DNA from: Leptogorgia sarmentosa | Taxonomy: Eukaryota | Direction: 5' to 3' | Length of the DNA stretch: 64,000 nucleotides | Assembly (NCBI GenBank): GCA_964658305.1 | Contig: OZ210885.1 | Location: 25,296,001-25,360,000 of the forward strand | In this document: positions 1 through 64,000 of the stretch, one piece after another | Layout: the number at the start of each line of letters is the position of its first letter | Position numbering within the stretch: position 1 is the stretch's first letter | Position numbers and translations under genes: made by a program | Notes under the pieces: generated by a model | What the model was told of the DNA's origin: nothing | The model's database searches: none | The model's input: the letters and a program-made list of their open reading frames with translations, nothing else

Positions 1-659
1 ATGATAACTTTTCGCAACCACTGCCGACCAGCTTTTCTATTTTACGATTTTCTTTAGTAGGTATAGCAATAGATTTATAGGTTCTTATTGCCTATATGAA
101 AATAATCTATTCTTTGAATCTCTTTTATAATGAAAATTTATGTTCAAACTAACTTTTCGGACAATTTTTGCCCCAAAGTCTTCTGGACTTGAATTCTTAT
201 CAGTTATCATGCATATATAATTAATTCACTTTAATTTAAATATGACCCGGTGTTAAATGAATAATGCATGAGAAGCAATAATTATACTCACCATTCAAGC
301 AATTTGTAAAGAATAAAGAACACGATTTAAATAAATTAAAATTTTGAAGTCAAACATGTTGTGGTCACTGCTCAGCGGTTATGACAACACAATGCCTCTA
401 CGTCATGTTATTTTCACTGAATCTGCGATTTGGCTGTATGTGCTTGCCGATTCGTTTTTGCCAAAGTGGTTGCTTGGGTACCAAATTGGGGCACGATTTT
501 GATTGTTTAGCGTATACTAGTGTATACGGAATTGTGGTAAATATAACTAATAACGTTCTTCAAAAATTCGCCGAAAATTGAATCATGTAATCTTTTAGAG
601 ACGACTGATGAAGCGAAGTTCCCTCGTGTTGCCGAGTCAATCATCATTTTGCCGAGTCA

Positions 660-719
660 ATGGTGAATGGGAGGGGGGTGTGCCCCCCACACCCCCCCCC
701 CCCTCTGGCGACGCCTCTG
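660..719. mobile_element. Probable right terminus of a hAT-like DNA transposon (other end not found in window)
   Basis: Minus strand reads CAGAGGCGTCGCCAG followed by a G-run, and it cuts off the kinase reading frame at 720. No partner TIR seen. Confidence 0.4.
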
Positions 720-760
720 GATATGCTGAGAGACGACTGGCGTCTGGATATTCCCCTATT

Positions 761-3526
761 CAGTGTTTCCATTTGCAAGGATTTTTCCTTGCAAAAGGAA
801 TTTTTGCCCTTTGCAAAGACAAATGCAAGGAATTCAAAAACAGAAGGAATTGGCAAGGAAAAATGACTTTGCTGAAGGAATTTTCCAGGATATTTGTTAA
901 ATGTTGAAAAATAGTGCAAACTCCAGCCAAAATCTAACATTTTCGATATAATATAATAATGTAAAAAGTCATCAATGTACAATAAACGATCATGGAGGAC
1001 ATTGAGGGCATATTGGGGATATGTCATATATGCCACAACTTCATTTAATACTCCTGATGTATATAAAGTCCAGTTTCGCTATTTGTTTCTCTACCACTAA
1101 ATTTAAATCTACCGCTTTATGAATATGGATGTGATGATTCATGATTCAGATTCTTCTGTAAGTTCTGTGGAAGAACAACTTGAAGAGGAGGGACATGGCA
1201 GTAGTGCCACCTCCTCGAATTCCAGAATTAAACGTAAACGTCCCAAGCATGTCCAAGCATTTGTGGACAGTTGGTTGAGTGACAAGCAATTCGAAGGGTG
1301 GTTGTGCAAGAGAATTGGCAGAGGTAATACTTGCCAACCATATTGTAAGGTGTGTGACAAGTTTTTGACATGCTCAAAGACTGGTTTAAAGCGACATCTA
1401 GCCACATATTTGCACCAGAAACGAAGTGCAACAACCGAAAACACATCTACCATCACTAGTCTTTTTACAAAAGCTGCAACAAAAGAACAATCTAGTTCCA
1501 TGGAGATTAAATTATGTGCATTCATTGCGGAACATAATTTACCCATATCTTTGTCAGATGATATGCTAGAATTTCTTAAATCACTTTTTCCACTGGATAA
1601 CATTCTGAAAAACGTTTCCCTTGGGAAACAGAAAGCCACCAACGTGCTGCGACAAGTTCTTGGCTTCGATTATTTAAAGGAGGCAGTATCGACCCTGCGC
1701 TCCAGAAAATTCAGCTTTATCATCGATCAAACAACTGACAAGAGTACAGCCAAGCAGCTTGCTATCCTGGCGACATATTTTGACTTGGAAAGTTTCAAAT
1801 CCAAGCAGTTTTTGCTAGACATGATTGAAGTTGAAGATGGGACAGCAACAGGCATTTATACAGCAGTTAAGCAGTCATTTGCTGATTTGCATGTTCCGAT
1901 GAATAACATCATCGGTTATTCTTCAGATACAATGAATGTCATGTTCGGGCAGTTCAATTCAGTCGCTCAGCTTTTAAAAGCAGATTTTCCAGATGTCATC
2001 ACAGTGAAGTGTTCCTCCCATTTAATTCATTTAGCATCATCTCAAGCAGCCCTTACATTACCAAAAGGTTTGGAGGACTTGTGTCGAGATATATTTTCAC
2101 ATTTTAGCCGTTCTTCAAAAAGGCAGGATGCTTACGAACAGTTCCAGCAATTTTTCAGCGTTGAGCCCAACAAGTTGCTCTCACCAGGGGAAACACGATG
2201 GCTGTCGTTAGAAGCATGTGTGAACCGTATATTGGAACAATATATTGCGTTGCAACACTATTTTCTTCTTGTTGCCAATGAACATCCATCTCACGCTGCG
2301 GACCGCATTGTAAAGTTGCTCAATAACAAATTCACTTTGGCATACCTGGAATTCCTCAGTTTTCAACTCGAACGTTTGAATGATTTCAACCGTCTGTTTC
2401 AAAGCGAAAGGCCTCTGTTACAAAGCCTTAAGAATGAAGTAGAAGAGCTCATCAGATCTATTTCGAGTGATTTTATGGATATTCGTCATGTTAAAGTCAC
2501 CAATCCAAAGGACATTGATCCTAAAAATGTCACTTTCCATGTTCCACTGAATGAAGTTTATGTTGGTGTGGCAGCCACTGCAACTCTTGATGAAATAAAG
2601 GCAGGGACAAGCGAAGAGGACACTGACCTACATAATTTTATGATCAATTGTAGGAACTTTCTCATTGAAAGTATTGATCGGATCCAACGAAGATTTGATT
2701 TAGATGCTGAGATTCGTGATGTTGTCCAGTGCACATTGCCCCAAAAGGCTGCAGCCCGAGTCCCCGCTTCCCTAGCAAGTGTTGTGAAGAAGTTGCCGTA
2801 TCTAAATACTATATTAGATACAAAGAAGCTTGATGGTGAATGGAGACAACATGTCTTTGAAGAAAATCTTGGACCTGATCTCAGCTGGGAGGACTATTGG
2901 ATAATGTCAGAAATGCCAAATTGTCAACAGGAGAGCCAAAATACCCAAATCTGTCAAGATTCGTTGAAGTGGTAGCCTCGTTTCCATTCTCGAATGCAGC
3001 TGTGGAGAGGGTATTTAGTTTATTGAAGTGAATCAAGACTGATGATCGAACACGTTTGAAGTCTTCCTCATTGGTTTCCCTGTTACAGTGCAAGTTGTCA
3101 ATGAAGAATGGCAAGTACAACACAGCTACTCTTAAGCCAACGAAGGATGCAGTGGAGCTTTCATCCAAAATGAAGTCCAGTGCTACCGATGCAGAAGCTA
3201 AACAGTTGCGAAAGCAATTCCTAGACAAACTGTTTAGTTGAGAACAACCTTTTAGTGTAGTTAGTGTTGTGACTTGTGACAACTGCTACGCTTTTAGCCT
3301 TTTACTGTTTTACATATCATGTATATCGTACTGTAATTGTATAAATTACAAATTTGGGTTTGGTACATTGGTTAACAAGTTTTTATGGTGAAAAACATAT
3401 TAAAATAGTTTAAAATGTGTTTGTAAAATCATTCTTTTTATGGGCGTTTGCAAGGATTTTTTGCTGTTAACATGGAGTTTTGAAGTCGTGATAAAGGATT
3501 TTAAAAATTTGCATGTGGAAACACTG
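761..3526 (+). mobile_element. Full-length hAT DNA transposon
   Basis: TIRs CAGTGTTTCCA(TTTGCAA) at 761 and (TTGCATG)TGGAAACACTG ending at 3526. Perfect 8-bp TSD CCCCTATT at 753-760 and 3527-3534. Confidence 0.95.
1119..3241 (+). pseudogene. hAT transposase with a frameshift at about 2903 and a TGA at 3029
   Basis: N-terminal Zn finger (CKVC..LKRH..H), FIIDQTTD, SSDT, CSSH and TRWLS motifs. The C-terminal dimerisation region FPFSNAAVERVFS lies in the shifted frame. Confidence 0.9.
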
Positions 3527-5508
3527 CCCCTATTACAATTTTCATTACTAGTTGCGATGCATTTGAGATGTTTTCCCACACCCTTTTCATGGCGTAAACT
3601 TCAAAAGCAACACAACCTAATGCATACACATCTATGTATGCATCTGCCCGCTTTCCTTCCAGTGACTCTTTGTGTTGATACATTATCGTGCCGGCATTAG
3701 CACTATTTCGGGTAATTTGCTGTAGAGGTAAAAGCGCTCACACTGAAGTCGCAAAGAACTGTCTTACGTTCTTTTCTCAACCTGTAAAAATAAGAATTCG
3801 TATTATCAATGGTAAATTTTATTTAAAGATCTATGTTATTGTGAATAACGCACCCACAGATTCGTTTCAGGCAACAAAAAATGCACGTAAGTTTTAACAG
3901 TTAACGAATATTATTGATTCCAGTATATATACCAAGTGCTAAACATTACTGTTTGTTTGTTTTGCTACCCACATTGCAATGTGGGTAGCAAAACAATGAT
4001 CAATCCTGTTTTCATCAACATTGCAACAAGTTGTTCAACATGTCGGTATACTCGTACCAAAACATTTGCAGGCTTTAAGTCTTGGTGAACGATCCCTTCT
4101 GCATATAGATATAGACAACCGTTAGCAATTTGGTAAAGAATAAATGGTTTAGCATCACCAGCAATCTATAAAATTAAAGAGTGACTTTGCACATTAACGA
4201 GACGCAAAGATGCTCACACTTACCCCACCCATAGCAAAGAATACAAAGGAAGATGCGGCCTAACTTTCTAACTATCGAACATATGAAAATTGTTGCCATG
4301 AACGTTTTCACAAGTGAGGTCTTCCAAGTTCCTGAGTGTAATTTTTTGCATATATCATGCGCAAAGTTTTGAACTGATGTAACCTTAGCATACAGCCATT
4401 AAATTACTTTCGATTATCTTAAAGGTGTATTATAATTATAGACAAAATTGTTGAAAATGCATGTTAGAGCAAGTTCCTGCTCTGATTTTAATATCTAAGT
4501 CTAAAAAATCGATTACCTTCATGCATGTGCATGGAGGTTTCTAAAAACCACAAAACGCATGTCAAAAACGCAACGTAAATTACTGGGGTGAAAGTCTGGA
4601 TAAATGTTTTTGTTATATGTAATTGTTCTTGTCGATCTATGCATTTCGATTGGTCAATTATTGCATACAGATAAAACAAGTAATCACGCAACCTGCATGC
4701 ATGTTTGGTCTACGATGCAGAAAAAAGCATGCGTTGAAAAAGAAATAAATATAGAGTCTAGTTAGTAAACTAGTAAAATATTTGTTTCTTGAAATGTGCA
4801 ATAAAACAATTATTGAATTCGGTTTTTGTGAGATGCACGCTCACCTTCAGCTCAGCTGATAACACTTACCTCGACCTTGATATGCCGCATATCACATGCA
4901 TAAACCTCATCCAAAAATGATCTATTAAAAATCTTATTTTGCCAATTATAATTACGTCTGCAGCGTGCCTCCTAAAACATGTACTTTTTTTCTGCTTAGA
5001 TTATACAATTTGCATGTGCATGGTACCTGAAACACCGTGAAAATACAGCTACATAACCAATACAAAAAATAGCTAAAAAGTTTAGTTTGCACCGGTAGTA
5101 TTAATATAGTACCGTTTCGCATCAATTTGGAAAAAACATGCACAAATAAGTTTTTCAAAGCACTGGTCACAACTCGAACTTACACCTAGAAAAAAACGTT
5201 TATAGTACTTTTATAGTAGATTCATAGTACAACTCAACAACCAACCTTTTAATGTCATCGCTAGTTGATGTTTTGGAGTCCTAAAAATTTTGCAAAGACA
5301 ATTTTATAGCCATCATATAGGAATGGAAGATCTTGCCAAAAGCCATTTATTGAGTAAAAGAGCAGACATTCAAAATTATCACTAAAATCACAAAAATTTG
5401 ATACCTGCGTCACATTACTATTTCGTTCTTCATCAGTTGGTTTGGATTGACTGGCTGTCTGAGAAAACATAAATGATAGGTAAGGTGTTAACGCATATAT
5501 TTGTATAG

Positions 5509-5647
5509 GAAATTACACTTGTTCTCAAAGTATTAATGAAAAATTGCACGGGTGTTTGGTGAAATACCACGAGTGTGAAGCACGAGCAGTATTTCGCCAA
5601 ACACAAGTGCAATTTTTCATTAATACTTCGAGAACAAGTGTAATTTC
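5509..5647. repeat. Imperfect hairpin repeat, probably MITE-derived
   Basis: GAAATTACACTTGTTCTC.AAGTATTAATGAAAAATTGCAC and its reverse complement flank a short spacer. A second hairpin lies at about 5782-5838. Confidence 0.6.
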
Positions 5648-6049
5648 GTGTTAATATCATTGTAGTACACGTCCACTAACCTTTTTTGTCCAAAGTTAAC
5701 AATAAATGACAAAAAAAACAAGAATTTTGGCATTGATTTAAGCATTTATTTATTTGTTTTTACAATGTATTGCGGGCTCGAAACCGTGCAATTAAGTTTA
5801 ATTTGCACACTGTGCAAATTAAAGATTAATTTGCACAGTTGTTGAAGCTTTTTACCCAATCAGCGTCCAGGAAATTGACAACAATGATATTAAAGGACAA
5901 ATCAAACATTAAATGAATGCGATTGTATTTAGTACCCACGAATCTCGAAAACTTACCCTCGAATATTGAAAATCCTCTTCATTATCAGATTCATCCTAAT
6001 TAATAATATAATGTTTAGTAAAAAATTATCAGGAGGTAAGCAACAAGTG

Positions 6050-8082
6050 CAGCCTCGTCCCCAGGCGCTCTGATTGCTTTTTCTTGCGCGAAATACTTTT
6101 GCGTGTACGACGCGGGATGTCGCGCGAGGGCGAAGGGGAAGCGCCTGGCAGAAAATGCAAAAATCATGGCGGCCACAAGCAGTGATCTCTGTGCCGGCAT
6201 GGAACAGTTACAGCCTTTACTTGAAGGTATTAACAAGGATGAAAGTTTGTTGCTTGCCGATATGCATAGGCCGATCCATGAAGCGTGTACGCTCCAGAAA
6301 ATTTTATGCCCAATTGAAAGTTGTGTGAAAGATATACACTTTTTTGATGAAAATGGCATTGGACATCATTTTCGCGTGATACACAAATGTGATTTTACAA
6401 AGGAAAATCACCAAGAATCGTTGCGAATTTGTAAAATATTACTCATGTAAAATAAAATATTATTAATGATATGAAATTGTATAGTGCTAAGTCTTGTACT
6501 TACTGCGATTCATTATTTACAGTGATTATTTTCTTTGTTGCATCAGGGAAGCATTTTTTAACACAACGAGTAAGCATACTTTTATCTGCATCACACAATT
6601 GTAACAATTTCATCAAATCTGATTGCTTTACAGATGAATCAATTTCACTTGTAACCAAATGGTTGAGCTCTTGGCACATTAATATTCCCCTTTCTTGTGA
6701 GCTTAATAGTGGGTTGTTCACTGAAAAGAAGTTTATTGTAGAAATGTTAGTTTATTGTTTGTTAAATTACATAACAGGTTATGTCCTCGGCTATGTCTAA
6801 TATTGTAGAAAGGTCAACTAAGGCTCCTATGAACTTTTTGTACAATGATTCAATATTGTCAAAGTTCAAATTCCCTGTGAGTTACAGTATCCTTGTAAAC
6901 AATTTTCTGACAGAAGTGCTGCTGGACATTTTTTAACTCTATTCAGTACCAGAAAGATAATGGCTATTTGAGTTTGGGTCATGCAACTACAAATTGTTCA
7001 TATTATTAATTACCGTTATTTGAAAGATTAATTGATTTAATTCACATCTTGATAAAATTTTCTAGGGGGGGGGGGGGGCTCAGCCTCACCCCATCTTACC
7101 AAAAACTTAACAGCCATTCAACTGTTACCAACAGTGCGAAATGTGGATAATAGTGGAATATCTGGGCATTTCTAAAACACATACCTAGGCTAGATCTTTG
7201 ACTTCCAGCAACTCTTTTTGGCCTTGACTCCACTGCGGCTTTCGACTCTGGTGTAAGCAAGTGCTTTGAGCCAGGTTGCACATCCTGATCCACTACATTG
7301 CCTTCATCACCATCATTTGAAGCTATTTGGAAAAAGACACACTTGTCTGTATTGAAGTTGATACTATACAGGGATGTATAAAAAAAAAGTATACCCTTTC
7401 AAATTCAAATTAGTGACAAGCTATTGTATTAATTTGACAGCTCGAATTAATGAATGCGTAAGAACACAAGACTTGTACTCATGGGACAAGATTAGAGTTG
7501 TCAAATAATACAATCTGAATTTCAAAGGGTATACTTTTTTTTTATACACCCCGTACATGTATAATAAATGATAGACATTAGACAATATCATAACTATAAA
7601 TCGAATTTCAAACATACAAAATAAATATGTCTTTGTCAAACATTTTCGAGCACAACATACATATAAATTTGCTTGACTGGCTGCACTTTCTCTGTTGTTA
7701 TTAAACCTGAACTATGTGCATAATGTGGAAAGGCAAATACCTTAATTCAAGTCATTCAAGCACCTTGCACGTACACGTATGATCATGAATTATTAATGTT
7801 ATGCTCATTTGAATAATCAAATTACCTTTCAGACTCGTTCTCCTGACACTTTCCGTTAAGTCTTCCATCTTTAACTGAATTCACCCCATCGCGAGAGTGA
7901 ACAAACGAAAGAAAATGAGAATTACCGCGAAACTTCACTTTTTTCAATTTCTGCCGATGTTTTTTGCATTTTCTGCCAGGCGCTCCACGCTTCCCCTTCC
8001 GGCCTCAAGCGACATCCCGCGTCGTACACGCAAAAGTATTTCGCGCAAGAAAAAGCAATCAGAGCGCCTGGGGACGAGGCTG
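6050..8082. mobile_element. Non-autonomous TIR element with 9-bp TSD (MuDR- or AcademH-type by TSD length)
   Basis: About 115-bp imperfect TIRs starting CAGCCTCGTCCCCAGGCGCTC. Direct repeat CAACAAGTG at 6041-6049 and 8083-8091. No transposase motif recognised inside. Confidence 0.8.
7369..7553. mobile_element. Tc1/mariner-type MITE
   Basis: About 39-bp imperfect TIRs (C.GGG.TGTATA-An-GTATACCCTTT.AAATTCA) flanked by TA on both sides. Confidence 0.75.
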
Positions 8083-8456
8083 CAACAAGTGTATTTTATA
8101 CTGCTCGTGCAGTTTGAGCACTCTCTTGCATGATTGCGTTGAAGTCATATTGGACGTTCACTATTTGCACTATGCATTGCTCACTGCTCGCAGTTTAGGC
8201 ACTCTGGGACTCCACAGTGTAATAAATAATAGCTAATAATAAAGCCATTATGGTGATAACCGTGAGGGCACATTTTTATAGCTATATGTATATTTATCAT
8301 TCATAGAACCGGAGCGAGGGGTATTCGGCGAAATATTTCCTATTATACCGAAAAAATGCTTTAATAAAAAAGAAAGATCAGGTTCCGCTATATCCTGCCA
8401 GTTTGGAGAGCTAGAGCGTGGTTGTATCGCGTATGGTTACAACGGGTGATATTCTC

Positions 8457-8563
8457 ATCATTTATAGACCCGGAGCGAGGGGGATTCGGTGTAATATATC
8501 CCGAAGTGATATATTTGGGAAATATTACGCCGAATCCCCCTCGCTCCGGGTCTATGAATGATG
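8457..8563. repeat. Hairpin repeat with a partial direct copy at about 8317-8345
   Basis: CATCATT.ATAGACCCGGAGCGAGGGGGATTCGG and its reverse complement. Confidence 0.6.
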
Positions 8564-10530
8564 TATTATACTGAACAAAACATTTTTGCATCTTTGTTTT
8601 CAAGAAGTCTATTTATTTCTTTGTCTGAGTCTTGCTCTGCCGCCATTTTCCATAGTATGCTAAGCGTGTGTTGCCCACGCGTGAGCATGGGATACTATAA
8701 ATCCCACGGTAGATCCGACTATCACGTGGTACAAATGCTGGTTTTCATTGTACAATTTGAGGTATAATATTAAACCATATACCATGATCATATTCACCAC
8801 TGCTTTCATATACCACGCATAAGAGGAAGATTCGGCTTTGCACTGTAAATCACATGCTCACATGGTATAAACTAATCATTTTGATTGGACAATTCAGAGG
8901 GATGAGATTTCCCCTGAGGGATGAAATATCTCGAGGACGAAGCCCGAGCATATATAAGGATTCAAAAACTCTTTTTACCTTTTTTTGGTAATAAAATCCA
9001 AATGTTCTGCGTTTCCGGTTTAATTCTATATCTTTTGAAATCACAGATTTGCCATCAATTATCAACAGTTCATACTTTGCACTGACAGTTTCAAAGCTTT
9101 CTTTGTTACCAAGGAATACTTTTATACAAGCATCTATAAGCTCTTGCAAAGTGAAGTCAATGCTCACAACAACCTAAAGAGGCATCAAGATAAAGTTGCA
9201 TTACTTACTTGCATTACTTACTGGCCCATACAGTACTGCAAATGAAAACACTTTGAAACTAAATAAAATGGACCACATTAATCTGACAAACCTTTCTATA
9301 TGAGCCAACGTAATCCGTCCAGATTTAAACGTCTTCTTGCATGACTTGTAACATCAAGGACTTTTGACCGTTTGTGAGATCGTTTTCGGGTCTAATGAAC
9401 AACAAATATGCAACATGCATGTATGTGCATCATCTTATCAAGTTAACCATCAATATAATATTGGTATAGTCGTACAAAAAGTAATGAACACATTATACTT
9501 TAAAAAACTTTATAAAAATTCCTTACCACAACATCCGTTCTCAATGATTCTAGGTTTTGCTGTCTTTTTAATGAAACTTCTCTATGAACATCTTCCCATC
9601 CGTATCCTACAAATGTTACAATCTGTACACATTAGACTTTATGCAGTCCCAGTCTTTCACAATCATGTGATAGCCTTGGAACTTCTCACAGTAAGAAATG
9701 ACTCATCAATATTAGCCAGTGAACCAGTGAACTGGTACTATCTATTGGGCATTATAAGGTTGTGAAACAAGTTAGTTAACACGTATACTGTCAATGAATT
9801 TACATGCACGCATTCACGCCGTATTCCTTACAATAGTATATACGAGTGAGCTTCCCAATATATATATATATACCAAATATGCATGTAGAATCATATATGT
9901 AGGTTTGAAACTTCACTTACACCTTGCCATTTCCATGGTAACGTAGCGCATGCACATGTTTAGGGGTTTAGTTAGCTTTCGGGTTTCAATGTTATACAAA
10001 AGGCTGCACGCTAACAGAGCGAGAACGCTAAGCGAACTATTATCAAGTAACGTGGTCGAAAGATCTACTTTCGTTATACAAGTTATATTCACCTTGTCGT
10101 ATAGTTAGTTTTGGTCTTATCTTATTATCTATAGCGTAACATGTTGTCGTATTCATGTATATGCACGTTAGTCTTGCGCGCATGCCGTAATCTGTGTAAT
10201 TCTTTTCCTAATTGTATAGTTCGAACCATACTCATTCCATACCAATCCTATTAATCATCTATCTATCGATACCTCCAACCTTTAATCTCAACCTGCTATC
10301 AAGCTATATCGACAACAGAACATTCATTATTAACTGGTATTAAAGTTATTGTTTGGTGTGTGTATGTGTGTGAAGTTCGTATTATTGCTGCGCATCATAC
10401 TTGTACTGGCTCTTGGATATTGCGTCTTTCAATAATCTGCCCAGAGAGTCTACAATATATGAGTAGAGTGCTCGATATACCGTAGTATAGAGCTAATAAA
10501 AAGATAAAATAAACTTGGTTTACTTCATAA

Positions 10531-10780
10531 AGGCCTGATTCCACGGGCGGTATTTCTTGGCGAAATGCGAAAATTTTCGCGAAATAATTGTATGCATGTG
10601 TCATACAGGCAAATAAGATTTCTCTAGAAAAATTACGCTTCGCCATTGAGTAGAAGTCGGTTCTACTCACTGCGAAAGCGAAAAATGTAGGAGAATTCAA
10701 TAGAATCATTCATGTGCAACCATCTGCATTTCGCAGACACAGTTTCTCGCGAAAGATTTTGCCGTTGTGGAATCAGGCCT
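10531..10780. mobile_element. PIF/Harbinger-type MITE inserted in the inverted Penelope repeat
   Basis: TIR AGGCCTGATTCCAC / GTGGAATCAGGCCT with TAA TSD. The insert is absent from the other repeat copy. Confidence 0.85.
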
Positions 10781-10785
10781 TAAGA

Positions 10786-10843
10786 ATTCACTACAAATTT
10801 GTTTCGTATGACAAACAATGCTTGCCACACTCATCAGGTGAAT
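10786..10843 (-). ncRNA. Type I hammerhead ribozyme (inverted copy)
   Basis: Reverse complement of 12975-13032 with one G-C to G-U change in stem II. Confidence 0.8.
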
Positions 10844-12451
10844 TTAAATGCCTCGCTATGTTGTTGCCAAGGTTATATATACTATATACATGTTTGACGT
10901 AAACGGAATGCTCAAGTATTAGATTACATTATATATACAGATTATATTAAGTAATGTATATTACTTAAGAGAAATTTGTTTCTATGCCTGCATTTCGATA
11001 AAAGTTCGCTTCTTGAATTTAAAGAACAAAGTTCAGGGTGGTAAATTATAATGAATTTCTCATGTGTACAAAGACTGCATCGTTTTGTTGTGTTGTTCTT
11101 TTCAGCCGAAAGGAAACTTGGTGCAAGAAAGAGTCAGATAGCCTCTTTGATGTAACGATGGGCTGTTTTGATGGTGCAGAAACATGCGAGCTAGTTGGCT
11201 TATTCCTACTATCCAAACTACCTCCAGAGTATAGAAATGATATTGGTCTCTATAGAGATGATGGCCTTGCAGCATTTGATGAAAAACCGAGAGCAATAGA
11301 AAACATCAAGAAACAGATTTGCAAAACTTTTAATGAACACAATTTAAAGATCACAATCGAAGCCAACAAAAAATGTGTCAATTACCTAGATGTCACATTC
11401 GACCTAAGAGATTCGTCATTCAAACCATACATGAAACCAGGCAATACGCTCCAATATGTCCATCGTCAGAACAATGACCCACCCGCGGTTTTAAAGGCAA
11501 TCCCAGTTGCAATTAACACTCGATTGTCCAACATCTCGTCTGACGAACAAGCATTTGATTCAGCTTGTCCCCCATACCAAGATGCCTTACATAAAAGTGG
11601 TTACAACTACAAGCTAAAATACAACCCACAGCAGACAAAGACAAAACGCACTAGAAACAGAAACGCTATATGGTTTAATCCACCTTATAACTCAAATGTC
11701 AAAACGAATATCGGTCATAAATTCCTCCAAGCAATTAATCATTGCTATCCTATAAACAACCCTCTACACAAAATATTCAACAGAAATACCTTGAAGCTAA
11801 GTTACACTTGCATGCCGAACATCCATAATATAATTTCTGGCCACAATAAATCGGTAGTAAATAAGCGTACGTCAACAGATGCGTCGACTGCATGCAGCAC
11901 GAAACCAAGACAATGCAATTGCAAGAATAAATCCTCATGTCCACTGTCTGGAAAATGTCTAACATCCAGCGTAGTATACCAAGCAACAGTTGTTAGGAAC
12001 GATACGAACATAAAGGAATCGTATGTCGGACACACGAAAGGAGAGTTCAAGACAAGATACAATTGTCACACTAGCTCATTCAGATTAAGCAAGTACAGAA
12101 ACGCGACAGAGCTAAGCAAATACATCTGGAAACTTAGAGTCAAAGGTCATGTACTCTATAAGCTGGCGTATTATTAAACAATGCAAGAGCTACATCAACA
12201 CAACAAAACGATGCAGTCTTTGTACACATGAGAAATTCATTATAATTTACCACCCTGAACTTTGTTCTTTAAATTCAAGAAAGAAGCGAACTTTTATCGA
12301 AATGCAGGCATAGAAACAAATTTCTCTTAAGTAATATACATTACTTAATATAATCTGTATATATAATGTAATCTAATACTTGAGCATTCCGTTTACGTCA
12401 AACATGTATATAGTATATATAACCTTGGCAACAACATAGCACAACATTTAA

Positions 12452-12970
12452 GGTTACAGGAGACCCTACGCGCAGGTTTCGGGAGATTTACCATTACTCG
12501 GCGAATTTTTATCCAATTTCTCTCAAATTTTCTCCAAATATAGTCAGATAGATGAAAAAAAACATAGGGTTATAAAATATATCAGAAAGAAATAACTTTC
12601 CTGAATATTGTTACAAGTTTAAGTTTATGGGACCTTCGCGCGGCGAGCTATGTTAGATGTAGGTTTCACTAAAATCCTGTCAATCTATCATTTTTACTCT
12701 TCTCGAGTATTGCACTAAAAAAGGGTGTTCGATATAGATTGACAGAATTTTAGTGAAACCTACATCTAACGTAGCTCGCCGCGCGAAGGTCCCATAAACT
12801 TAAACTTGTAACAATATTCAGGAAAGTTATTTCTTTCTGATATATTTTATAACCCTATGTTTTTTTTCATCTATCTGACTATATTTGGAGAAAATTTGAG
12901 AGAAATTGGATAAAAATTCGCCGAGTAATGGTAAATCTCCCGAAACCTGCGCGTAGGGTCTCCTGTAACC
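12452..12970. mobile_element. Foldback MITE with TTAA TSD (Kolobok-type GG..CC ends)
   Basis: 237-bp near-perfect TIRs at 12452-12688 and 12734-12970; TTAA at 12448-12451 and 12971-12974. Confidence 0.9.
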
Positions 12971-12974
12971 TTAA

Positions 12975-13032
12975 ATTCACCTGATGAGTGTGGCAAGCAT
13001 TGCTTGTCATACGAAACAAATTTGTAGTGAAT
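12975..13032 (+). ncRNA. Type I hammerhead ribozyme in the Penelope 3' repeat
   Basis: Stem I ATTCAC/GTGAAT; core CTGATGA; stem II GTGTGGCAAGC-ATT-GCTTGTCATAC; GAAA; palindromic stem III ACAAATTTGT; GUA cleavage site after 13026. Confidence 0.85.
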
Positions 13033-13626
13033 AAATTCTTATGAAGTAAAGGCTGTTTCATCAGATGGCTGACAAATTTCGAAAAGTTTGCTGCTTATAA
13101 GTGTTTTGAGTCGGAAACGCGGGCATGGGCGTCAAACTATGACGCGCGAAACCGGACAAAATTAGCTAAACCGAATATATAGATCAATGTTACTATATAT
13201 ATAAAACAATGTTGCATATATGTAAATCAAAATCAAATATATAAAAGTAGCCGCATATATCTAAAACAAGTCACATATATATAAGACAAGTTGCCAATGA
13301 TATAAAAGCAGTTTGGCGTATATATAAAGCACATCGCATATATATAAACAAGTTGCAATTATGTACGGCATGATAACATTTTGCCTAACATTTTACAATA
13401 TATTTAAACAAAATTTTCATACTAAACATGTTACCATATATATTTGAGAAAGGTGACCGTATATAGCACATTTGGCATATAAACATAAAACACAATTGCC
13501 GAATATAAAACGAGTGCCGAATATATATAAAGCGTGGTTACAAAGTACAATACGGTTATATGAAATACTTCCTTGCAAAAAGCGGGTATCAGCAACGCAC
13601 CAGAACGAGGCACGAATGTGGTCAAC

Positions 13627-16600
13627 ATGGCCGACAGGCAAGTGCAAATTTTGAGCAATTTGATTAAAGCTGTTAGCAATGTCGCAGAAAGCGGTGCTGC
13701 ACCGTCCACCTCCCATGGTTTGAATAGCGAGCAAAGTAATACAAGTGTGGAAGAAGCGATTAGGAGATTGTTTCCATCAACCGCTTCAACAAGCCAAACT
13801 GGAAACCTTACTACAGAAAACGGGCCAAGCAGCAGAACCCGAGAGAACCATAATGTGAATGGCAATGCAGTGGGTGAAAATTCCGATCGAAATACTGGCT
13901 TTAATCCAAGCAATGTTTATATACCAAGTGGCAAGAAGAGAGCAAAGTCGTTTTCATCAAAGGCATCCAAAAAGAAAAGTGCTAAAGTTTCGCAAACGGA
14001 AAGAAAGTTGCTAAAGGACGTTATCTTACTGCCAGGGCCGAAAGTCAGCACTGTGCCAAAAGGCGTTGCACGCGAAGATCTGTTTGCACGGGGATTCACG
14101 ACAACCTTTGAACTGTCTCCTTCAATGATCGAGAAAGACATACGAGAAGTCTTAGAGCAAAAATTCCAAGATAAACTGCGCAACATTCCGGCGCCAAAGT
14201 TTACCTTCGTCCGGGCAGTGAGCAACAAAATCGTTGTTCCTGATGTGTCCACAGCAGGATCATCATCTGGTGAAAGCTTTGATGGACGAATGCTCAAGCA
14301 TTTTTCTGGACAAGGTCCGATATATATAAGAGCAGTCAAGGACATTAGTTCCGTATTTTTTCGTGGGCAGTGGGCGAAGCATAAAGATGACAACAGTGAC
14401 AGTGATGTCAGCAGTGAGAGTGATGACAGCTTACCTGCAGGTCTAACCGCACCAGGTTAGTTCATCCATAGACTTTTATTATAAAAAATAGATTGTCCCC
14501 TCTAATAATCCTCTATTCAGGTGAAGTTTATTATTAAGCACCTCCCTAATACACCACTCAATCCACCTTTGAAAGGGTGCAAAGAGGGTAAATTATTGGA
14601 AGCTAATTAGACTCCAGTATTAATACCACAGTTTGAATTATTAATCATTACTGACAATAATTACTGAATATGTAAGTTTAAAGCAGTGTGGACCGCCAGT
14701 TCTGACTGGGATATCTGTATAGGGAGTGTGGGGATATGTTAACTGTTCACATATATGATACAAGGATCATGGTTCTGTGCAGCTTCTGGAAAATGTGATA
14801 ATGACTGAAACAAGGGATTGGATATAGGAATGAATTAGGAAGAAGGATGCAATAGAATCACCATGCAACTTACTAAGAGAATTAATTAATTGCTGTGGTT
14901 CAATCAAACAATGTGGTTCAATCTGGTGATGACTAGTTATGACAAGTGGTAGCTATATAGAATAACCTTTGGGGAACATTGGGAGGTGCAGCAGATGTGC
15001 TGCTCTACCATAATTATATGATTGTGTTTGTGATGATTACTGATATAATTTTTTATTACCAGGGCCACATCAAAGACCAATGCAACCTGCCTGCCCAGTC
15101 ATGCCAAATTTGAGTTGCAATCAGCCATCAACTTCTAATGATACAATTGCAGCTTCTAACTCAAGTAGCCAAAGTAACATTTCAAGTACATGTAACAATG
15201 TAGTCACATGTCCTACATGCTGTATGTCTTTTCCTGTTGGGGAGATTGAAAGCCATGCTGATACTTGTGCAGAAGAGAAATTTGGAAGCATTGATGAAAA
15301 TCATTATAATGATCTAATGAATTTCTTTGATGTGGACCTTTATGAGCAGCACATAGACCCCATGGAACCAGCCATTATTGATATTGATTGTGGTGATGAA
15401 GACAACTCCTGCAGTACTGCATCTGATACACAGGCACCTGGCAACCATAAATTGAAAATCAAAGAGGCTATTACCAAGTTGAATCAGCTTGTTCCAGATG
15501 AACGTAGCAGATATCACATCAGAAGAAAAACAATTTTTGATGATTACATCAGTGCAAGGGAACGGTGCAAATGGCTGAAACCAGAGAACAGAATGAATGT
15601 TACATTCATTGGGGAACCAGGCATTGACAGTGGTGGACCAAAGCGAGAGTTTTTAACAGGTACCATCGCAAAATATTTGAATGTTGAATCACTCTCCTTG
15701 ATATTTGAATTAATTTCTACCTTTGCGTCTTTCAATGGTCTAGCAATTTACTTTATAGCCATCGGCCATGCAGGGAAAGAGACTAGCAGATTGCTTTGGC
15801 CACAAAATAGGCTTAAAATTCTGAAAAAAACTTAATAATCCTTAGTCATATATATCTCATCAGGTCGATGTACATAACTACTTGAAGATATCCCTGACAA
15901 TTGTGAAGCCTGGAGCACATTGCTTGAGTGTGTACTATATATATCACTGGAATGGCATTGTGTAGACTGACAATTTATTGCACATGCCTTATTTTTTTAT
16001 CATAATTAATAGATGCACTGAAGCATATTGAAATGAGGCTGTTTAATGGAAAGGGGATGCTTGTGCCAAGTACAGTGGCACTTACATCATCCCACTTCAA
16101 ATATGCTGGAGAACTGATGGCATTATCTGTGGTTCAAGGTGGTCCTTGCCCTAACTTCTTGTCAGAGCAACTTTATGACCTTTTGTCGAAAGGCTTGAAG
16201 GGCATCAAATTGTCCACCGACATGATCGAAGATAATGAAATGCGAAATGTTGCAGAAAAGGTAAATATTTGTGTTGTAATTACCAGTTTATAAAATATTT
16301 CTTTAATTAACAGATAGCTTCTCAGCTGGTAATTCAGGTAGACCATCACAAACCCTAGTGCCCAGCTGCACAACAGTCTACAAGTCTGCCATAATGGTTC
16401 AAGAGCAGGATTGCATGGTTTGCAGAGCTCTGTAGTGATGAATACATACAAAAGAGCTAAATATTTGTTCACTGCTGTACTTACAGATTGAACAAACACA
16501 GACAAACGAAGACTTGACAAATGTGCTGATGGAGGACAGTACACTGTCTGTGCTTTCCTTGGTTGGCTATAGAGGGGTTCCATCCAGAGAGACATTATCC

Positions 16601-17587
16601 TCAAAATATAGCATTGTCAGGTAAGAATTATTTGACATAACCTAAAGCTGTGATTGTCAACCCATGTTTTTCACTCTGTATATTATATATATATATATAT
16701 TTTATTTATGGGATAAAATACTGAGAAGGGAGAAACAAAATTATATATCTGGTCATTATAGAGCCATTACAGTGAAGGCAGTGATTGAGCCGCAACTTGG
16801 CCCATTATCGCAATTAGAAGAAGGTTTAAAGATGTATGGATTTCTCAATGAAGTTAAAACTAGCCCAGATTTATTTCAGCCATTGTTTGTTGCAAATGCT
16901 TCATACATGTTTGATGTTTCCCCCGAGGAATTTTTGATGGATGTGATGGTGACCTACAGTGATAAGCAGCGAGAAAAGCATGCAGAGGAGGATACATTTA
17001 AACACTTTTGTGATGTTGTTGAATACTTATTTCATGCTGGTATGTCTGTGTCTGTGCTATCCAGGGGTTACTGTGTGATATGAGAATCCACAGAAAAAAT
17101 GTGGTTTTGTCTGAGGCAATTATTAAGAAAATGTTAAAATATGCTGGCAATGTTTTATAATATTTATGCTGATATGATAGACTAAAAAAATAAATTCGCC
17201 ATATTAATTTTCGCAATTTAGCTGAGGAGGCTGGGCAAACAAGGGTGGGGTTTGATATTTGCACAATGTGAACACTTTACAGTGAAGTGTGAACAACCAT
17301 ATAATTGATACTTTCTTTGTTACCTGCTAGGGTCTGATGAAGTTAACCTGTCACTCTCAGATTTGCAAAAGTTCATAACTGGTACCTTCACTATTCCACC
17401 ACTGGGGCTTGGATGTCCGATTGAAATATGTTTCTTACATGGGTGCAATGAAGGCTGTCGCTGTAGACCAGTGGTATCCACATGCTCGCTGAGGATAACC
17501 ATACCAGTACATATCAACACTTTTACTCTCATGAAAGAAATGGTAATTTCAGCCATAAAAGAAGGAAGAGGTTTCGGAAATGCTTAA
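13627..17587 (+). CDS. Transposon-borne HECT-domain E3 ubiquitin ligase with UBZ-type Zn finger, 6 exons, 780 aa
   Basis: Exons 13627-14455, 15063-15659, 16013-16260, 16487-16620, 16762-17039 and 17331-17587 are all GT-AG and phase-compatible (2343 nt, no internal stop). Motifs: CPTC-x11-H-x3-C; VTFIGEPGIDSGGPKREF; AGELMALSVVQGG; QLEEGL; KFITG...PPLG; PVVSTC; terminal GFGNA. Confidence 0.88.
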
Positions 17588-17967
17588 AGGATGTGAATGC
17601 ATTGTAGTACATACTGTATTACAGAATATGGATAAATTACCCTATAAGACACTTTAAATTGGTATTCTACAGTATATTGTGTAACTAAAACACGGATCAC
17701 AGTAGTTTCTTAGTTGATTATTGGGTATGTTTGTTAATATTATTTATCCAGTTGAGTAAAGTTGACATTTTATGCACTTTAATATAGATCACCCAAAACA
17801 ATCAGAAAATAAAACCAGAACATGTGTGGCATGACATGCAGCTAAATAATAGCTATATTTGTTAATATTACTATTTATTTTGGCAAATGTTGAGGCTTAT
17901 GCTTTAGTCCAAGTTTATCATAAATACAGGATATAACTAAAATTGTGTATAGCAATTCATTAACAAA

Positions 17968-19812
17968 TTAAGGGTTCTCTCTTCCTGTTATAAGCCTTTC
18001 AATTGCTGTAAGGACTATCAAGTATGCCTGTTCACCATGCTCATTCCTGGGAATGTCAGATGTAGCTAAATCTTGCAATTGTGAAATTTCATCTTCAGTA
18101 AGATCAACATTTATTTCTGGTACAATCACATTATTTCGTGTTTGTATTTCTGGAACTGGACCTTCATCATCAATACCAAAGTTTCTTGCATTCTCGTCAC
18201 TCAAAAGATCCAAAACAGCTCCATGATTGGAGTTTGCATGATTGTAAAACCCCTCTGTCCAAATTTGATAGGGACTCCTGTTCCTCTCTGAAGACAGTGG
18301 ATGGTGATTCCATTGTTGGACAAGATGAAGTAATGCATGATTTATCCGTTGTTTGTAAACCAAATGTAAGGCAAGCAAATGTGCCTCATTTACTGGGTCT
18401 AACAGGTTATGTGATTCAAAGTAGTAAAATAGGTTTTTAAAGTAACGCACAACATAAAGGTTGACATCCTTCCATAATCGTTCAATCCGCTGATTGTGAA
18501 CGGAGAGCCCTGTAATAACTGGATTTCTTAAGACACCATAATGATGTAACATATGGCGTGCAACATGCACATTTTCAGTGCCATGGTCACATCTTATTCT
18601 TCTGGGAAGATGGAATTGCTGAATTGCCTCTTCAAACAGAGAAAGTACAGTATCTGCTCTGTTGTTGTCTGCGCATCTTAGGTAAACAACTGTCCGAGAG
18701 AACCCATCAATTGCACCATGCAGTACAAACCTCCAGCGTATTAACTTATGGTTTCCATCAGCATGCCTATATAAGGATGCAATAGGTTTCTTATAGCTTC
18801 GGCTTTGTACTGGCCCCTTTACCTGTATTCCTTTTTTGCCTATACCTGGCAACATGTCCCTACCCACTCTACGATAAATTGCAGCTGGAGACAGAAAAAC
18901 CTCATATCAACAGTAAGCATGTGACATATGCTTATAGCCTTATTGGCAAACCACTCTTGCTAAGTGTTGTCAATTATGCAATGTGCATACACTTGGATAC
19001 AATGTGGATACCAAGTGTGGTTCTGCAGCAATAATTATCCTGGGTCAGAGGGTCATGTTGGGGGGCATAGCCAAGATTATTTTATGTTCATTGACCACAA
19101 TTAGTACTTACCATAATGCATTAGGGGTGGGTACATTATACGCACGTCGGATGATTGCTGTTCTTCTTCTCATTTCCCGACTTATGGGGTCCACACGACC
19201 AATGGACCTTCTTATGCGATCTCTTTGGACTTTCAGACCTTGTGCTCTTAAGGAACCAATAACCATTCTTTCACCAGACTCTGGAGATAAGTTCAGTATT
19301 CTTCTAACAAAAACATCTAACTCGTCATCTGGGATGGCAGAATAAGCATTTTCATGCCCAATCATCATTCCAAGTTCCTGCCTTCTACGTCTAATAGTCC
19401 TCTCGGACACCCCCAGCATATCTGCAATTTTCTGCCAGGGGAAGTGCAATGAACGCAGACCTTCTAATTGCTCCTTTGGTATAAGAAAACGTGGCCGACC
19501 AACACGGGGTTCATCTCGTTCTTCGTAAGGACGTTGATAAGATTCTTCGCTTTTCTCAATGAAATTATTGAACCGTTCATTGAAATGATTAATGTAACCT
19601 TGTAGATCAGCAATAGTGGTTGCAAATCCACCGCAGGTATCCTCTCCCCAGTCATACACGTGGAGCAACACCACTATTCCATTCACGTATTCTTCTGCCC
19701 TGGAAACCAAAAGTTCTCCGAGTTGTGCATTATCTGAAAACGAATGGCGACGAAGGTCTTGAAACAAATTGATTCCGAGCGATAAAAATTCAATGATAGC
19801 TGTAAAGTCCAT
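17968..19812 (-). CDS. IS3/IS481-like integrase-core DDE transposase, 2 exons, 499 aa
   Basis: Exons 19812-19112 and 18766-17968 (phase-2 GT-AG intron, 1500 nt). HTH WQKIADMLGVSERTIRRR; catalytic motifs WHADGNHK, RCDHGTEN and HNQRIERLW. Confidence 0.92.
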
Positions 19813-20374
19813 CAGTGACTGTGAGTGAGTCTCGAAAACAACATGCGCAAAGCATACGAAGTATCAACTGTGCTTCAACGTGTACTTCCGCAGTTCCGCT
19901 GGCCCACTTGCATGGACCACTGTATCTTTCCAACTTTGTAACCACGCTTTATATATATTCGGCACTCGTTTTATATTCGGCAATTGTGTTTTATGTTTAT
20001 ATGCCAAATGTGCTATATACGGTCACCTTTCTCAAATATATATGGTAACATGTTTAGTATGAAAATTTTGTTTAAATATATTGTAAAATGTTAGACAAAA
20101 TGTTATCATGCCGTACATAATTGCAACTTGTTTATATATATGCGATGTGCTTTATATATACGCCAAACTGCTTTTATATCATTGGCAACTTGTCTTATAT
20201 ATATGTGACTTGTTTTAGATATATGCGGCTACTTTTATATATTTGATTTTGATTTACATATATGCAACATTGTTTTATATATATAGTAACATTGATCTAT
20301 ATATTCGGTTTAGCTAATTTTGTCCGGTTTCGCGCGTCATATCAAACAATGCATGCATTCCTTGATTTCCTTTC

Positions 20375-22520
20375 ATTGTTTAGGTTGTTTACTAGGTATT
20401 TCTTTTAATGATTACATGTCGAAACTATTTCCGATTTTTTTCTTTAGTAAATTTTGTTTGTTTTTATCTTTCAAAATACAGAGCTTTTCTTCTAAACAAA
20501 AATTGCATCTTTTTGTTCCTCCCGAATACGAAATACAATGCTTAATTATAGACCAAGTAATGTCGAAATCTTTGTTTTAAGTCCCCAAATATATTTCGAA
20601 AGTTCTGTTTCGTTTGAGTACCTTTTGTGGTTAAATGATTTAATATGGTTTCTATATCGCTCTTTAAATGTACTTGTCGTCATGCCTATGTAATGTTTTG
20701 TGCTGTTTGTGCAGGTGACAGTGGCCTTGTAAACTATGCCTTTGGTCATGCATTTTCCCTGAAGTGGGCATGTGTTCTTGTCTCTACAAGTGCATAGGTC
20801 TGTGGCCTCGCACTGTGGCTTACTTTTCCTAATCATACGTGTGTTGTGCCTAGAAATTATAGGCTTGACATTGTTCATGCAACTGTAACTGACCTTGACT
20901 GTGTTCCTATTAAAAATCTTGTGTAGCTTGTGGTGAGGTGGAAAATGTATGTCTAATAAGCCCAGGAAATCACATGCGATGTGTGTCTTGACACTCTTGC
21001 TGAAAGGGGGATTAAACCAAATGATGTTGCGTTGCCTATTTCTGCGTGTTTGTGGTGCTTGATTCATGTATTCAAGCTTGTGGTCCAAATTGCTGTGCCT
21101 TAGTGCGTTCTGGTAAGCAGGAGCACTTTCATGGAATGTGTGCTCATCTGATGAGAGTGTCGAAATGCGCTTGTTGATCGATGTGGGTAGTTGTCTTATG
21201 ATGGTGGGTGGTTGGAATGTTTGTTTATGTATAGTGGATCGTCATTAGGCTTTCTATATGGCTTAAAAAAAGTGACATCTAAGAAATTTACTACATGCAA
21301 ATTTGCCTCAGATGTTATTTTTAAACCAAAATTGTCGAAACATTTCACGAGTTCTTTCCTGGTTTTATCTGCCAAACGTGCTGATTTGTTTTTCATGATA
21401 GCCAATCCATCATCTCTGTATAAACCGATGTTTTCTTTGCCAAATTTTTCGCCTAGATCGTTTAGTATGAAAAGGCCTACAAGTTCACAAATTTCAGCTC
21501 CGTCGTAACTACCCATGGTTACGTCAAATAAGCTGTTGCTGTCTTTTTTTATCCAAGGTTTTCCGTATTGAAAAGTAGTGATTTCCTAGCGTGTTTTATT
21601 ATTGAAATGTCATCCTTTGATATGTGAGCCAAATTGGAAGCCCAAGATAATGCTTGGTCCAGTAAATTTTCTGATATCGATGGGTAGAAATCAACTATGT
21701 CAAACGAAATGAAAATGTGCCTATGTTTTTCTTTAATGTTGCCAAACCACTCTATAACGTTTTGGGTGTTTTGCCATTGGTTTCCTCAAATTGGGATTGA
21801 TTTTGTCATTCCAGATTTGCTTTTTTGCGGGATTGATTAGTCGGCATTTTGGGTTGTTTTCGAAATTTTCTTTGTGGTTTTTTAATGAAATAAATGCTTC
21901 ACGTTTTTTCATCTGTTCAATCCGGTCGCCAATTCCTAAATTCTTCGAAATGTGTTTTAGTTCATTGTCGATTTCCGAAATTGTGCCTTCTGATCCGTGT
22001 TTGTATGTTTTTGCGATGTTGTCATGCATGAGCTTGTTATATGCGTCGAGTGATGTTTCATAGATATTTCTAGTTTTGTAAGCAAAAACGAAAATGTTCG
22101 GAGACGAATTAATTCTCTTTAAATCATTTGCCAAAGACTTTTGAAATTGATTTTCTGCGGTTCGAAACTTAATGTTTTCAATTAGGTTAATAACATCATT
22201 CTCAAAAGGTTTCACTTCTAAAATTGTGGGAGGTGTTTTGTTGGAAATTTTGTCTCCTTTTAGGAAAAAATGAGCTTTCCATCTCACGTGTTTCAGTCCA
22301 CTTTCAACTTTTTCAATCAAATTTCTCAAATAAGCATCCTGTGATGGTATAGGAATGTTTTTCAATGAATAGTCGAATCGAAATTGTCTCATGTTTTAAG
22401 GTGAAATGTATATTCCGAAAACGAGAGTGCACAACCGATACGATACGGTATACGATAAAGTTTTGGTTAACGAAATGCCAAAAGAGTGCTCGATACCATA
22501 TAGATAGAGCAAATAGTATA
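20375..22520 (-). mobile_element. Penelope-like retroelement 2, full-length but disrupted ORF (RT + GIY-YIG)
   Basis: Starts MRQFRFDYSLKNIPIP at 22392; contains MGSYDGAEICEL, LYRDDGL, WFNPPF and IVYKA..YIG; several frameshifts. Confidence 0.9.
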
Positions 22521-22528
22521 GTATTTGT

Positions 22529-24007
22529 AGTATTAAAAGACCACAAAGAAAATTTCGAAAACAACCCAAAATGCTGACTAATCAATCCCGCAAAAAGCGA
22601 ATCTGGAAAACTAAGTAAGATCATCCTTGACAAAATCAATCCCAATTTGAGGAAAATTTTGAACCTAAACCAATGGCAAAACACCCAAAACGTTATAGAG
22701 TGGTTTGGCAACATCAAAGAAAAACATAGGCACACTTTCATTTTGTTTGACATAGTTGATTTCTACCCATCGATATCAGAAAATTTACTGGACCAAGCAT
22801 TATCTTGGGCTTCCAATTTGGCTCACATATCAAAGGATGACATTTCAATAATAAAACACGCTAGGAAATCACTACTTTTCAATACGGAAAACCTTGGATA
22901 AAAAAAGACAGCAATAGCTTATTTGACGTAACCATGGGTAGTTACGACGTAACCATGGGTAGTTAAGACGGAGCTGAAATTTGTGAACTTGTAGGCCTTT
23001 TCATACTAAACAATCTAGGGGGGAAATTTGGCAAAGAAAACATCGGTTTATACAGAGATGATGGATTGGCTATCATGAAAAACAAATCAGCACGTTTGGC
23101 AGATAAAACCAGGAAAGAACTCCATAAATGTTTCGACAATTTTGGTTTAAAAATAACAGCTGAGGCAAATTTGCATGTAGCAAATTTCTTAGATGTCACT
23201 TTCGATCTTAACAATGGAAAATTTAAGCCCTATAGAAAGCCTAATGACGATCCACTATACATAAACAAACATTCCAACCACCCACCAAGCATCATAAGAC
23301 AACTACCCACATCGATCAACAAGCGCATTTCGACACTCATCAGATGAGCACACATTCCAGGAAAGTGCTCCTGCTTACCAAAACGCACCAAGGCACAGCA
23401 ATTTCGACCACAAGCTTGAATACATGAATCTAGCACCACAAACACGCAGAAATAGGCAACGCAACATCATTTGGTTTAATCCCCCTTTCAGCAAGAGTGT
23501 CAAGACACACATCGCACATGATTTCCTGGGCTTATTAGACATACATTTTCCACATCACCACAAGCTACACAAGATTTTTAATAGGAACACAGTCAAGGTC
23601 AGTTACAGTTGCATGAACAATGTCAAGTCTATAATTTCTAGGCACAACACACATATGATTAGGAAAAGTAAGCCACAGTGCGAGGCCACAGACCTATGCA
23701 CTTGTAGAGAGGAAGAACACATGCCCACTTCAGGAAAAATGCATGACCAAAGACATAGTTTACAAGGCCACTGTCACCTGCACAAACAGCACAAAACATT
23801 ACATAGGCATGACGGCAAGTACATTTAAAGAGCGATATAGAAACCATATTAAATCATTTAACCACAAAAGGTACTCAAACGAAACAGAACTTTCGAAATA
23901 TATTTGGGGACTTAAAGATAATAACAAAGATTTCGACATTACTTGATCTATGATTAAGCATTGTATTTCGTATACGGGAGGAACAAAAAGATGCAATTTA
24001 TGTATAA
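22529..24007 (+). mobile_element. Inverted partial copy of Penelope-like element 2
   Basis: Reverse-complement match to about 20500-21890, with scattered substitutions and indels. Confidence 0.9.
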
Positions 24008-24690
24008 AAGGCCCTTTGGTGTTGCCCGTCCCCATGTCTGGTTTTGGACCCTCGTTCAGCTTTCCACAACAATTCGCAGCCAGTTTCGGGGTCTTTACTG
24101 AGCACTATATCACCCCATTTCAACTTTCTCGATTCGTCACACACTCGAAAGCCAAAGTACAGGGAAAGAATCCGCCAAACCATCCTCTGGAGAACTTCTG
24201 GGTCTTGTTTCCCGAAACAGACCTAACTCGAAGAACTGGTCTTCCTCTGCAATCGTTAACTCTCTACAAGCTTGTGGTCGATTTCCTTTGGCGTGTTGCT
24301 GTACGAGGTAGTGTTGCTTCGCTGAAAGAACTTCTCGCGATTTCGAAAATTCTTGGTCTTGTAAGATATTTATTGTGGAACTCTTATCGTTTAAATATCT
24401 TTGCAAACTTCTCTGGAAGTCCTTGAGAGAACTTGGTTCATAAACATCGCCATTTTCGTATATTCATGAAAAATTTCGCTGGACATTTAGTTCCTTCCCA
24501 GGTATGCTTTCAATTTCTCTTCTTTCATTTATTGATTCAAGATACTGTTTAAAGCACATTGGCACTAAAATTGCCAATTCCAATATCTTTCAAGCTTACC
24601 TACGGAATACTTAATTTCGTATTTTCGCTTGTCTTAATCATTTAGTTCATGAGAAAATTGTAAAAATGTTCGACGCTTGTCCGCCATTCT
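24008..24690 (-). pseudogene. Crypton/DUF3504-type tyrosine-recombinase fragment
   Basis: FFMNIRK..GDVYEPSSL..FQRSLQRYL, GNRPQAC..LT..EED, LSLYFGFR..DESRKLKWGDI and ERGSKTRHG motifs; frameshifted and truncated at the Penelope junction. Confidence 0.75.
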
Positions 24691-25326
24691 TCGTATGCTA
24701 ATTTTACCATGAATAATTTGAGACGTCATTAGTAGGGTTCGGGCAAAACAACAATTGAAGATATATTGCAGATAATGCGTTCTAAACACAACTGGGTAAA
24801 GAAATTGTACATGCTTCATGAATTATAATGTAAAATAATCATGCGAAGATGTAGTACTACCGAGTGCTAAATGTAAATGGGGTATAATATTCGCTTTCTT
24901 TTATGTCTACAGTTGACTCGAGACAAACATATAGGCTATCAGCTTTCAAAATACTCTCACATGTCCACATTATAATATACGCTTTGTGGAACGTGTAGAA
25001 TTGGGAAGAACGTTGTGCGCAATCACAAAGCAAGTAAATAGGAAAGATTAGCATAGAGTGCGTAATTGTGATATAGCGCGCCTAAGAACCACCAAAATAG
25101 TGATAGGAAAAAGTAACACTCAGTGCGACGATACGAAGGAATGTTGATATAAAACAATCATGTGAAGTTCTAGTACTACGGCCTGCCAATATTTTAACGA
25201 CAGTATAGGTATTGTAAAAATGATAAACGTGCACCAGGTGTCTAAAAAAAGTAGATTACAAATACTATATGGGAGACTGTTCCATAAACGAGTTACCGTG
25301 ACTGAAAAAGAATTTCCACTGTGTGA

Positions 25327-27290
25327 TTCATAAATATCAGATGGTTCAGCGCTCTTGCTCTATTCTCCACGAAGCTTACGACGTCGTCGAAGGTAATTTC
25401 TCTCGATTTACAATTTGTAATGTCATCTGCAAGATCGCGCCACCTTGACCTCAAAGCGAATGGCAATTTCTCGATAATCTTGAACAGGCTATCAGGATTC
25501 TCAATCTTTCCAAGATAACCGATTTCTTTTAAAGTGTTTTTACAACTGATCAATAAAACCAAGAATTGCTGAAGCGCGTGACCATCTTCTGCCTTTATTG
25601 GAGGAAATTGATCAATCCGATCAAAATATGTGGTACCTATCTTGTAATTTTGTCCGTATTTTTCTTTAAGTAGTCTTCTGGCTTCTTTATATCCCTCTTG
25701 TGGTTTCATGGATAGACAACTTCGTACTAGATCTTGAACTTCTCCTGAAGTATACTGTACCAAGTAGAAAAGTCTCGCGCTATCACTCGATGTTTTAGTT
25801 TCGATTAGGTTTTGGATGGATCGCACGAAATAGCAGTAAGCTATCGGGTCACCATTTAACGTTGGAACTTGTACGTCGGGCAGCGACATTGACATCGCCA
25901 TTTCTTGATGGTGGCTTAGAATTTGCTGGAACTGTTGGTTACGGACTTGCTGCATCTGATACATCTGCTGTGCTTGTTGTTGTTGTTGCTGCTGTATATC
26001 GACCATGTTCCGTAAAAAGTTCTCCGCAATTTCTGAACTTGCTTCGCTTTCTCTTTCATGTCTATTTGGGTTCAGTTTGTCTCTAGTCGGTTGTGGTGTC
26101 CACTCTGGTGCATCAAGGTTAATATTTGTTTCTGATAAGCCTTTCAATTTGGGTTGTGGCTCTGTGTTTGTTCTATTCTTTTGGTCTTTGTCGCTTTTAG
26201 TGGGCGACATGGGCAACATTAGCATCGCTTCATTGTATACTCTCTCTTCGGCCTCGGCTTTTGCGAGCTGTATGTCGAATTGTAATTCACGATTCTTGTG
26301 TTCTAGCTTTAATTTCTCGTGTTCTAACGCTTGCTGTTTAACAAATGATGCCTTGTCAGCCTCTATCTCAGCTATTCTCGCCATGACTGTCAAACGGGCA
26401 CCCATTGCAGAACTTGATTTAGAGCGATAACTAGATTTAGAAATACGCGAACTTGCCAGTCGCTTGGCTTCACATCGGTTTCATCAACATCGCTTCGTAA
26501 TTTGCCTTCCAAATTTGTTAGCCATTCTTTTAATGTTATATTAAAGTTTTCAATTTGATTTGTTTCGCCTTGTAAATATTCTTCTGAATCGATTTTGTCA
26601 TACTCGTCCGTAATCATCGAATGGTAGGCTGAATGGGCAAGGAAGAAACCTTCTGACAGATCTTCGAATTCTTTAATCTTATTTCGAACCTCCGGTGCTG
26701 TGCGAGAGCTGTTTATCCACTCAGTGATCTGTTTAATTTTCTTAGTAATATTCGCTTTAGAGGCCGATCGTTTTCTTCTTAATTGTTGCAGGTCGAGCAT
26801 ATCGTTTAATTGATTTTCTGTCTGATCAATATGGGTAGAATTTTTGCTGTGTGTAGACATACCGGCTCTTCTTTCACGATGATTGTCTAGTACAACATTC
26901 TATGTGAGTAAATTTTTGAACATGTGTGGGTTTGAGACTCCGGACACGAATTTGAACACGTTGAGTTTTCGTTCTTTAATACGGTTCAACTACATCATAC
27001 AAATAAATAAAGATACACAACTAGGCGATATACATTAAACGGGAAATATAAATTACAAGTAACAACTTAGACATAACATTTACTTACAAATTTAGTTCTC
27101 TGTCCGGGTAGAAGGGTAGAAATATAGTTCTTAGTCGTACTCCCGTCGAAGTTGAATTTGAAGACTCAAAAATTTACCGCCTCATGGCTTTTATACTACA
27201 TTAACATACATGCATAATTATTCATTCCGGTTTCGACAATAACAGCAAGATACCTTGGCAATGCTATGGTAATACGTTGAGGTAATAAGG
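25327..27290 (-). mobile_element. BEL/Pao LTR retrotransposon 5' fragment (LTR remnant + gag)
   Basis: ORFs 26860-26390 and 26405-25327 with DUF1759-like motifs (GDPIAY..F..SI..LIE, RLFYLVQYTSGE, KLPFALRSRW). The probable LTR ends ..CACA at 26904; its start is not resolved. Confidence 0.8.
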
Positions 27291-27295
27291 GGATG

Positions 27296-29160
27296 ATGTA
27301 ATGTAATGTAAGAACTTTATTTCAAGGGGGTAAGCGCGTTATAACTGAAAAATTTGCGGCCCTCAATATACTATAAATATATACAATTGGTATAAAATAT
27401 TAAATTACTGGAGCATGCTATATAAAATACGAAATATGATACATGGATATATATAAAATACTATACTCTGAGAGACCTACTTCTCAGACAAGGTAAAACA
27501 AGAGATGTTAACATATTTATCAAACATTAACTTTCTATACGAGTTTTTAAAACCATTTAAAGTTGGTAGATTATGGAGACTGTTCCATAAACGAGTTACT
27601 GTGACTGAAAAAGAATTTCCACCGTGTTATTCGTATTTATAACTTGGACAATAAAGATTAATATGTCCGTTTCTTGTGGTTCTGTTGTGGATATCACTAT
27701 TTCTTGGGAGGATATTCGTGAGATAATCTGGCGTATCACCATGCAATCTTTTGTGTACAAGAGTGCATTTAAGAAGCTTAGACTCATCGTAAAAAGTAAG
27801 CCAACCAAGTTTCATAAAGAGATTAACGCTATTCTTGAACCTGTCCGCCTTTAGAATAACCTGAGCCGCTCATTTTTGTAGCTTCAGAACTTTGTTGAGG
27901 TTTTCAGTTGAACATGATGTCCAAACTGAGGAGCCATACATCATACAGGGCTTAATAGTAGCATCATAGAACAGTTTCCATTCTTTTAATGGCAAGAAGG
28001 ATCTTATTTTTCTTAATACTCTGATTCTTTTAGATGAGATGCAAAGATCAGAACGAGAGTAAGGGCCCCCACTGTTATGAATCTTCCGTTATCAATCTTG
28101 CCCATTCTATCTAAACTCTTCGAGAGGCATGTCAGTAATATGTTATACGAATACTTGGAGAATAACAAAGTAATTCACCATCTTCAATCTGGTTTTAGGA
28201 AAAAGTACTCAACAGAAACTGCTTTAATCAGACTCGTTGACCAGCTCGAGTTGGATAAAAATAAAGTAAGTGGCCTGATATTTATAGACTATAAAAAGGC
28301 ATTTGATTTTGATCTCATCCATCATGAGACCCTCCTGGATAAACTTGCTGCATGTGGTATCTCTTTAAACAAATTCTTCTGGTATTCCCTCTTCGCATAT
28401 TTCATTTTATTGTTACACAAGTTTCTTAATTTCTTGTATAAATTCCAGTCCTCTTCAGTCTTTGTCCTATGACACTTTTTTAATACCCAATCTCTACTCG
28501 CCATAAGCTTCCTGATGTCTGAGTTTATCCAAGGGCATGGTTTTCCCCTTACTGTCATTGGCATTAAATACTAGTCTCCAATCAACAGTCTTAAAATCCT
28601 CTTTCATCAACTGCGGGTCATACAATGAAAATTTCGACAATTAATGATTGTATTAGCAAATTTATTATTGTGTAATTTGCGTGAGCAACCAACCATATCA
28701 TGGTCACTTATGCTCATTGGGAAAACACCACTCTCTGATATATTCGTTTGATTGTTTACTAAGATTGTTTATTAAGTCAATCGGTGTTGACGAGTCCTTT
28801 GAGACTCGAGTAAAACCGTACAGCCAAACCAGCGCTTAAAAATCTTTGTGTTCATCTTGCTTTAAGAAGTTCATGTTAAACTCCCCCATAATAATATCTT
28901 TTCCCTCTCTTACGCTTTCCCAAAGTGTCTCGCAAAGTAAACCATTAAAATTAGTCGGCAAATGATTCAAGGTGTCTGGGGGTCTATAATACACTCCTAT
29001 GAAGGAAACTTCTTGTGCTCTTGATAATAACTTCAACCCACATACCCTCTACATCATCATTTTGCAAATCATAGCACCTTTCCCATTTAATATTATCCTT
29101 AATAAACAAAGCTAAACCACCACCTTTTCTGTCTATTATTCTTCAAGAAGGTATAACCAG
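27296..29160 (-). mobile_element. CR1-group (L2/Crack-like) LINE remnant with internal deletion and inversion
   Basis: APE motifs (GVYYRPP, IMGEFN, SDHDMV), PWINSDIR, and C-terminal MYGSSVW and LGWL; 3' tail AATAAA + (TTACA)n. An RT segment at about 28045-28352 (QSGFRKKYSTETAL, IDYKKAFD) is on the + strand. Confidence 0.85.
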
Positions 29161-29329
29161 GCATTGCAAACAGCGCTTCATTATCATTATTAGCGCATTA
29201 TTATTATCAGCGCTTCATTAATCCCGTCAATAATACATGCAGTGAAATTAGGCGTGTACACAAATTGGTACGATCATTGGAATTATTGCAAGATCTTTGC
29301 GACCAATGGAGTGTGCAACACCAACAGAA

Positions 29330-30675
29330 TCATGGTTTTTCTTTGATAGCATGTGACATGACTATCAAACAAACCTTGAATACAGATTCAAAAACTAGGA
29401 GGTAACAAGGAAATTGATTTATAATTTGCCGTGCTCAATGATCATATATTACCTCAAGGTAACCTGCGATATGGCATATATTACATATTTGTATATTTAT
29501 AACATTTTAGGTATGGTCGGGATAACATTGAACAGGGGTGCTATGAAAAGATGGATTGTTGCCCAATCTGACAGGTCTTCTGTCACAGAGAGTGTATGAA
29601 AATGGCTGGCATCGATCCAACTAAAAGGCATGTTTGTAAATTATCTGCCACTACACGTATACAGGATAATTTGAAACTGATACCGAAATAACAGATGATT
29701 CACTTGTCAAGTGGGCTAACAGCTACACCAGATGTAAAGGAGGGCTTACTGAGAACAAAACAACGAGGTGAAGAATGCGTGATTGCTTTCCTGAGAGAGA
29801 GGTTACTAGTTCCAGAGCCCGATATCTTCTCAACGATTCCCAAGCTAAAATTAAAAACCTTTTCGTTCAACAAAAGGTATGGAGGCCACCCTTAAGAACA
29901 ACCATAACCTGTTCGCTCAAATGCTCTTGCTTGCACAAAGTAGAAACGTAGACATGAAGGAAGCGCTCACTTATTCCTTGGGTCCATTTCCTTTGTCTCT
30001 TTCAACTTGCACAGGACCCAAAAAAGCAAGCTGATGACGCTGATAAAAAAAGTGTTCAAAATCACAGTCGACAATGTTCCCGAGGGAAACGCAATCATTC
30101 TTGATGGAATGCCACTCATCCAGGCAACAAAGAAGCTATCTGCATCGTTTGGAGAATTTGCCGAGCAACCGTTTTTGAGAGTGATAAAGTTGGCAATTTA
30201 CCACAAATCTTCACGTGTCGATTTCGTGATAAATAGATATCCTGGTGTGAGCATTAAAAACCTCGAACGGAATAAATGGGCAAGTGGTGGATTAGCAATA
30301 ATCACTACAAAAACTACCGGTTTCTTAAGAATGGTTGAAACAAAGAAGCACTCATTCGGTTTTTGTTTGAACAATGGTGCACGTACACATCGATGATGTT
30401 CACTGGTATTGTGGTTTACGTTTGTCATGACTACAAGTGCCATCGTCTTCAGCCAGGACATGACGACGAACCTAACATTATTTGAGAAATTGAGGGATTA
30501 TCTTGTGACCACAAAGAAGCCGACACCATAATGCTACTATGTGTAAATCATGCATCATGAACTATTCTTTGAAACAGGTTTAAATGAGAAAACACATATT
30601 ATAGATGTCAAATGTGTTCAACAGCAAATAGGTGAGAAAGAAAGCCAAGCATTGATTGGTTTTCACACATATACC
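29330..30675 (+). pseudogene. Academ-type transposase/XPG-like fragment
   Basis: GMVGITLN..AMKRW, KLKLKTF, LTYSLGPFPLSL, AIILDGM, RVDFVINRY..SIKNLER and HKEADT motifs, collinear with the 50818-62501 element. Confidence 0.7.
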
Positions 30676-31149
30676 AGTAAGCAATTACCTAAGCAATTAC
30701 CTAATTATTATAATATTATGGAAACTTTATTAATAAACTTTTATAGTAATTATAATAAATATAAGATATTATAATAATCTGCATAGCGGCGTCCAAAGTT
30801 GCTTGATTTGGTGGCCATTTTGGTTCAAGGTGTAAGAACAAAATGTGTAAGGGTGGTCATCACTGATCTCAAAAATATGGCGGACTGTCATGAAGGGCGA
30901 ACACTAAAGGCTTTAGAAAAGTGGAAAACAAAGACGAAGACTCCTGAGAAGACATTAATGCTGGAAAGAAACTTTATATCCACGAGAAGCGATGGATTGA
31001 AATACAAGACAAGCATATGTATTGTTTGCATAATTATAAAATTCTCGCATATTTATATAAATGGCTGGCTTGGCCGCATTCAATCTGTTTACAGTTCAAT
31101 TTAAGAAATAAATGTTACATACTTCCGGTCACTAAGAATATTATAATTT

Positions 31150-33245
31150 ATGTAATTGGGAGCACGTTGTTGTTGTAGAATGCTGCAGTGCTGAGCAGCG
31201 AGAATTTTGTAGTTTCCTTTTTGTTATTTTGTTATCAGTGAAATAAACATAATAAAAGTATAACGAAATTCGACGACTTCATTACATGGCGAACGTAAGC
31301 GAAGCAAGCGAGACATTTTAAACGAATTTACGTGAGCCGCGGCAGAGAATGAGGAGAGATTCAAGCGTTTGAAAGCGACAAGATCGGGCACTCGAGGAGT
31401 CATAATGAGATATGTCAACGAAGCGGGCCAGTTGTTTAACCACGATGGCGATTTGGAAAATACGATGGAAAGGTTGAAAACTATTGCAAGTTTATTGAAT
31501 AAAAAAATCCAACAGGTAAAGGAACTCGACATCGAAATTCTAGACTTATGCGATGTCAGTATTATTGAGCGAGGAATCGAAGAATCAGAGGAGGTTTATT
31601 CATGTATGTGTGATGTTCAAGCCAAAATAACGAAGTTTACGAGCAGATCTGTTGGAATGATCAACAAATCCGAAGTAAAAGTTCACGAAACAACAAATAC
31701 AGAGCAAAATACGGATGGAAATCAATCCAGTTCTACATCGAGTCAATCGCCATGCACAGACACATATGTTCAGGGCACGGGTATGCACGTTCAAAACACG
31801 AACGCGTTAAAGCCAGGATTCGAGCATGCAAATTCCCAAGGTCGACACAAATTTAACACAAAATCAGCCTACAGCAGTGAGATCGAAATTGCCAAAGTTA
31901 GTCCTACCAAGATTTAAGAGCGATGTGACAAATTATAGGTCCTTCTGGGAGATGTTTGAAAGTGCTGTCCACAACAATGCATCATTAACCAATATCGATA
32001 AATTCAACTATTTGATGTCGCTGTTAGAAGGGCAAGCCCTACGGGCAATTAATGGGCTAGCTGTTACTGAAGAAAATTATCAAGCGGCAATAGATATCTT
32101 ACGTGAACGCTTTGGTAACACTCAGCAGTTAATTTCAGCTCACATGGACGAGCTTTTGAAATTGCAAACTTGTAGTGGTGAAAAATCAAGCCAGCTTCGT
32201 TACATTTATGATAAAGTCAGTGTGAATGTGAGGGGCCTCGAATCGTCAGGTGTTCACAGTGAGCAATATGGCAGTTTATTAATACCTGTGATAATGTCGA
32301 AGCTTCCCGCAGATGTCCGACTTCAAATAGTGCGAGGCACGCAAAATCCAGGTGATCTCGATACATGGAAAAAGACTTGGACTAGCTGTCGGATAGAAAT
32401 CCATTTTTCGATGGAAACAACTGAATATCTCCCATAATATACATTATTTCGATTCCATATTTTTGTCAAAGCTATAGTTCTCATAACCAAACATAATTAC
32501 AAAATTTCAACCAGGTTCATACAGAATTGTGAAAGATATAATCGAGTGAATATAGCAAAATGGATTTCTATTCGGACAAGCCTTTCTGAGCGCTGATTGG
32601 TTGAAACACGAACACAAGATCACCTGGATGATGTGTGGGTCATAAGTGATCTGCTAGCGATGATTCAAAGGGAAGTGGAAGCAAACGTGTTAAAACTAAC
32701 AACGAGGTCAGAAAACCAAGTCCAATGTCCAGGGCCATCAGTTCCACAACCTCTTTGACTGCACAGGGCACCCAAGCTAAGAGTTCATTCGCAATTAAGT
32801 GTGCTTATTGTACTGGTGTTTGCATTACTAGGCCTCTTGTGAAAGCATAACAACGTTAGGCAAGCATAAGGATATTTTGCAAAGTGGCCGATGTTTTGTT
32901 TGCCTACAGTTTGGGCATCGCTGTAACCAATGTTCGAAAAAATGTGGACAATGTAACGGAAGGCACCATCAATCAATTTTGTGAAAAACGATTGTCAGGT
33001 CCACGCAAACCATCCATCGAGCATGAGTCCCAGCAAGTGGAGAACACATCAGCTAAGATGGCAACGTCTACCTTTATTGTAGCAAATCAGACCGTGGCAG
33101 CCGCCAGGAATTCAAGAGGGAATAAGCGCAAAATATTTCTCCAAACAGCGACGACCCAAGCTTCGGCACAGGATGAACAGGTTCCAGTTCGCATCCTGAT
33201 GGACAGTGGAAGCCAGTGAACCTACATAACGGACACGTTAAACAC
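31150..33245 (+). mobile_element. BEL/Pao fragment (LTR end, PBS, gag, protease), decayed
   Basis: ..ATTACA at 31286 followed by TGGCG; KLPKLVLPRF..Y.SFWEMFESAVH, DKFNYL and protease ILMDSGSQ motifs. LTR start not resolved. Confidence 0.8.
32348..32627. mobile_element. 280-bp MITE with 2-bp (AT) TSD inside BEL gag
   Basis: TIR CCAGGTGATCT / AGATCACCTGG. Removing it restores gag TQNDVWVISDLLAMIQREVEA. Confidence 0.75.
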
Positions 33246-33799
33246 AGGGATACGATTTTGATACCTGGCACGCTTCGTCAAGAACTTGTTGGTACAGCTA
33301 ATCTCGAACTGAGCATCGTTTGGTGTCATTGGTATTCTCCGTCCATTTATCAAGCATGAAGGTGTCAGAGGGTACGAAACCCCTTCCTGTTCGTCGTAAA
33401 TATATGTAAGCGGTCTACTGTTTAAAGTAGCTTCTATGTCGATCAAAATTGTTTCCAATTCTTCAAACGTAAGAGACTTACGCCCGAGTGACTTCTTTAA
33501 ACATCTCTTTACACTCCTATGGTGCTTTTTTAGGTTCAAAATATACTGTTGTAAATTTATCGATATTTCTACGCGAAGGATAACAATTTGCCGTTTATAC
33601 ATGAATTTATCGAATAAAAATTCCTTTAATTATTCGAAATTTGTCGAAACGTAACTATAGAACAATTTTAATGAATTCGTCGATTATATAAATTCTTCGA
33701 TAATGCCTTGCGACCTTGGTGAATTGAGCCCGCAGATCTCGGAGGAGGATAATGAAATTATCAAAACTTCATTTAATTATGCTAAGAATTTTCAACAAA

Positions 33800-35572
33800 A
33801 TGGCGGAGGCTAATGTTGTAAATTTGTATTCATCACGATTAAGACAGACCCTTCTTGATCTTTCTAGAAGATTGCAGTCTAGCCCAGACGAGAACGTTTT
33901 AGACTTCGTTATATTTCGTTTAGAACAAATATGTGGTTCGAACGGGGATCGAACGGGGAACAGATTTAACACAACCTTTCATGCTATTTTAGATGTTATT
34001 TCTTTGCTTCGAGATTTAAGTTTACAAAATAGATCTTTTCCACGCGTCTTAGAACAAACCAGAAGCAACTCAGTGGGAAGACCGAAATTTGTGATCACCA
34101 GGGAACAACTGGTCTACATGCTTGAATATGACATCTCAGTACCAAACATTGCACATGTCCTTGGAGTGTCTCAAAGTACAATAAAAAGGCGGCTTAGAGA
34201 ATATGGTATTTCCATCCGAAGCGACCACTGCCTTAACTGATATAGCACTGGATGAACTTGTAAGAGGTGTGCAGGAACAATTTCCAAATGCTGGATATCG
34301 AAGAATTTATTCTGTGCTGAGGTCGAGATCAATAAGAGTCACTCAGGCAAGAGTTAGAGATTCATTGCACAGGACTGATCCTGAAGGTGTGGCGATGAGA
34401 TGGTTGTCAATCACTCCTAGACGGGTGTACAGTGTTAGAGGTCCTCTTTCCTTATGGCATATAGATGGCAATCACAAACTCATTCGGTAATTAATTTCTA
34501 ATTATAAATCAATCATATTTTATGGAAAGCTTAAAATGAAAATCTAATATGCTTAATTATCTCAATTGTATAGATGGAGGATTGTAGTGCATGGAGGGGT
34601 TGATGGCTATACACGCATACCAGTATACTTGAAGTGTAGTACAAATAATCAAGCTGATACCGTGCTACAATTGTTTCAGGACGCTGTGGCCGAATACGGA
34701 TTACCATCAAGAATAAGATCTGACAAAGGTGGTGAAAATGTCCTTGTATCAATATTCATGCTCAATCATCCACTAAGAGGCCCAGGTTGAGGTAGTATGA
34801 TTGTGGGCAAAAGTGTGCACAATCAGAGGATTGAGCGATTATGGAGGGATGTCTTTGATGGAGTTTTATATATATATTACCATCTCTTTTATCACTTGGA
34901 AGATTCCTTAATTATTGACCTAACAAATGAAATGCACTTTTTTGCATTGCATTTTGTTTATGTGCCAAGAATAAATAATCATCTTGACCTTTGGAAAGCA
35001 GGATATGTTCACCACCATATTAGGACTGCTGAAAACCGTACACCTATGCAGCTGTACATCCTTGGCTTACTAAGAATGCGTGGAAATGGTTTTACTGAAT
35101 TAGATTATTTGGAAAATGTTCCGGAGGTAAGTATGATAAAATCTGATCAGTAATTTGAAAATTGAGTGTTTTAATCAAACAAAATCACTCATTGAGCAGC
35201 AGCTCTCTCCACTTGACGAGTAAAATAGTCTGACATTAGACAGTAAAACACCAAAAGTGGAGCACACTGCAGTTCAAAGGATTGACAGTGGGCGCATGGT
35301 TAAATTAATTTATTCAGTAGCAGACTGTCCACTTGATTGATTACTGAATTTTAATCTAGGAGGATTTAGAATCATATGGCATTGATTATGACGATCCTGT
35401 GCCATTAGAGTCAGATGAAGTAAACAACATTGTTGTTCCTCCCACAAACAACCCATGTTCCCGAGAAAGATACCAAGAGCTTGTCCAATTAATTAACCCA
35501 ACCAGACAGAGTGATAACTACGGAATTGATATTCTCTTGGATGTCCTGGCTTTTCTGCAAGCATCAATATAG
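33800..35572 (+). pseudogene. IS3/IS481-like DDE transposase, 3 exons, with a frameshift at about 34225 and a TGA at 34788
   Basis: [37 protein letters not shown] and HNQRIERLWRDV; last exon YGIDYDDPVP..YGIDILL. Confidence 0.9.
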
Positions 35573-36059
35573 AGGTACTGAATACAAGTAAAGGTGGAGA
35601 TTATTCAAAGACCCTAATTAAATTGATTAATTAAGCTGTTTTCAAATCATAATTGTACTTTCATTATGCATTGACATAACACTCGTTCTATGATATATAT
35701 CTAGCCTCCGGTAAAAAGATGTAACAATGTGCCAATAATGATGAACACAAAGAATTTCAATACCAAATGCAACATATTGTTTCATAGTTTTGTCACATCA
35801 ATCGCTTTATCCCTCAAGATTGCAGGTTTTAGAGTTACAGACTTACAGTTTACGGTAAAGATTGCTATAAGATGCGTCAAACGCTCAAAAAACTAAACTA
35901 AATGTGAGAAGGTTCAATTAGTAGAACACCACAATTCCACGACAAAAAAAATTCAGGCCGCGCCCAAAACATGTGACCACGCCCACAAAAACCATGTAGC
36001 CATGCCCACATTTCAGCAATTGAAATCCTGGCTAATACCTTGCTGGTGGCAAACTCTGG

Positions 36060-39000
36060 GTAATCTTTAAGCAATGAAAAAAACCTTAACTAAATTCATC
36101 ACAAATTTCTGACAAAGAGCTCAGTGGTAACTAACCTTGTTCACTGCTCTCATCAATGAAATGTAGAAGCATAACTTTCACAACATGGTCACCACATAAG
36201 GGAGGGAATCTGAGTTTACTTTTGACAATACTGGCATTCACTAAATTCTCTGTCCATGTGAACAATGGTGCCAAAATGTCAGGATGATCGGTTATATTTC
36301 GTCCAAAACACCATTTATTTTAAGGCCTTCCTTCAACTGGTCCAGAAGAACTTTACGTTTATTTAAAACAAAATGGCACAATATGCATTGCACAATTTCA
36401 TTCTTGTTTTCAAGCTAAAAGAAAAGAACAACAACTTAATGGTAATACAGTTGTACTCACACAGTCACACCTTGAAATATTACTAGATAAAACCATGTTT
36501 ATACTATAGGTACTGGTTAGACTGTACTTACAGATAAAATTGAAGTGTTTCCAATGTCTGACAGTATGTCGATGAAAGTGCTATCCCCATTCAGCTCATC
36601 CACATCCAATTTTGAACTTGCCTTGACAACCTTTAATGCAAAAAAGACGAAATTAAAACTACTACAAATGCTAACTAACTGAAATACCACATTTTTTTTC
36701 TATATTCATCTTTTGTAGATATGCTGCAATCTCTGGATCATGCACATCAGACAGTTCTGCAAATGAGATTGCCTTTCTGATGTCACCATATACAATGTAC
36801 CAGTAACACACTGGTGAAAGCCTAGATAAACCTAATCCACATTGGGAAACAGAGTGTGCGATCATTTTTCCAATGGCCTCTATGATGCCAGCACAGGCTT
36901 TAGGACACATTCGCCTTGACATTACAATAAGAATTTATACATATAAATACCGTATACAGCTTCTGATGCTAAGTCGTTATTTGCTTGCATATTCATGAAA
37001 TTCTCCGTCATTTCCATATTTATATTGTGCCCAGAAGTTCAAGAAAAGCTTCGTTCGGTTCAATATATCCGCCATATTGTATGTACTAGCACCCAAGCCA
37101 CACAGGATGTAAATCTCGCGCGGAAAATTATGCACGCAGTATAGCGCAACTAGAAATATAGAGGGTAGGAACAAACACCAATCACTCGCAATATCGACGT
37201 TCGAAGCGAAAGGAATGGATGCTTCCATATACGGCATAAACGTGTCCCCAACTTCCATATATGGCACAAACGTGTCCTCGCAGCTGAAATGAATATTGGC
37301 GGGTAAATTTGAACGCAAAATACCTTCAGTAATATGGAACAGCATGTGAACTGCGTATATTATGGCAAGGAGAACTTTAGTATGTAAGTCTAACCAATTG
37401 TTTATTCTTAAATTGTAGTATTCTTCAACAAATAGTTCTTGCAGTTGAAAAGCTGAATGCGAAATGTGATTATAAATACGTCATATGATTCCTCCCGCTT
37501 CGAACGATTTAAACATATCACGTGGTACAGAATTCGCGTATTTGATTGGGTTAAAGAGTGACAACGCCCACTTTGTTCCTACCCTCTATATTTCTAGTTG
37601 CGCTATATCGCGTGCATAATTTTCCGCGCGAGATTTACATCGTGTGTGGCTTGGGTGCTAGTACATACAATATGGCGGATATATTCAACCGAACGAAGCT
37701 TTTCTTGAACTTCTGGGTACAATATAAATATGGAAATGACGGAGAATTTCATGAATATGCAAGCAAATAACGACTTAGCATCAGAAGCTGTATACGGTAT
37801 TTATATGTATAAATTCTTATTGTAATGTCAAGGCGAATGTGTCCTAAAGCCCGTGATGCCAGAGAAAACAATTCGGCTACTATATGCTGGTAAAAGTCTT
37901 TTAGGAGGCCCTTCAAACAGCCTAAGACCATCATCATCCCCATTCGCCAACTTTGCATACACCTTATCGAAAAACTCCCTACAAACACCCCCTGTGTCAA
38001 TTGCTGGCTGGTTAGAAAACGTTATCCTCAAAGGACGAGATGCATCAAACCCAGAATCTTTGTATATGACAAGAGCATCGGAGAGTAAGCGATCGTCATC
38101 AGTTGTAACTCTTAAAAAAGGCCCATTCAGCTTTTTTCCAAGACGTTTGATAATAGATGGAATGTCTGAAATTAATTACAATGACTTACAAATTAATGAA
38201 ATCACTAATAATTAATATGTAATTTTATTTATTTCAAAGTGATAAACTATTACAATTTACAATACTTCATTACAATATTTCATTTGCATAAATGTCAATT
38301 TTCTTCTGCTCACTTTTGTTGCTTACCATTTTTTTCATTATTTTGGGATTTGAATAGAATTGATGCCAATGGCCTATTAAATAATTCTTCATCTCCACTG
38401 CTATCATCACTATCAACTGATACTAAAAACAACCCAATGATTAATTCACTGTAATTATTTCCTATATAAAAACTATATAATTTAAAGTTTGTACCTATGT
38501 TGTGTGAAACACTAGTTTGATTGTTTTGTTCCTCTTGTTCCTGGAAAGCATTTGTCTCTAAAGGACCAATAAAGAATAAGAAGTTGGTTTTCCAAAAAAA
38601 AAATACTCAAGAGTAAGAATAAGGTGTATTTACTCAGGATGAGACCATTCTCATACAGGGTGGATTTTGGCAGCTGGCAAAGGGGTGCTCCAACTCTTTT
38701 CTGCCTAGCTCTAAAGTTACAGTAGTGTAGTGTGTTCAATAAATAATTATTATTAGTAATAGAATTATTCTAAAAATTTGTTGCCATTGAAGATTTGTAT
38801 CTTCAACTCAACTTATAGATCCTGAAATATTCACCTTTTGTTAAAACAATGTCAACAGCTTTATTGATATCTTCATTCGCTTCTGTACAAGCTGCACTCA
38901 ATACAGCATGTTCAAGATTTGGAAATATATTCTGCAAAGCTTGATCAAGATTTTCTGCACAAAAAAATTCAGAGAATATGATGCTCAACAAAATGCTTTC

Positions 39001-40577
39001 AATGTATAGCTGCACAAGAATGTTTTAAATTTTCAGCACACCTTGTAACAATTGAGTTACCTTGTTCTCCTTCACTTTCTTCTGAATGCATATAGTCAGT
39101 TATTGGAACTTGCACAGGACTATCACAACTATAGATTTCAGAAACATTATATAAGGATCGTTGACAAGTAGATTTTGAAACAGGGAGTTGTTGCATGATT
39201 CTTTCAACACCCCACCCCATCGTGGACCATTTCAATTTTTTTTTAAATGTTCTGCAAAAGGGGGAGGGGTTAGTCTTGAATCCACGATTTCAAAAATGAA
39301 CAGAACAAATACACACTTTAATGCCTAATCAGCTGTTGATCCGGTTTATGATATGGGCTGGGAGGGGGGGGGGGGGGGGAACAAGTCCAACTGGTGGACT
39401 AAATATATTTGTTGATGCCCCTAATTGTATAGTAATTGTATATATTATATACTGAAGATACTCTAATATCTTATTTTATTGACTGTATGAAATTATGAAC
39501 TAACCTGTCAGTAGATACATGCTGTCTTGAAGGGCCACCACCACATATTTGCTGATGATCTTTTATTGCAGACATCATTATCTCATCATTGCAGTTGACA
39601 CATCGGACTTTTGGTGAGCAATACAACTCCTTAAAAGTGCAAATAAAACTATTTTTAACATTCTCTAAAACCCTATACTCGTTATTTATATAGACTAACC
39701 CATATTAAGACATGGGTTGGAAGTGTTATAAAGTTTCTGTAAAGGATTAACATTGCAACATCCTATTGTACATGCATACCTACAAAATAATAGCAGATGT
39801 GCACCGTACCTGAGCCACTTCATTATCATTTAACTTTATATCCTGTTGGAGGGGTCTCAAGAATGCTTTAGCTTGACCAAGTGCACTCTTCAAAAAATTG
39901 ACATCATACCCCATTGGAGGACAAGGCACATTTATCAATGTTTTTGAGTTTCCATCAGATGTGCGTAGAATTTCATATCCCCCTCCATCCATGAGGCTGG
40001 GGAAAGTTTCCAGTAACTTCTCGTGGACATGTGATGAGTCGCCATTTTTTAATAACGTTATTTTTTGTTCTCCCAATCCTGCCAAACTTAGTCTGATTCT
40101 TTCAGCAGCACTTGGAGGACTGCACTGATTTACTTTACTCAAACAAACAAATGCTTTGGTGAATGTATTTTTTTTAAGACTTGCCTTCGAATAGGGTGTG
40201 GTTGTGTTTCGAACATTTTTATAACTGGCACTGGCAGCACGAGAAACATGTGATTGTCTAGATCTAGTTGCAGCAGGAGGTCGATAACCAAATATACGTC
40301 AATGTTCTTGCAATGCCGACGATAAGGTAGACGTCTGAACACCTGGGGCAGCGGGTACAGGTGGGGCAACTGGTGTTGGGGTGCCAGAAGACACAGGGAT
40401 TGCTGAACTTGGAAGTGGCAGTTGCACGATTGTTGAAGTGGCAGATGCACCATTCGCGGGAACATTAATACTGCCACGGACAGGTGTCGAAGCTGGTGTT
40501 TGCCCAGCAGGAAAAGAAACGATGCCATTAGCAGCTGAAATGAGTCTTTCGGCGCAATCTCGCATAATATTTTCCAT
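36060..40577 (-). pseudogene. HECT E3 ligase gene of element 2 (UBZ-like + CUE-like + HECT), disrupted
   Basis: Exons include 40577-39810 (TGA at 40299), 39629-39505 (CVNC-x11-H-x3-C), 39128-39061, 38954-38835 (IFPNLE..INKAVDIVL) and one from 38165 (ITFSNQPAIDTGGVCREFF..IGKMIAHSV); later LDQLKEGL. The catalytic-Cys segment was not found. Confidence 0.8.
36892..37855. mobile_element. 964-bp non-autonomous TIR element inside a HECT exon
   Basis: 284-bp TIRs at 36892-37175 and 37572-37855, CAC..GTG ends, 7-bp TSD ATGCCAG. Removing it restores IVFSGIIEAIGK. Confidence 0.9.
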
Positions 40578-41239
40578 TTTACCGTCTAGTATAAAAGCTT
40601 CTTTTAAATAACATGAATAATTATGAAATCACTGTGTGAGAACACGAAAAATCGTCCAGGAACTCAATTCTCAATAAAACTCATTTATGGAAAACTTGAT
40701 GTAATTTTACTCAAAATAAACACATTGCGGGCTCAATTCACCAAGGTCGCAAGGCATTATCGAAGAATTTATATAATTGACGAATTCATTAAAATTGTTC
40801 TATAGTTACGTTTCGACAAATTCGAATAATTAAACGAATTTTTATTCGATAAATTCATGTATAAACGGCAAATTGTTATCCTTCGCGTAGAAGTATCGAT
40901 AAATTTACAACAGTATATTTTGAACCTAAAAAAGCACCATACACTTCTGACCATTCGTTCCCACATACTCCTGTGCAAAGGAGCCTTTTTCGAAATAAAT
41001 TCCCATGTAACTCCTTGATTTGTTAAATAACGTTCCACACTCGCACCCCGAGTAATTGTTCGTAATTCCTTAGCCGCCGCCTTGAAGGTCTTTGCATTAT
41101 CGGATATAAGCTTCCTAGGCAGTCCTCGTCTAGTAACAAACCGACGAAATGCCAGCAGAAATAGCTTAGCGAACATATTCTTGAGCAATTCTAGATGTAT
41201 TGCGCGAGTTAATGCGCAGGTAAACAAGCATACAGTATG

Positions 41240-42869
41240 AACTATGGTGGAAAATGGTAAACAAAATGTCGGGGAAACCTGAGAAAATCAGAGCTTTTTC
41301 CCTGGAGCGTGACGGTATAATTTTGAACGGTGATAGTCTCGCATCCGCCCTCAACGAATTCTACGTGTCCGTTAATTCAGATATCCCACCCCTCGACAAT
41401 AACTCTTTGCCGGCGTTCCTACCCTCAAGAAACGACATCCCTGGTATTCAACCCCATGAAGTTTGTAACAAACTCTGTGCACTTCCAACCCACAAAGCAA
41501 CAGGCCCCGACGAAATCCCAAACCGAATTCTGAAAGAGTTCGCTTTTATTCTAGCAGAACCAATCGCTACCATTTTTAATAAATCACTCTCTTCTAGTAC
41601 CGTTCCAAAAATCTGGAAAGAAGCAAACGTCATTCCAATCCCGAAGATCAATCAACCAGAGAGCGAAAGCGACACTAGACCTATATCCCTTACCCCAGGC
41701 CTATCTAAAGTCCTGGAAGACTTTGTGGTCAGATGGATGTTGGATGACCTAAATGGAAAGATCGACCCTTGCCAATTCGGTTGCCTAAAAGGCCTATCGA
41801 CTACTTACTGTCTCCTTGACATGATCCATACTTGGTTATCCCACCTTGATTCACAGAATAAACATATTCGCATCTGCTTTTTGGACTTCTCGAAAGCCTT
41901 TGATCGAATCGGCTATAATATTCTTATTGACAAACTGATCGACCTGGGTGTTAGAAGATCTCTTATTCCATGGATAATTAATTTCCTAACAAACCAAAGA
42001 CAACGAGTAAAAATTGGTAGATCACTTTCTAATTGGCTCCCTGTGACAGCTGGGGTCCCCCAAGGAACCAAACTAGGCCCTATTTTATTCCTCGTCATGG
42101 TTAACGATTTGAAGATAAGCTCACCTGATACGAAAGTGTGGAAGTTTGTAGACGATTGCACGGTGTCCAAACACCTTACTAGGAATATACCGTCAGCTAC
42201 TCAACCAACCCTCATCGAATCATGGTGTTCCAACAATTGGATGATTCTTAACCCAATAAAATGTAAAGAACTTAGAATATGCTACCTGAAAAGGTCCGTC
42301 GAACTCCAACCCTTAACAATCGCAGGACGCGAACTAGAAATAGTTCAATCCCACAAAGCATTAGGCTTAATCATTCAAAACAATCTGAAATGGGACAAAC
42401 ATATTCGATCCATAATCGCGAAAGGTTCCAAACGTTTGCACATCCTCAGAATTTTGCGACGGAGCGGCATCCTACCAGCTGACCTCATTAAAATATATTC
42501 CGCCCTGATTCACTCCATTTTGAATATAGTTGCGAAGTTTGGAGTAATTCATTGCCTCAAAATCATTCTGACGAATTGGAAGGTCTACAAAAGCGAGCAA
42601 TGCGTATTATATTTCCTGGTCATCCCTACAAAGAAGCATTGGTGATGACGGGTTGCAAAAGATTAGATAATAGACGAAACACAATCTGTGTAAAATCTTT
42701 GGAAAAAATTATTAAACATGGCCCCCTAAAGGAACACGTATTGCAAACCAGAGCAACTGCTCACCAACACAATACCAGGAATTCAAACGACTTATCATTA
42801 TACAAGTGTAGAACAGAACGCTTCAAAAACAGCTTCTTCCCAAGCACAATAGCAATGATAAATAAGTAG
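41240..42869 (+). mobile_element. 5'-truncated CR1-group LINE reverse transcriptase
   Basis: KATGPDEIP, RPISLT, QFG, LDFSKAFD, GVPQGTKLGP and KFVDD motifs; frameshift at about 42520. Confidence 0.9.
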
Positions 42870-42946
42870 TTACAAATAGAAAACTCTTTAATCGTTTTCT
42901 TATTTCCATTTTAAAATAATTTTTAGCATAACTTTTATTACTCATA

Positions 42947-43383
42947 CCGTATTTACTCGTTTGAGCGCCGCCCCCGATTGAGCGCCGCCCCCGATTGAGC
43001 GCCGCCCCCGAATGAGCGCCGCATTTCAGCTCAAATTTGTTTAGAGTGCCGCCCCTGAATGAACGCCGCACTAAAAATTTTGAAATGTGGCGCTTAATCG
43101 ATGCACTGTCAGAATCGTTAAAGAAGCGAATAAAAAACAACAACAACTTAAATCAACCTCGGAAATTTATTTTCTTGTATTAAAATGCTTTATAATTCAA
43201 AATGAGTGTACTTTAAAGCTCTTTTACACTTATATTTTATTGTAAAAAGTTGTTGTTATATTTCACAAATAAAATATTTTTTAAAGAGCGCCGCCCCCGA
43301 TTAAGCGCCGCCCCCGAATGAGCGCCGCATCAGAAGCTCTCAAAATTTAAAGAGCGCCACGGCGCTCAAACGAGTAAATACGG
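42947..43383. mobile_element. pogo/Tigger-like MITE
   Basis: 24-bp TIR CCGTATTTACTCGTTTGAGCGCCG, TA on both sides, internal GAGCGCCGCCCCCG repeats. Confidence 0.85.
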
Positions 43384-43647
43384 TATGTACAATGTAAAAT
43401 ATTCCATCTTTATAACTTTCTTAAACTTTCTTTCCTAACCCTAACCCTAAACCATCAATCAATCAAAGCATACAGAATGAACTACGCTAATAGTTAAATC
43501 TGACTTGTTAAACAATACGTTCAATAGACAAGCTCTAGACGCAGAAATCTCAACCATCTTTAATGAACAACACTATAAAGCCACTAGAAACATTAAAAAG
43601 GTTAAACACTTCAACTACACATGATATATTCATGGTAGTATATATTC

Positions 43648-46600
43648 CATAACCTTTCAGGATCAGGACAAATGGTGCCTTCTTCGATAACGTAACCGAG
43701 TAACGGCAGTCGACGGGTGGAGAATACACTGTTACTATCATTAAACTTGAGATTGACATCTTGTGCAGCATCCAAAAAGGCCTTCAGGTTGATATCATGA
43801 TCGGACTGGTTATGTCCACAGATAGTCATGTTATCTAGGTAGGGAAAAACCCCTTTCAGCCGATAGTCTTCGATTAGTCTCATCATCTCTCGTTGGAAAC
43901 AGGCTACACCATTAGTTACTCCAAACGGCAACCGGGTAAATTGGTAAAGACCACCCTTAGCTTCAAACGCAGTATAGGGCTTATCTTCCTCTTTCAGTGG
44001 TATCTGATGATAAGCACTTTTCAAGTCGAGAGTACTAAAAACTCTATACTGGGCAATTTCATTGATAGTGTCACTGATTTGTGGTAATGGGAACGTGTCA
44101 AACTGAGTAAATCGGTTGATAGTCTGGGAGTAGTCTATAGCTAAACGTTTTTTGTGATTCTCGTCTTTCGTAACAAGTACTTGTGCTCGCCATGGAGTTC
44201 GATGATACCTTCTTTCAGTAGTCACTCCACTTCTTCACTGATGAATCTTTGGTCTTCTGCACTGTAGCGTCTATAATGTTTGTCTCTTTCATATTTTCTA
44301 GTATCTTACAACGTTCTTGCTTCGACATATCCTATTGAATAATCCTTACTGTTCACCAAAGTTTATATAGTCTTATTATTTGCATAATTATACTTGCTAT
44401 ATGTAAATGTCAAATTACTATAAACATTACATTCCTCCCTACGTCGGAAGAACAGTTCCTATGACTACCTTTTTTTTGTTAGTTTCAAATTTTTGCCAAA
44501 ATAGAAAGTTAATTAACTAGTTTAACGTACGGCAAAGTATCTCAATGTTATATAACCAAAACGTCTCTCAAACGTTCCTGAGAAGTTATTTAACGTAGTC
44601 TTTGAAGCGTTCTGGTGGTCTTCTTGAACTTCGCAATGGGTACCTTCGCGAGTTTTCTTCGTTCTGACCATCACTTGACATTTCGACTGTTTGTGGTGAT
44701 TCTGCTACTTGTTCTCCTTCAACACTGATGGGTTTGAAAAACGAGGAATTCCGAGTTATTGTCTTGTCATCACGACTTGCTGTTACCATGGAGCCTTTTC
44801 GCTCGGTTACAAAATACAGTGTCGGATCATATGGTGTGGTCGACTTCTTATGCGACGGGTCGCGTCTCACGATGACTTGGTCGCCTTTCGAGATTTTAGA
44901 AGGTTTTACATACGCTTTCGTATCTGCATTCTTCTTCATATTCTTCTTGGCTTGTTCATCTCGTTCGCGAATGCGTGCTGGATCAACAGGTGTAGTGGGA
45001 AATCCACCTTCGGGAAGCTTGGTGCGCATCGGTCTGTTGAACAACACCATGGCCGGGGCTTGACCAGTTGAACAATGTGGCGTTGCCCTATAATTACGCA
45101 AAAATTTACAGAGTTCTTCCTTCCACGGTCGACAAAGGCGTTATCTTTCGATGTCGAAACCCTAATGTGTCTGCGAACTGCTTGAAATCACTTCCATTGA
45201 ACGGTGGACCGTTATCAGACTTGACAACCACGGGCACGCAATATTCTGCAAAGATCTTATCCATGTGAGGAATTACCACAGTCGCAGAAACCGAACATAC
45301 GACATCAACCACAGGGTATCTCGAGTAGTCATCAGTAATCACGAGCAAGTATCCTCCAGTTGAAAGTTCTTTAAAGTCTACGCTAACCTCCTGCCATACA
45401 GTATCGGGACGTGGCGACATTTTCAACGGTTCACGTCGTGCATCAGGCGTTGCTGCTTGACACATAATACAGGATTTCACCTTCTTCTCTGTCAGATCGT
45501 TAATACCAGCAAACCAGACTTTTTCTCGTAAAAGGGCTTTAGTTTTCACTATTCCCTGATGTCCTTCATGAGCCAGATCCACTACGTGTTTTTGCATGTC
45601 TTCTGGGATGACATTATATGTCAGGCAAACAGTCAGTTCATCTTTAACCTTTTCTATCGCGTTATAAACTGCCGTATTAATTCCCTGACGCTTTCCCGGC
45701 TTGTGCCAATTTCCAGTTTGTATGGCTTCAGTTACAGCTTGCAAAGTTTGATCTCTCTGAGTAGCTGACTGTATGTCTTCGAGTTTGAGAGCATTGGGTG
45801 TTGATGTTTGCGCTAGATAATCCACGAATTCCTCCGCGACTTTTCCCTGTCTACTTGTGGCCATCTTACGCTTCGACGGGTGTCTTGACATGTAGTCGGC
45901 AGGATTATTCTCTCCTTTCTTATAAACAACAGTAATCTGGTATGGCTGTAATCGCAGAGCCCATCTCTCAATTCTAACAGGTGGCTTTGACTGTGGATTC
46001 CCATAGATGGCAACAAGAGGCTTGTGATCAGTGTAAATGGTTACCGGCTTTCCATAGATGTATAGGTGGAAATATTCGCACGCCCATACCACCGCGAGGG
46101 CTTCACGCTCTGTCTGGCTATATCTCTGTTCAGTATCCGAGAGAGATCTGCTGGCGTAGGCCACGACATGATGATTGCCACCATTCCGGTCTGTTTGAGC
46201 TAATATGGCTGCCACTCCGACTGGACTTGCGTCGACACAAATCTCGGTATGCTTGTTTGGATCAAAGTAAGCAGTAACAGGCCCTGCCGTCAAGGCATCT
46301 TTTAGCTTGGCTAAGGCTTGCTCGTGAAGATCGGTCCACTTCCATGGCGTGTTCTTGTGAATAAGTTGGCGAAGTGGTTGTGTAAGAGTTGCGTAGTCGG
46401 GTATAAACCTCGAACAATAGTTCGTCATGCCTAACAAACTTCGAACTTCAGATGCGTTAGAGGGAACTTCTAAATTGACGATTTCTTCTACTTTCTCAGG
46501 GTCAGCGGATACACCTTGATCTGAAAAGACATAAAAAAAACCCGAGGCTACTTTGAGAATACACACACTTCTCTGGATTCAACGTTAGTCCTTTCTCTCG

Positions 46601-49325
46601 GAGGCGCTGAAACGTTGCTGCCAAAGCTGTATCATGATCTTCTTGACTGCTCCCATACACAAGAATATCATCACTGATGTTGGTTACCCCTGGTATTCCG
46701 CTCAGTGTCTCCCGAATAACGTTCTGGAATATTTCCGCTGCACTTGAAACACCGAAATTCAGACGAGTAAATCTACGAAGACCAAGGTGCGTGCTAAACG
46801 TCGTGATATAACGGGAGTCGGGCGCCAGTTCCAATTGATTATAGCCTTGGTTGAGATCCAGCTTTGTAAAGACTCTTGCGCCGTTTAAGTCTCCGATTAT
46901 TTCTTTGACCGTTGGTGTGATATGCCTTTCACGCTGGATAGCCTGATTTGCACGTCTCATGTCCACGCACACTCTTATCTTTCCGGGCTGCTTCGGTTTT
47001 GGTGCCACCACGACTGGTGATACCCAATATTAACGTGTGCGCTTTTCAGAACTGGGCGCGGCTGTATTTGTTGATAATCGTGTTCGTCCAAGATATTTAT
47101 ACTTGAACCAGAATCAGCCATTACAGACATCTTTGTACCGTTGATTTCCACGTCAAAAAGCGGATGCTTCGTACTATCTTGCTTGACGCTGTGTACTGTA
47201 ATATTGAACAAATCATGCTCATCACTTTCGCTGTCTTCACTGACGTTTCGTACGGCGCGATGCTGTCCCCCTGAAGTATGTTTTGACTTTCCCATATTAG
47301 GACGTATAACTGGTTCACTGCGACAAACCGCCTGAAAATGGTTCATCTTGCCACACTTTCGGCATTGTTTACCATATGCAGGACAGAATGTTCTGCCGCC
47401 CCTATGCGGATAAGAACGATCACAATTTCTGCATTTCGACGTTGACTCTTTGGGAAATTCTTCTTTCTTGATTGACTTTGATCGGTTGTTGTTCTGTTTA
47501 CCACCTGTAAACTTGTTGACATGATGCTGCGAGTCAGACGATTTTTCAAGCGCTCTTGCTTGTTGCTCAGCCAACTCCATTGCTTTGCCCTCTCTGAGAA
47601 GCTCTTCGAGTTTCATGTCCGGGCTGCTTAGCGCTTTCCGGCGTAACTTCGCGGAAGAACACTTCAGTATAATTTGGGACTTGATTTCACGGTCAAGGTC
47701 CCCGAATTCACATGTTAATACCAGTTGTCTAAGACGGGTATAAAATGCCATAAATGTTTCATCACTTTGTTGCTTCGCTTGTCTGAATTGGTATTCTTCG
47801 TATGCTAAGTTTTGTTTCGGTTGAAAATAGTTTGTTAGTGCATCGATCGCCTTTTCTAACGGGTCTTCGTCTTTATCAGCAGTTGCTTCAGGTAATATAT
47901 CAAGAATATCACTAACTTCTTCTCCAGCGAAGTGCAACAGAAGGGCCTTTTGTCTTGCCGGGTCTCTAATGTCAAGCGCTACGATTAGGTTTTTAAAACG
48001 TGCTACATATTTCTTCCAGCGTGTCCCTGGAGCGCCTAATTCTGGGTTTGGATCGAAGCTAGGAAACGGTGGAAGTGCACTCGCCATAACGCTTCGCTGT
48101 TTTTTTTCCGTTTGTTTGGCAATCCTTCGATATCAGTATGTTTTTTTTTTCAACGACGACGACTTTTCGTTCGCGACGCTTCGGTTGGCTGAACACGTAT
48201 GTTTGTTTGTTAACTTGACTTGACAAAACCGTTCCTGTTTGTACTAAGGCCGTTGTGTTTAACCTTAGGCACCTTTTCCACATATCCTCGTCGCCAGTAT
48301 AATGTTTGTCTCTTTCATATTTTCTAGTATCTTACAACCTTCTTGCTTCGACATATCCTATTGAATAATCCTTACTGTTCACCAAAGTTTATATAGTCTT
48401 ATTATTTGCATAATTATACTTGCTATATGTAAATGTAAAATTACTATAAACATTACAGCGTCTAGATTTGGCAGCAACAGGGTGACAATCCGATGTGAGG
48501 TTTCTAAATGGCGAAGGAGGATCAATGTTTAATGATGTTAGTCCGCAGACTGACAGCGGTGCTTTCTTCCCACCATACTCAAATGTCACACTGTTATGCT
48601 GAGACTGAAAGTCAAGTCCCAAAATGAGATCAGCACATAATCTTGGCAATATAGACAAATGGAAATCCTTGTATGTAAATCCCTGGTAGTTTAGGTCGAC
48701 AGTGCAGAACCCTTCGGTTTCCACGTGCAGTGCTGATGCCGCCATTGACACAGCGCGAGATGAAGGATTAACAGAGATAGCAGCTGCTTGTACTAAACTT
48801 GGGTGAATGTAGCTTTCGCTGCTTCCACTATCAAAGAGTGCTTTGACATTCCGGTCTGAATTGACTATAACTGTCGCAGATGAGCCTTTTGCAGCCTCCG
48901 GAGTCCCAACTGAGGCAAGCGTCGGTGACCAAAGAGCAGCTGAGATATCACCCGATTTTGACGGTTTCCCTCGACAAACTTTGGCGAAATGACCCTTCAG
49001 CATCTCGAGCTGGACACTTGACACGGGGATGCTTAGCATTTCCGCAGACGAAACATTTTGGACCGTTGTTTGTTGATGTGGAAGCTACGAGAGCGGGATC
49101 AGATAGTGATGCCTCTGTGGATGTTGTTTCAGGTGATACAGCTGCAACATTGAATGGCTGAGTTGAGTAACTTTCAGAACTTCGCATGGCGGAATCAAGA
49201 GCTCTAGCTTGGTCGAACATTGTCTTTAAACCTAGAGCTTTGTTTTCTAAAAGCCGTTGGCAAATTTGATTCGATTGCAACCCAGTAATGAAGGCATCCC
49301 GGACGTACTCTTCGCAATATTTAGC
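43648..49325 (-). mobile_element. Gypsy fragment (gag end, protease, RT) hosting a nested Gypsy
   Basis: YVRDAFITGL, CFVCGNAKH, ALFDSGSSES, LDLKSAYHQI and PYLDN motifs. AAKSRR joins YSAEDQRFI across the nested element. Confidence 0.85.
44272..48457 (-). mobile_element. Gypsy LTR retrotransposon with both LTRs, internally disrupted
   Basis: 160-bp LTRs at 44272-44431 and 48298-48457 (2 differences seen); TSD GCGTC; PBS TGGCGACGAGG; PPT AGGGAGGAA. gag from 48087, then PR, RT, RH and IN with deletions and frameshifts. Confidence 0.95.
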
Positions 49326-50094
49326 AGCAGTAAAGGATAGACAACCGGATGAGTGGCAGCCAAGAGCATACATTAAGAAAATGTACAACAACGGTGAAAT
49401 AACCCTTAATGATGAGGAGCTAATTCAGCAAACGTCCAAGAAATTGAATGTTGTTCAGGCAATGGATCATTTGAGAAACCTTGAGGCCAGTAAGAGAAGA
49501 AGGGAAAAAGAAAATGAAGAGAAGAACAAGAGGAGAGTAAACATGAAATATGAGGATTATGATTGGATGGACTTAGTGGTTTCGGGAAAGATAAACAAAT
49601 TGTATTCCGCAGAGTTAGACAATTATTTAGTGAAGCATCAACTAAATACAAAATGTAGAAAGTCGGACAAAATTAAAGCTGTTACAGTTCATGCCCTAAG
49701 ATCTGGTGCTACAGAGATTGTTAAAGAGAAGAAGAACATTTACAGTAATGTTAAGCCGGTTTTCCACTAGCGATTTTTGTCGCGCGAAGCGAATATTTTC
49801 CATTGTCCTTGAGCTTTCGACTGGAACCATCTGGAACTAATTGCATCAAGACAAAAGAAAAAAATCGATTCGCGCGACAAAAGTCGCTAGTGGAAAACCG
49901 GCTTAAAGGAGTCTGGTAGTGAGAGTGACTCTGAAAGTATCATACAAAGTGACTGTAGTGATGAACTTGATGTAGTGTATAAAGGTTTAGATGATCGTGC
50001 CGATAGTGAGGATCTGGAAGAGGAGGCCCCTCTGATTGCAACAACAAGATATGGCAGGAGTACAGGAACTTTGAGGCTTGGTAAAATAATATGA
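49326..50094 (+). pseudogene. 3' part of an unidentified, probably TE-encoded ORF with a SAP-like motif and acidic tail
   Basis: DWMDLVVSGKINKLYSAELDNYLVKHQL..CRKSDKIKAV. The frame continues to TGA at 50092-50094 once the MITE is removed. Confidence 0.45.
49754..49903. mobile_element. PIF/Harbinger-type MITE
   Basis: TIR AGCCGGTTTTCCACTAGCGA.TTTTGTCGCGCGAA with TTA/TAA flanks. Confidence 0.8.
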
Positions 50095-50291
50095 AAGTAA
50101 AGGTACAAAAGTTCAAAATATATGGTAGAATAGCTGTTAGAAATTAGGTTGGGTAAATTAAAAATTCAAGCGGTGGAAAGGTTGGGTAGGAAAAAAATTG
50201 GTCAGCTAAAAGGTTGGGTGACAGATTCTTTCTCTTTTAAATTAGTTTCTCTTCGATACCAACCCCGGGTATAAATAATGAACACTCCCTA

Positions 50292-50480
50292 AGCTGCTGA
50301 GGAAAAAGAAGATTCTCTTTGATACATACTGCTGTAAGAGGCATTGGTTTTGGATGGAACAGATGTTCGAATAATTGGGAATATTTTTCCATAAGCTCGA
50401 GGACACCAAGGCTTTTCAATCCCTTGCGTATTTGGTCTAGTGCCATCTTCCGCTTGCCAACGACTTCATACTAGTCCGTA
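50292..50480 (-). pseudogene. HECT-domain relic
   Basis: EVVGKRKMALDQIRKGLKSLGVLELMEKYSQLFEHLF aligns by eye with VLNKRKVLLDQLKEGLKINGVL..HPDILAPLF of element 2. Confidence 0.65.
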
Positions 50481-50976
50481 TTCCATGTTCGGTTTTAGTT
50501 CATGTTCGTTGCCATGGTTTGGGGAATACTTTTTGAGAACAACAACAAGTAGTTTCTACCTTACCTTAAACGAATTCGGTTGTTGTCACCTCCAATGACC
50601 CGCAGTTTTTGTACAAAGTGAGCTTAAACATCAAATAAAATCGCGAATAAATAAAACAGTTCGCCATGTTGCTTTGGTTAAAATCACACTTCTGCGCAGC
50701 ATAATTAATATTCTACTAAGTAATTCTGCTGAAAGATAAGGCCGAAGGCACAAACGCAGGTAAATTTTAATTACAAAATAGTTATAAATGTAATAAATCC
50801 TCGAAAAACCGAGCTAAATGGCGAGAAGTGACAAGTGCTTAATTCATTTTAAAGGGGTGGAAGCCCCTTGACATGCTTTAGTGATATCTCGACACCGAGC
50901 AGCGAGAGGTGGCTGAGCAAACAAAAGATATTGTGGAACAATTTCAGAATTGTGATGGGTCGTTACATCTAAATAC

Positions 50977-52482
50977 TACGATGGCCGAGAAGGGACTTCG
51001 GACTTCTGATTTCGAATTTCAGACTTCGGATTTCGGACTTCTGATTTCGGACTTCTGATTTCGAATTTCAGACTTCGGACTTCTGATTTTGGATCGATTC
51101 TGGACTTCGGATTTCGGACTACGGACCAATTCAGGCCTTAGGACTGCCAAATGTGACGTTTCGTGCCAAAAAAATGAACAGTTATGTGATGCGGTAAGTA
51201 CAAATTAAAGTAGAAATGAGTACAAACATCACCAAATAAGTTCAAAGTTTTGCTCAAAGTGTAACAAAGCTGTGTTTAGATTTCCTTTGAGAAACACGGG
51301 CAATAAACAGTGGTAGTGGCGTAATTAGCGCTATAATTAAGGGAGTGTGAATATGTGTGTTTAGCACCACTCATTTCTTTCGTATCATTTGTCTTTACGG
51401 TTTGTGAACACGATTATATGAGTATGTCCCCATATTAACCTTGTTCGTTTTTGTGCTGGTACTTGACTTTTGCGATTGTTTTTTTCCCGTTGCCTTTCCT
51501 GTACCTTTCGTACTTTCTCCTTTCTTCGGATTCCTTTCTTTCGCTCTTATCTTTTTCATTAAATCTGCAATTCGTTCTTTCTTATCCTCTATTCGAAATA
51601 GTAAAAAATAAAACTATTATTATATGTGAAATTCAAAATTGATCGAAAATTTAAAAATTCATACATAATTTTTAGCAACATTTTCCCGAGACAATTATTA
51701 CCAGTTAGCCAGTTGGTAAAAAGCAATTTCCAAGTAAATTTCAATTTCCTAAATTGTAGATTATGATACGTAAACATAAACAAACAATTACTGTCAAAGT
51801 ATGAGAATACCTTGAAACTGCGAATTTTTGCTTTCCATCGATATCGCTGCTCGTAAGCGTGCTGCCTGTCCGACGCTAATACCCATTATTTGAAACTGGG
51901 TATCTGTGACCATTTTCACAGCTGTCAAACTCCATACCTATATTCCAAACAAAAATCATCTCAAAACTGTAAAAGTAATTACGACAACATTATTGCCAGT
52001 TTATAAACGCATTAGTTGCTTTAATTACCTCGTGTAATGTTAATATTTCCCGTAAATCTTTAAGATTGTGCTCGTCTAGAACTCTTATTAGCTGCAATAG
52101 AATTTCACTAGTTGCTTTAATTTATTACAATGACATGGATATTTTTAATTTAATAAGTATTTAAAAATACTTTCTTTGAATACTGCCACTGAATTCACAC
52201 TATTAAATACGTAGTAGTAGACTATAAAGAATCTTTGAGGTAAAGCTGAGGCTTAGACCAGTACCGTATGTATATTACGATATTTATTTAAAACATAGAC
52301 CATAAACATGAATGTGAACATGCTAACATAAACATAAATTATATATAAACATGTGCATCAACTCACCTCTTCATCCATATTTATATTAATTGAGAAAAAC
52401 TTCGACAAGACTCAAGTTGATTCACTAGCTGTGTTAAATGTCAGTTGTCATAAAAATCGGAAGTCTTTTCTCGGCCATCGTA
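50977..52482. mobile_element. Non-autonomous IS3EU-like element 3
   Basis: TIR TACGATGGCCGAGAA..GACTTC.GA at both ends; perfect 6-bp TSD AAATAC at 50971-50976 and 52483-52488. Removing it restores Academ LHLNTLYYHRSC. Confidence 0.88.
50993..51125. repeat. Subterminal 7-bp tandem array (GGACTTC/GGATTTC/TGATTTC variants)
   Basis: Directly visible array starting within the left TIR of element 3. Confidence 0.85.
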
Positions 52483-55239
52483 AAATACACTGTATTATCA
52501 CAGAAGTTGCCACTCAAGATTTACAAATGTTACGTTGGTCAAACGCACAAAAAATAGATGCTCTAAAAACTTTGAACCCCACACAGAAGCAGTTCAAGCA
52601 GATCAAGGGTTAGAGGCTGAACATTTTATCCCACCAAAGAAATTTTTGAGATCGTCCATGTCTACAACAGAAAAACCTAGAAGCCAAGCAATTCTACTGC
52701 CCGCTTGCATAATCTGTAACAAGGAAGAAATTTATATTACCGACACGGTGAGCCACTTCATACATAAATGTTAGTCTTGCCAAAAAAAACTTTGTAGGAA
52801 AAAATGTATTTTTCATTTTGTGGTATTTATTTTTTGTATTGTTTCTTTAATTTGACAGTGTTCTAAAAAACGAAAGCTCTGCAAGTTAATTAGCTGAAAC
52901 CATTGATGGTGGCAAACTGTGGGAAGCGGCCATACGGAAAGACTACCAGCGGATTCTGGTGCAAATATTAGGTAAGGACTGTGTATAAGTCAAATATCAC
53001 ATTCGATGCTATAAAAGTTATACATCATTTCTGTCAAGGCCATCTACTTGTTGCTTCACACTATGAAAACATCAAGTTACTAAATACACAAATTCGTTTG
53101 AATCATTTTGCCGTTTTGTTGAGGAGGAAATAATCGACGGGCGCAACATCTATTACATGTCAAGGCTCAAGGATAAATTTGTTAAAACAGTTCAAGATGT
53201 TGAAAACGAAGACGCAAGTAACTACCGTACCTATCGCTTAAAAGAAAGATTGCAAGAAAGATTTCCTTGATTGGTTTTCCACACAGCCAAAGTTAGGAAC
53301 AGGAGTGAAATCGTTTACGTGGAGGATTCTTATCAAGGAAATGTAGCAGAGAGTCTGTTAATCTCAGAGGAGAGAGGCAGCGATGATTCGACAGATGAAA
53401 AGAAACTTGAGGACGACGTAAGGATGGATCATGCGAGCGTCGCATTGAAAGATATTTATTTGGTCGCGTTGGAGTTAAGGGAAAACATTCAAATTCACAG
53501 CAGCTCATGGTATAAAAACTTGCCACCACTTTCCACCGATATCAGCAGCGAGAATGTAAAAAAGGTTGTGTCCCCTCTGCTTTTCAACTTTATCGCTTGG
53601 ATGCTTGGATACTCGACATACCCGGAAGAGTCCGACTATGTTGAATTAAATGAAACTGACACTGTGAAGATTCGCAGTAAAACAATTGTCCGGATGTTCT
53701 AACCTGATTCATGTCTTAAATGGTCTACGACATTGTGTATCCATGTCTTCTACGGCGGCATATGATACGGCGCTCGCACAACTAACAATCGATACATCTG
53801 ACATTATACCTAGAGAATTTGTTCCAAAAGAGCCTATAAACTTAGTGTATGATAATATTGATTTCCAAGAAGAGATCACAAAACAGACACATGTAACGAA
53901 TGGAATAATTATCCAGAAAATTGTACAGGAAAGCAACACTCGTCCACAGCAAGAAATGAAGATTAGCAAGTCACAGCGCACAGTAAACGTACCCGAATCG
54001 CAAAATGTGCAGTTTAGCATTGGAATTAAGAAGACCCCCAATTTCCAAGCCGAAACCCGTCAGGCTATCACCAGAATGCCTTTTGGGGAAATGGCACAAA
54101 GCCTTGATATGGCCTACGTGTTAGTGAAGATGGTGCACTCGGACAGTTATGTTTTTGCAGGATGGACGGATTTCAACATTTTACTACGACAGGAAAACAT
54201 CCCAAGCGTTTCAAGAGTAGGTTACCTCCCAATTGTTAATGTTCCACCAATGGAATACTCGACGATTAATACCATACTTAAAAGAAGCACAGATATAGTT
54301 GATCAATTAGAACTGTGTTATGCTACATTAGTTTTCGATGAGGCCGTGTACACAAAAGTACAGCACGTAAGGTGTAAAAATGCATCTTTCTATAATCGCT
54401 TCGTTGTTCACCCAGGAGAATTTCATGCTGTAATGTCATTTAAATCTGCAATTTCCAAAATCTTCGAGGACGGAGGCCTTAAGGTATGTGATTGCAAAAT
54501 GTAAGCGTGAGGATGGCATGCAAGCATAATACGTAACGGTAAATCTCCGAAGAATGCCTCACAAAACTTAATGGAGAATGTCAATTTTTATAGATTTACA
54601 GTATACCGGGTGGCGCAAAAAAAAGTGCAACTGTTCAATTATTTGTAACTCAAAAACCATACACGGTAGAACCCTAAATGGAGTTTCATTGCATCCAGAT
54701 ATGACAGTTTAAACGTTTGTTAACAAAACAGCAAACAAAAACGAGAAAACATCTCTGTTACAAGGAAGATGAAATTTGCACTTCAACTATATTTGTTAAA
54801 ACGCTCTTATGATAAAATAGTGACACGGTTATAAAATCAGTTTAATAGGCCGTTTTTAGCTAATTTGTGACCGTTTGAAAATTGTTCATAGGACGTGCTT
54901 ATCGAATCTGGTGCAGTGGTGAGGGATCGATCAAAGGTGTTATGTCTGGCAAGCATTATAACCGGGCAGTCCACAGTCATAAAATGATGTATGAAGCCCC
55001 TCAACGGCTTAGATTCAAAGCATTTTTGGATACGCTGGATGACGGATCACATGATGAAGTTATTTCGTTTGTCAATACCGTACTAGAAACGTTTCCAATG
55101 ATGTGTACGAGAAAATTGAAAGCAACTACTTCCAGGATTTACTAAAGCGCTACGAGGCATTCATCGCCGATTGTACAGCAAATTCGAAAACCTTTGCTTA
55201 CTGGTGTATGTATATCGAAATGGCAGGTACGAAGCTATA

Positions 55240-55491
55240 CAGAGTGTCTCAAAAAACGGAACACACATAAATTAATTATGTATTCGCCTAATTCGTTATT
55301 CACGATAGTTATTCTTAACAATATTTTTATGAACTTGACATTTTTATGCCTCTAGAATTTCATATTTTGTGTACTATATAAATCAAAGCAAGACAAGTTA
55401 AAAGTACTGTCATATAACAAAGCGATTTCGTTTTTAATGCATACATACTACATAATTGTTTTTGCGTGTTTCGTTTTTTTAAAGCACACTG
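55240..55491. mobile_element. Degenerate Tc1/mariner MITE in an Academ intron
   Basis: TA-CAG.GTG..T.AAAAAACG.AACAC at both ends in inverted orientation. Confidence 0.55.
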
Positions 55492-56308
55492 TAGATACAG
55501 CATCAGTAGTTCGAATGGGAGAAAAAGAAGGTAGCTGCATTTGTGTAATTATAACACTTAATTAAATTTGCTTGATATTTCCAGGCACGCTTTTGATGTT
55601 CATTCGAGCAACTAGAGAGGTTGACTGGGTTCTTCACTTGGCAGCATTTAGGGCAATGATTCTGTGGTTTTTTGTCTGTGATAAAGTACACTATGCAAGA
55701 TATGGCACTGCGTATTGGCTGGAGATGATATCATTAGAAACAACTCATCCAGGTAATCTCTTTAAATAAATAAGTGAATAATTTTTTGTGGTGTTAACTA
55801 TTTAAACTATCACAGTAGCTCTAATAAGAACACCTGTTTTAATCGAGTATTATATTTTGTCTGAAATTGTAGGAATTCTACCGGAGCTTGTCGTCAAACT
55901 TTTCGGTGCAACGACAGGATGACCACGGATTCTCAGGATTGGCATGTGACCAAACAATTGAGCAAACCGTCAACCGTCGATACGCCGATGGTTATTATGT
56001 CATGCAGAAAGAGCGGCGATAACAGAAAAATGCAAGTCTATGGCTGGAGTAAACCACGAACAACGGTATGTAATAAAATAATCTAATTAAAAAAATTTCA
56101 AGCAGGAGAGTTAGTGTTATGTATTTTTGCAGATCGTAGATACGTAGATGTCCTCATAAGTAGAGTAATAAGACTGTCTGTTGTGTCTTTGTACTATTAA
56201 GAAAGATCTTGATGGAGCTAAACGTCAACGCTACGAAAAATCTGTAAGTGATATAACATCAACGATCTCTAGCATGGCAAATCCATTCAGTACCGATGAA
56301 AAGGAACT

Positions 56309-59300
56309 TGTTATAATTTATTTAAATATTCATGTATAATTAATAACCTAGTGTATATAAGTAATGTGCTGTTCAATATAGTTAGTTAATAAAAGTTTTA
56401 ATCAAACCAGCGAGTTATTACATTGGCGACGAGGATAGCGAAGTCACGTCGTGGAAGATGGCGCTGTATGGTATTGTAGGAGAATTTAAAGAAAGCGAAG
56501 AATCATGGATTCAGTATGTCGAGAGGTTAGAGCAGTATTTTTTGGCCAACGAGATAATAGACTGGAAGAAACAAAGAGCTATCCTTCTGAGTGTCTGTGG
56601 CAGCAAGACGTAGGATTGTTACGAGACATATTACAGCCCAAGAAACCAGCAGATACTGATATCAAAGTAATTGTCGAAGAATTAAAGAAACATTATAACC
56701 CAAAGCCAAGTGAGATTGTTGAACGTTTTAAATTTCACAGTCGAGTGCGAAAAGAAGGCGAAAGCGTCGCGTTGTTTGTCGCCGGTTTACGCAATCTTTC
56801 AGAACATTGTAACTTTGGTGAGTCATTGGAAGATATGCTGCGTGATCGTCTTGTGTGTGGCATAAATAATAATCAGATTCAGAAGCGATTGTTGGCAGAA
56901 ACCGTCCTCAACTTTCAGAAAGCAGTCGAGTTAGCTTTGGCTATGGAAAGTGCTTTGAAAAGTGTGGGTGATTTGCATATGACAAAAACAAATCATGCAA
57001 ATTCGGCGAGATCAACAGAGCAGGTTGACAAAGTCACGCATGGGAAACAAGCATTATTTGGCAAGAGAAATCAAGAATGCTACCGTTGTGGGGGAGACCA
57101 CGAGCCTTCTACCTGCAAATTTAAGGATGCGAAATGTTATAACTGCCAAAAGAAAGGCCACACGGCGAAGAAATGTAGAAATCGCAAGAAAGATCAAGAA
57201 AAGAAACCATTCAAAAAGGATGAGAAGAGGGAACAGAAGTCGGCGAATTATTTTTTAAAGCAAGAGGAGGGGGCCTATGCAATGTACCATGTAACCGGAG
57301 ACAAAAATAAAGCAATTACAATTGACATTGATCTGTGTGGTACGACACAAACAATGGAACTTGACACTGGGGCCTCCAAGACAATCTTGAATTATCGAAC
57401 ATATTCGGAGTTGCGCGAGAAATTGGGACCGTTGCACTTTTAAGCACGTACACAGGAGAACAAATTCCAGTGGCTGGAATTGTGTCTGTCCCTATAAAGT
57501 ATGGAAATCAGGAAGCAATTCTGCCAGCTTTAGTTATACGGGGTGACGGACCAAATTTATTTGGTCGTGATTGGCTCAAAGTAATCCGAATTAACTGGAG
57601 TCAAATATTCAAGGTTGAAGCTAAACAACAAGTTAAGAACCATGGTATGCAGCGAGTGCTAGAAGCAACTAAAGAAGTTTTCCAAGACGAATTGGGGACG
57701 CTACACGCCATGGAAGCGAAAATTTACGTCGATGAAAAAGCAACACCACGATATTTTAAGGCACGCCCGGTCCCATATGCACTCAAGAAAGGGGTCGAGG
57801 ACGAACTTGAAAGATTGGAAAAAGAGGGGATAATCTCCCCAGTGGAATTTTCCGAGTGGGCTGCACCAATTGTACCAGTGATGAAAAACTAATGGAGATG
57901 TCAGAATTTGTGGTGACTATAGGTGTAATGTAAACCAAGTGTCAAAACTGGACAATTATCCAATTCCTAAGACGGAGGATTTGTTAGCTACCCTGGGTGG
58001 TGGAAAGAAATTTACGAAGTTAGATATGTTGCAAGCATATCAACAACTGAAATTAGATGAAGATTTCAAGAAATATACTACAATCAATACGCATAAAGGG
58101 TTGTTCCAGTATAATCGGTTACCGTTTGGAGTTTCATCGTCTCCTGGCATCTTCCAACGAGCAATAGAGAATTTATTGCAAGGCATTCCATATGTCGTCA
58201 TGAGAATGGACGATATATTGGTCAGCGGCGAAGATGATACAACTCATTTGGACAATCTGTGTTCGGTTTTGTCAAGGCTTTTGGAAGCTGGTCTGCGTCT
58301 GAGGCAAGATAAATGTTGTTTTATGCAACCAGAGGTGATCTATTGCGGTTATGGCATCAATGGAGAAGGTGTATATTTTATAGCAGCAAAGGTCGACGCC
58401 ATAATGAACGCACCTGTACCCAGAGATGTGACCCAACTTCATGCATTCCTTGGAATGCTGAATTATTATCACAAATTCCTACCAAATGTGGCGATTATCT
58501 TAGAGCCACTGCATGAGTTGCTTAGAAAAGGGCAAAAGTGGAAATGGAATCAAGAGCAGCAGAAAGCTTTCGCGAAGGCCAAGGAACTGTTGCAATCTGC
58601 CGATCTATTGGTACACTTCAACCCTGATCTGAAACTTGTTCTGGCCAGCGATGCTTTGAATTACGGAATAGGAGCTGTGTTGTCCCACGAAATGCCTGAT
58701 GGAACTGAGCGTCCTATAGGATATGTTTCACGTTCACTCAACCCAGCTGAGCGGAACTATTCAACCATTGACAAGGAGGCACTGGCGATGATCGTTGGGT
58801 GAAAAAATTCCATCAGTTTCTATATGGTAAGAGATTTACAATTCGAACTGACCACAAGCCACTCGAAGGTCTATTTGGAGAGAAGAAGGGGATTTCATCA
58901 CAGGCATCACCCACAGTTCAACGATGGGCACTAAACGCTTGCTGCGTATGAATATGACATTCAGTATAAAGCAGGAGCAATGAACGGGAATGCTGATGCA
59001 TTAAGAAGGTTACCACTCGAAATGCTGGAGGAAACGCCCATACCCGGAGACACCATAAAGCTCATGGAACTTCTGGAAGCAATTCCTTTGCAGTCCAGTC
59101 AAATTCGTGAATGGACAAGACGAGATCCAGTACTATCCAAGGTTCATCAGTATGCCCTTGGAAATTGGCCGATTACCTGTCCAAGTAAAGAATTACAACC
59201 TTATTTCAATCGGAGAACAGAAATAAGTGTGGAAGATGGCTGCCTGTTATGGGGAACAAGAGTAATTGTACCTCCGAAAGGTAGAGCACAGGTGTTAGCT

Positions 59301-60672
59301 GTATTGCATGAGGCTCATCCAGGAATTTCCAGAACTAAATCTTTAGCTCGTAGTTATGTTTGGTGGCCGGGACTAGACCAAGAAATTGAAGAGCAGGTGA
59401 AGCAGTGTGGAAAATGTCAGCAGAATCAGAAGGCACCAGCAGAGGCACCACTGCATCCCTGGGAATGGCCAGGCTAGCCATGGTCACGAGTTCATATAGA
59501 TTATGCTGGACCGTACAAAGGAGAAATGTTCTTGGTGCTAATAGATTCTATTAGGTCCTATTCAAAGTGGTTGGAAATACACGTGATGAAATCAACTACT
59601 TCTACAGCTACAATCGAAAAGTTACGAGAAATCTTTGCGATTCATGGATTACCCAAGACAGTCGTTAGTGACAACGGGACTAACTTTTCAAGCAGTGAAT
59701 TTGAGCTATTTATGAATCAGAATGGCATTAAACATATTAAAGTATCACCGTATCATCCCGCCTGTAACGGTCAAGCAGAGCGGGTAGTTCGTGTATTTAA
59801 AGAAGGAATAGAGAAAATGGAGGGAGGAAGTTTAAAAACCAAGCTGGCTAGATTTCTTCTTAAATATCGTATTACCCCACATTCCACCACGGGAGTTCCA
59901 CCGGCTCAGTTGTTGATGAATCGGAAGCTACACACTCATTTGGACCTAATCGACCCTAACCTTAGTGACCGAGTCCTGGAAAGGCAAACACAACAAAAAT
60001 CATCCCATGATTATCATGCTAAACATCGGGAGATACAAGTGGATGACACTGTCTATATCAAAGATTTCAGGCGTCCAAAATGTTGGTTACCGGGAACTGT
60101 GGTAGAGAAAACTGGTCCTGTTTCTGCTAGAGTGAAGCTGAGCAATGGTGAAATAATACGAAGACATCAAGATCATATCAGAATCCGTACTGATCAAGAT
60201 ATAACTCCACCAGGGGACAGTGGAAGTCAGGAGATCCGTCCTGGAGACACCTTTAGTTTCTAATGATATTCCCCCGAGCTCAGCACCACATTCACCTGCA
60301 GCACCACAACCATCTATCTCGGAAGAAGTGAGACAACCATTCATCTCGGAAGAAGTGAGACAACCAACCGAGTTGAGTCCGCAAAAGAGACGTTTGACAC
60401 GAATTCGTCAAAGACCGAAACATTTAGCAGATTATGAAGTTCAATATTAGGAAGTACATTTCAGTAAATTTGGAAACATATTTAAACTTAGCTAATTTAT
60501 ATATATACTTTGACAAGAAATAGAAGAAAATAGAAAAGGATCTTTTTCCCGAACTGAGAGGGGAGGAATGTTATAATTTATGAGTATAATTAATAACCTA
60601 GTGTATATAAGTAATGTGCTGTTCAATGTAGTTAGTTAATAAAAGTTTTAATCAAACCAGCGAGTTATTACA
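56309..60672 (+). mobile_element. Gypsy LTR retrotransposon, full-length, disrupted gag-pol
   Basis: TG..CA LTRs at 56309-56422 and 60569-60672; TSD GAACT; PBS TGGCGACGAGG; PPT GAGAGGGGAGGAA. gag ATG 56458, CCHC knuckles, LDTGAS, MDDILV, RH and IN, with several stops and frameshifts. Confidence 0.95.
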
Positions 60673-63600
60673 GAACTCGTCAGCATTACGAGCGGTATAG
60701 AAGTCGAAAATAACGTGGCTAATGGAATTCTTGGAGCACAAGAAACTGGTGAGCAACAGTTTGTGGAATTTTGCAACAACAACCTTCTATGCGAGAAATC
60801 AGACATATTTCAAAAGCTGAAAAAGAACAAATTAAGAACCTTTGTGGCGAAGAAACATTCCATGAAATACAGTAAAGGGCAACAAATAGCTGTTAAATCT
60901 ACCAGAGATTTCTTCGCTCAATTGTTGATAATCTCGAAAACATGCGAAATTAACTTAAAGGAATTGTTATCATACAGTCTTTGTGATTATCATCTAGCCT
61001 TATCTACAGTGTCAGGCAGCCTAGTAAAAACTGCAAAGGCTAAGATGTTGGAATTATTAGAGGATATGGCCTGCAATCCAGTTGTGGAAAGAGAGCATGT
61101 TGAACAAAATAACGCCCTTATTGTCGAGGCAATGGCCATTCTTCAATGTATAAAAGGCAAATGGAAAACATTCGAAGAATTTGCTGAATCAACATTTCTT
61201 TACTTGGTGAATCTTGCTCAGAAATGGGATGCTTCTAGGATTGACTTTGTTGCAGACAGGTACCCACAACAAAGTATTAAGAATGCAGAAAGATCGAATA
61301 TATTGAGAAACCCAAGGCGTGCAGAAAGTCCATATATTGAGAAAGGAGCAGAACCTACCAAAACAGTGGAAGAAATATTTGAGTGATGGAGAAAACAAAG
61401 AGACACTGGTTGAATTCCTGTGTTATTGCTGGAGTGGTTATGATACTGGTCAACTTGGCATTTTGGAATGCATGTATGTCAGTTCAAAAAGCGAGTGCTT
61501 CTTACTTGCCCCTGCTGTTTCTCCCAATGATCAAGTCCTGCGGCATGAGGTCGCTGACACACGTTTGTTGCTCCATTCTAAGCATGCAGCAAATACATAT
61601 GATCGAATCATCATAAAATCTCCAGACACAGATGTATTCGTCCTTTGTGTGGCAATGCAGAATATCATCGGCAAAAACCTGTTTATGATGACAGGGAGTG
61701 GAAACAAGTTCTGGCTTATTGACATCTAAGATGTGGCTACTGAACTTGGAAATGAACTTTGCACTTGTTTACCAGGATTTCACACCTTTTCAGGTAAATC
61801 ATAGTGAGAAAATTATAAAAATAGGAATGCATGTGGTATTAGAGAAAGATATGGTTGATATTCACCATTTTTTCTCGACAGGTTGTGATTCAACAAGTGC
61901 ATTTTATGGTAAAGGAAAAGAAAGGTCATGGAAAATACTACAAAAACACCAAGAATTTAGACAGACATTTTCCCAGTTAGGAAGTTTGGAAAGAGTTCCA
62001 CAGGACTTAATCAATTCCCTAAATACGTTTGTATGCCTTCTCTATAATAATGAAGTCTCAACACATGAGATGATGAATGCAGATACAATCCTATTCAAAT
62101 CTGGCAAATGCTCAGATGAGACACTTCCACCAAACTTTGACAGCCTACAGAAGCATATAGAGAGGGCAAATTTCCAAGCATATATATGGAACCGGTGTTT
62201 GTCTGCAAATCTTGACCTTCCACTTTCCGAAAATAATGGATGGCTGGTTTCAAATGATCAACTACAAATTTCGTGGATGACAAAGCCAGATGCCCCTGAT
62301 TCACTTCTAGAGTTGGTCCAGTGTAAGTGCAAAACTGGCTGTGAAACAATGCAATGCTCCTGCCTTAAGTCGGGGCTGAAATGAACAGATTTCTGCCAGT
62401 CTGTATCCTGCCACAATGGTAAAGAAGATGATTCAGATGAAGATGATGATGAATTAAGCGACAGTTGTTGCCATATTAATGAGGAAGAAGATGATGACTG
62501 ATAAAAAATTGGAAAGGGATAAAGGTAAGCTATAATTGAAAATACTAATGGCTAATGTTAATCCAATTATTTAAAAACATGGCCATTGTAGGTAGCAGAT
62601 AACAGCATGAACAAACAGCAATAGTCGCACTCACTACCTAAATGTTAAAAGACATTTGACATTTCAAGTAAAGGCCCTTAATTAATTCCTGACAAACACT
62701 ACTAATTCCCGACGAAGGGCCTTCAACCTTTAATCTGTTTTATTGTTTAAGTAGTGAGTGAGAATATTGCTGTTTGTTAAATCCACTTATTTGAGTATCA
62801 TCGGTTGGTGTACTGCAATTTTACAGTTTTCAAGGATACCCAAGTCCAACGTTCTACAACTACAGATTGGATGGATGGCTTTCTGAAGTTAAGAACAAAA
62901 TGTTATATTCATACCATTTAATCTATACGAAGTTATGGTCTGGTCAAAACAGGTGAAACAGCCCATCATTAGATTCGACCACTCACAGTTCTGACTCACA
63001 ATCCGATATCCTTTCTTTCATATACTTTCTTTCAAATATTCCGCCAAAAACGGTCAAAACGGTTCGATAATTCGTAAATATAAATATTCCCACAAAACAA
63101 TTTTATCCGCCATATTTACTGTCTGCAACATAGTGCGCCACCGGTCTACGAGGAACTTTATGTAAACGACGATGTAGGCGGGCAAATTATGAAATAAACA
63201 GACAAAATGGCAGCATAACAGAAGGATTACTCAAAAACTGCAGGGTTTTGGACGTTAAAAAACTTTGACGATCAACTGAACACAATACACCTTATGGATA
63301 ATGACATCACAAGAATTGATTCCCGCAAGGAGTAGTCATCGGTTGACTTTACCAGTCAAACAAAGTGATACACAATCATTAATGGGGAAAGATAAATTAC
63401 TTTATACCGTATATTCTTATTACTCATTACATTTAATTAATTCTATTATTTTTTTCTAACATTACTAACCTTCAGCATACTTGTATCTCCACATAATACC
63501 CGAAACTCCTCTTCACTGGTGGCATGCAAAACCTTTGGGCATAAAATTGAAACATGTGAGGAAAAGACCAAAATGTATATGACAAACCAATTTTGGTGCA

Positions 63601-64000
63601 AGGTGCAGCTTGGCAGGGGAGGGGCATGGGTCTATGTCCTCACTACGAGTGTTTTTCAGAGGCCGCAAAAGGTTTTAGAGGTTAGCAAAACTGCATTAAA
63701 TAAAACCAAAATGAAAATCAAGAGCAGCACAATTAAAGAATGTTTCAAAAAATCCCTCCTCTTGAAAATTTATAACAAGGGGTTTGTGATTGGCTTTAGG
63801 AAACAAAAATGATCATTGTGCATGACTTGTTCTTTAGAAAGTCGCATGTTCTAGACCGCACTCCGCAAAGTAGTTATTTATCCGCATTTTACAACATTTT
63901 GCAACGAAACTTCGGAATATTACTGATTTTGTGATGCTCTTTCAAGCTGTGATGAAATTTTTGTCTAGATCGAAGTTTTGTTTGTTAGGGAATAGGTCCA

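Follow-up and report, generated by a model that had tools for sequence, protein, structure and literature searches.

A transposase gene and a gene for a HECT-type ubiquitin ligase converge between the same terminal repeats at this locus. Does the ligase gene belong to the transposon, and what would a mobile element do with such an enzyme? The window, which is the whole stretch of 64,000 nucleotides that was analysed, is a part of contig OZ210885.1 of Leptogorgia sarmentosa. All positions are counted in the window.

The element and its target site

The element and its borders are as follows.

13138..20341, no strand: whole element, by its sequence features an IS3EU/GingerRoot-type DNA transposon, 7204 nt
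13132..13137, + strand: left TSD, TCAAAC (a single TCAAAC in empty-target contigs)
13138..13546, + strand: left TIR, 409 nt, with 15 ATATA-core subterminal motifs
19933..20341, - strand: right TIR, 409 nt
20342..20347, + strand: right TSD, TCAAAC

A previous sequence-only reading had described a recently mobile element with near-identical 409-bp TIRs and a perfect 6-bp TSD, and the description held. The TIRs differ at one position (13384), the terminal sequences are TATG..CATA (TATGA..TCATA), and TCAAAC stands at both borders, for which the chance of a six-of-six match is about 1 in 4000. Since the TIRs differ at only 1 of 409 positions and both reading frames are open, a young insertion is supported. 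Empty TCAAAC sites, which the same reading had proposed to look for, were present in public contigs of runs X5, X6, X7, and X8, and the target is a repeat sequence. A diverged and frameshifted sister copy was found in contigs of runs X1, X8, and X9. No second junction of the 13138..20341 copy was found among the public contigs searched.

The ATATA-core motifs of the left TIR are spaced mostly by 16–26 nt, and this TIR likely holds transposase binding sites and a promoter. The ligase ATG is placed 80 nt inward of the inner end of the left TIR, and the transposase ATG is 120 nt inward of that of the right TIR. CpG is rich in the TIRs and first exons and poor in the later exons. At 33518-40941 the window contains another element, built alike but decayed, with the ends TATGG..CCATA.

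The two genes and their transcripts

The features of the transposase gene, the gap between the two stop codons and the ligase gene are listed below.

19112..19812, - strand: transposase exon 1, coding for the variable N-terminal part and a helix-turn-helix region (HTH matches in Pfam below cut-off)
17968..18766, - strand: transposase exon 2, DD34E core and C-terminal part
18759, 18588 and 18483, - strand: transposase catalytic residues D237, D294 and E329 in exon 2
17588..17967, no strand: gap between stop codons, with polyadenylation hexamers at 17808 (+) and at 17778 and 17874 (-)
13627..14455, + strand: ligase exon 1, N-terminal helix, RLFPS motif, basic stretch and predicted ubiquitin-like beta-grasp domain
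13747-13779, + strand: RLFPS motif in exon 1
13930-13983, + strand: basic stretch in exon 1, likely nuclear signal
13999-14349, + strand: predicted ubiquitin-like beta-grasp domain in exon 1
15063..15659, + strand: ligase exon 2, C2HC zinc finger, acidic linker and start of the HECT N-lobe (from 15446)
15203-15277, + strand: C2HC zinc finger in exon 2, likely UBZ-type (zf_UBZ below cut-off, in homologs)
16013..16260, + strand: ligase exon 3, HECT N-lobe
16487..16620, + strand: ligase exon 4, HECT N-lobe
16762..17039, + strand: ligase exon 5, end of the HECT N-lobe and hinge
17331..17587, + strand: ligase exon 6, HECT C-lobe with Cys747 (17483-17485), Phe777 (17573-17575) and stop

The sequence-only reading had predicted two convergent spliced genes with six introns, encoding a 499-aa DDE transposase and a 780-aa protein that ends in a HECT domain with its catalytic Cys codon at 17483-17485 and Phe at position –4. 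All of these were borne out. The transposase gene is composed of two exons on the - strand with an open frame of 499 aa. Exon 2 was matched by Pfam rva_4 (PF24764) with 241 bits, and the rve match scored 35.4 bits. Across 49 transposase homologs, D294 is invariant and E329 is nearly so. The first 240 residues contain no match to an HHCC pattern. Alternative acceptors giving 509, 511, or 530 aa were ruled out because the X5 contig splices at 18766. A search for transposase relatives in viral contigs gave 97 pattern matches, none of which was confirmed. The ligase gene has six exons separated by GT..AG introns and encodes 780 aa with one stop, at the end.

In the public contig of run X5, all six introns are missing and the exons are joined exactly where predicted. 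Its length, 4106 nt, is the predicted spliced length, and it is otherwise the same as the window with no other letter and no gap; all of the spliced contigs are from one study, and the record does not list them as RNA. The 3' ends of the ligase and transposase transcripts likely overlap because the spliced contigs cross the gap between the stop codons.

The HECT domain and the N-terminal region of the ligase

Pfam HECT matched the last ligase exon with 28.2 bits against a cut-off of 23.9, and a Pfam search of the other five of the six exons, each alone, gave no match. The Cys747 codon is TGC, and Phe777 of 780 aa is the –4 residue, which is needed for HECT function. The homolog P0001 shares 270 of 376 residues (72%) with the window ligase, and its residues 339-705 match HUWE1 with an E value of 9.7e-9. 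A structure model of P0001 matches the HECT domain at E 2.8e-13, the best matches being the HECT domains of HUWE1 and Smurf2. Cys747 aligns to the catalytic Cys of HUWE1 through P0001. Through this homolog, the window ligase is predicted to end in a two-lobed HECT domain.

The zinc finger scores under the Pfam cut-off; it is likely ubiquitin-binding. For the ubiquitin-like domain, the structural match reached Z 6.4 at best. Foldseek on the N-terminal domain gave no match at E 0.001, and the ESM Atlas search returned only unnamed eukaryotic clusters (0.90–0.94). Neither a chromatin-reader nor a DNA-binding domain was detected by Pfam in the ligase exons.

All 38 loci that cover the catalytic site have the Cys, at a median identity of 23%. 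Library relatives have the Cys in 97/99 and Phe at –4 in 69/74, and one element subgroup ends in W-x-M-D with Met instead of Phe at –4. A dN/dS analysis of the HECT gene, also proposed in the sequence-only reading, gave 0.20 and 0.27 in two diverged pairs, and the transposases gave 0.21 and 0.16; dS was saturated in the L028/L026 pair. Near-identical pairs gave 0.47 and 0.86 with few changes. Judged from conservation, the ligase is very probably catalytically active.

Recurrence of the transposase-ligase pair

Of the 20 related transposase families whose sequence extends 2 kb or more downstream, 17 have a convergent HECT gene (27/32 loci), and the control search on reversed ORFs gave no match. 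Pfam HECT was found on 18 of 25 candidate ligase ORFs, 15 of them over the cut-off. The transposases that keep the ligase in the same place are only 38–55% identical. The pair is enclosed by TIRs, the ends TATGG..CCATA and a perfect 6-bp TSD in L028, L037, and L065/L067, whose TSDs differ from that of the window element and whose HECT identity is about 25%. The claim of an accessory HECT gene carried by the element is upheld. The TIR and TSD search found nothing in nine of nine further loci (L027, L046, L048, L052, L056, L064, L074, L079, and L080). L028 and L046 share 98% identity, and their left flanks differ. Three of the 20 families had no convergent HECT gene, and gene orders differ in L070, L077, and L025, so some relatives do without the ligase. 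The slot of the ligase gene is filled by an AAA ATPase in L045.

Because the ligase gene recurs beside most of the related transposases examined, the ligase is likely the transposon's own active enzyme. The gene almost certainly belongs to the element, and the sequence comparison supports an old pairing that appears common to a wide IS3EU clade. As far as examined, HECT profiles match, the junctions are supported and TIR-bounded relatives keep the gene; the sequence-only reading had named the opposite outcomes as evidence against itself.

Distances of ligases and transposases were correlated across 25 elements (Spearman 0.30, Mantel p 0.0004). The deep branches of the two trees differ, the co-divergence is modest, and physical linkage alone would yield it. 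Gene order on the transposase tree did not cluster beyond shuffles (34/500 as low). The N-terminal accessory domains of the ligases vary (C2HC finger, CUE), and the ubiquitin-like subtype tracks the transposase clade: the window element 33518-40941 groups with L065. The matching ORF of this decayed element is 39% identical to an L065 ORF and is also tied in by alignment; the ubiquitin-like profile missed it at E 0.05. The homolog search gave 495 clusters at E≤1e-10 and 1737 at 0.001, the weaker of which will include ordinary HECTs. Fusions to CARD+caspase, Neuralized, and RING (one RING) were seen among 58 near HECT relatives. UBX, which is a p97-binding module, was found in 4 of the 58, and a PHD-type domain in none at E 0.001.

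Proposed role and alternatives

As a best guess, the transposition complex is preferred over host silencing factors as the target of the ligase. Action on the element's own transposition complex is plausible, though it is put forward tentatively. Both genes would be made together, since the near-identical TIRs are likely twin promoters. The transposase would cleave at the TA ends and insert with a 6-bp stagger. The ligase, likely nuclear through its basic stretch, would probably use its N-terminal motifs or its ubiquitin-like domain to reach the complex. Cys747 would receive ubiquitin from a host E2, and the likely ubiquitin-binding finger would help to tag either the transposase or neighbouring bound proteins. 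Such tagging would lead host p97/proteasome to strip the tight post-insertion complex, followed by gap repair, and would also cap transposase levels. Integrase-type and Mu strand-transfer complexes require active disassembly.

The hints counted for the complex as the target are indirect: the distance correlation, the ubiquitin-like subtype, the AAA ATPase of L045, the alpha-kinase of a rust-fungal element, and UBX in 4/58. On the other side, the disagreement of the deep branches agrees with an exchangeable module whose target lies in the host. A complex prediction with the two transposase exon products and ligase residues 1-246 (without HECT and finger), run with no alignments and no controls, gave 0.28 and 0.31 against a mark of 0.34 and counts for neither side.

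It is also possible, and is considered seriously, that an active ligase owned by the element acts on chromatin or silencing proteins of the host, such as histone readers, DNA-methylation factors, or small-RNA factors, and degrades them or changes their marks. The element would then stay transcribed and its ends accessible. The departure of the ligase tree from the transposase tree at depth, as expected for an exchangeable module, and the variable accessory domains are consistent with this, and the drop in CpG from the TIRs and first exons to the later exons resembles that of an expressed host gene. TET/JBP genes in rust-fungal IS3EU and other transposons are proposed to counter methylation silencing in the available text of PMC12730594. 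However, the ligase exons carry no detected chromatin-reader or DNA-binding domain, and nothing in the analysis points to any host target. The place of the ligase is also constant across the diverged transposases, in hosts with presumably different silencing systems.

Selection of an active ligase for its effect on the host cell (stress, immunity, or survival), as long-kept cargo with no role in transposition, is unlikely. The fusions of its HECT clade to CARD+caspase, Neuralized, and RING would suit such a cargo, as would the related elements without the ligase. But between element lineages the ligase dN/dS matches that of the transposase, position and orientation are constant in 17/20 families, and the ligase ATG at 80 nt from the TIR mirrors the transposase arrangement. 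Quite improbable is a protein that aids transposition by binding ubiquitin, E2, or the transposase while its divergent HECT transfers no ubiquitin. The HECT of P0001 is only 13–18% identical to solved structures among the 40 Foldseek rows listed, and mutation of the human G2E3 HECT Cys left in vitro activity (Brooks et al., as reported in the available text of PMC7394505). The retention of Cys in 38/38 loci and 97/99 relatives and of Phe at –4 in 69/74 is nevertheless hard to explain without catalysis. A recent Pack-MULE-style capture of a host G2E3-like gene, a host gene between chance repeats or a mis-predicted gene is very improbable and largely refuted: GingerRoot does take up host gene fragments with introns and the homolog is annotated as a host protein, but those captures are fragments, often with transposase loss (PMC6839031, available text), whereas here the X5 contig bears out all six predicted introns, the pair recurs at about 25% HECT identity in TIR-bounded relatives whose TSDs differ, and among the 58 near relatives PHD-type domains are absent (E 0.001) and RING occurs once.

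Extended beyond this locus, the proposal of action on the transposition complex would mean that a widespread animal IS3EU lineage has long carried a ubiquitin ligase as its second core gene, which ubiquitinates the transpososome and leaves host segregase and proteasome to finish transposition. As a whole this is rather unlikely. If true, it would be a transposon-encoded eukaryotic counterpart of the ClpX remodelling of Mu, and most of the many coral and fish genes that carry a 'G2E3-like' annotation would belong to transposons and would supply hosts with new ligases. With a stand-alone catalytic E3 under transposase-like purifying selection, mobile DNA would have a new means of exploiting the ubiquitin system. 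The 7.2 kb copy with open frames and confirmed introns defines both cDNAs, so transposition can be assayed directly in the presence and absence of the ligase Cys. As a warning for the use of such annotations, a marine animal gene called 'G2/M phase-specific E3-like' can belong to a transposon.

Comparison with known systems

Ginger1 and LTR integrases have an HHCC motif and ends of the TG..CA type. The absence of HHCC and the TA..TA ends speak against a Ginger1 or LTR integrase identity. The ends, the 6-bp TSD, and the integrase-like DDE core without HHCC all support the IS3EU assignment made in the sequence-only reading. TA..TA termini on TIRs are among the IS3EU/GingerRoot features (PMC10045372). 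The first catalytic Asp within 100–300 residues of the start (here D237) and the occurrence in corals and fish are also shared. By an eye count, 43 of 115 positions of the window DDE core match the GingerRoot DDE query as printed in the available text of PMC6839031. Unlike Selaginella GingerRoot, the TIRs are 409 nt rather than 100–150. The second gene here is a whole, conserved and spliced enzyme gene rather than a captured fragment.

According to the available text of bioRxiv 10.1101/2024.11.21.624632, IS3EU has seen little exploration of its structure and function. Rust-fungal IS3EU carries alpha-kinase and TET/JBP genes. It shares with the window element the superfamily, the TSD, and a protein-modifying enzyme gene opposite the transposase, but the enzyme is a ubiquitin ligase here and a kinase and a dioxygenase there. 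Its ends are TAYGG..CCRTA against TATGA..TCATA in the window element (PMC12730594, available text for these points); L028, L037, L065, and the decayed window element have TATGG..CCATA.

Among the papers listed by literature searches, none was on a transposon-encoded HECT ligase or a transposase-HECT pair; Repbase was outside the search, and its entries may note a HECT second ORF. The words HECT and ubiquitin are absent from the IS3EU/GingerRoot papers PMC10045372 and PMC6839031, and HECT is absent from PMC12730594, PMC3520738, PMC10853768, PMC13343696, and bioRxiv 10.1101/2024.11.21.624632 and 10.1101/2024.12.17.628972.

Like the 'other' subfamily of HECT E3s (HUWE1, E6AP, and G2E3), the window ligase combines a predicted two-lobed C-terminal HECT domain with a C-lobe Cys and Phe at –4. 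It differs in its low identity and in being encoded inside a transposon, and its N-terminus has a predicted ubiquitin-like domain and a C2HC finger in place of the PHD/RING of G2E3 (PMC6457168, available text). Databases name the homolog 'G2/M phase-specific E3-like'. Orthology to G2E3 was rejected because exons 1-2 and P0001 gave no PHD/RING-like Pfam match and only one C2HC finger is present.

Ginger1 and Zisupton carry OTU/Ulp1 protease domains. Zisupton has an F-box isoform, as cited in the available text of bioRxiv 10.1101/2024.12.17.628972. The window element resembles them as a DNA transposon with a ubiquitin- or SUMO-pathway module. In contrast to their adaptor or deconjugating domains, which are fused to the transposase, the module here is a stand-alone, catalytic-type ligase with a gene of its own.

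Structure and splicing of the element

The IS3EU/GingerRoot-type transposon is an intact and young-looking insertion, and both of its genes, one for a HECT ligase and one for a transposase, are spliced and open. All coordinates of the sequence-only reading held when the terminal inverted repeats (TIRs), the target-site duplication (TSD), both spliced genes and the catalytic Cys codon were rechecked.

Features of the two elements of this build in the window
13138–20341: whole element, 7204 nt, starts with TATG and ends with CATA
13627–14455, 15063–15659, 16013–16260, 16487–16620, 16762–17039, 17331–17587 (+): ligase exons with GT..AG introns, open 780-aa protein
19812–19112, 18766–17968 (–): transposase exons, open 499-aa protein
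33518–40941: window element 2, built like the first but unrelated to it and decayed; its TIRs measure 217 nt and its ends are TATGG..CCATA; TSD CACTCC/CACTTC (5/6)

The TIRs are 409 nt long with one mismatch between them, and TCAAAC flanks the element left and right as the TSD. The protein assignments were borne out by Pfam, in which HECT matched the last ligase exon at 28.2 bits (cut-off 23.9) and rva_4 matched the transposase gene at 241 bits. The other five of the six ligase exons, scanned singly, gave no Pfam match. The catalytic residues of the transposase are D237, D294 and E329 (DD34E). In the ligase, the codon of the catalytic Cys747 lies at 17483–17485 and Phe is found at –4.

Nine of the 14 listed public runs (three studies) contain part of the window stretch, and no run is recorded as RNA. 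A 4106-nt contig from run X5 skips all six introns exactly where they had been predicted, on both strands, with zero gaps or other letters, and its length equals the predicted spliced length. In X6 and X7, which belong to that study, intron 5 was present as a joint, and for intron 4 there was a loose end that matches exon 4. None of these intron joints was present in X1, X4, X8 or X9. From this one study we infer that X5–X7 come from transcriptomes and that transcription and splicing take place in both genes, a contig spanning the two being no proof of a single transcript. Empty targets were also found: a single TCAAAC links the left to the right flank in contigs of X5, X6, X7 and X8. These contigs confirm the TSD; because the flank is an abundant repeat, they may be other target copies and not the allelic empty site.

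The target repeat (13033–13137 and 20342–20420) reached a summed X1 contig depth of about 6,800 at 20373 versus 44–91 within the ligase gene, depth not being equal to copy number. A diverged sister copy (on 17382–20220) was observed in X1, X8 and X9, about 93–97% alike in the pieces listed. It has small indels in the transposase and a different sequence before 17382, and related pieces also occur in the organism B run.

Pairing of ligase and transposase in relatives

Metagenome contigs were scanned with a 49-sequence transposase alignment. This gave 489 stretches encoding relatives; the 80 top-scoring ones were used further and fall into 62 families at 85% nucleotide identity. The HECT profile was seeded with the window, P0001 (a close homolog of the window's ligase) and 14 ORFs from these same loci. 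Where at least 2 kb of sequence followed the transposase, a convergent HECT match lay 3' of it in 17 of 20 families (27 of 32 loci); with 1.5 kb the figure was 21/26 and with 1 kb 24/37. Reversed ORFs, used as a control, gave no HECT profile match at E 0.01. Because the profile seed drew partly on the tested loci, candidate ORFs were checked with Pfam, whose HECT matched 18 of 25, 15 of them above cut-off. Three independent relatives are complete: in L028 (8786 nt), L037 (7553 nt) and L065/L067 (7186 nt, a single insertion seen twice), the gene pair sits between TIRs that end in TATGG..CCATA and is bordered by a perfect 6-bp duplication. The same search for ends found none in nine further loci. 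It is well supported that the ligase gene belongs to the element and is conserved in most of the relatives examined. The gene pair is maintained across transposases 38–55% identical between families.

Exceptions were observed. At L045, an AAA ATPase on 2665–3741 (–) faces a related transposase in the HECT's slot (Pfam AAA, 59 bits), the TIRs lying outside the contig. The convergent HECT is absent from L052 and from the L053 family, and in L070 and L077 a HECT lies upstream of the transposase on the opposite strand. A ubiquitin-like ORF is located downstream on the same strand in L025 and 6 kb upstream in L052.

Window element 2 has a transposase (+) that is about 40% identical to that of the intact element and is broken by a frameshift near 34190 and by a stop codon at 34788. 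Its minus strand carries a ubiquitin-like ORF (39783–40295), a CUE domain (Pfam 23.2, cut-off 21.1) and remnants of the HECT N-lobe; a HECT C-lobe was not found in it. A 976-nt insertion (36886–37861) with 290-nt inverted arms (97%) splits its HECT exon. Long nested inverted repeats at 10786–13032 and 20489–24010, with remnants of reverse-transcriptase and GIY-YIG-like ORFs, are presumably Penelope-like. We take the remaining window to be dense hAT-, Gypsy- and Bel/Pao-like remnants, labelled from translations.

Anatomy and conservation of the ligase

The N-terminus of the ligase consists of a conserved helix with an RLFPS-type motif, a basic stretch and a 120-residue domain that recurs among related elements. 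The model of this domain (pLDDT 89.5) best matched ubiquitin-like beta-grasp structures (Shank3 SPN, plexin RBD, SAP18 and USP7 Ubl). Since the top Z is 6.4 and none reaches 8, a ubiquitin-like beta-grasp fold is predicted with moderate confidence, and the fold is silent on function. A C2HC finger comes next, for which zf_UBZ scores below cut-off and in homologs only. In window element 2 and L077 its place is taken by a CUE domain above cut-off, which suggests that this slot serves ubiquitin binding. Over its whole length, the HECT domain of P0001 aligns with HUWE1 (E 9.7e-9), and the P0001 model matches the HECT structures of HUWE1 (E 2.8e-13) and Smurf2 (E 2.8e-11), its whole-model pLDDT being 63.7 because of long disordered parts. 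Among named homologs, the nearest belongs to the octocoral Paramuricea clavata (HECT identity 270/376), so that a cnidarian is the probable host of the element. Orthology with G2E3 was rejected: the label 'G2E3-like' reflects just the HECT domain, and neither the window exons nor P0001 nor any of 58 long relatives showed a PHD-type domain.

Median HECT identity is 23% among 25 representative elements, and the Cys column is Cys in all 38 loci covered by the profile. Among the 150 top-ranking library relatives of P0001, Cys is present in 97 of 99 covering the column and Phe at –4 in 69 of 74 reaching the end. A C-terminal W-x-M-D occurs in one element subgroup. The dN/dS check, made on pairs of related loci, gave these values in diverged pairs: 0.20 for the ligase (334 codons) versus 0.21 for the transposase in L003/L006, and 0.27 (70 codons) versus 0.16 in L013/L016. 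Near-identical pairs gave 0.47 and 0.86 for the ligase on just 16 and 8 changes. Saturation affected one further pair. Distances between ligases show a modest correlation with those between transposases (Spearman 0.30, Mantel p 0.0004, 298 pairs), and part of this would arise from linkage alone. The two trees are concordant in shallow clades and discordant in deep ones.

Possible role of the ligase

The TIRs would act as twin promoters, with the ATGs 80 and 120 nt inside. Observed/expected CpG is 1.68 in the TIR, 0.83–0.84 in both first exons, 0.24 in ligase exons 2–6 including introns, 0.35 in transposase exon 2 and 0.82 in the whole window, a pattern that seems to resemble unmethylated promoters and methylated gene bodies. 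DDE cutting and staggered joining are established for this enzyme class; the transposase would cut at the TA ends and join with a 6-bp stagger. The ligase is very probably an active enzyme. Tentatively, its substrate may be the transposition complex itself. The ligase would tag the complex with ubiquitin, and p97 and the proteasome would then take apart the tight complex left after insertion and keep transposase levels down. Mu transposition and retroviral integration need disassembly of the complex. Hints for this substrate are indirect: an AAA ATPase or kinase in the ligase's slot elsewhere in IS3EU, UBX domains on 4 of 58 near relatives, and an accessory-domain subtype that tracks the transposase clade.

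That the ligase acts against host silencing is nearly as likely as this reading. A cargo directed at the host is improbable. Near relatives in the HECT clade (P0165, P0239, P0174, P0212, P0216, P0257 and P0251) are fused to CARD and caspase, Neuralized, UBX or RING, possibly by host recruitment of a transposon ligase. A silent scaffold without catalysis appears slightly more improbable still. Recent capture or artefact is hardly credible.

Comparison with known systems

A description of a transposon-HECT pair was not found in the openly accessible literature searched, and the pair has possibly been entered in Repbase already. A 2012 meeting report mentions DNA transposons that encode conserved proteins of host origin with a presumed role in regulating transposition, and HECT is unnamed there (PMC3520738). 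In fungal IS3EU, an alpha-kinase gene lies opposite the transposase (PMC12730594). The IS3EU/GingerRoot features given in PMC10045372 that were checked, namely TA..TA ends, a 6-bp TSD, an integrase-like core whose first Asp is residue 237 and no HHCC, are all present here. The element is assigned to IS3EU/GingerRoot by its ends, TSD and core. It is a variant of a known transposon superfamily and not a new class. It runs like a two-gene cut-and-paste transposon plus an accessory enzyme, and this compact, intact copy of an unusual arrangement makes the role of the ligase directly testable.

Follow-up and report, generated by a model that had tools for sequence, protein, structure and literature searches.

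Element 2, at 33518–40941 of the 64,000-nucleotide window analysed here (Leptogorgia sarmentosa, contig OZ210885.1, positions 25,296,001 to 25,360,000), is almost certainly a decayed DNA transposon of the IS3EU/GingerRoot superfamily, and its HECT ligase gene a long-standing part of such elements. We consider it likely, for the reading as a whole, that the HECT half of this standing ligase gene was exchanged behind a ubiquitin-like domain. No published description of an IS3EU–HECT pairing was found in the literature searched. What the locus likely adds is a tree test, a probable module swap and the ubiquitin-like domain. Its features, and those of a comparison element in the same window, are as follows (window coordinates).

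33512–33517 (+): left target site duplication (TSD) copy of element 2, CACTCC, with a single mismatch to the right copy
33518–40941: element 2, a cut-and-paste IS3EU/GingerRoot DNA transposon, its HECT gene convergent to the transposase gene
33518–33734 (+): left terminal inverted repeat (TIR), 217 bp, starting with TATG
33800–34486 (+): transposase exon 1, with the N-terminal region, HTH domains and the first catalytic D in WHIDG
34574–35128 (+): transposase exon 2, Pfam rva_4 core with D-36-E spacing
35360–35572 (+): transposase exon 3, C-terminal tail and stop TAG
35794–35795: deletion site, missing about 515 bp found in sister copies
36136–38165 (−): HECT-domain exons of the second gene (38165–36710, 36630–36532, 36414–36136)
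36892–37855: non-autonomous inverted-repeat element (MITE) in the HECT N-lobe exon, CAC..GTG ends, 7-bp TSD ATGCCAG
38327–39629 (−): five small exons of the second gene, with zinc finger, CUE and acidic linker
38954–38835 (−): CUE domain of the second gene
39629–39505 (−): C2HC zinc finger of the second gene
39810–40577 (−): exon 1 of the second gene, with start codon, low-complexity stretch and ubiquitin-like domain
40175–39828 (−): ubiquitin-like (beta-grasp) domain
40726–40941 (−): right TIR, 216 bp, closing with CATA
40942–40947 (+): right TSD copy, CACTTC
13138–20341: element 1, the comparison element, with 409-bp TIRs and a perfect TSD, TCAAAC
13138–13546 and 19933–20341: TIRs of element 1, 409 bp, 99.8% identity
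13627–17587 (+): second gene of element 1, six exons, open 780-aa frame
17968–19812 (−): transposase of element 1, two exons, open 500-aa frame, DD34E

The TIRs of element 2 are 98.2% identical with one gap, and its TSD copies agree at five of six positions (by chance 0.6%). Contigs from two public runs span the unoccupied site, which has a single CACTTC. The TSD of element 1 matches at all six positions, and both elements have the 6-bp duplication of IS3EU/GingerRoot transposons. Element 2 ends in TATGG..CCATA and element 1 in TATGA..TCATA; both agree with the superfamily's TA..TA termini, which are followed by TIRs. The element transposases match rva_4 and HTH families in Pfam with no integrase zinc-finger match, as expected for the superfamily's core (IS3/IS481-like DDE, no HHCC zinc finger, first D 100–300 residues from the N-terminus). 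For the superfamily assignment, core motifs were compared by eye with IS3EU reference rows; they agree with the rows in the excerpted PMC10045372 supplement, and IS3EU-1_CVi agrees motif for motif. Membership in Ginger1 (YPYY, zinc finger, GPY/F; CCGG/CCGT target) was rejected, given the 6-bp non-specific TSDs and the lack of a zinc-finger match. Two scans of viral contigs found no relative, and no RNA datasets were listed as carriers of element 2.

This copy of element 2 is dead: both genes carry frameshifts and stops, a MITE has inserted and the catalytic HECT exon is gone. In the transposase, the deletion of 5 bp that sister copies retain shifts the frame of exon 1 near 34225, and exon 2 has a premature TGA at 34788; neither is present in the sister copies, and the frame is not that of an autonomous element. 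Programmed frameshifting of the IS3 type was rejected, as the deletion is private to some copies and the contigs of all four runs carry the missing bases. The second gene has a premature stop near 40300 in exon 1, a mutated donor at 36709, a 2-bp insertion near 36293 and the MITE, which splits exon 38165–36710. Its HECT N-lobe is kept and the exon for the C-lobe with the catalytic Cys is missing; the roughly 515 bp absent from element 2 would hold this last exon. A search within element 2 turned up no degraded C-lobe exon: the best score was 29 versus a shuffled mean of 27, with 60 of 200 shuffles equally high. Most lesions are absent from sister copies in public runs, and the MITE is missing in contigs of all four public runs compared. 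Both lobes, with the catalytic Cys, are found in element 1 and in the element 2 relatives P0001 (62%) and P0284 (76%).

The second protein of element 1 (780 aa) has a ubiquitin-like domain, a zinc finger and a HECT domain with its catalytic Cys, and the catalytic residues of its transposase are D237, D294 and E329. The first-pass annotation had described two elements that differ in TIRs and transposase intron positions and share TATG..CATA ends, a 6-bp TSD and a convergent HECT gene. This description stands, with one mismatch in the element 2 TSD: the TIRs are 217 versus 409 bp long, blastn found no DNA similarity between the elements, and the first transposase introns, both phase 2, lie ten codons apart, interrupting the R codon of HKLI-R (element 2, 34487–34573) and the W codon of WHADG (element 1). 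The first-pass annotation did not name the superfamily, nor did it mention the decay of element 2 or the loss of its last HECT exon. The HECT genes had also been said to differ in exon structure. They do in exon number (six in element 1, at least ten found in element 2), but a phase-0 intron occupies the identical HECT profile column in both, and the last phase-1 intron is probably common as well. The N-terminal domains of the two passengers are homologous (hhalign 94%, E 1.4e-7) and have a ubiquitin-like predicted fold, with all fold matches at Z < 8. Since they have this domain and an intron position in common, both passengers likely come from one ancestral gene. Pairwise scores of P0001 to the element 1 protein (27.8 bits) and to human E6AP (24.4 bits) are barely apart.

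We surveyed 97 related loci for HECT matches. In 37 of them a match lies downstream and opposite in strand, and none lies downstream in the same orientation; upstream there were 8 matches. Where the flank was 2 kb or longer, the counts were 24 of 42 loci (23 of 36 families) for opposite-strand downstream, zero for same-strand and 1 of 35 for upstream (p 8e-8); shuffled loci gave no matches. Four further complete elements (L031, L043, L077 and L083) enclose both genes between TATGG..CCATA ends with a 6-bp TSD. The catalytic Cys is conserved in 34 of the 35 HECT rows covering that column. These results bear out the proposal that the pairing is old, recurrent and no one-off capture. The convergent layout is not universal: divergent and tandem arrangements also occur, and a convergent HECT is lacking at 14 loci whose downstream flank reaches 2 kb or more. 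Pfam scans of 15 of 76 downstream ORFs in HECT-negative loci gave no recurring replacement companion; unrelated matches there were AAA in L025, CUB, EGF, helicase and DUF6589.

The pair had further been thought vertically inherited, and its two trees partly agree. Transposase and HECT trees have 9 of 27 splits in common versus 0.27 expected by chance (Mantel p 0.005), six of them supported at 92–100% in both, but the element 2 HECT is in conflict. Placing element 2 among its transposase relatives is rejected by the HECT alignment (AU p 5e-7 to 0.004), although under the loosest constraint the AU test rejects (p 0.004) and the SH test does not (p 0.18). This rejection points to a likely exchange of HECT modules from one lineage to another. 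The transposase alignment rejects a grouping of element 2 with L004 (p 9e-5), to which the element 2 HECT is 39% identical versus 26–30% to its closest transposase relatives, both domain halves alike. In a test covering 10 elements, with type B a loose group, ubiquitin-like domain type required one change on the transposase tree (1/210 labelings) and four on the HECT tree; the domain's distances correlate modestly with those of the transposase (0.34) and the HECT (0.18). In P0003, the N-terminal domain is of type B and the HECT resembles that of element 2, and an Amphimedon protein has the unswapped combination, a type A domain with an L043/L083-like HECT. Judged from these sequences, it is quite likely that the HECT half of element 2 was acquired from another IS3EU lineage, presumably by recombination behind the ubiquitin-like domain, which would have stayed with the transposase. 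In its strict form, vertical co-inheritance of the two genes is not supported; it holds at shallow nodes only.

The HECT sequences in the trees share just 20–40% identity and were pieced together from genomic fragments; the signal of a swap could therefore stem from misalignment or unequal rates. Strict co-descent since the origin of the pair, with the tree conflicts as saturation artefacts, would account for the common splits and for the N-terminal domain and intron common to both passengers. We consider it improbable, because the AU tests reject it in both directions, the element 2 HECT is nearer to that of L004 than to those of its closest transposase relatives and P0003 combines domains of different types. 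Less probable still are independent passive captures of host G2E3-like genes, resembling gene-fragment capture by GingerRoot in Selaginella. GingerRoot elements do take up gene fragments (PMC6839031, in excerpt), and 13 of 24 HECT places in five assemblies have no transposase within 10 kb. The passengers, however, are whole genes with the catalytic Cys kept, an orientation fixed at 37:0 and a common non-G2E3 N-terminal domain, and Nematostella and Trichoplax are reported to lack G2E3 proper (PMC2837046).

The product of the ligase gene may be an active E3 serving its own element. Going by established DDE chemistry, the transposase binds the TIRs, cuts the element out and reinserts it through a 6-bp staggered cut. 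Lineage specificity likely comes from the ubiquitin-like domain, through contact with the transposase or transpososome of the same element; the zinc finger and CUE are likely ubiquitin-binding, and the HECT would be a generic, exchangeable catalytic unit ubiquitinating the transposase or integration-site proteins. That the ligase acts on the transposase is a tentative suggestion from sequence. Complex prediction for the element 1 ubiquitin-like domain and the products of both transposase exons, run without alignments, scored 0.00 and speaks neither for nor against contact. We give somewhat less weight to a counter-defence ligase, which would leave the transposase alone and ubiquitinate a host protein involved in silencing or chromatin, its ubiquitin-like domain tracking the transposase through linkage or host range. 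A fast-evolving, swappable HECT would suit an arms race; TET/JBP genes in fungal IS3EU elements have been proposed to act against methylation silencing (PMC12730594, in excerpt), and the N-terminal domain resembles the N-terminus of chordate C2H2 zinc-finger proteins (predicted structure, TM 0.67–0.69). Yet in convergent elements the ubiquitin-like exon is farther from the transposase than the HECT exons are, and linkage alone predicts the opposite of the domain-type result.

Ubiquitin- or SUMO-removing proteases are known from transposons; a ubiquitin-adding ligase as a standing second gene was not found in the literature searched. The ligase gene makes it possible to test how this little-studied superfamily keeps control of its transposase or its host. 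Its ubiquitin-like domain occurs in more than 2,300 sequence clusters and has no Pfam family. The suggestion that G2E3-like predictions in animals are such transposons applies to some of them: CAB3978922.1, named G2E3-like, is 76% identical to the element 2 protein and has no PHD/RING family match. Other entries annotated as G2E3-like include XP_028418229.1 and XP_019849771.1. Because this deposited protein is an element passenger, G2E3 copy-number expansions need checking for flanking transposases and TIRs. One such expansion, 20 copies in a hadal sea cucumber, was interpreted as adaptation (PMC9700323). A bolder and rather doubtful extension is that IS3EU elements carry a modular ubiquitin system (transposase-matched ubiquitin-like domain, exchangeable HECT) and that the whole fast-evolving G2E3/GL-Metazoa class is this transposon gene, with vertebrate G2E3 a domesticated descendant; reported invertebrate G2E3 expansions would then be transposon copies.

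Among named families, G2E3 ranks first by predicted structure, and PDB searches confirmed the HECT fold with no close relative in the PDB. The N-terminal PHD/RING-like fingers of host G2E3 are lacking: the element exons, P0001, P0284 and P0275 have no zf-HC5HC2H Pfam match. HECT class IV (G2E3, GL-Metazoa, GL-Bikonta) similarly has a highly divergent HECT domain (PMC3673628, in excerpt), but the element gene lies inside a transposon and has a ubiquitin-like domain, a C2HC finger and a CUE with no PHD/RING. The catalytic Cys is kept in the element gene; for mammalian G2E3, the HECT has been described as non-functional. Excerpted accounts of IS3EU/GingerRoot (PMC10045372, PMC6839031) agree with our elements in TA..TA termini, 6-bp TSD, N-terminal HTH, animal hosts including corals, and an integrase-type DDE core with WHxDG(N/Y)xKL and HNQRIExxW motifs; they differ in describing no HECT second gene in the parts searched. 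Repbase gives two proteins for some families, with names such as IS3EU-1_CGi_2p (PMC10045372 supplement, in excerpt), and its entries may therefore already include the second gene. Selaginella GingerRoot TIRs are given as 100–150 bp, versus 217 and 409 bp here. Fungal IS3EU families have TAYGG..CCRTA termini and likewise place a second enzyme gene opposite in orientation to the transposase, but the companion in the excerpted description is an alpha-kinase (plus TET/JBP) and no HECT ligase (PMC12730594). Ginger1 with OTU or Ulp1 also combines an integrase-type DNA transposon with an enzyme of the ubiquitin/SUMO system; in those elements the transposase carries a fused deconjugating protease (PMC2836005, in excerpt), whereas here a conjugating ligase is encoded by a separate spliced gene.

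The window holds two transposons that pair a transposase with a HECT ubiquitin-ligase gene (the passenger):

33518-40941, element 2, terminal inverted repeats (TIRs) of 217/216 bp, 98.2% identical
13138-20341, element 1, TIRs of 409 bp, 99.8% identical

Both end in TATG..CATA, and blastn finds no similarity between them. The first-pass annotation was right that the ends are shared and that the TIRs (length and sequence) and transposase intron positions differ. The 6-bp target site duplication (TSD) it gave to both is perfect in element 1; the hexamers flanking element 2 agree at 5/6 positions (chance 0.6%), and contigs of sequencing runs X1 and X4 span its empty site with the hexamer present once. 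Identity between the two is 40% for the transposase core (248 columns) and 24% for the HECT domain (223 columns). Element 2 sits within a minus-strand integrase fragment (Pfam rve), presumably of BEL/Pao type by its motif. The flanks of element 1 (10786-13032 and 20489-24010) each show an inverted arrangement of reverse-transcriptase-like sequence, presumably Penelope type by its motif. Pfam matches are to rva_4 and HTH domains. IS3EU/GingerRoot elements are defined by TA..TA termini and 6-bp TSDs (PMC10045372), and the window motifs agree with IS3EU rows in its supplement. Judged by termini, TSD and sequence motifs, element 2 is a real but decayed member of this known superfamily.

Its transposase frame is shifted near 34225 and interrupted by TGA at 34788. 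At the former site the contigs of each of the four runs compared have five extra bases; the latter is a sense codon in all three runs covering it. The second gene, with a start at 40577 and ten exons found, has a stop near 40300, a mutated donor and a 2-bp insertion, is interrupted by a 964-bp MITE with a 7-bp TSD and lacks the C-lobe exon. Contigs lacking the MITE and the 2-bp insertion occur in 4/4 runs compared, the donor is intact in 3/4, and 2/4 have about 515 additional bases at 35794/5, which we infer hold the missing exon. Both frames of element 1 are open (second gene 780 aa; transposase 500 aa). Runs X1-X18, which fall under four organism labels, contain copies nearly identical to element 2; in long contigs about 2-4% of sites are different. 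Either close relatives or horizontal transfer would explain them. The nearest named passenger proteins are from octocorals, which makes an anthozoan source of the window probable: P0001 (62% identical) and P0284 (76%). The database name of P0284 is 'G2 M phase-specific E3 ubiquitin-ligase-like', yet it shows only a HECT domain and a C2HC finger. Three further features lie in the window:

50297-50461, minus strand, one-exon remnant of another, third HECT gene of this type (matching P0001 at 38%, E 5e-6); no IS3EU-type transposase was found near it in the window
53067-56020, plus strand, decayed spliced transposase-like gene, longest ORF without Pfam match; possibly Academ-like by its motif
1107-2975, plus strand, 622-aa ORF with a weak DUF4371 match, by sequence probably a hAT-related transposase

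The two passengers likely descend from one ancestral second gene, judging from sequence and gene structure. Their N-terminal domains (~110 aa) are homologous (hhalign 94%, E 1.4e-7), and AlphaFold models of them (mean pLDDT 94 and 77) match ubiquitin-like folds across the entire match lists. The best matches (Z 7.8, rmsd 2.5 over 79 residues; Z 6.4, rmsd 4.0 over 103) have Z under 8, which indicates a common fold and says nothing on function. A zinc finger follows this domain in both passengers, and both have a phase-0 intron at HECT profile column 120; a piece boundary lies near that column in 19 of the 42 HECT-bearing loci described below. The catalytic Cys is retained in 34/35 rows covering the position. 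The ubiquitin-like domain has 2,355 relatives (50%-identity clusters); among the best 150, 144 are shorter than 320 aa and two, both among the longer ones, extend into a HECT domain. Its predicted structure (P0001 residues 108-230) resembles the N-terminus of chordate C2H2 zinc-finger clusters (TM 0.67-0.69), and the domain also occurs in Neuralized-HECT and SAM-HECT clusters. One relative, P0125 (2,095 aa), has 12 matches to the domain profile and no Pfam family.

The survey beyond the window took in 97 loci whose transposases are related to these: the 80 top-scoring among 523 confirmed stretches of metagenome, and every one of the 17 that genome contigs gave. The 17 are filed under prokaryote bins; because their genes are split, we infer that they resemble eukaryotic host contigs. 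In five prokaryote bins (G001-G005), split HECT and IS3EU genes sit on long contigs that are likely eukaryotic host contamination. A HECT profile iterated on the 97 loci matched 42 of them and no shuffled control locus. Downstream of the transposase, HECT lay on the opposite strand at 37 loci and on the same strand at none; upstream, the counts were 4 and 4. Among loci flanked by 2 kb or more, a convergent HECT was present in 24/42 loci (23/36 families) versus 1/35 loci upstream (Fisher p 8e-8, computed on families), and absent in 14 loci with such a downstream flank. At L031, L043, L077 and L083 both genes lie inside a complete element that has TATGG..CCATA ends and a 6-bp TSD; L075 is similar, with a 5-bp TSD match. 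The downstream counts bear out the convergent layout noted in the first-pass annotation; against it stand the loci without a convergent HECT and the divergent (L047, L053, L080, L088) and tandem (L054) layouts. Lineages with HECT head-to-head or in tandem are those of L088, L053, L047, L074/L080, L054 and G004:C39; L047 and L054 differ in layout although they are sisters in both trees. At L025, an AAA-ATPase ORF (2665-4475, minus strand) convergent to the transposase occupies the usual HECT slot.

The reverse count took HECT places as its starting point, in five assemblies selected for holding a transposase and with places merged by hand: 11/24 HECT places have one of 19 strong transposase places within 10 kb (4 convergent, 3 divergent, 4 tandem), and 13/24 have none.

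The annotation also read the pairing as old and vertically inherited. For 30 of 43 pairs (12 removed for short coverage, one as a duplicate), transposase and HECT trees share 9/27 splits, where 2,000 permutations give 0.27 on average and never more than 3 (Mantel p 0.005). The shared splits are all shallow and the deep nodes conflict; vertical pairing holds at shallow nodes only. The transposase of element 2 clusters with L037, L083 and L088 (95%), and its HECT domain is nearest that of L004 (39% vs 26-30%). The two window elements entered the AU/SH tests as spliced models. On the HECT alignment, the groupings that the transposases give for element 2 are rejected (AU p 5e-7 and 1e-5); for the loosest grouping AU p is 0.004 and SH does not reject. 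The transposase alignment rejects element 2 with L004 (p 9e-5). Two further tree conflicts are weak (p 0.05 and 0.11). On the transposase tree a single change of ubiquitin-like domain type suffices (1/210 labelings, 10 elements); the HECT tree requires four. In an Amphimedon protein, the domain type of element 2 is combined with a HECT like those of L043 and L083, which points to the lineage of element 2 as the recombinant. A HECT module swap between transposon lineages is likely, and would be the new point of the locus.

Transposition proceeds by established DDE cut-and-paste chemistry, and the second gene would supply an E3 serving its own element, its ubiquitin-like domain likely recognizing the cognate transposase and its HECT domain being an interchangeable unit. 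We offer this element-serving ligase tentatively. Its main rival, a ligase that would attack a host silencing factor, is somewhat less likely.

HECT is not in the main text of the transposon papers searched, and joint IS3EU-HECT searches were empty; Repbase, the 2019 Kojima review and one supplement of PMC3673628 may already carry the annotation. Relative to searchable print the ligase partnership is new; the superfamily is already known. According to PMC12730594, fungal IS3EU elements bear an opposite-strand alpha-kinase gene, so a companion-gene slot seems general in IS3EU elements. The fungal companion likewise lies on the opposite strand, but it is an alpha-kinase, whereas here it is a HECT ligase.
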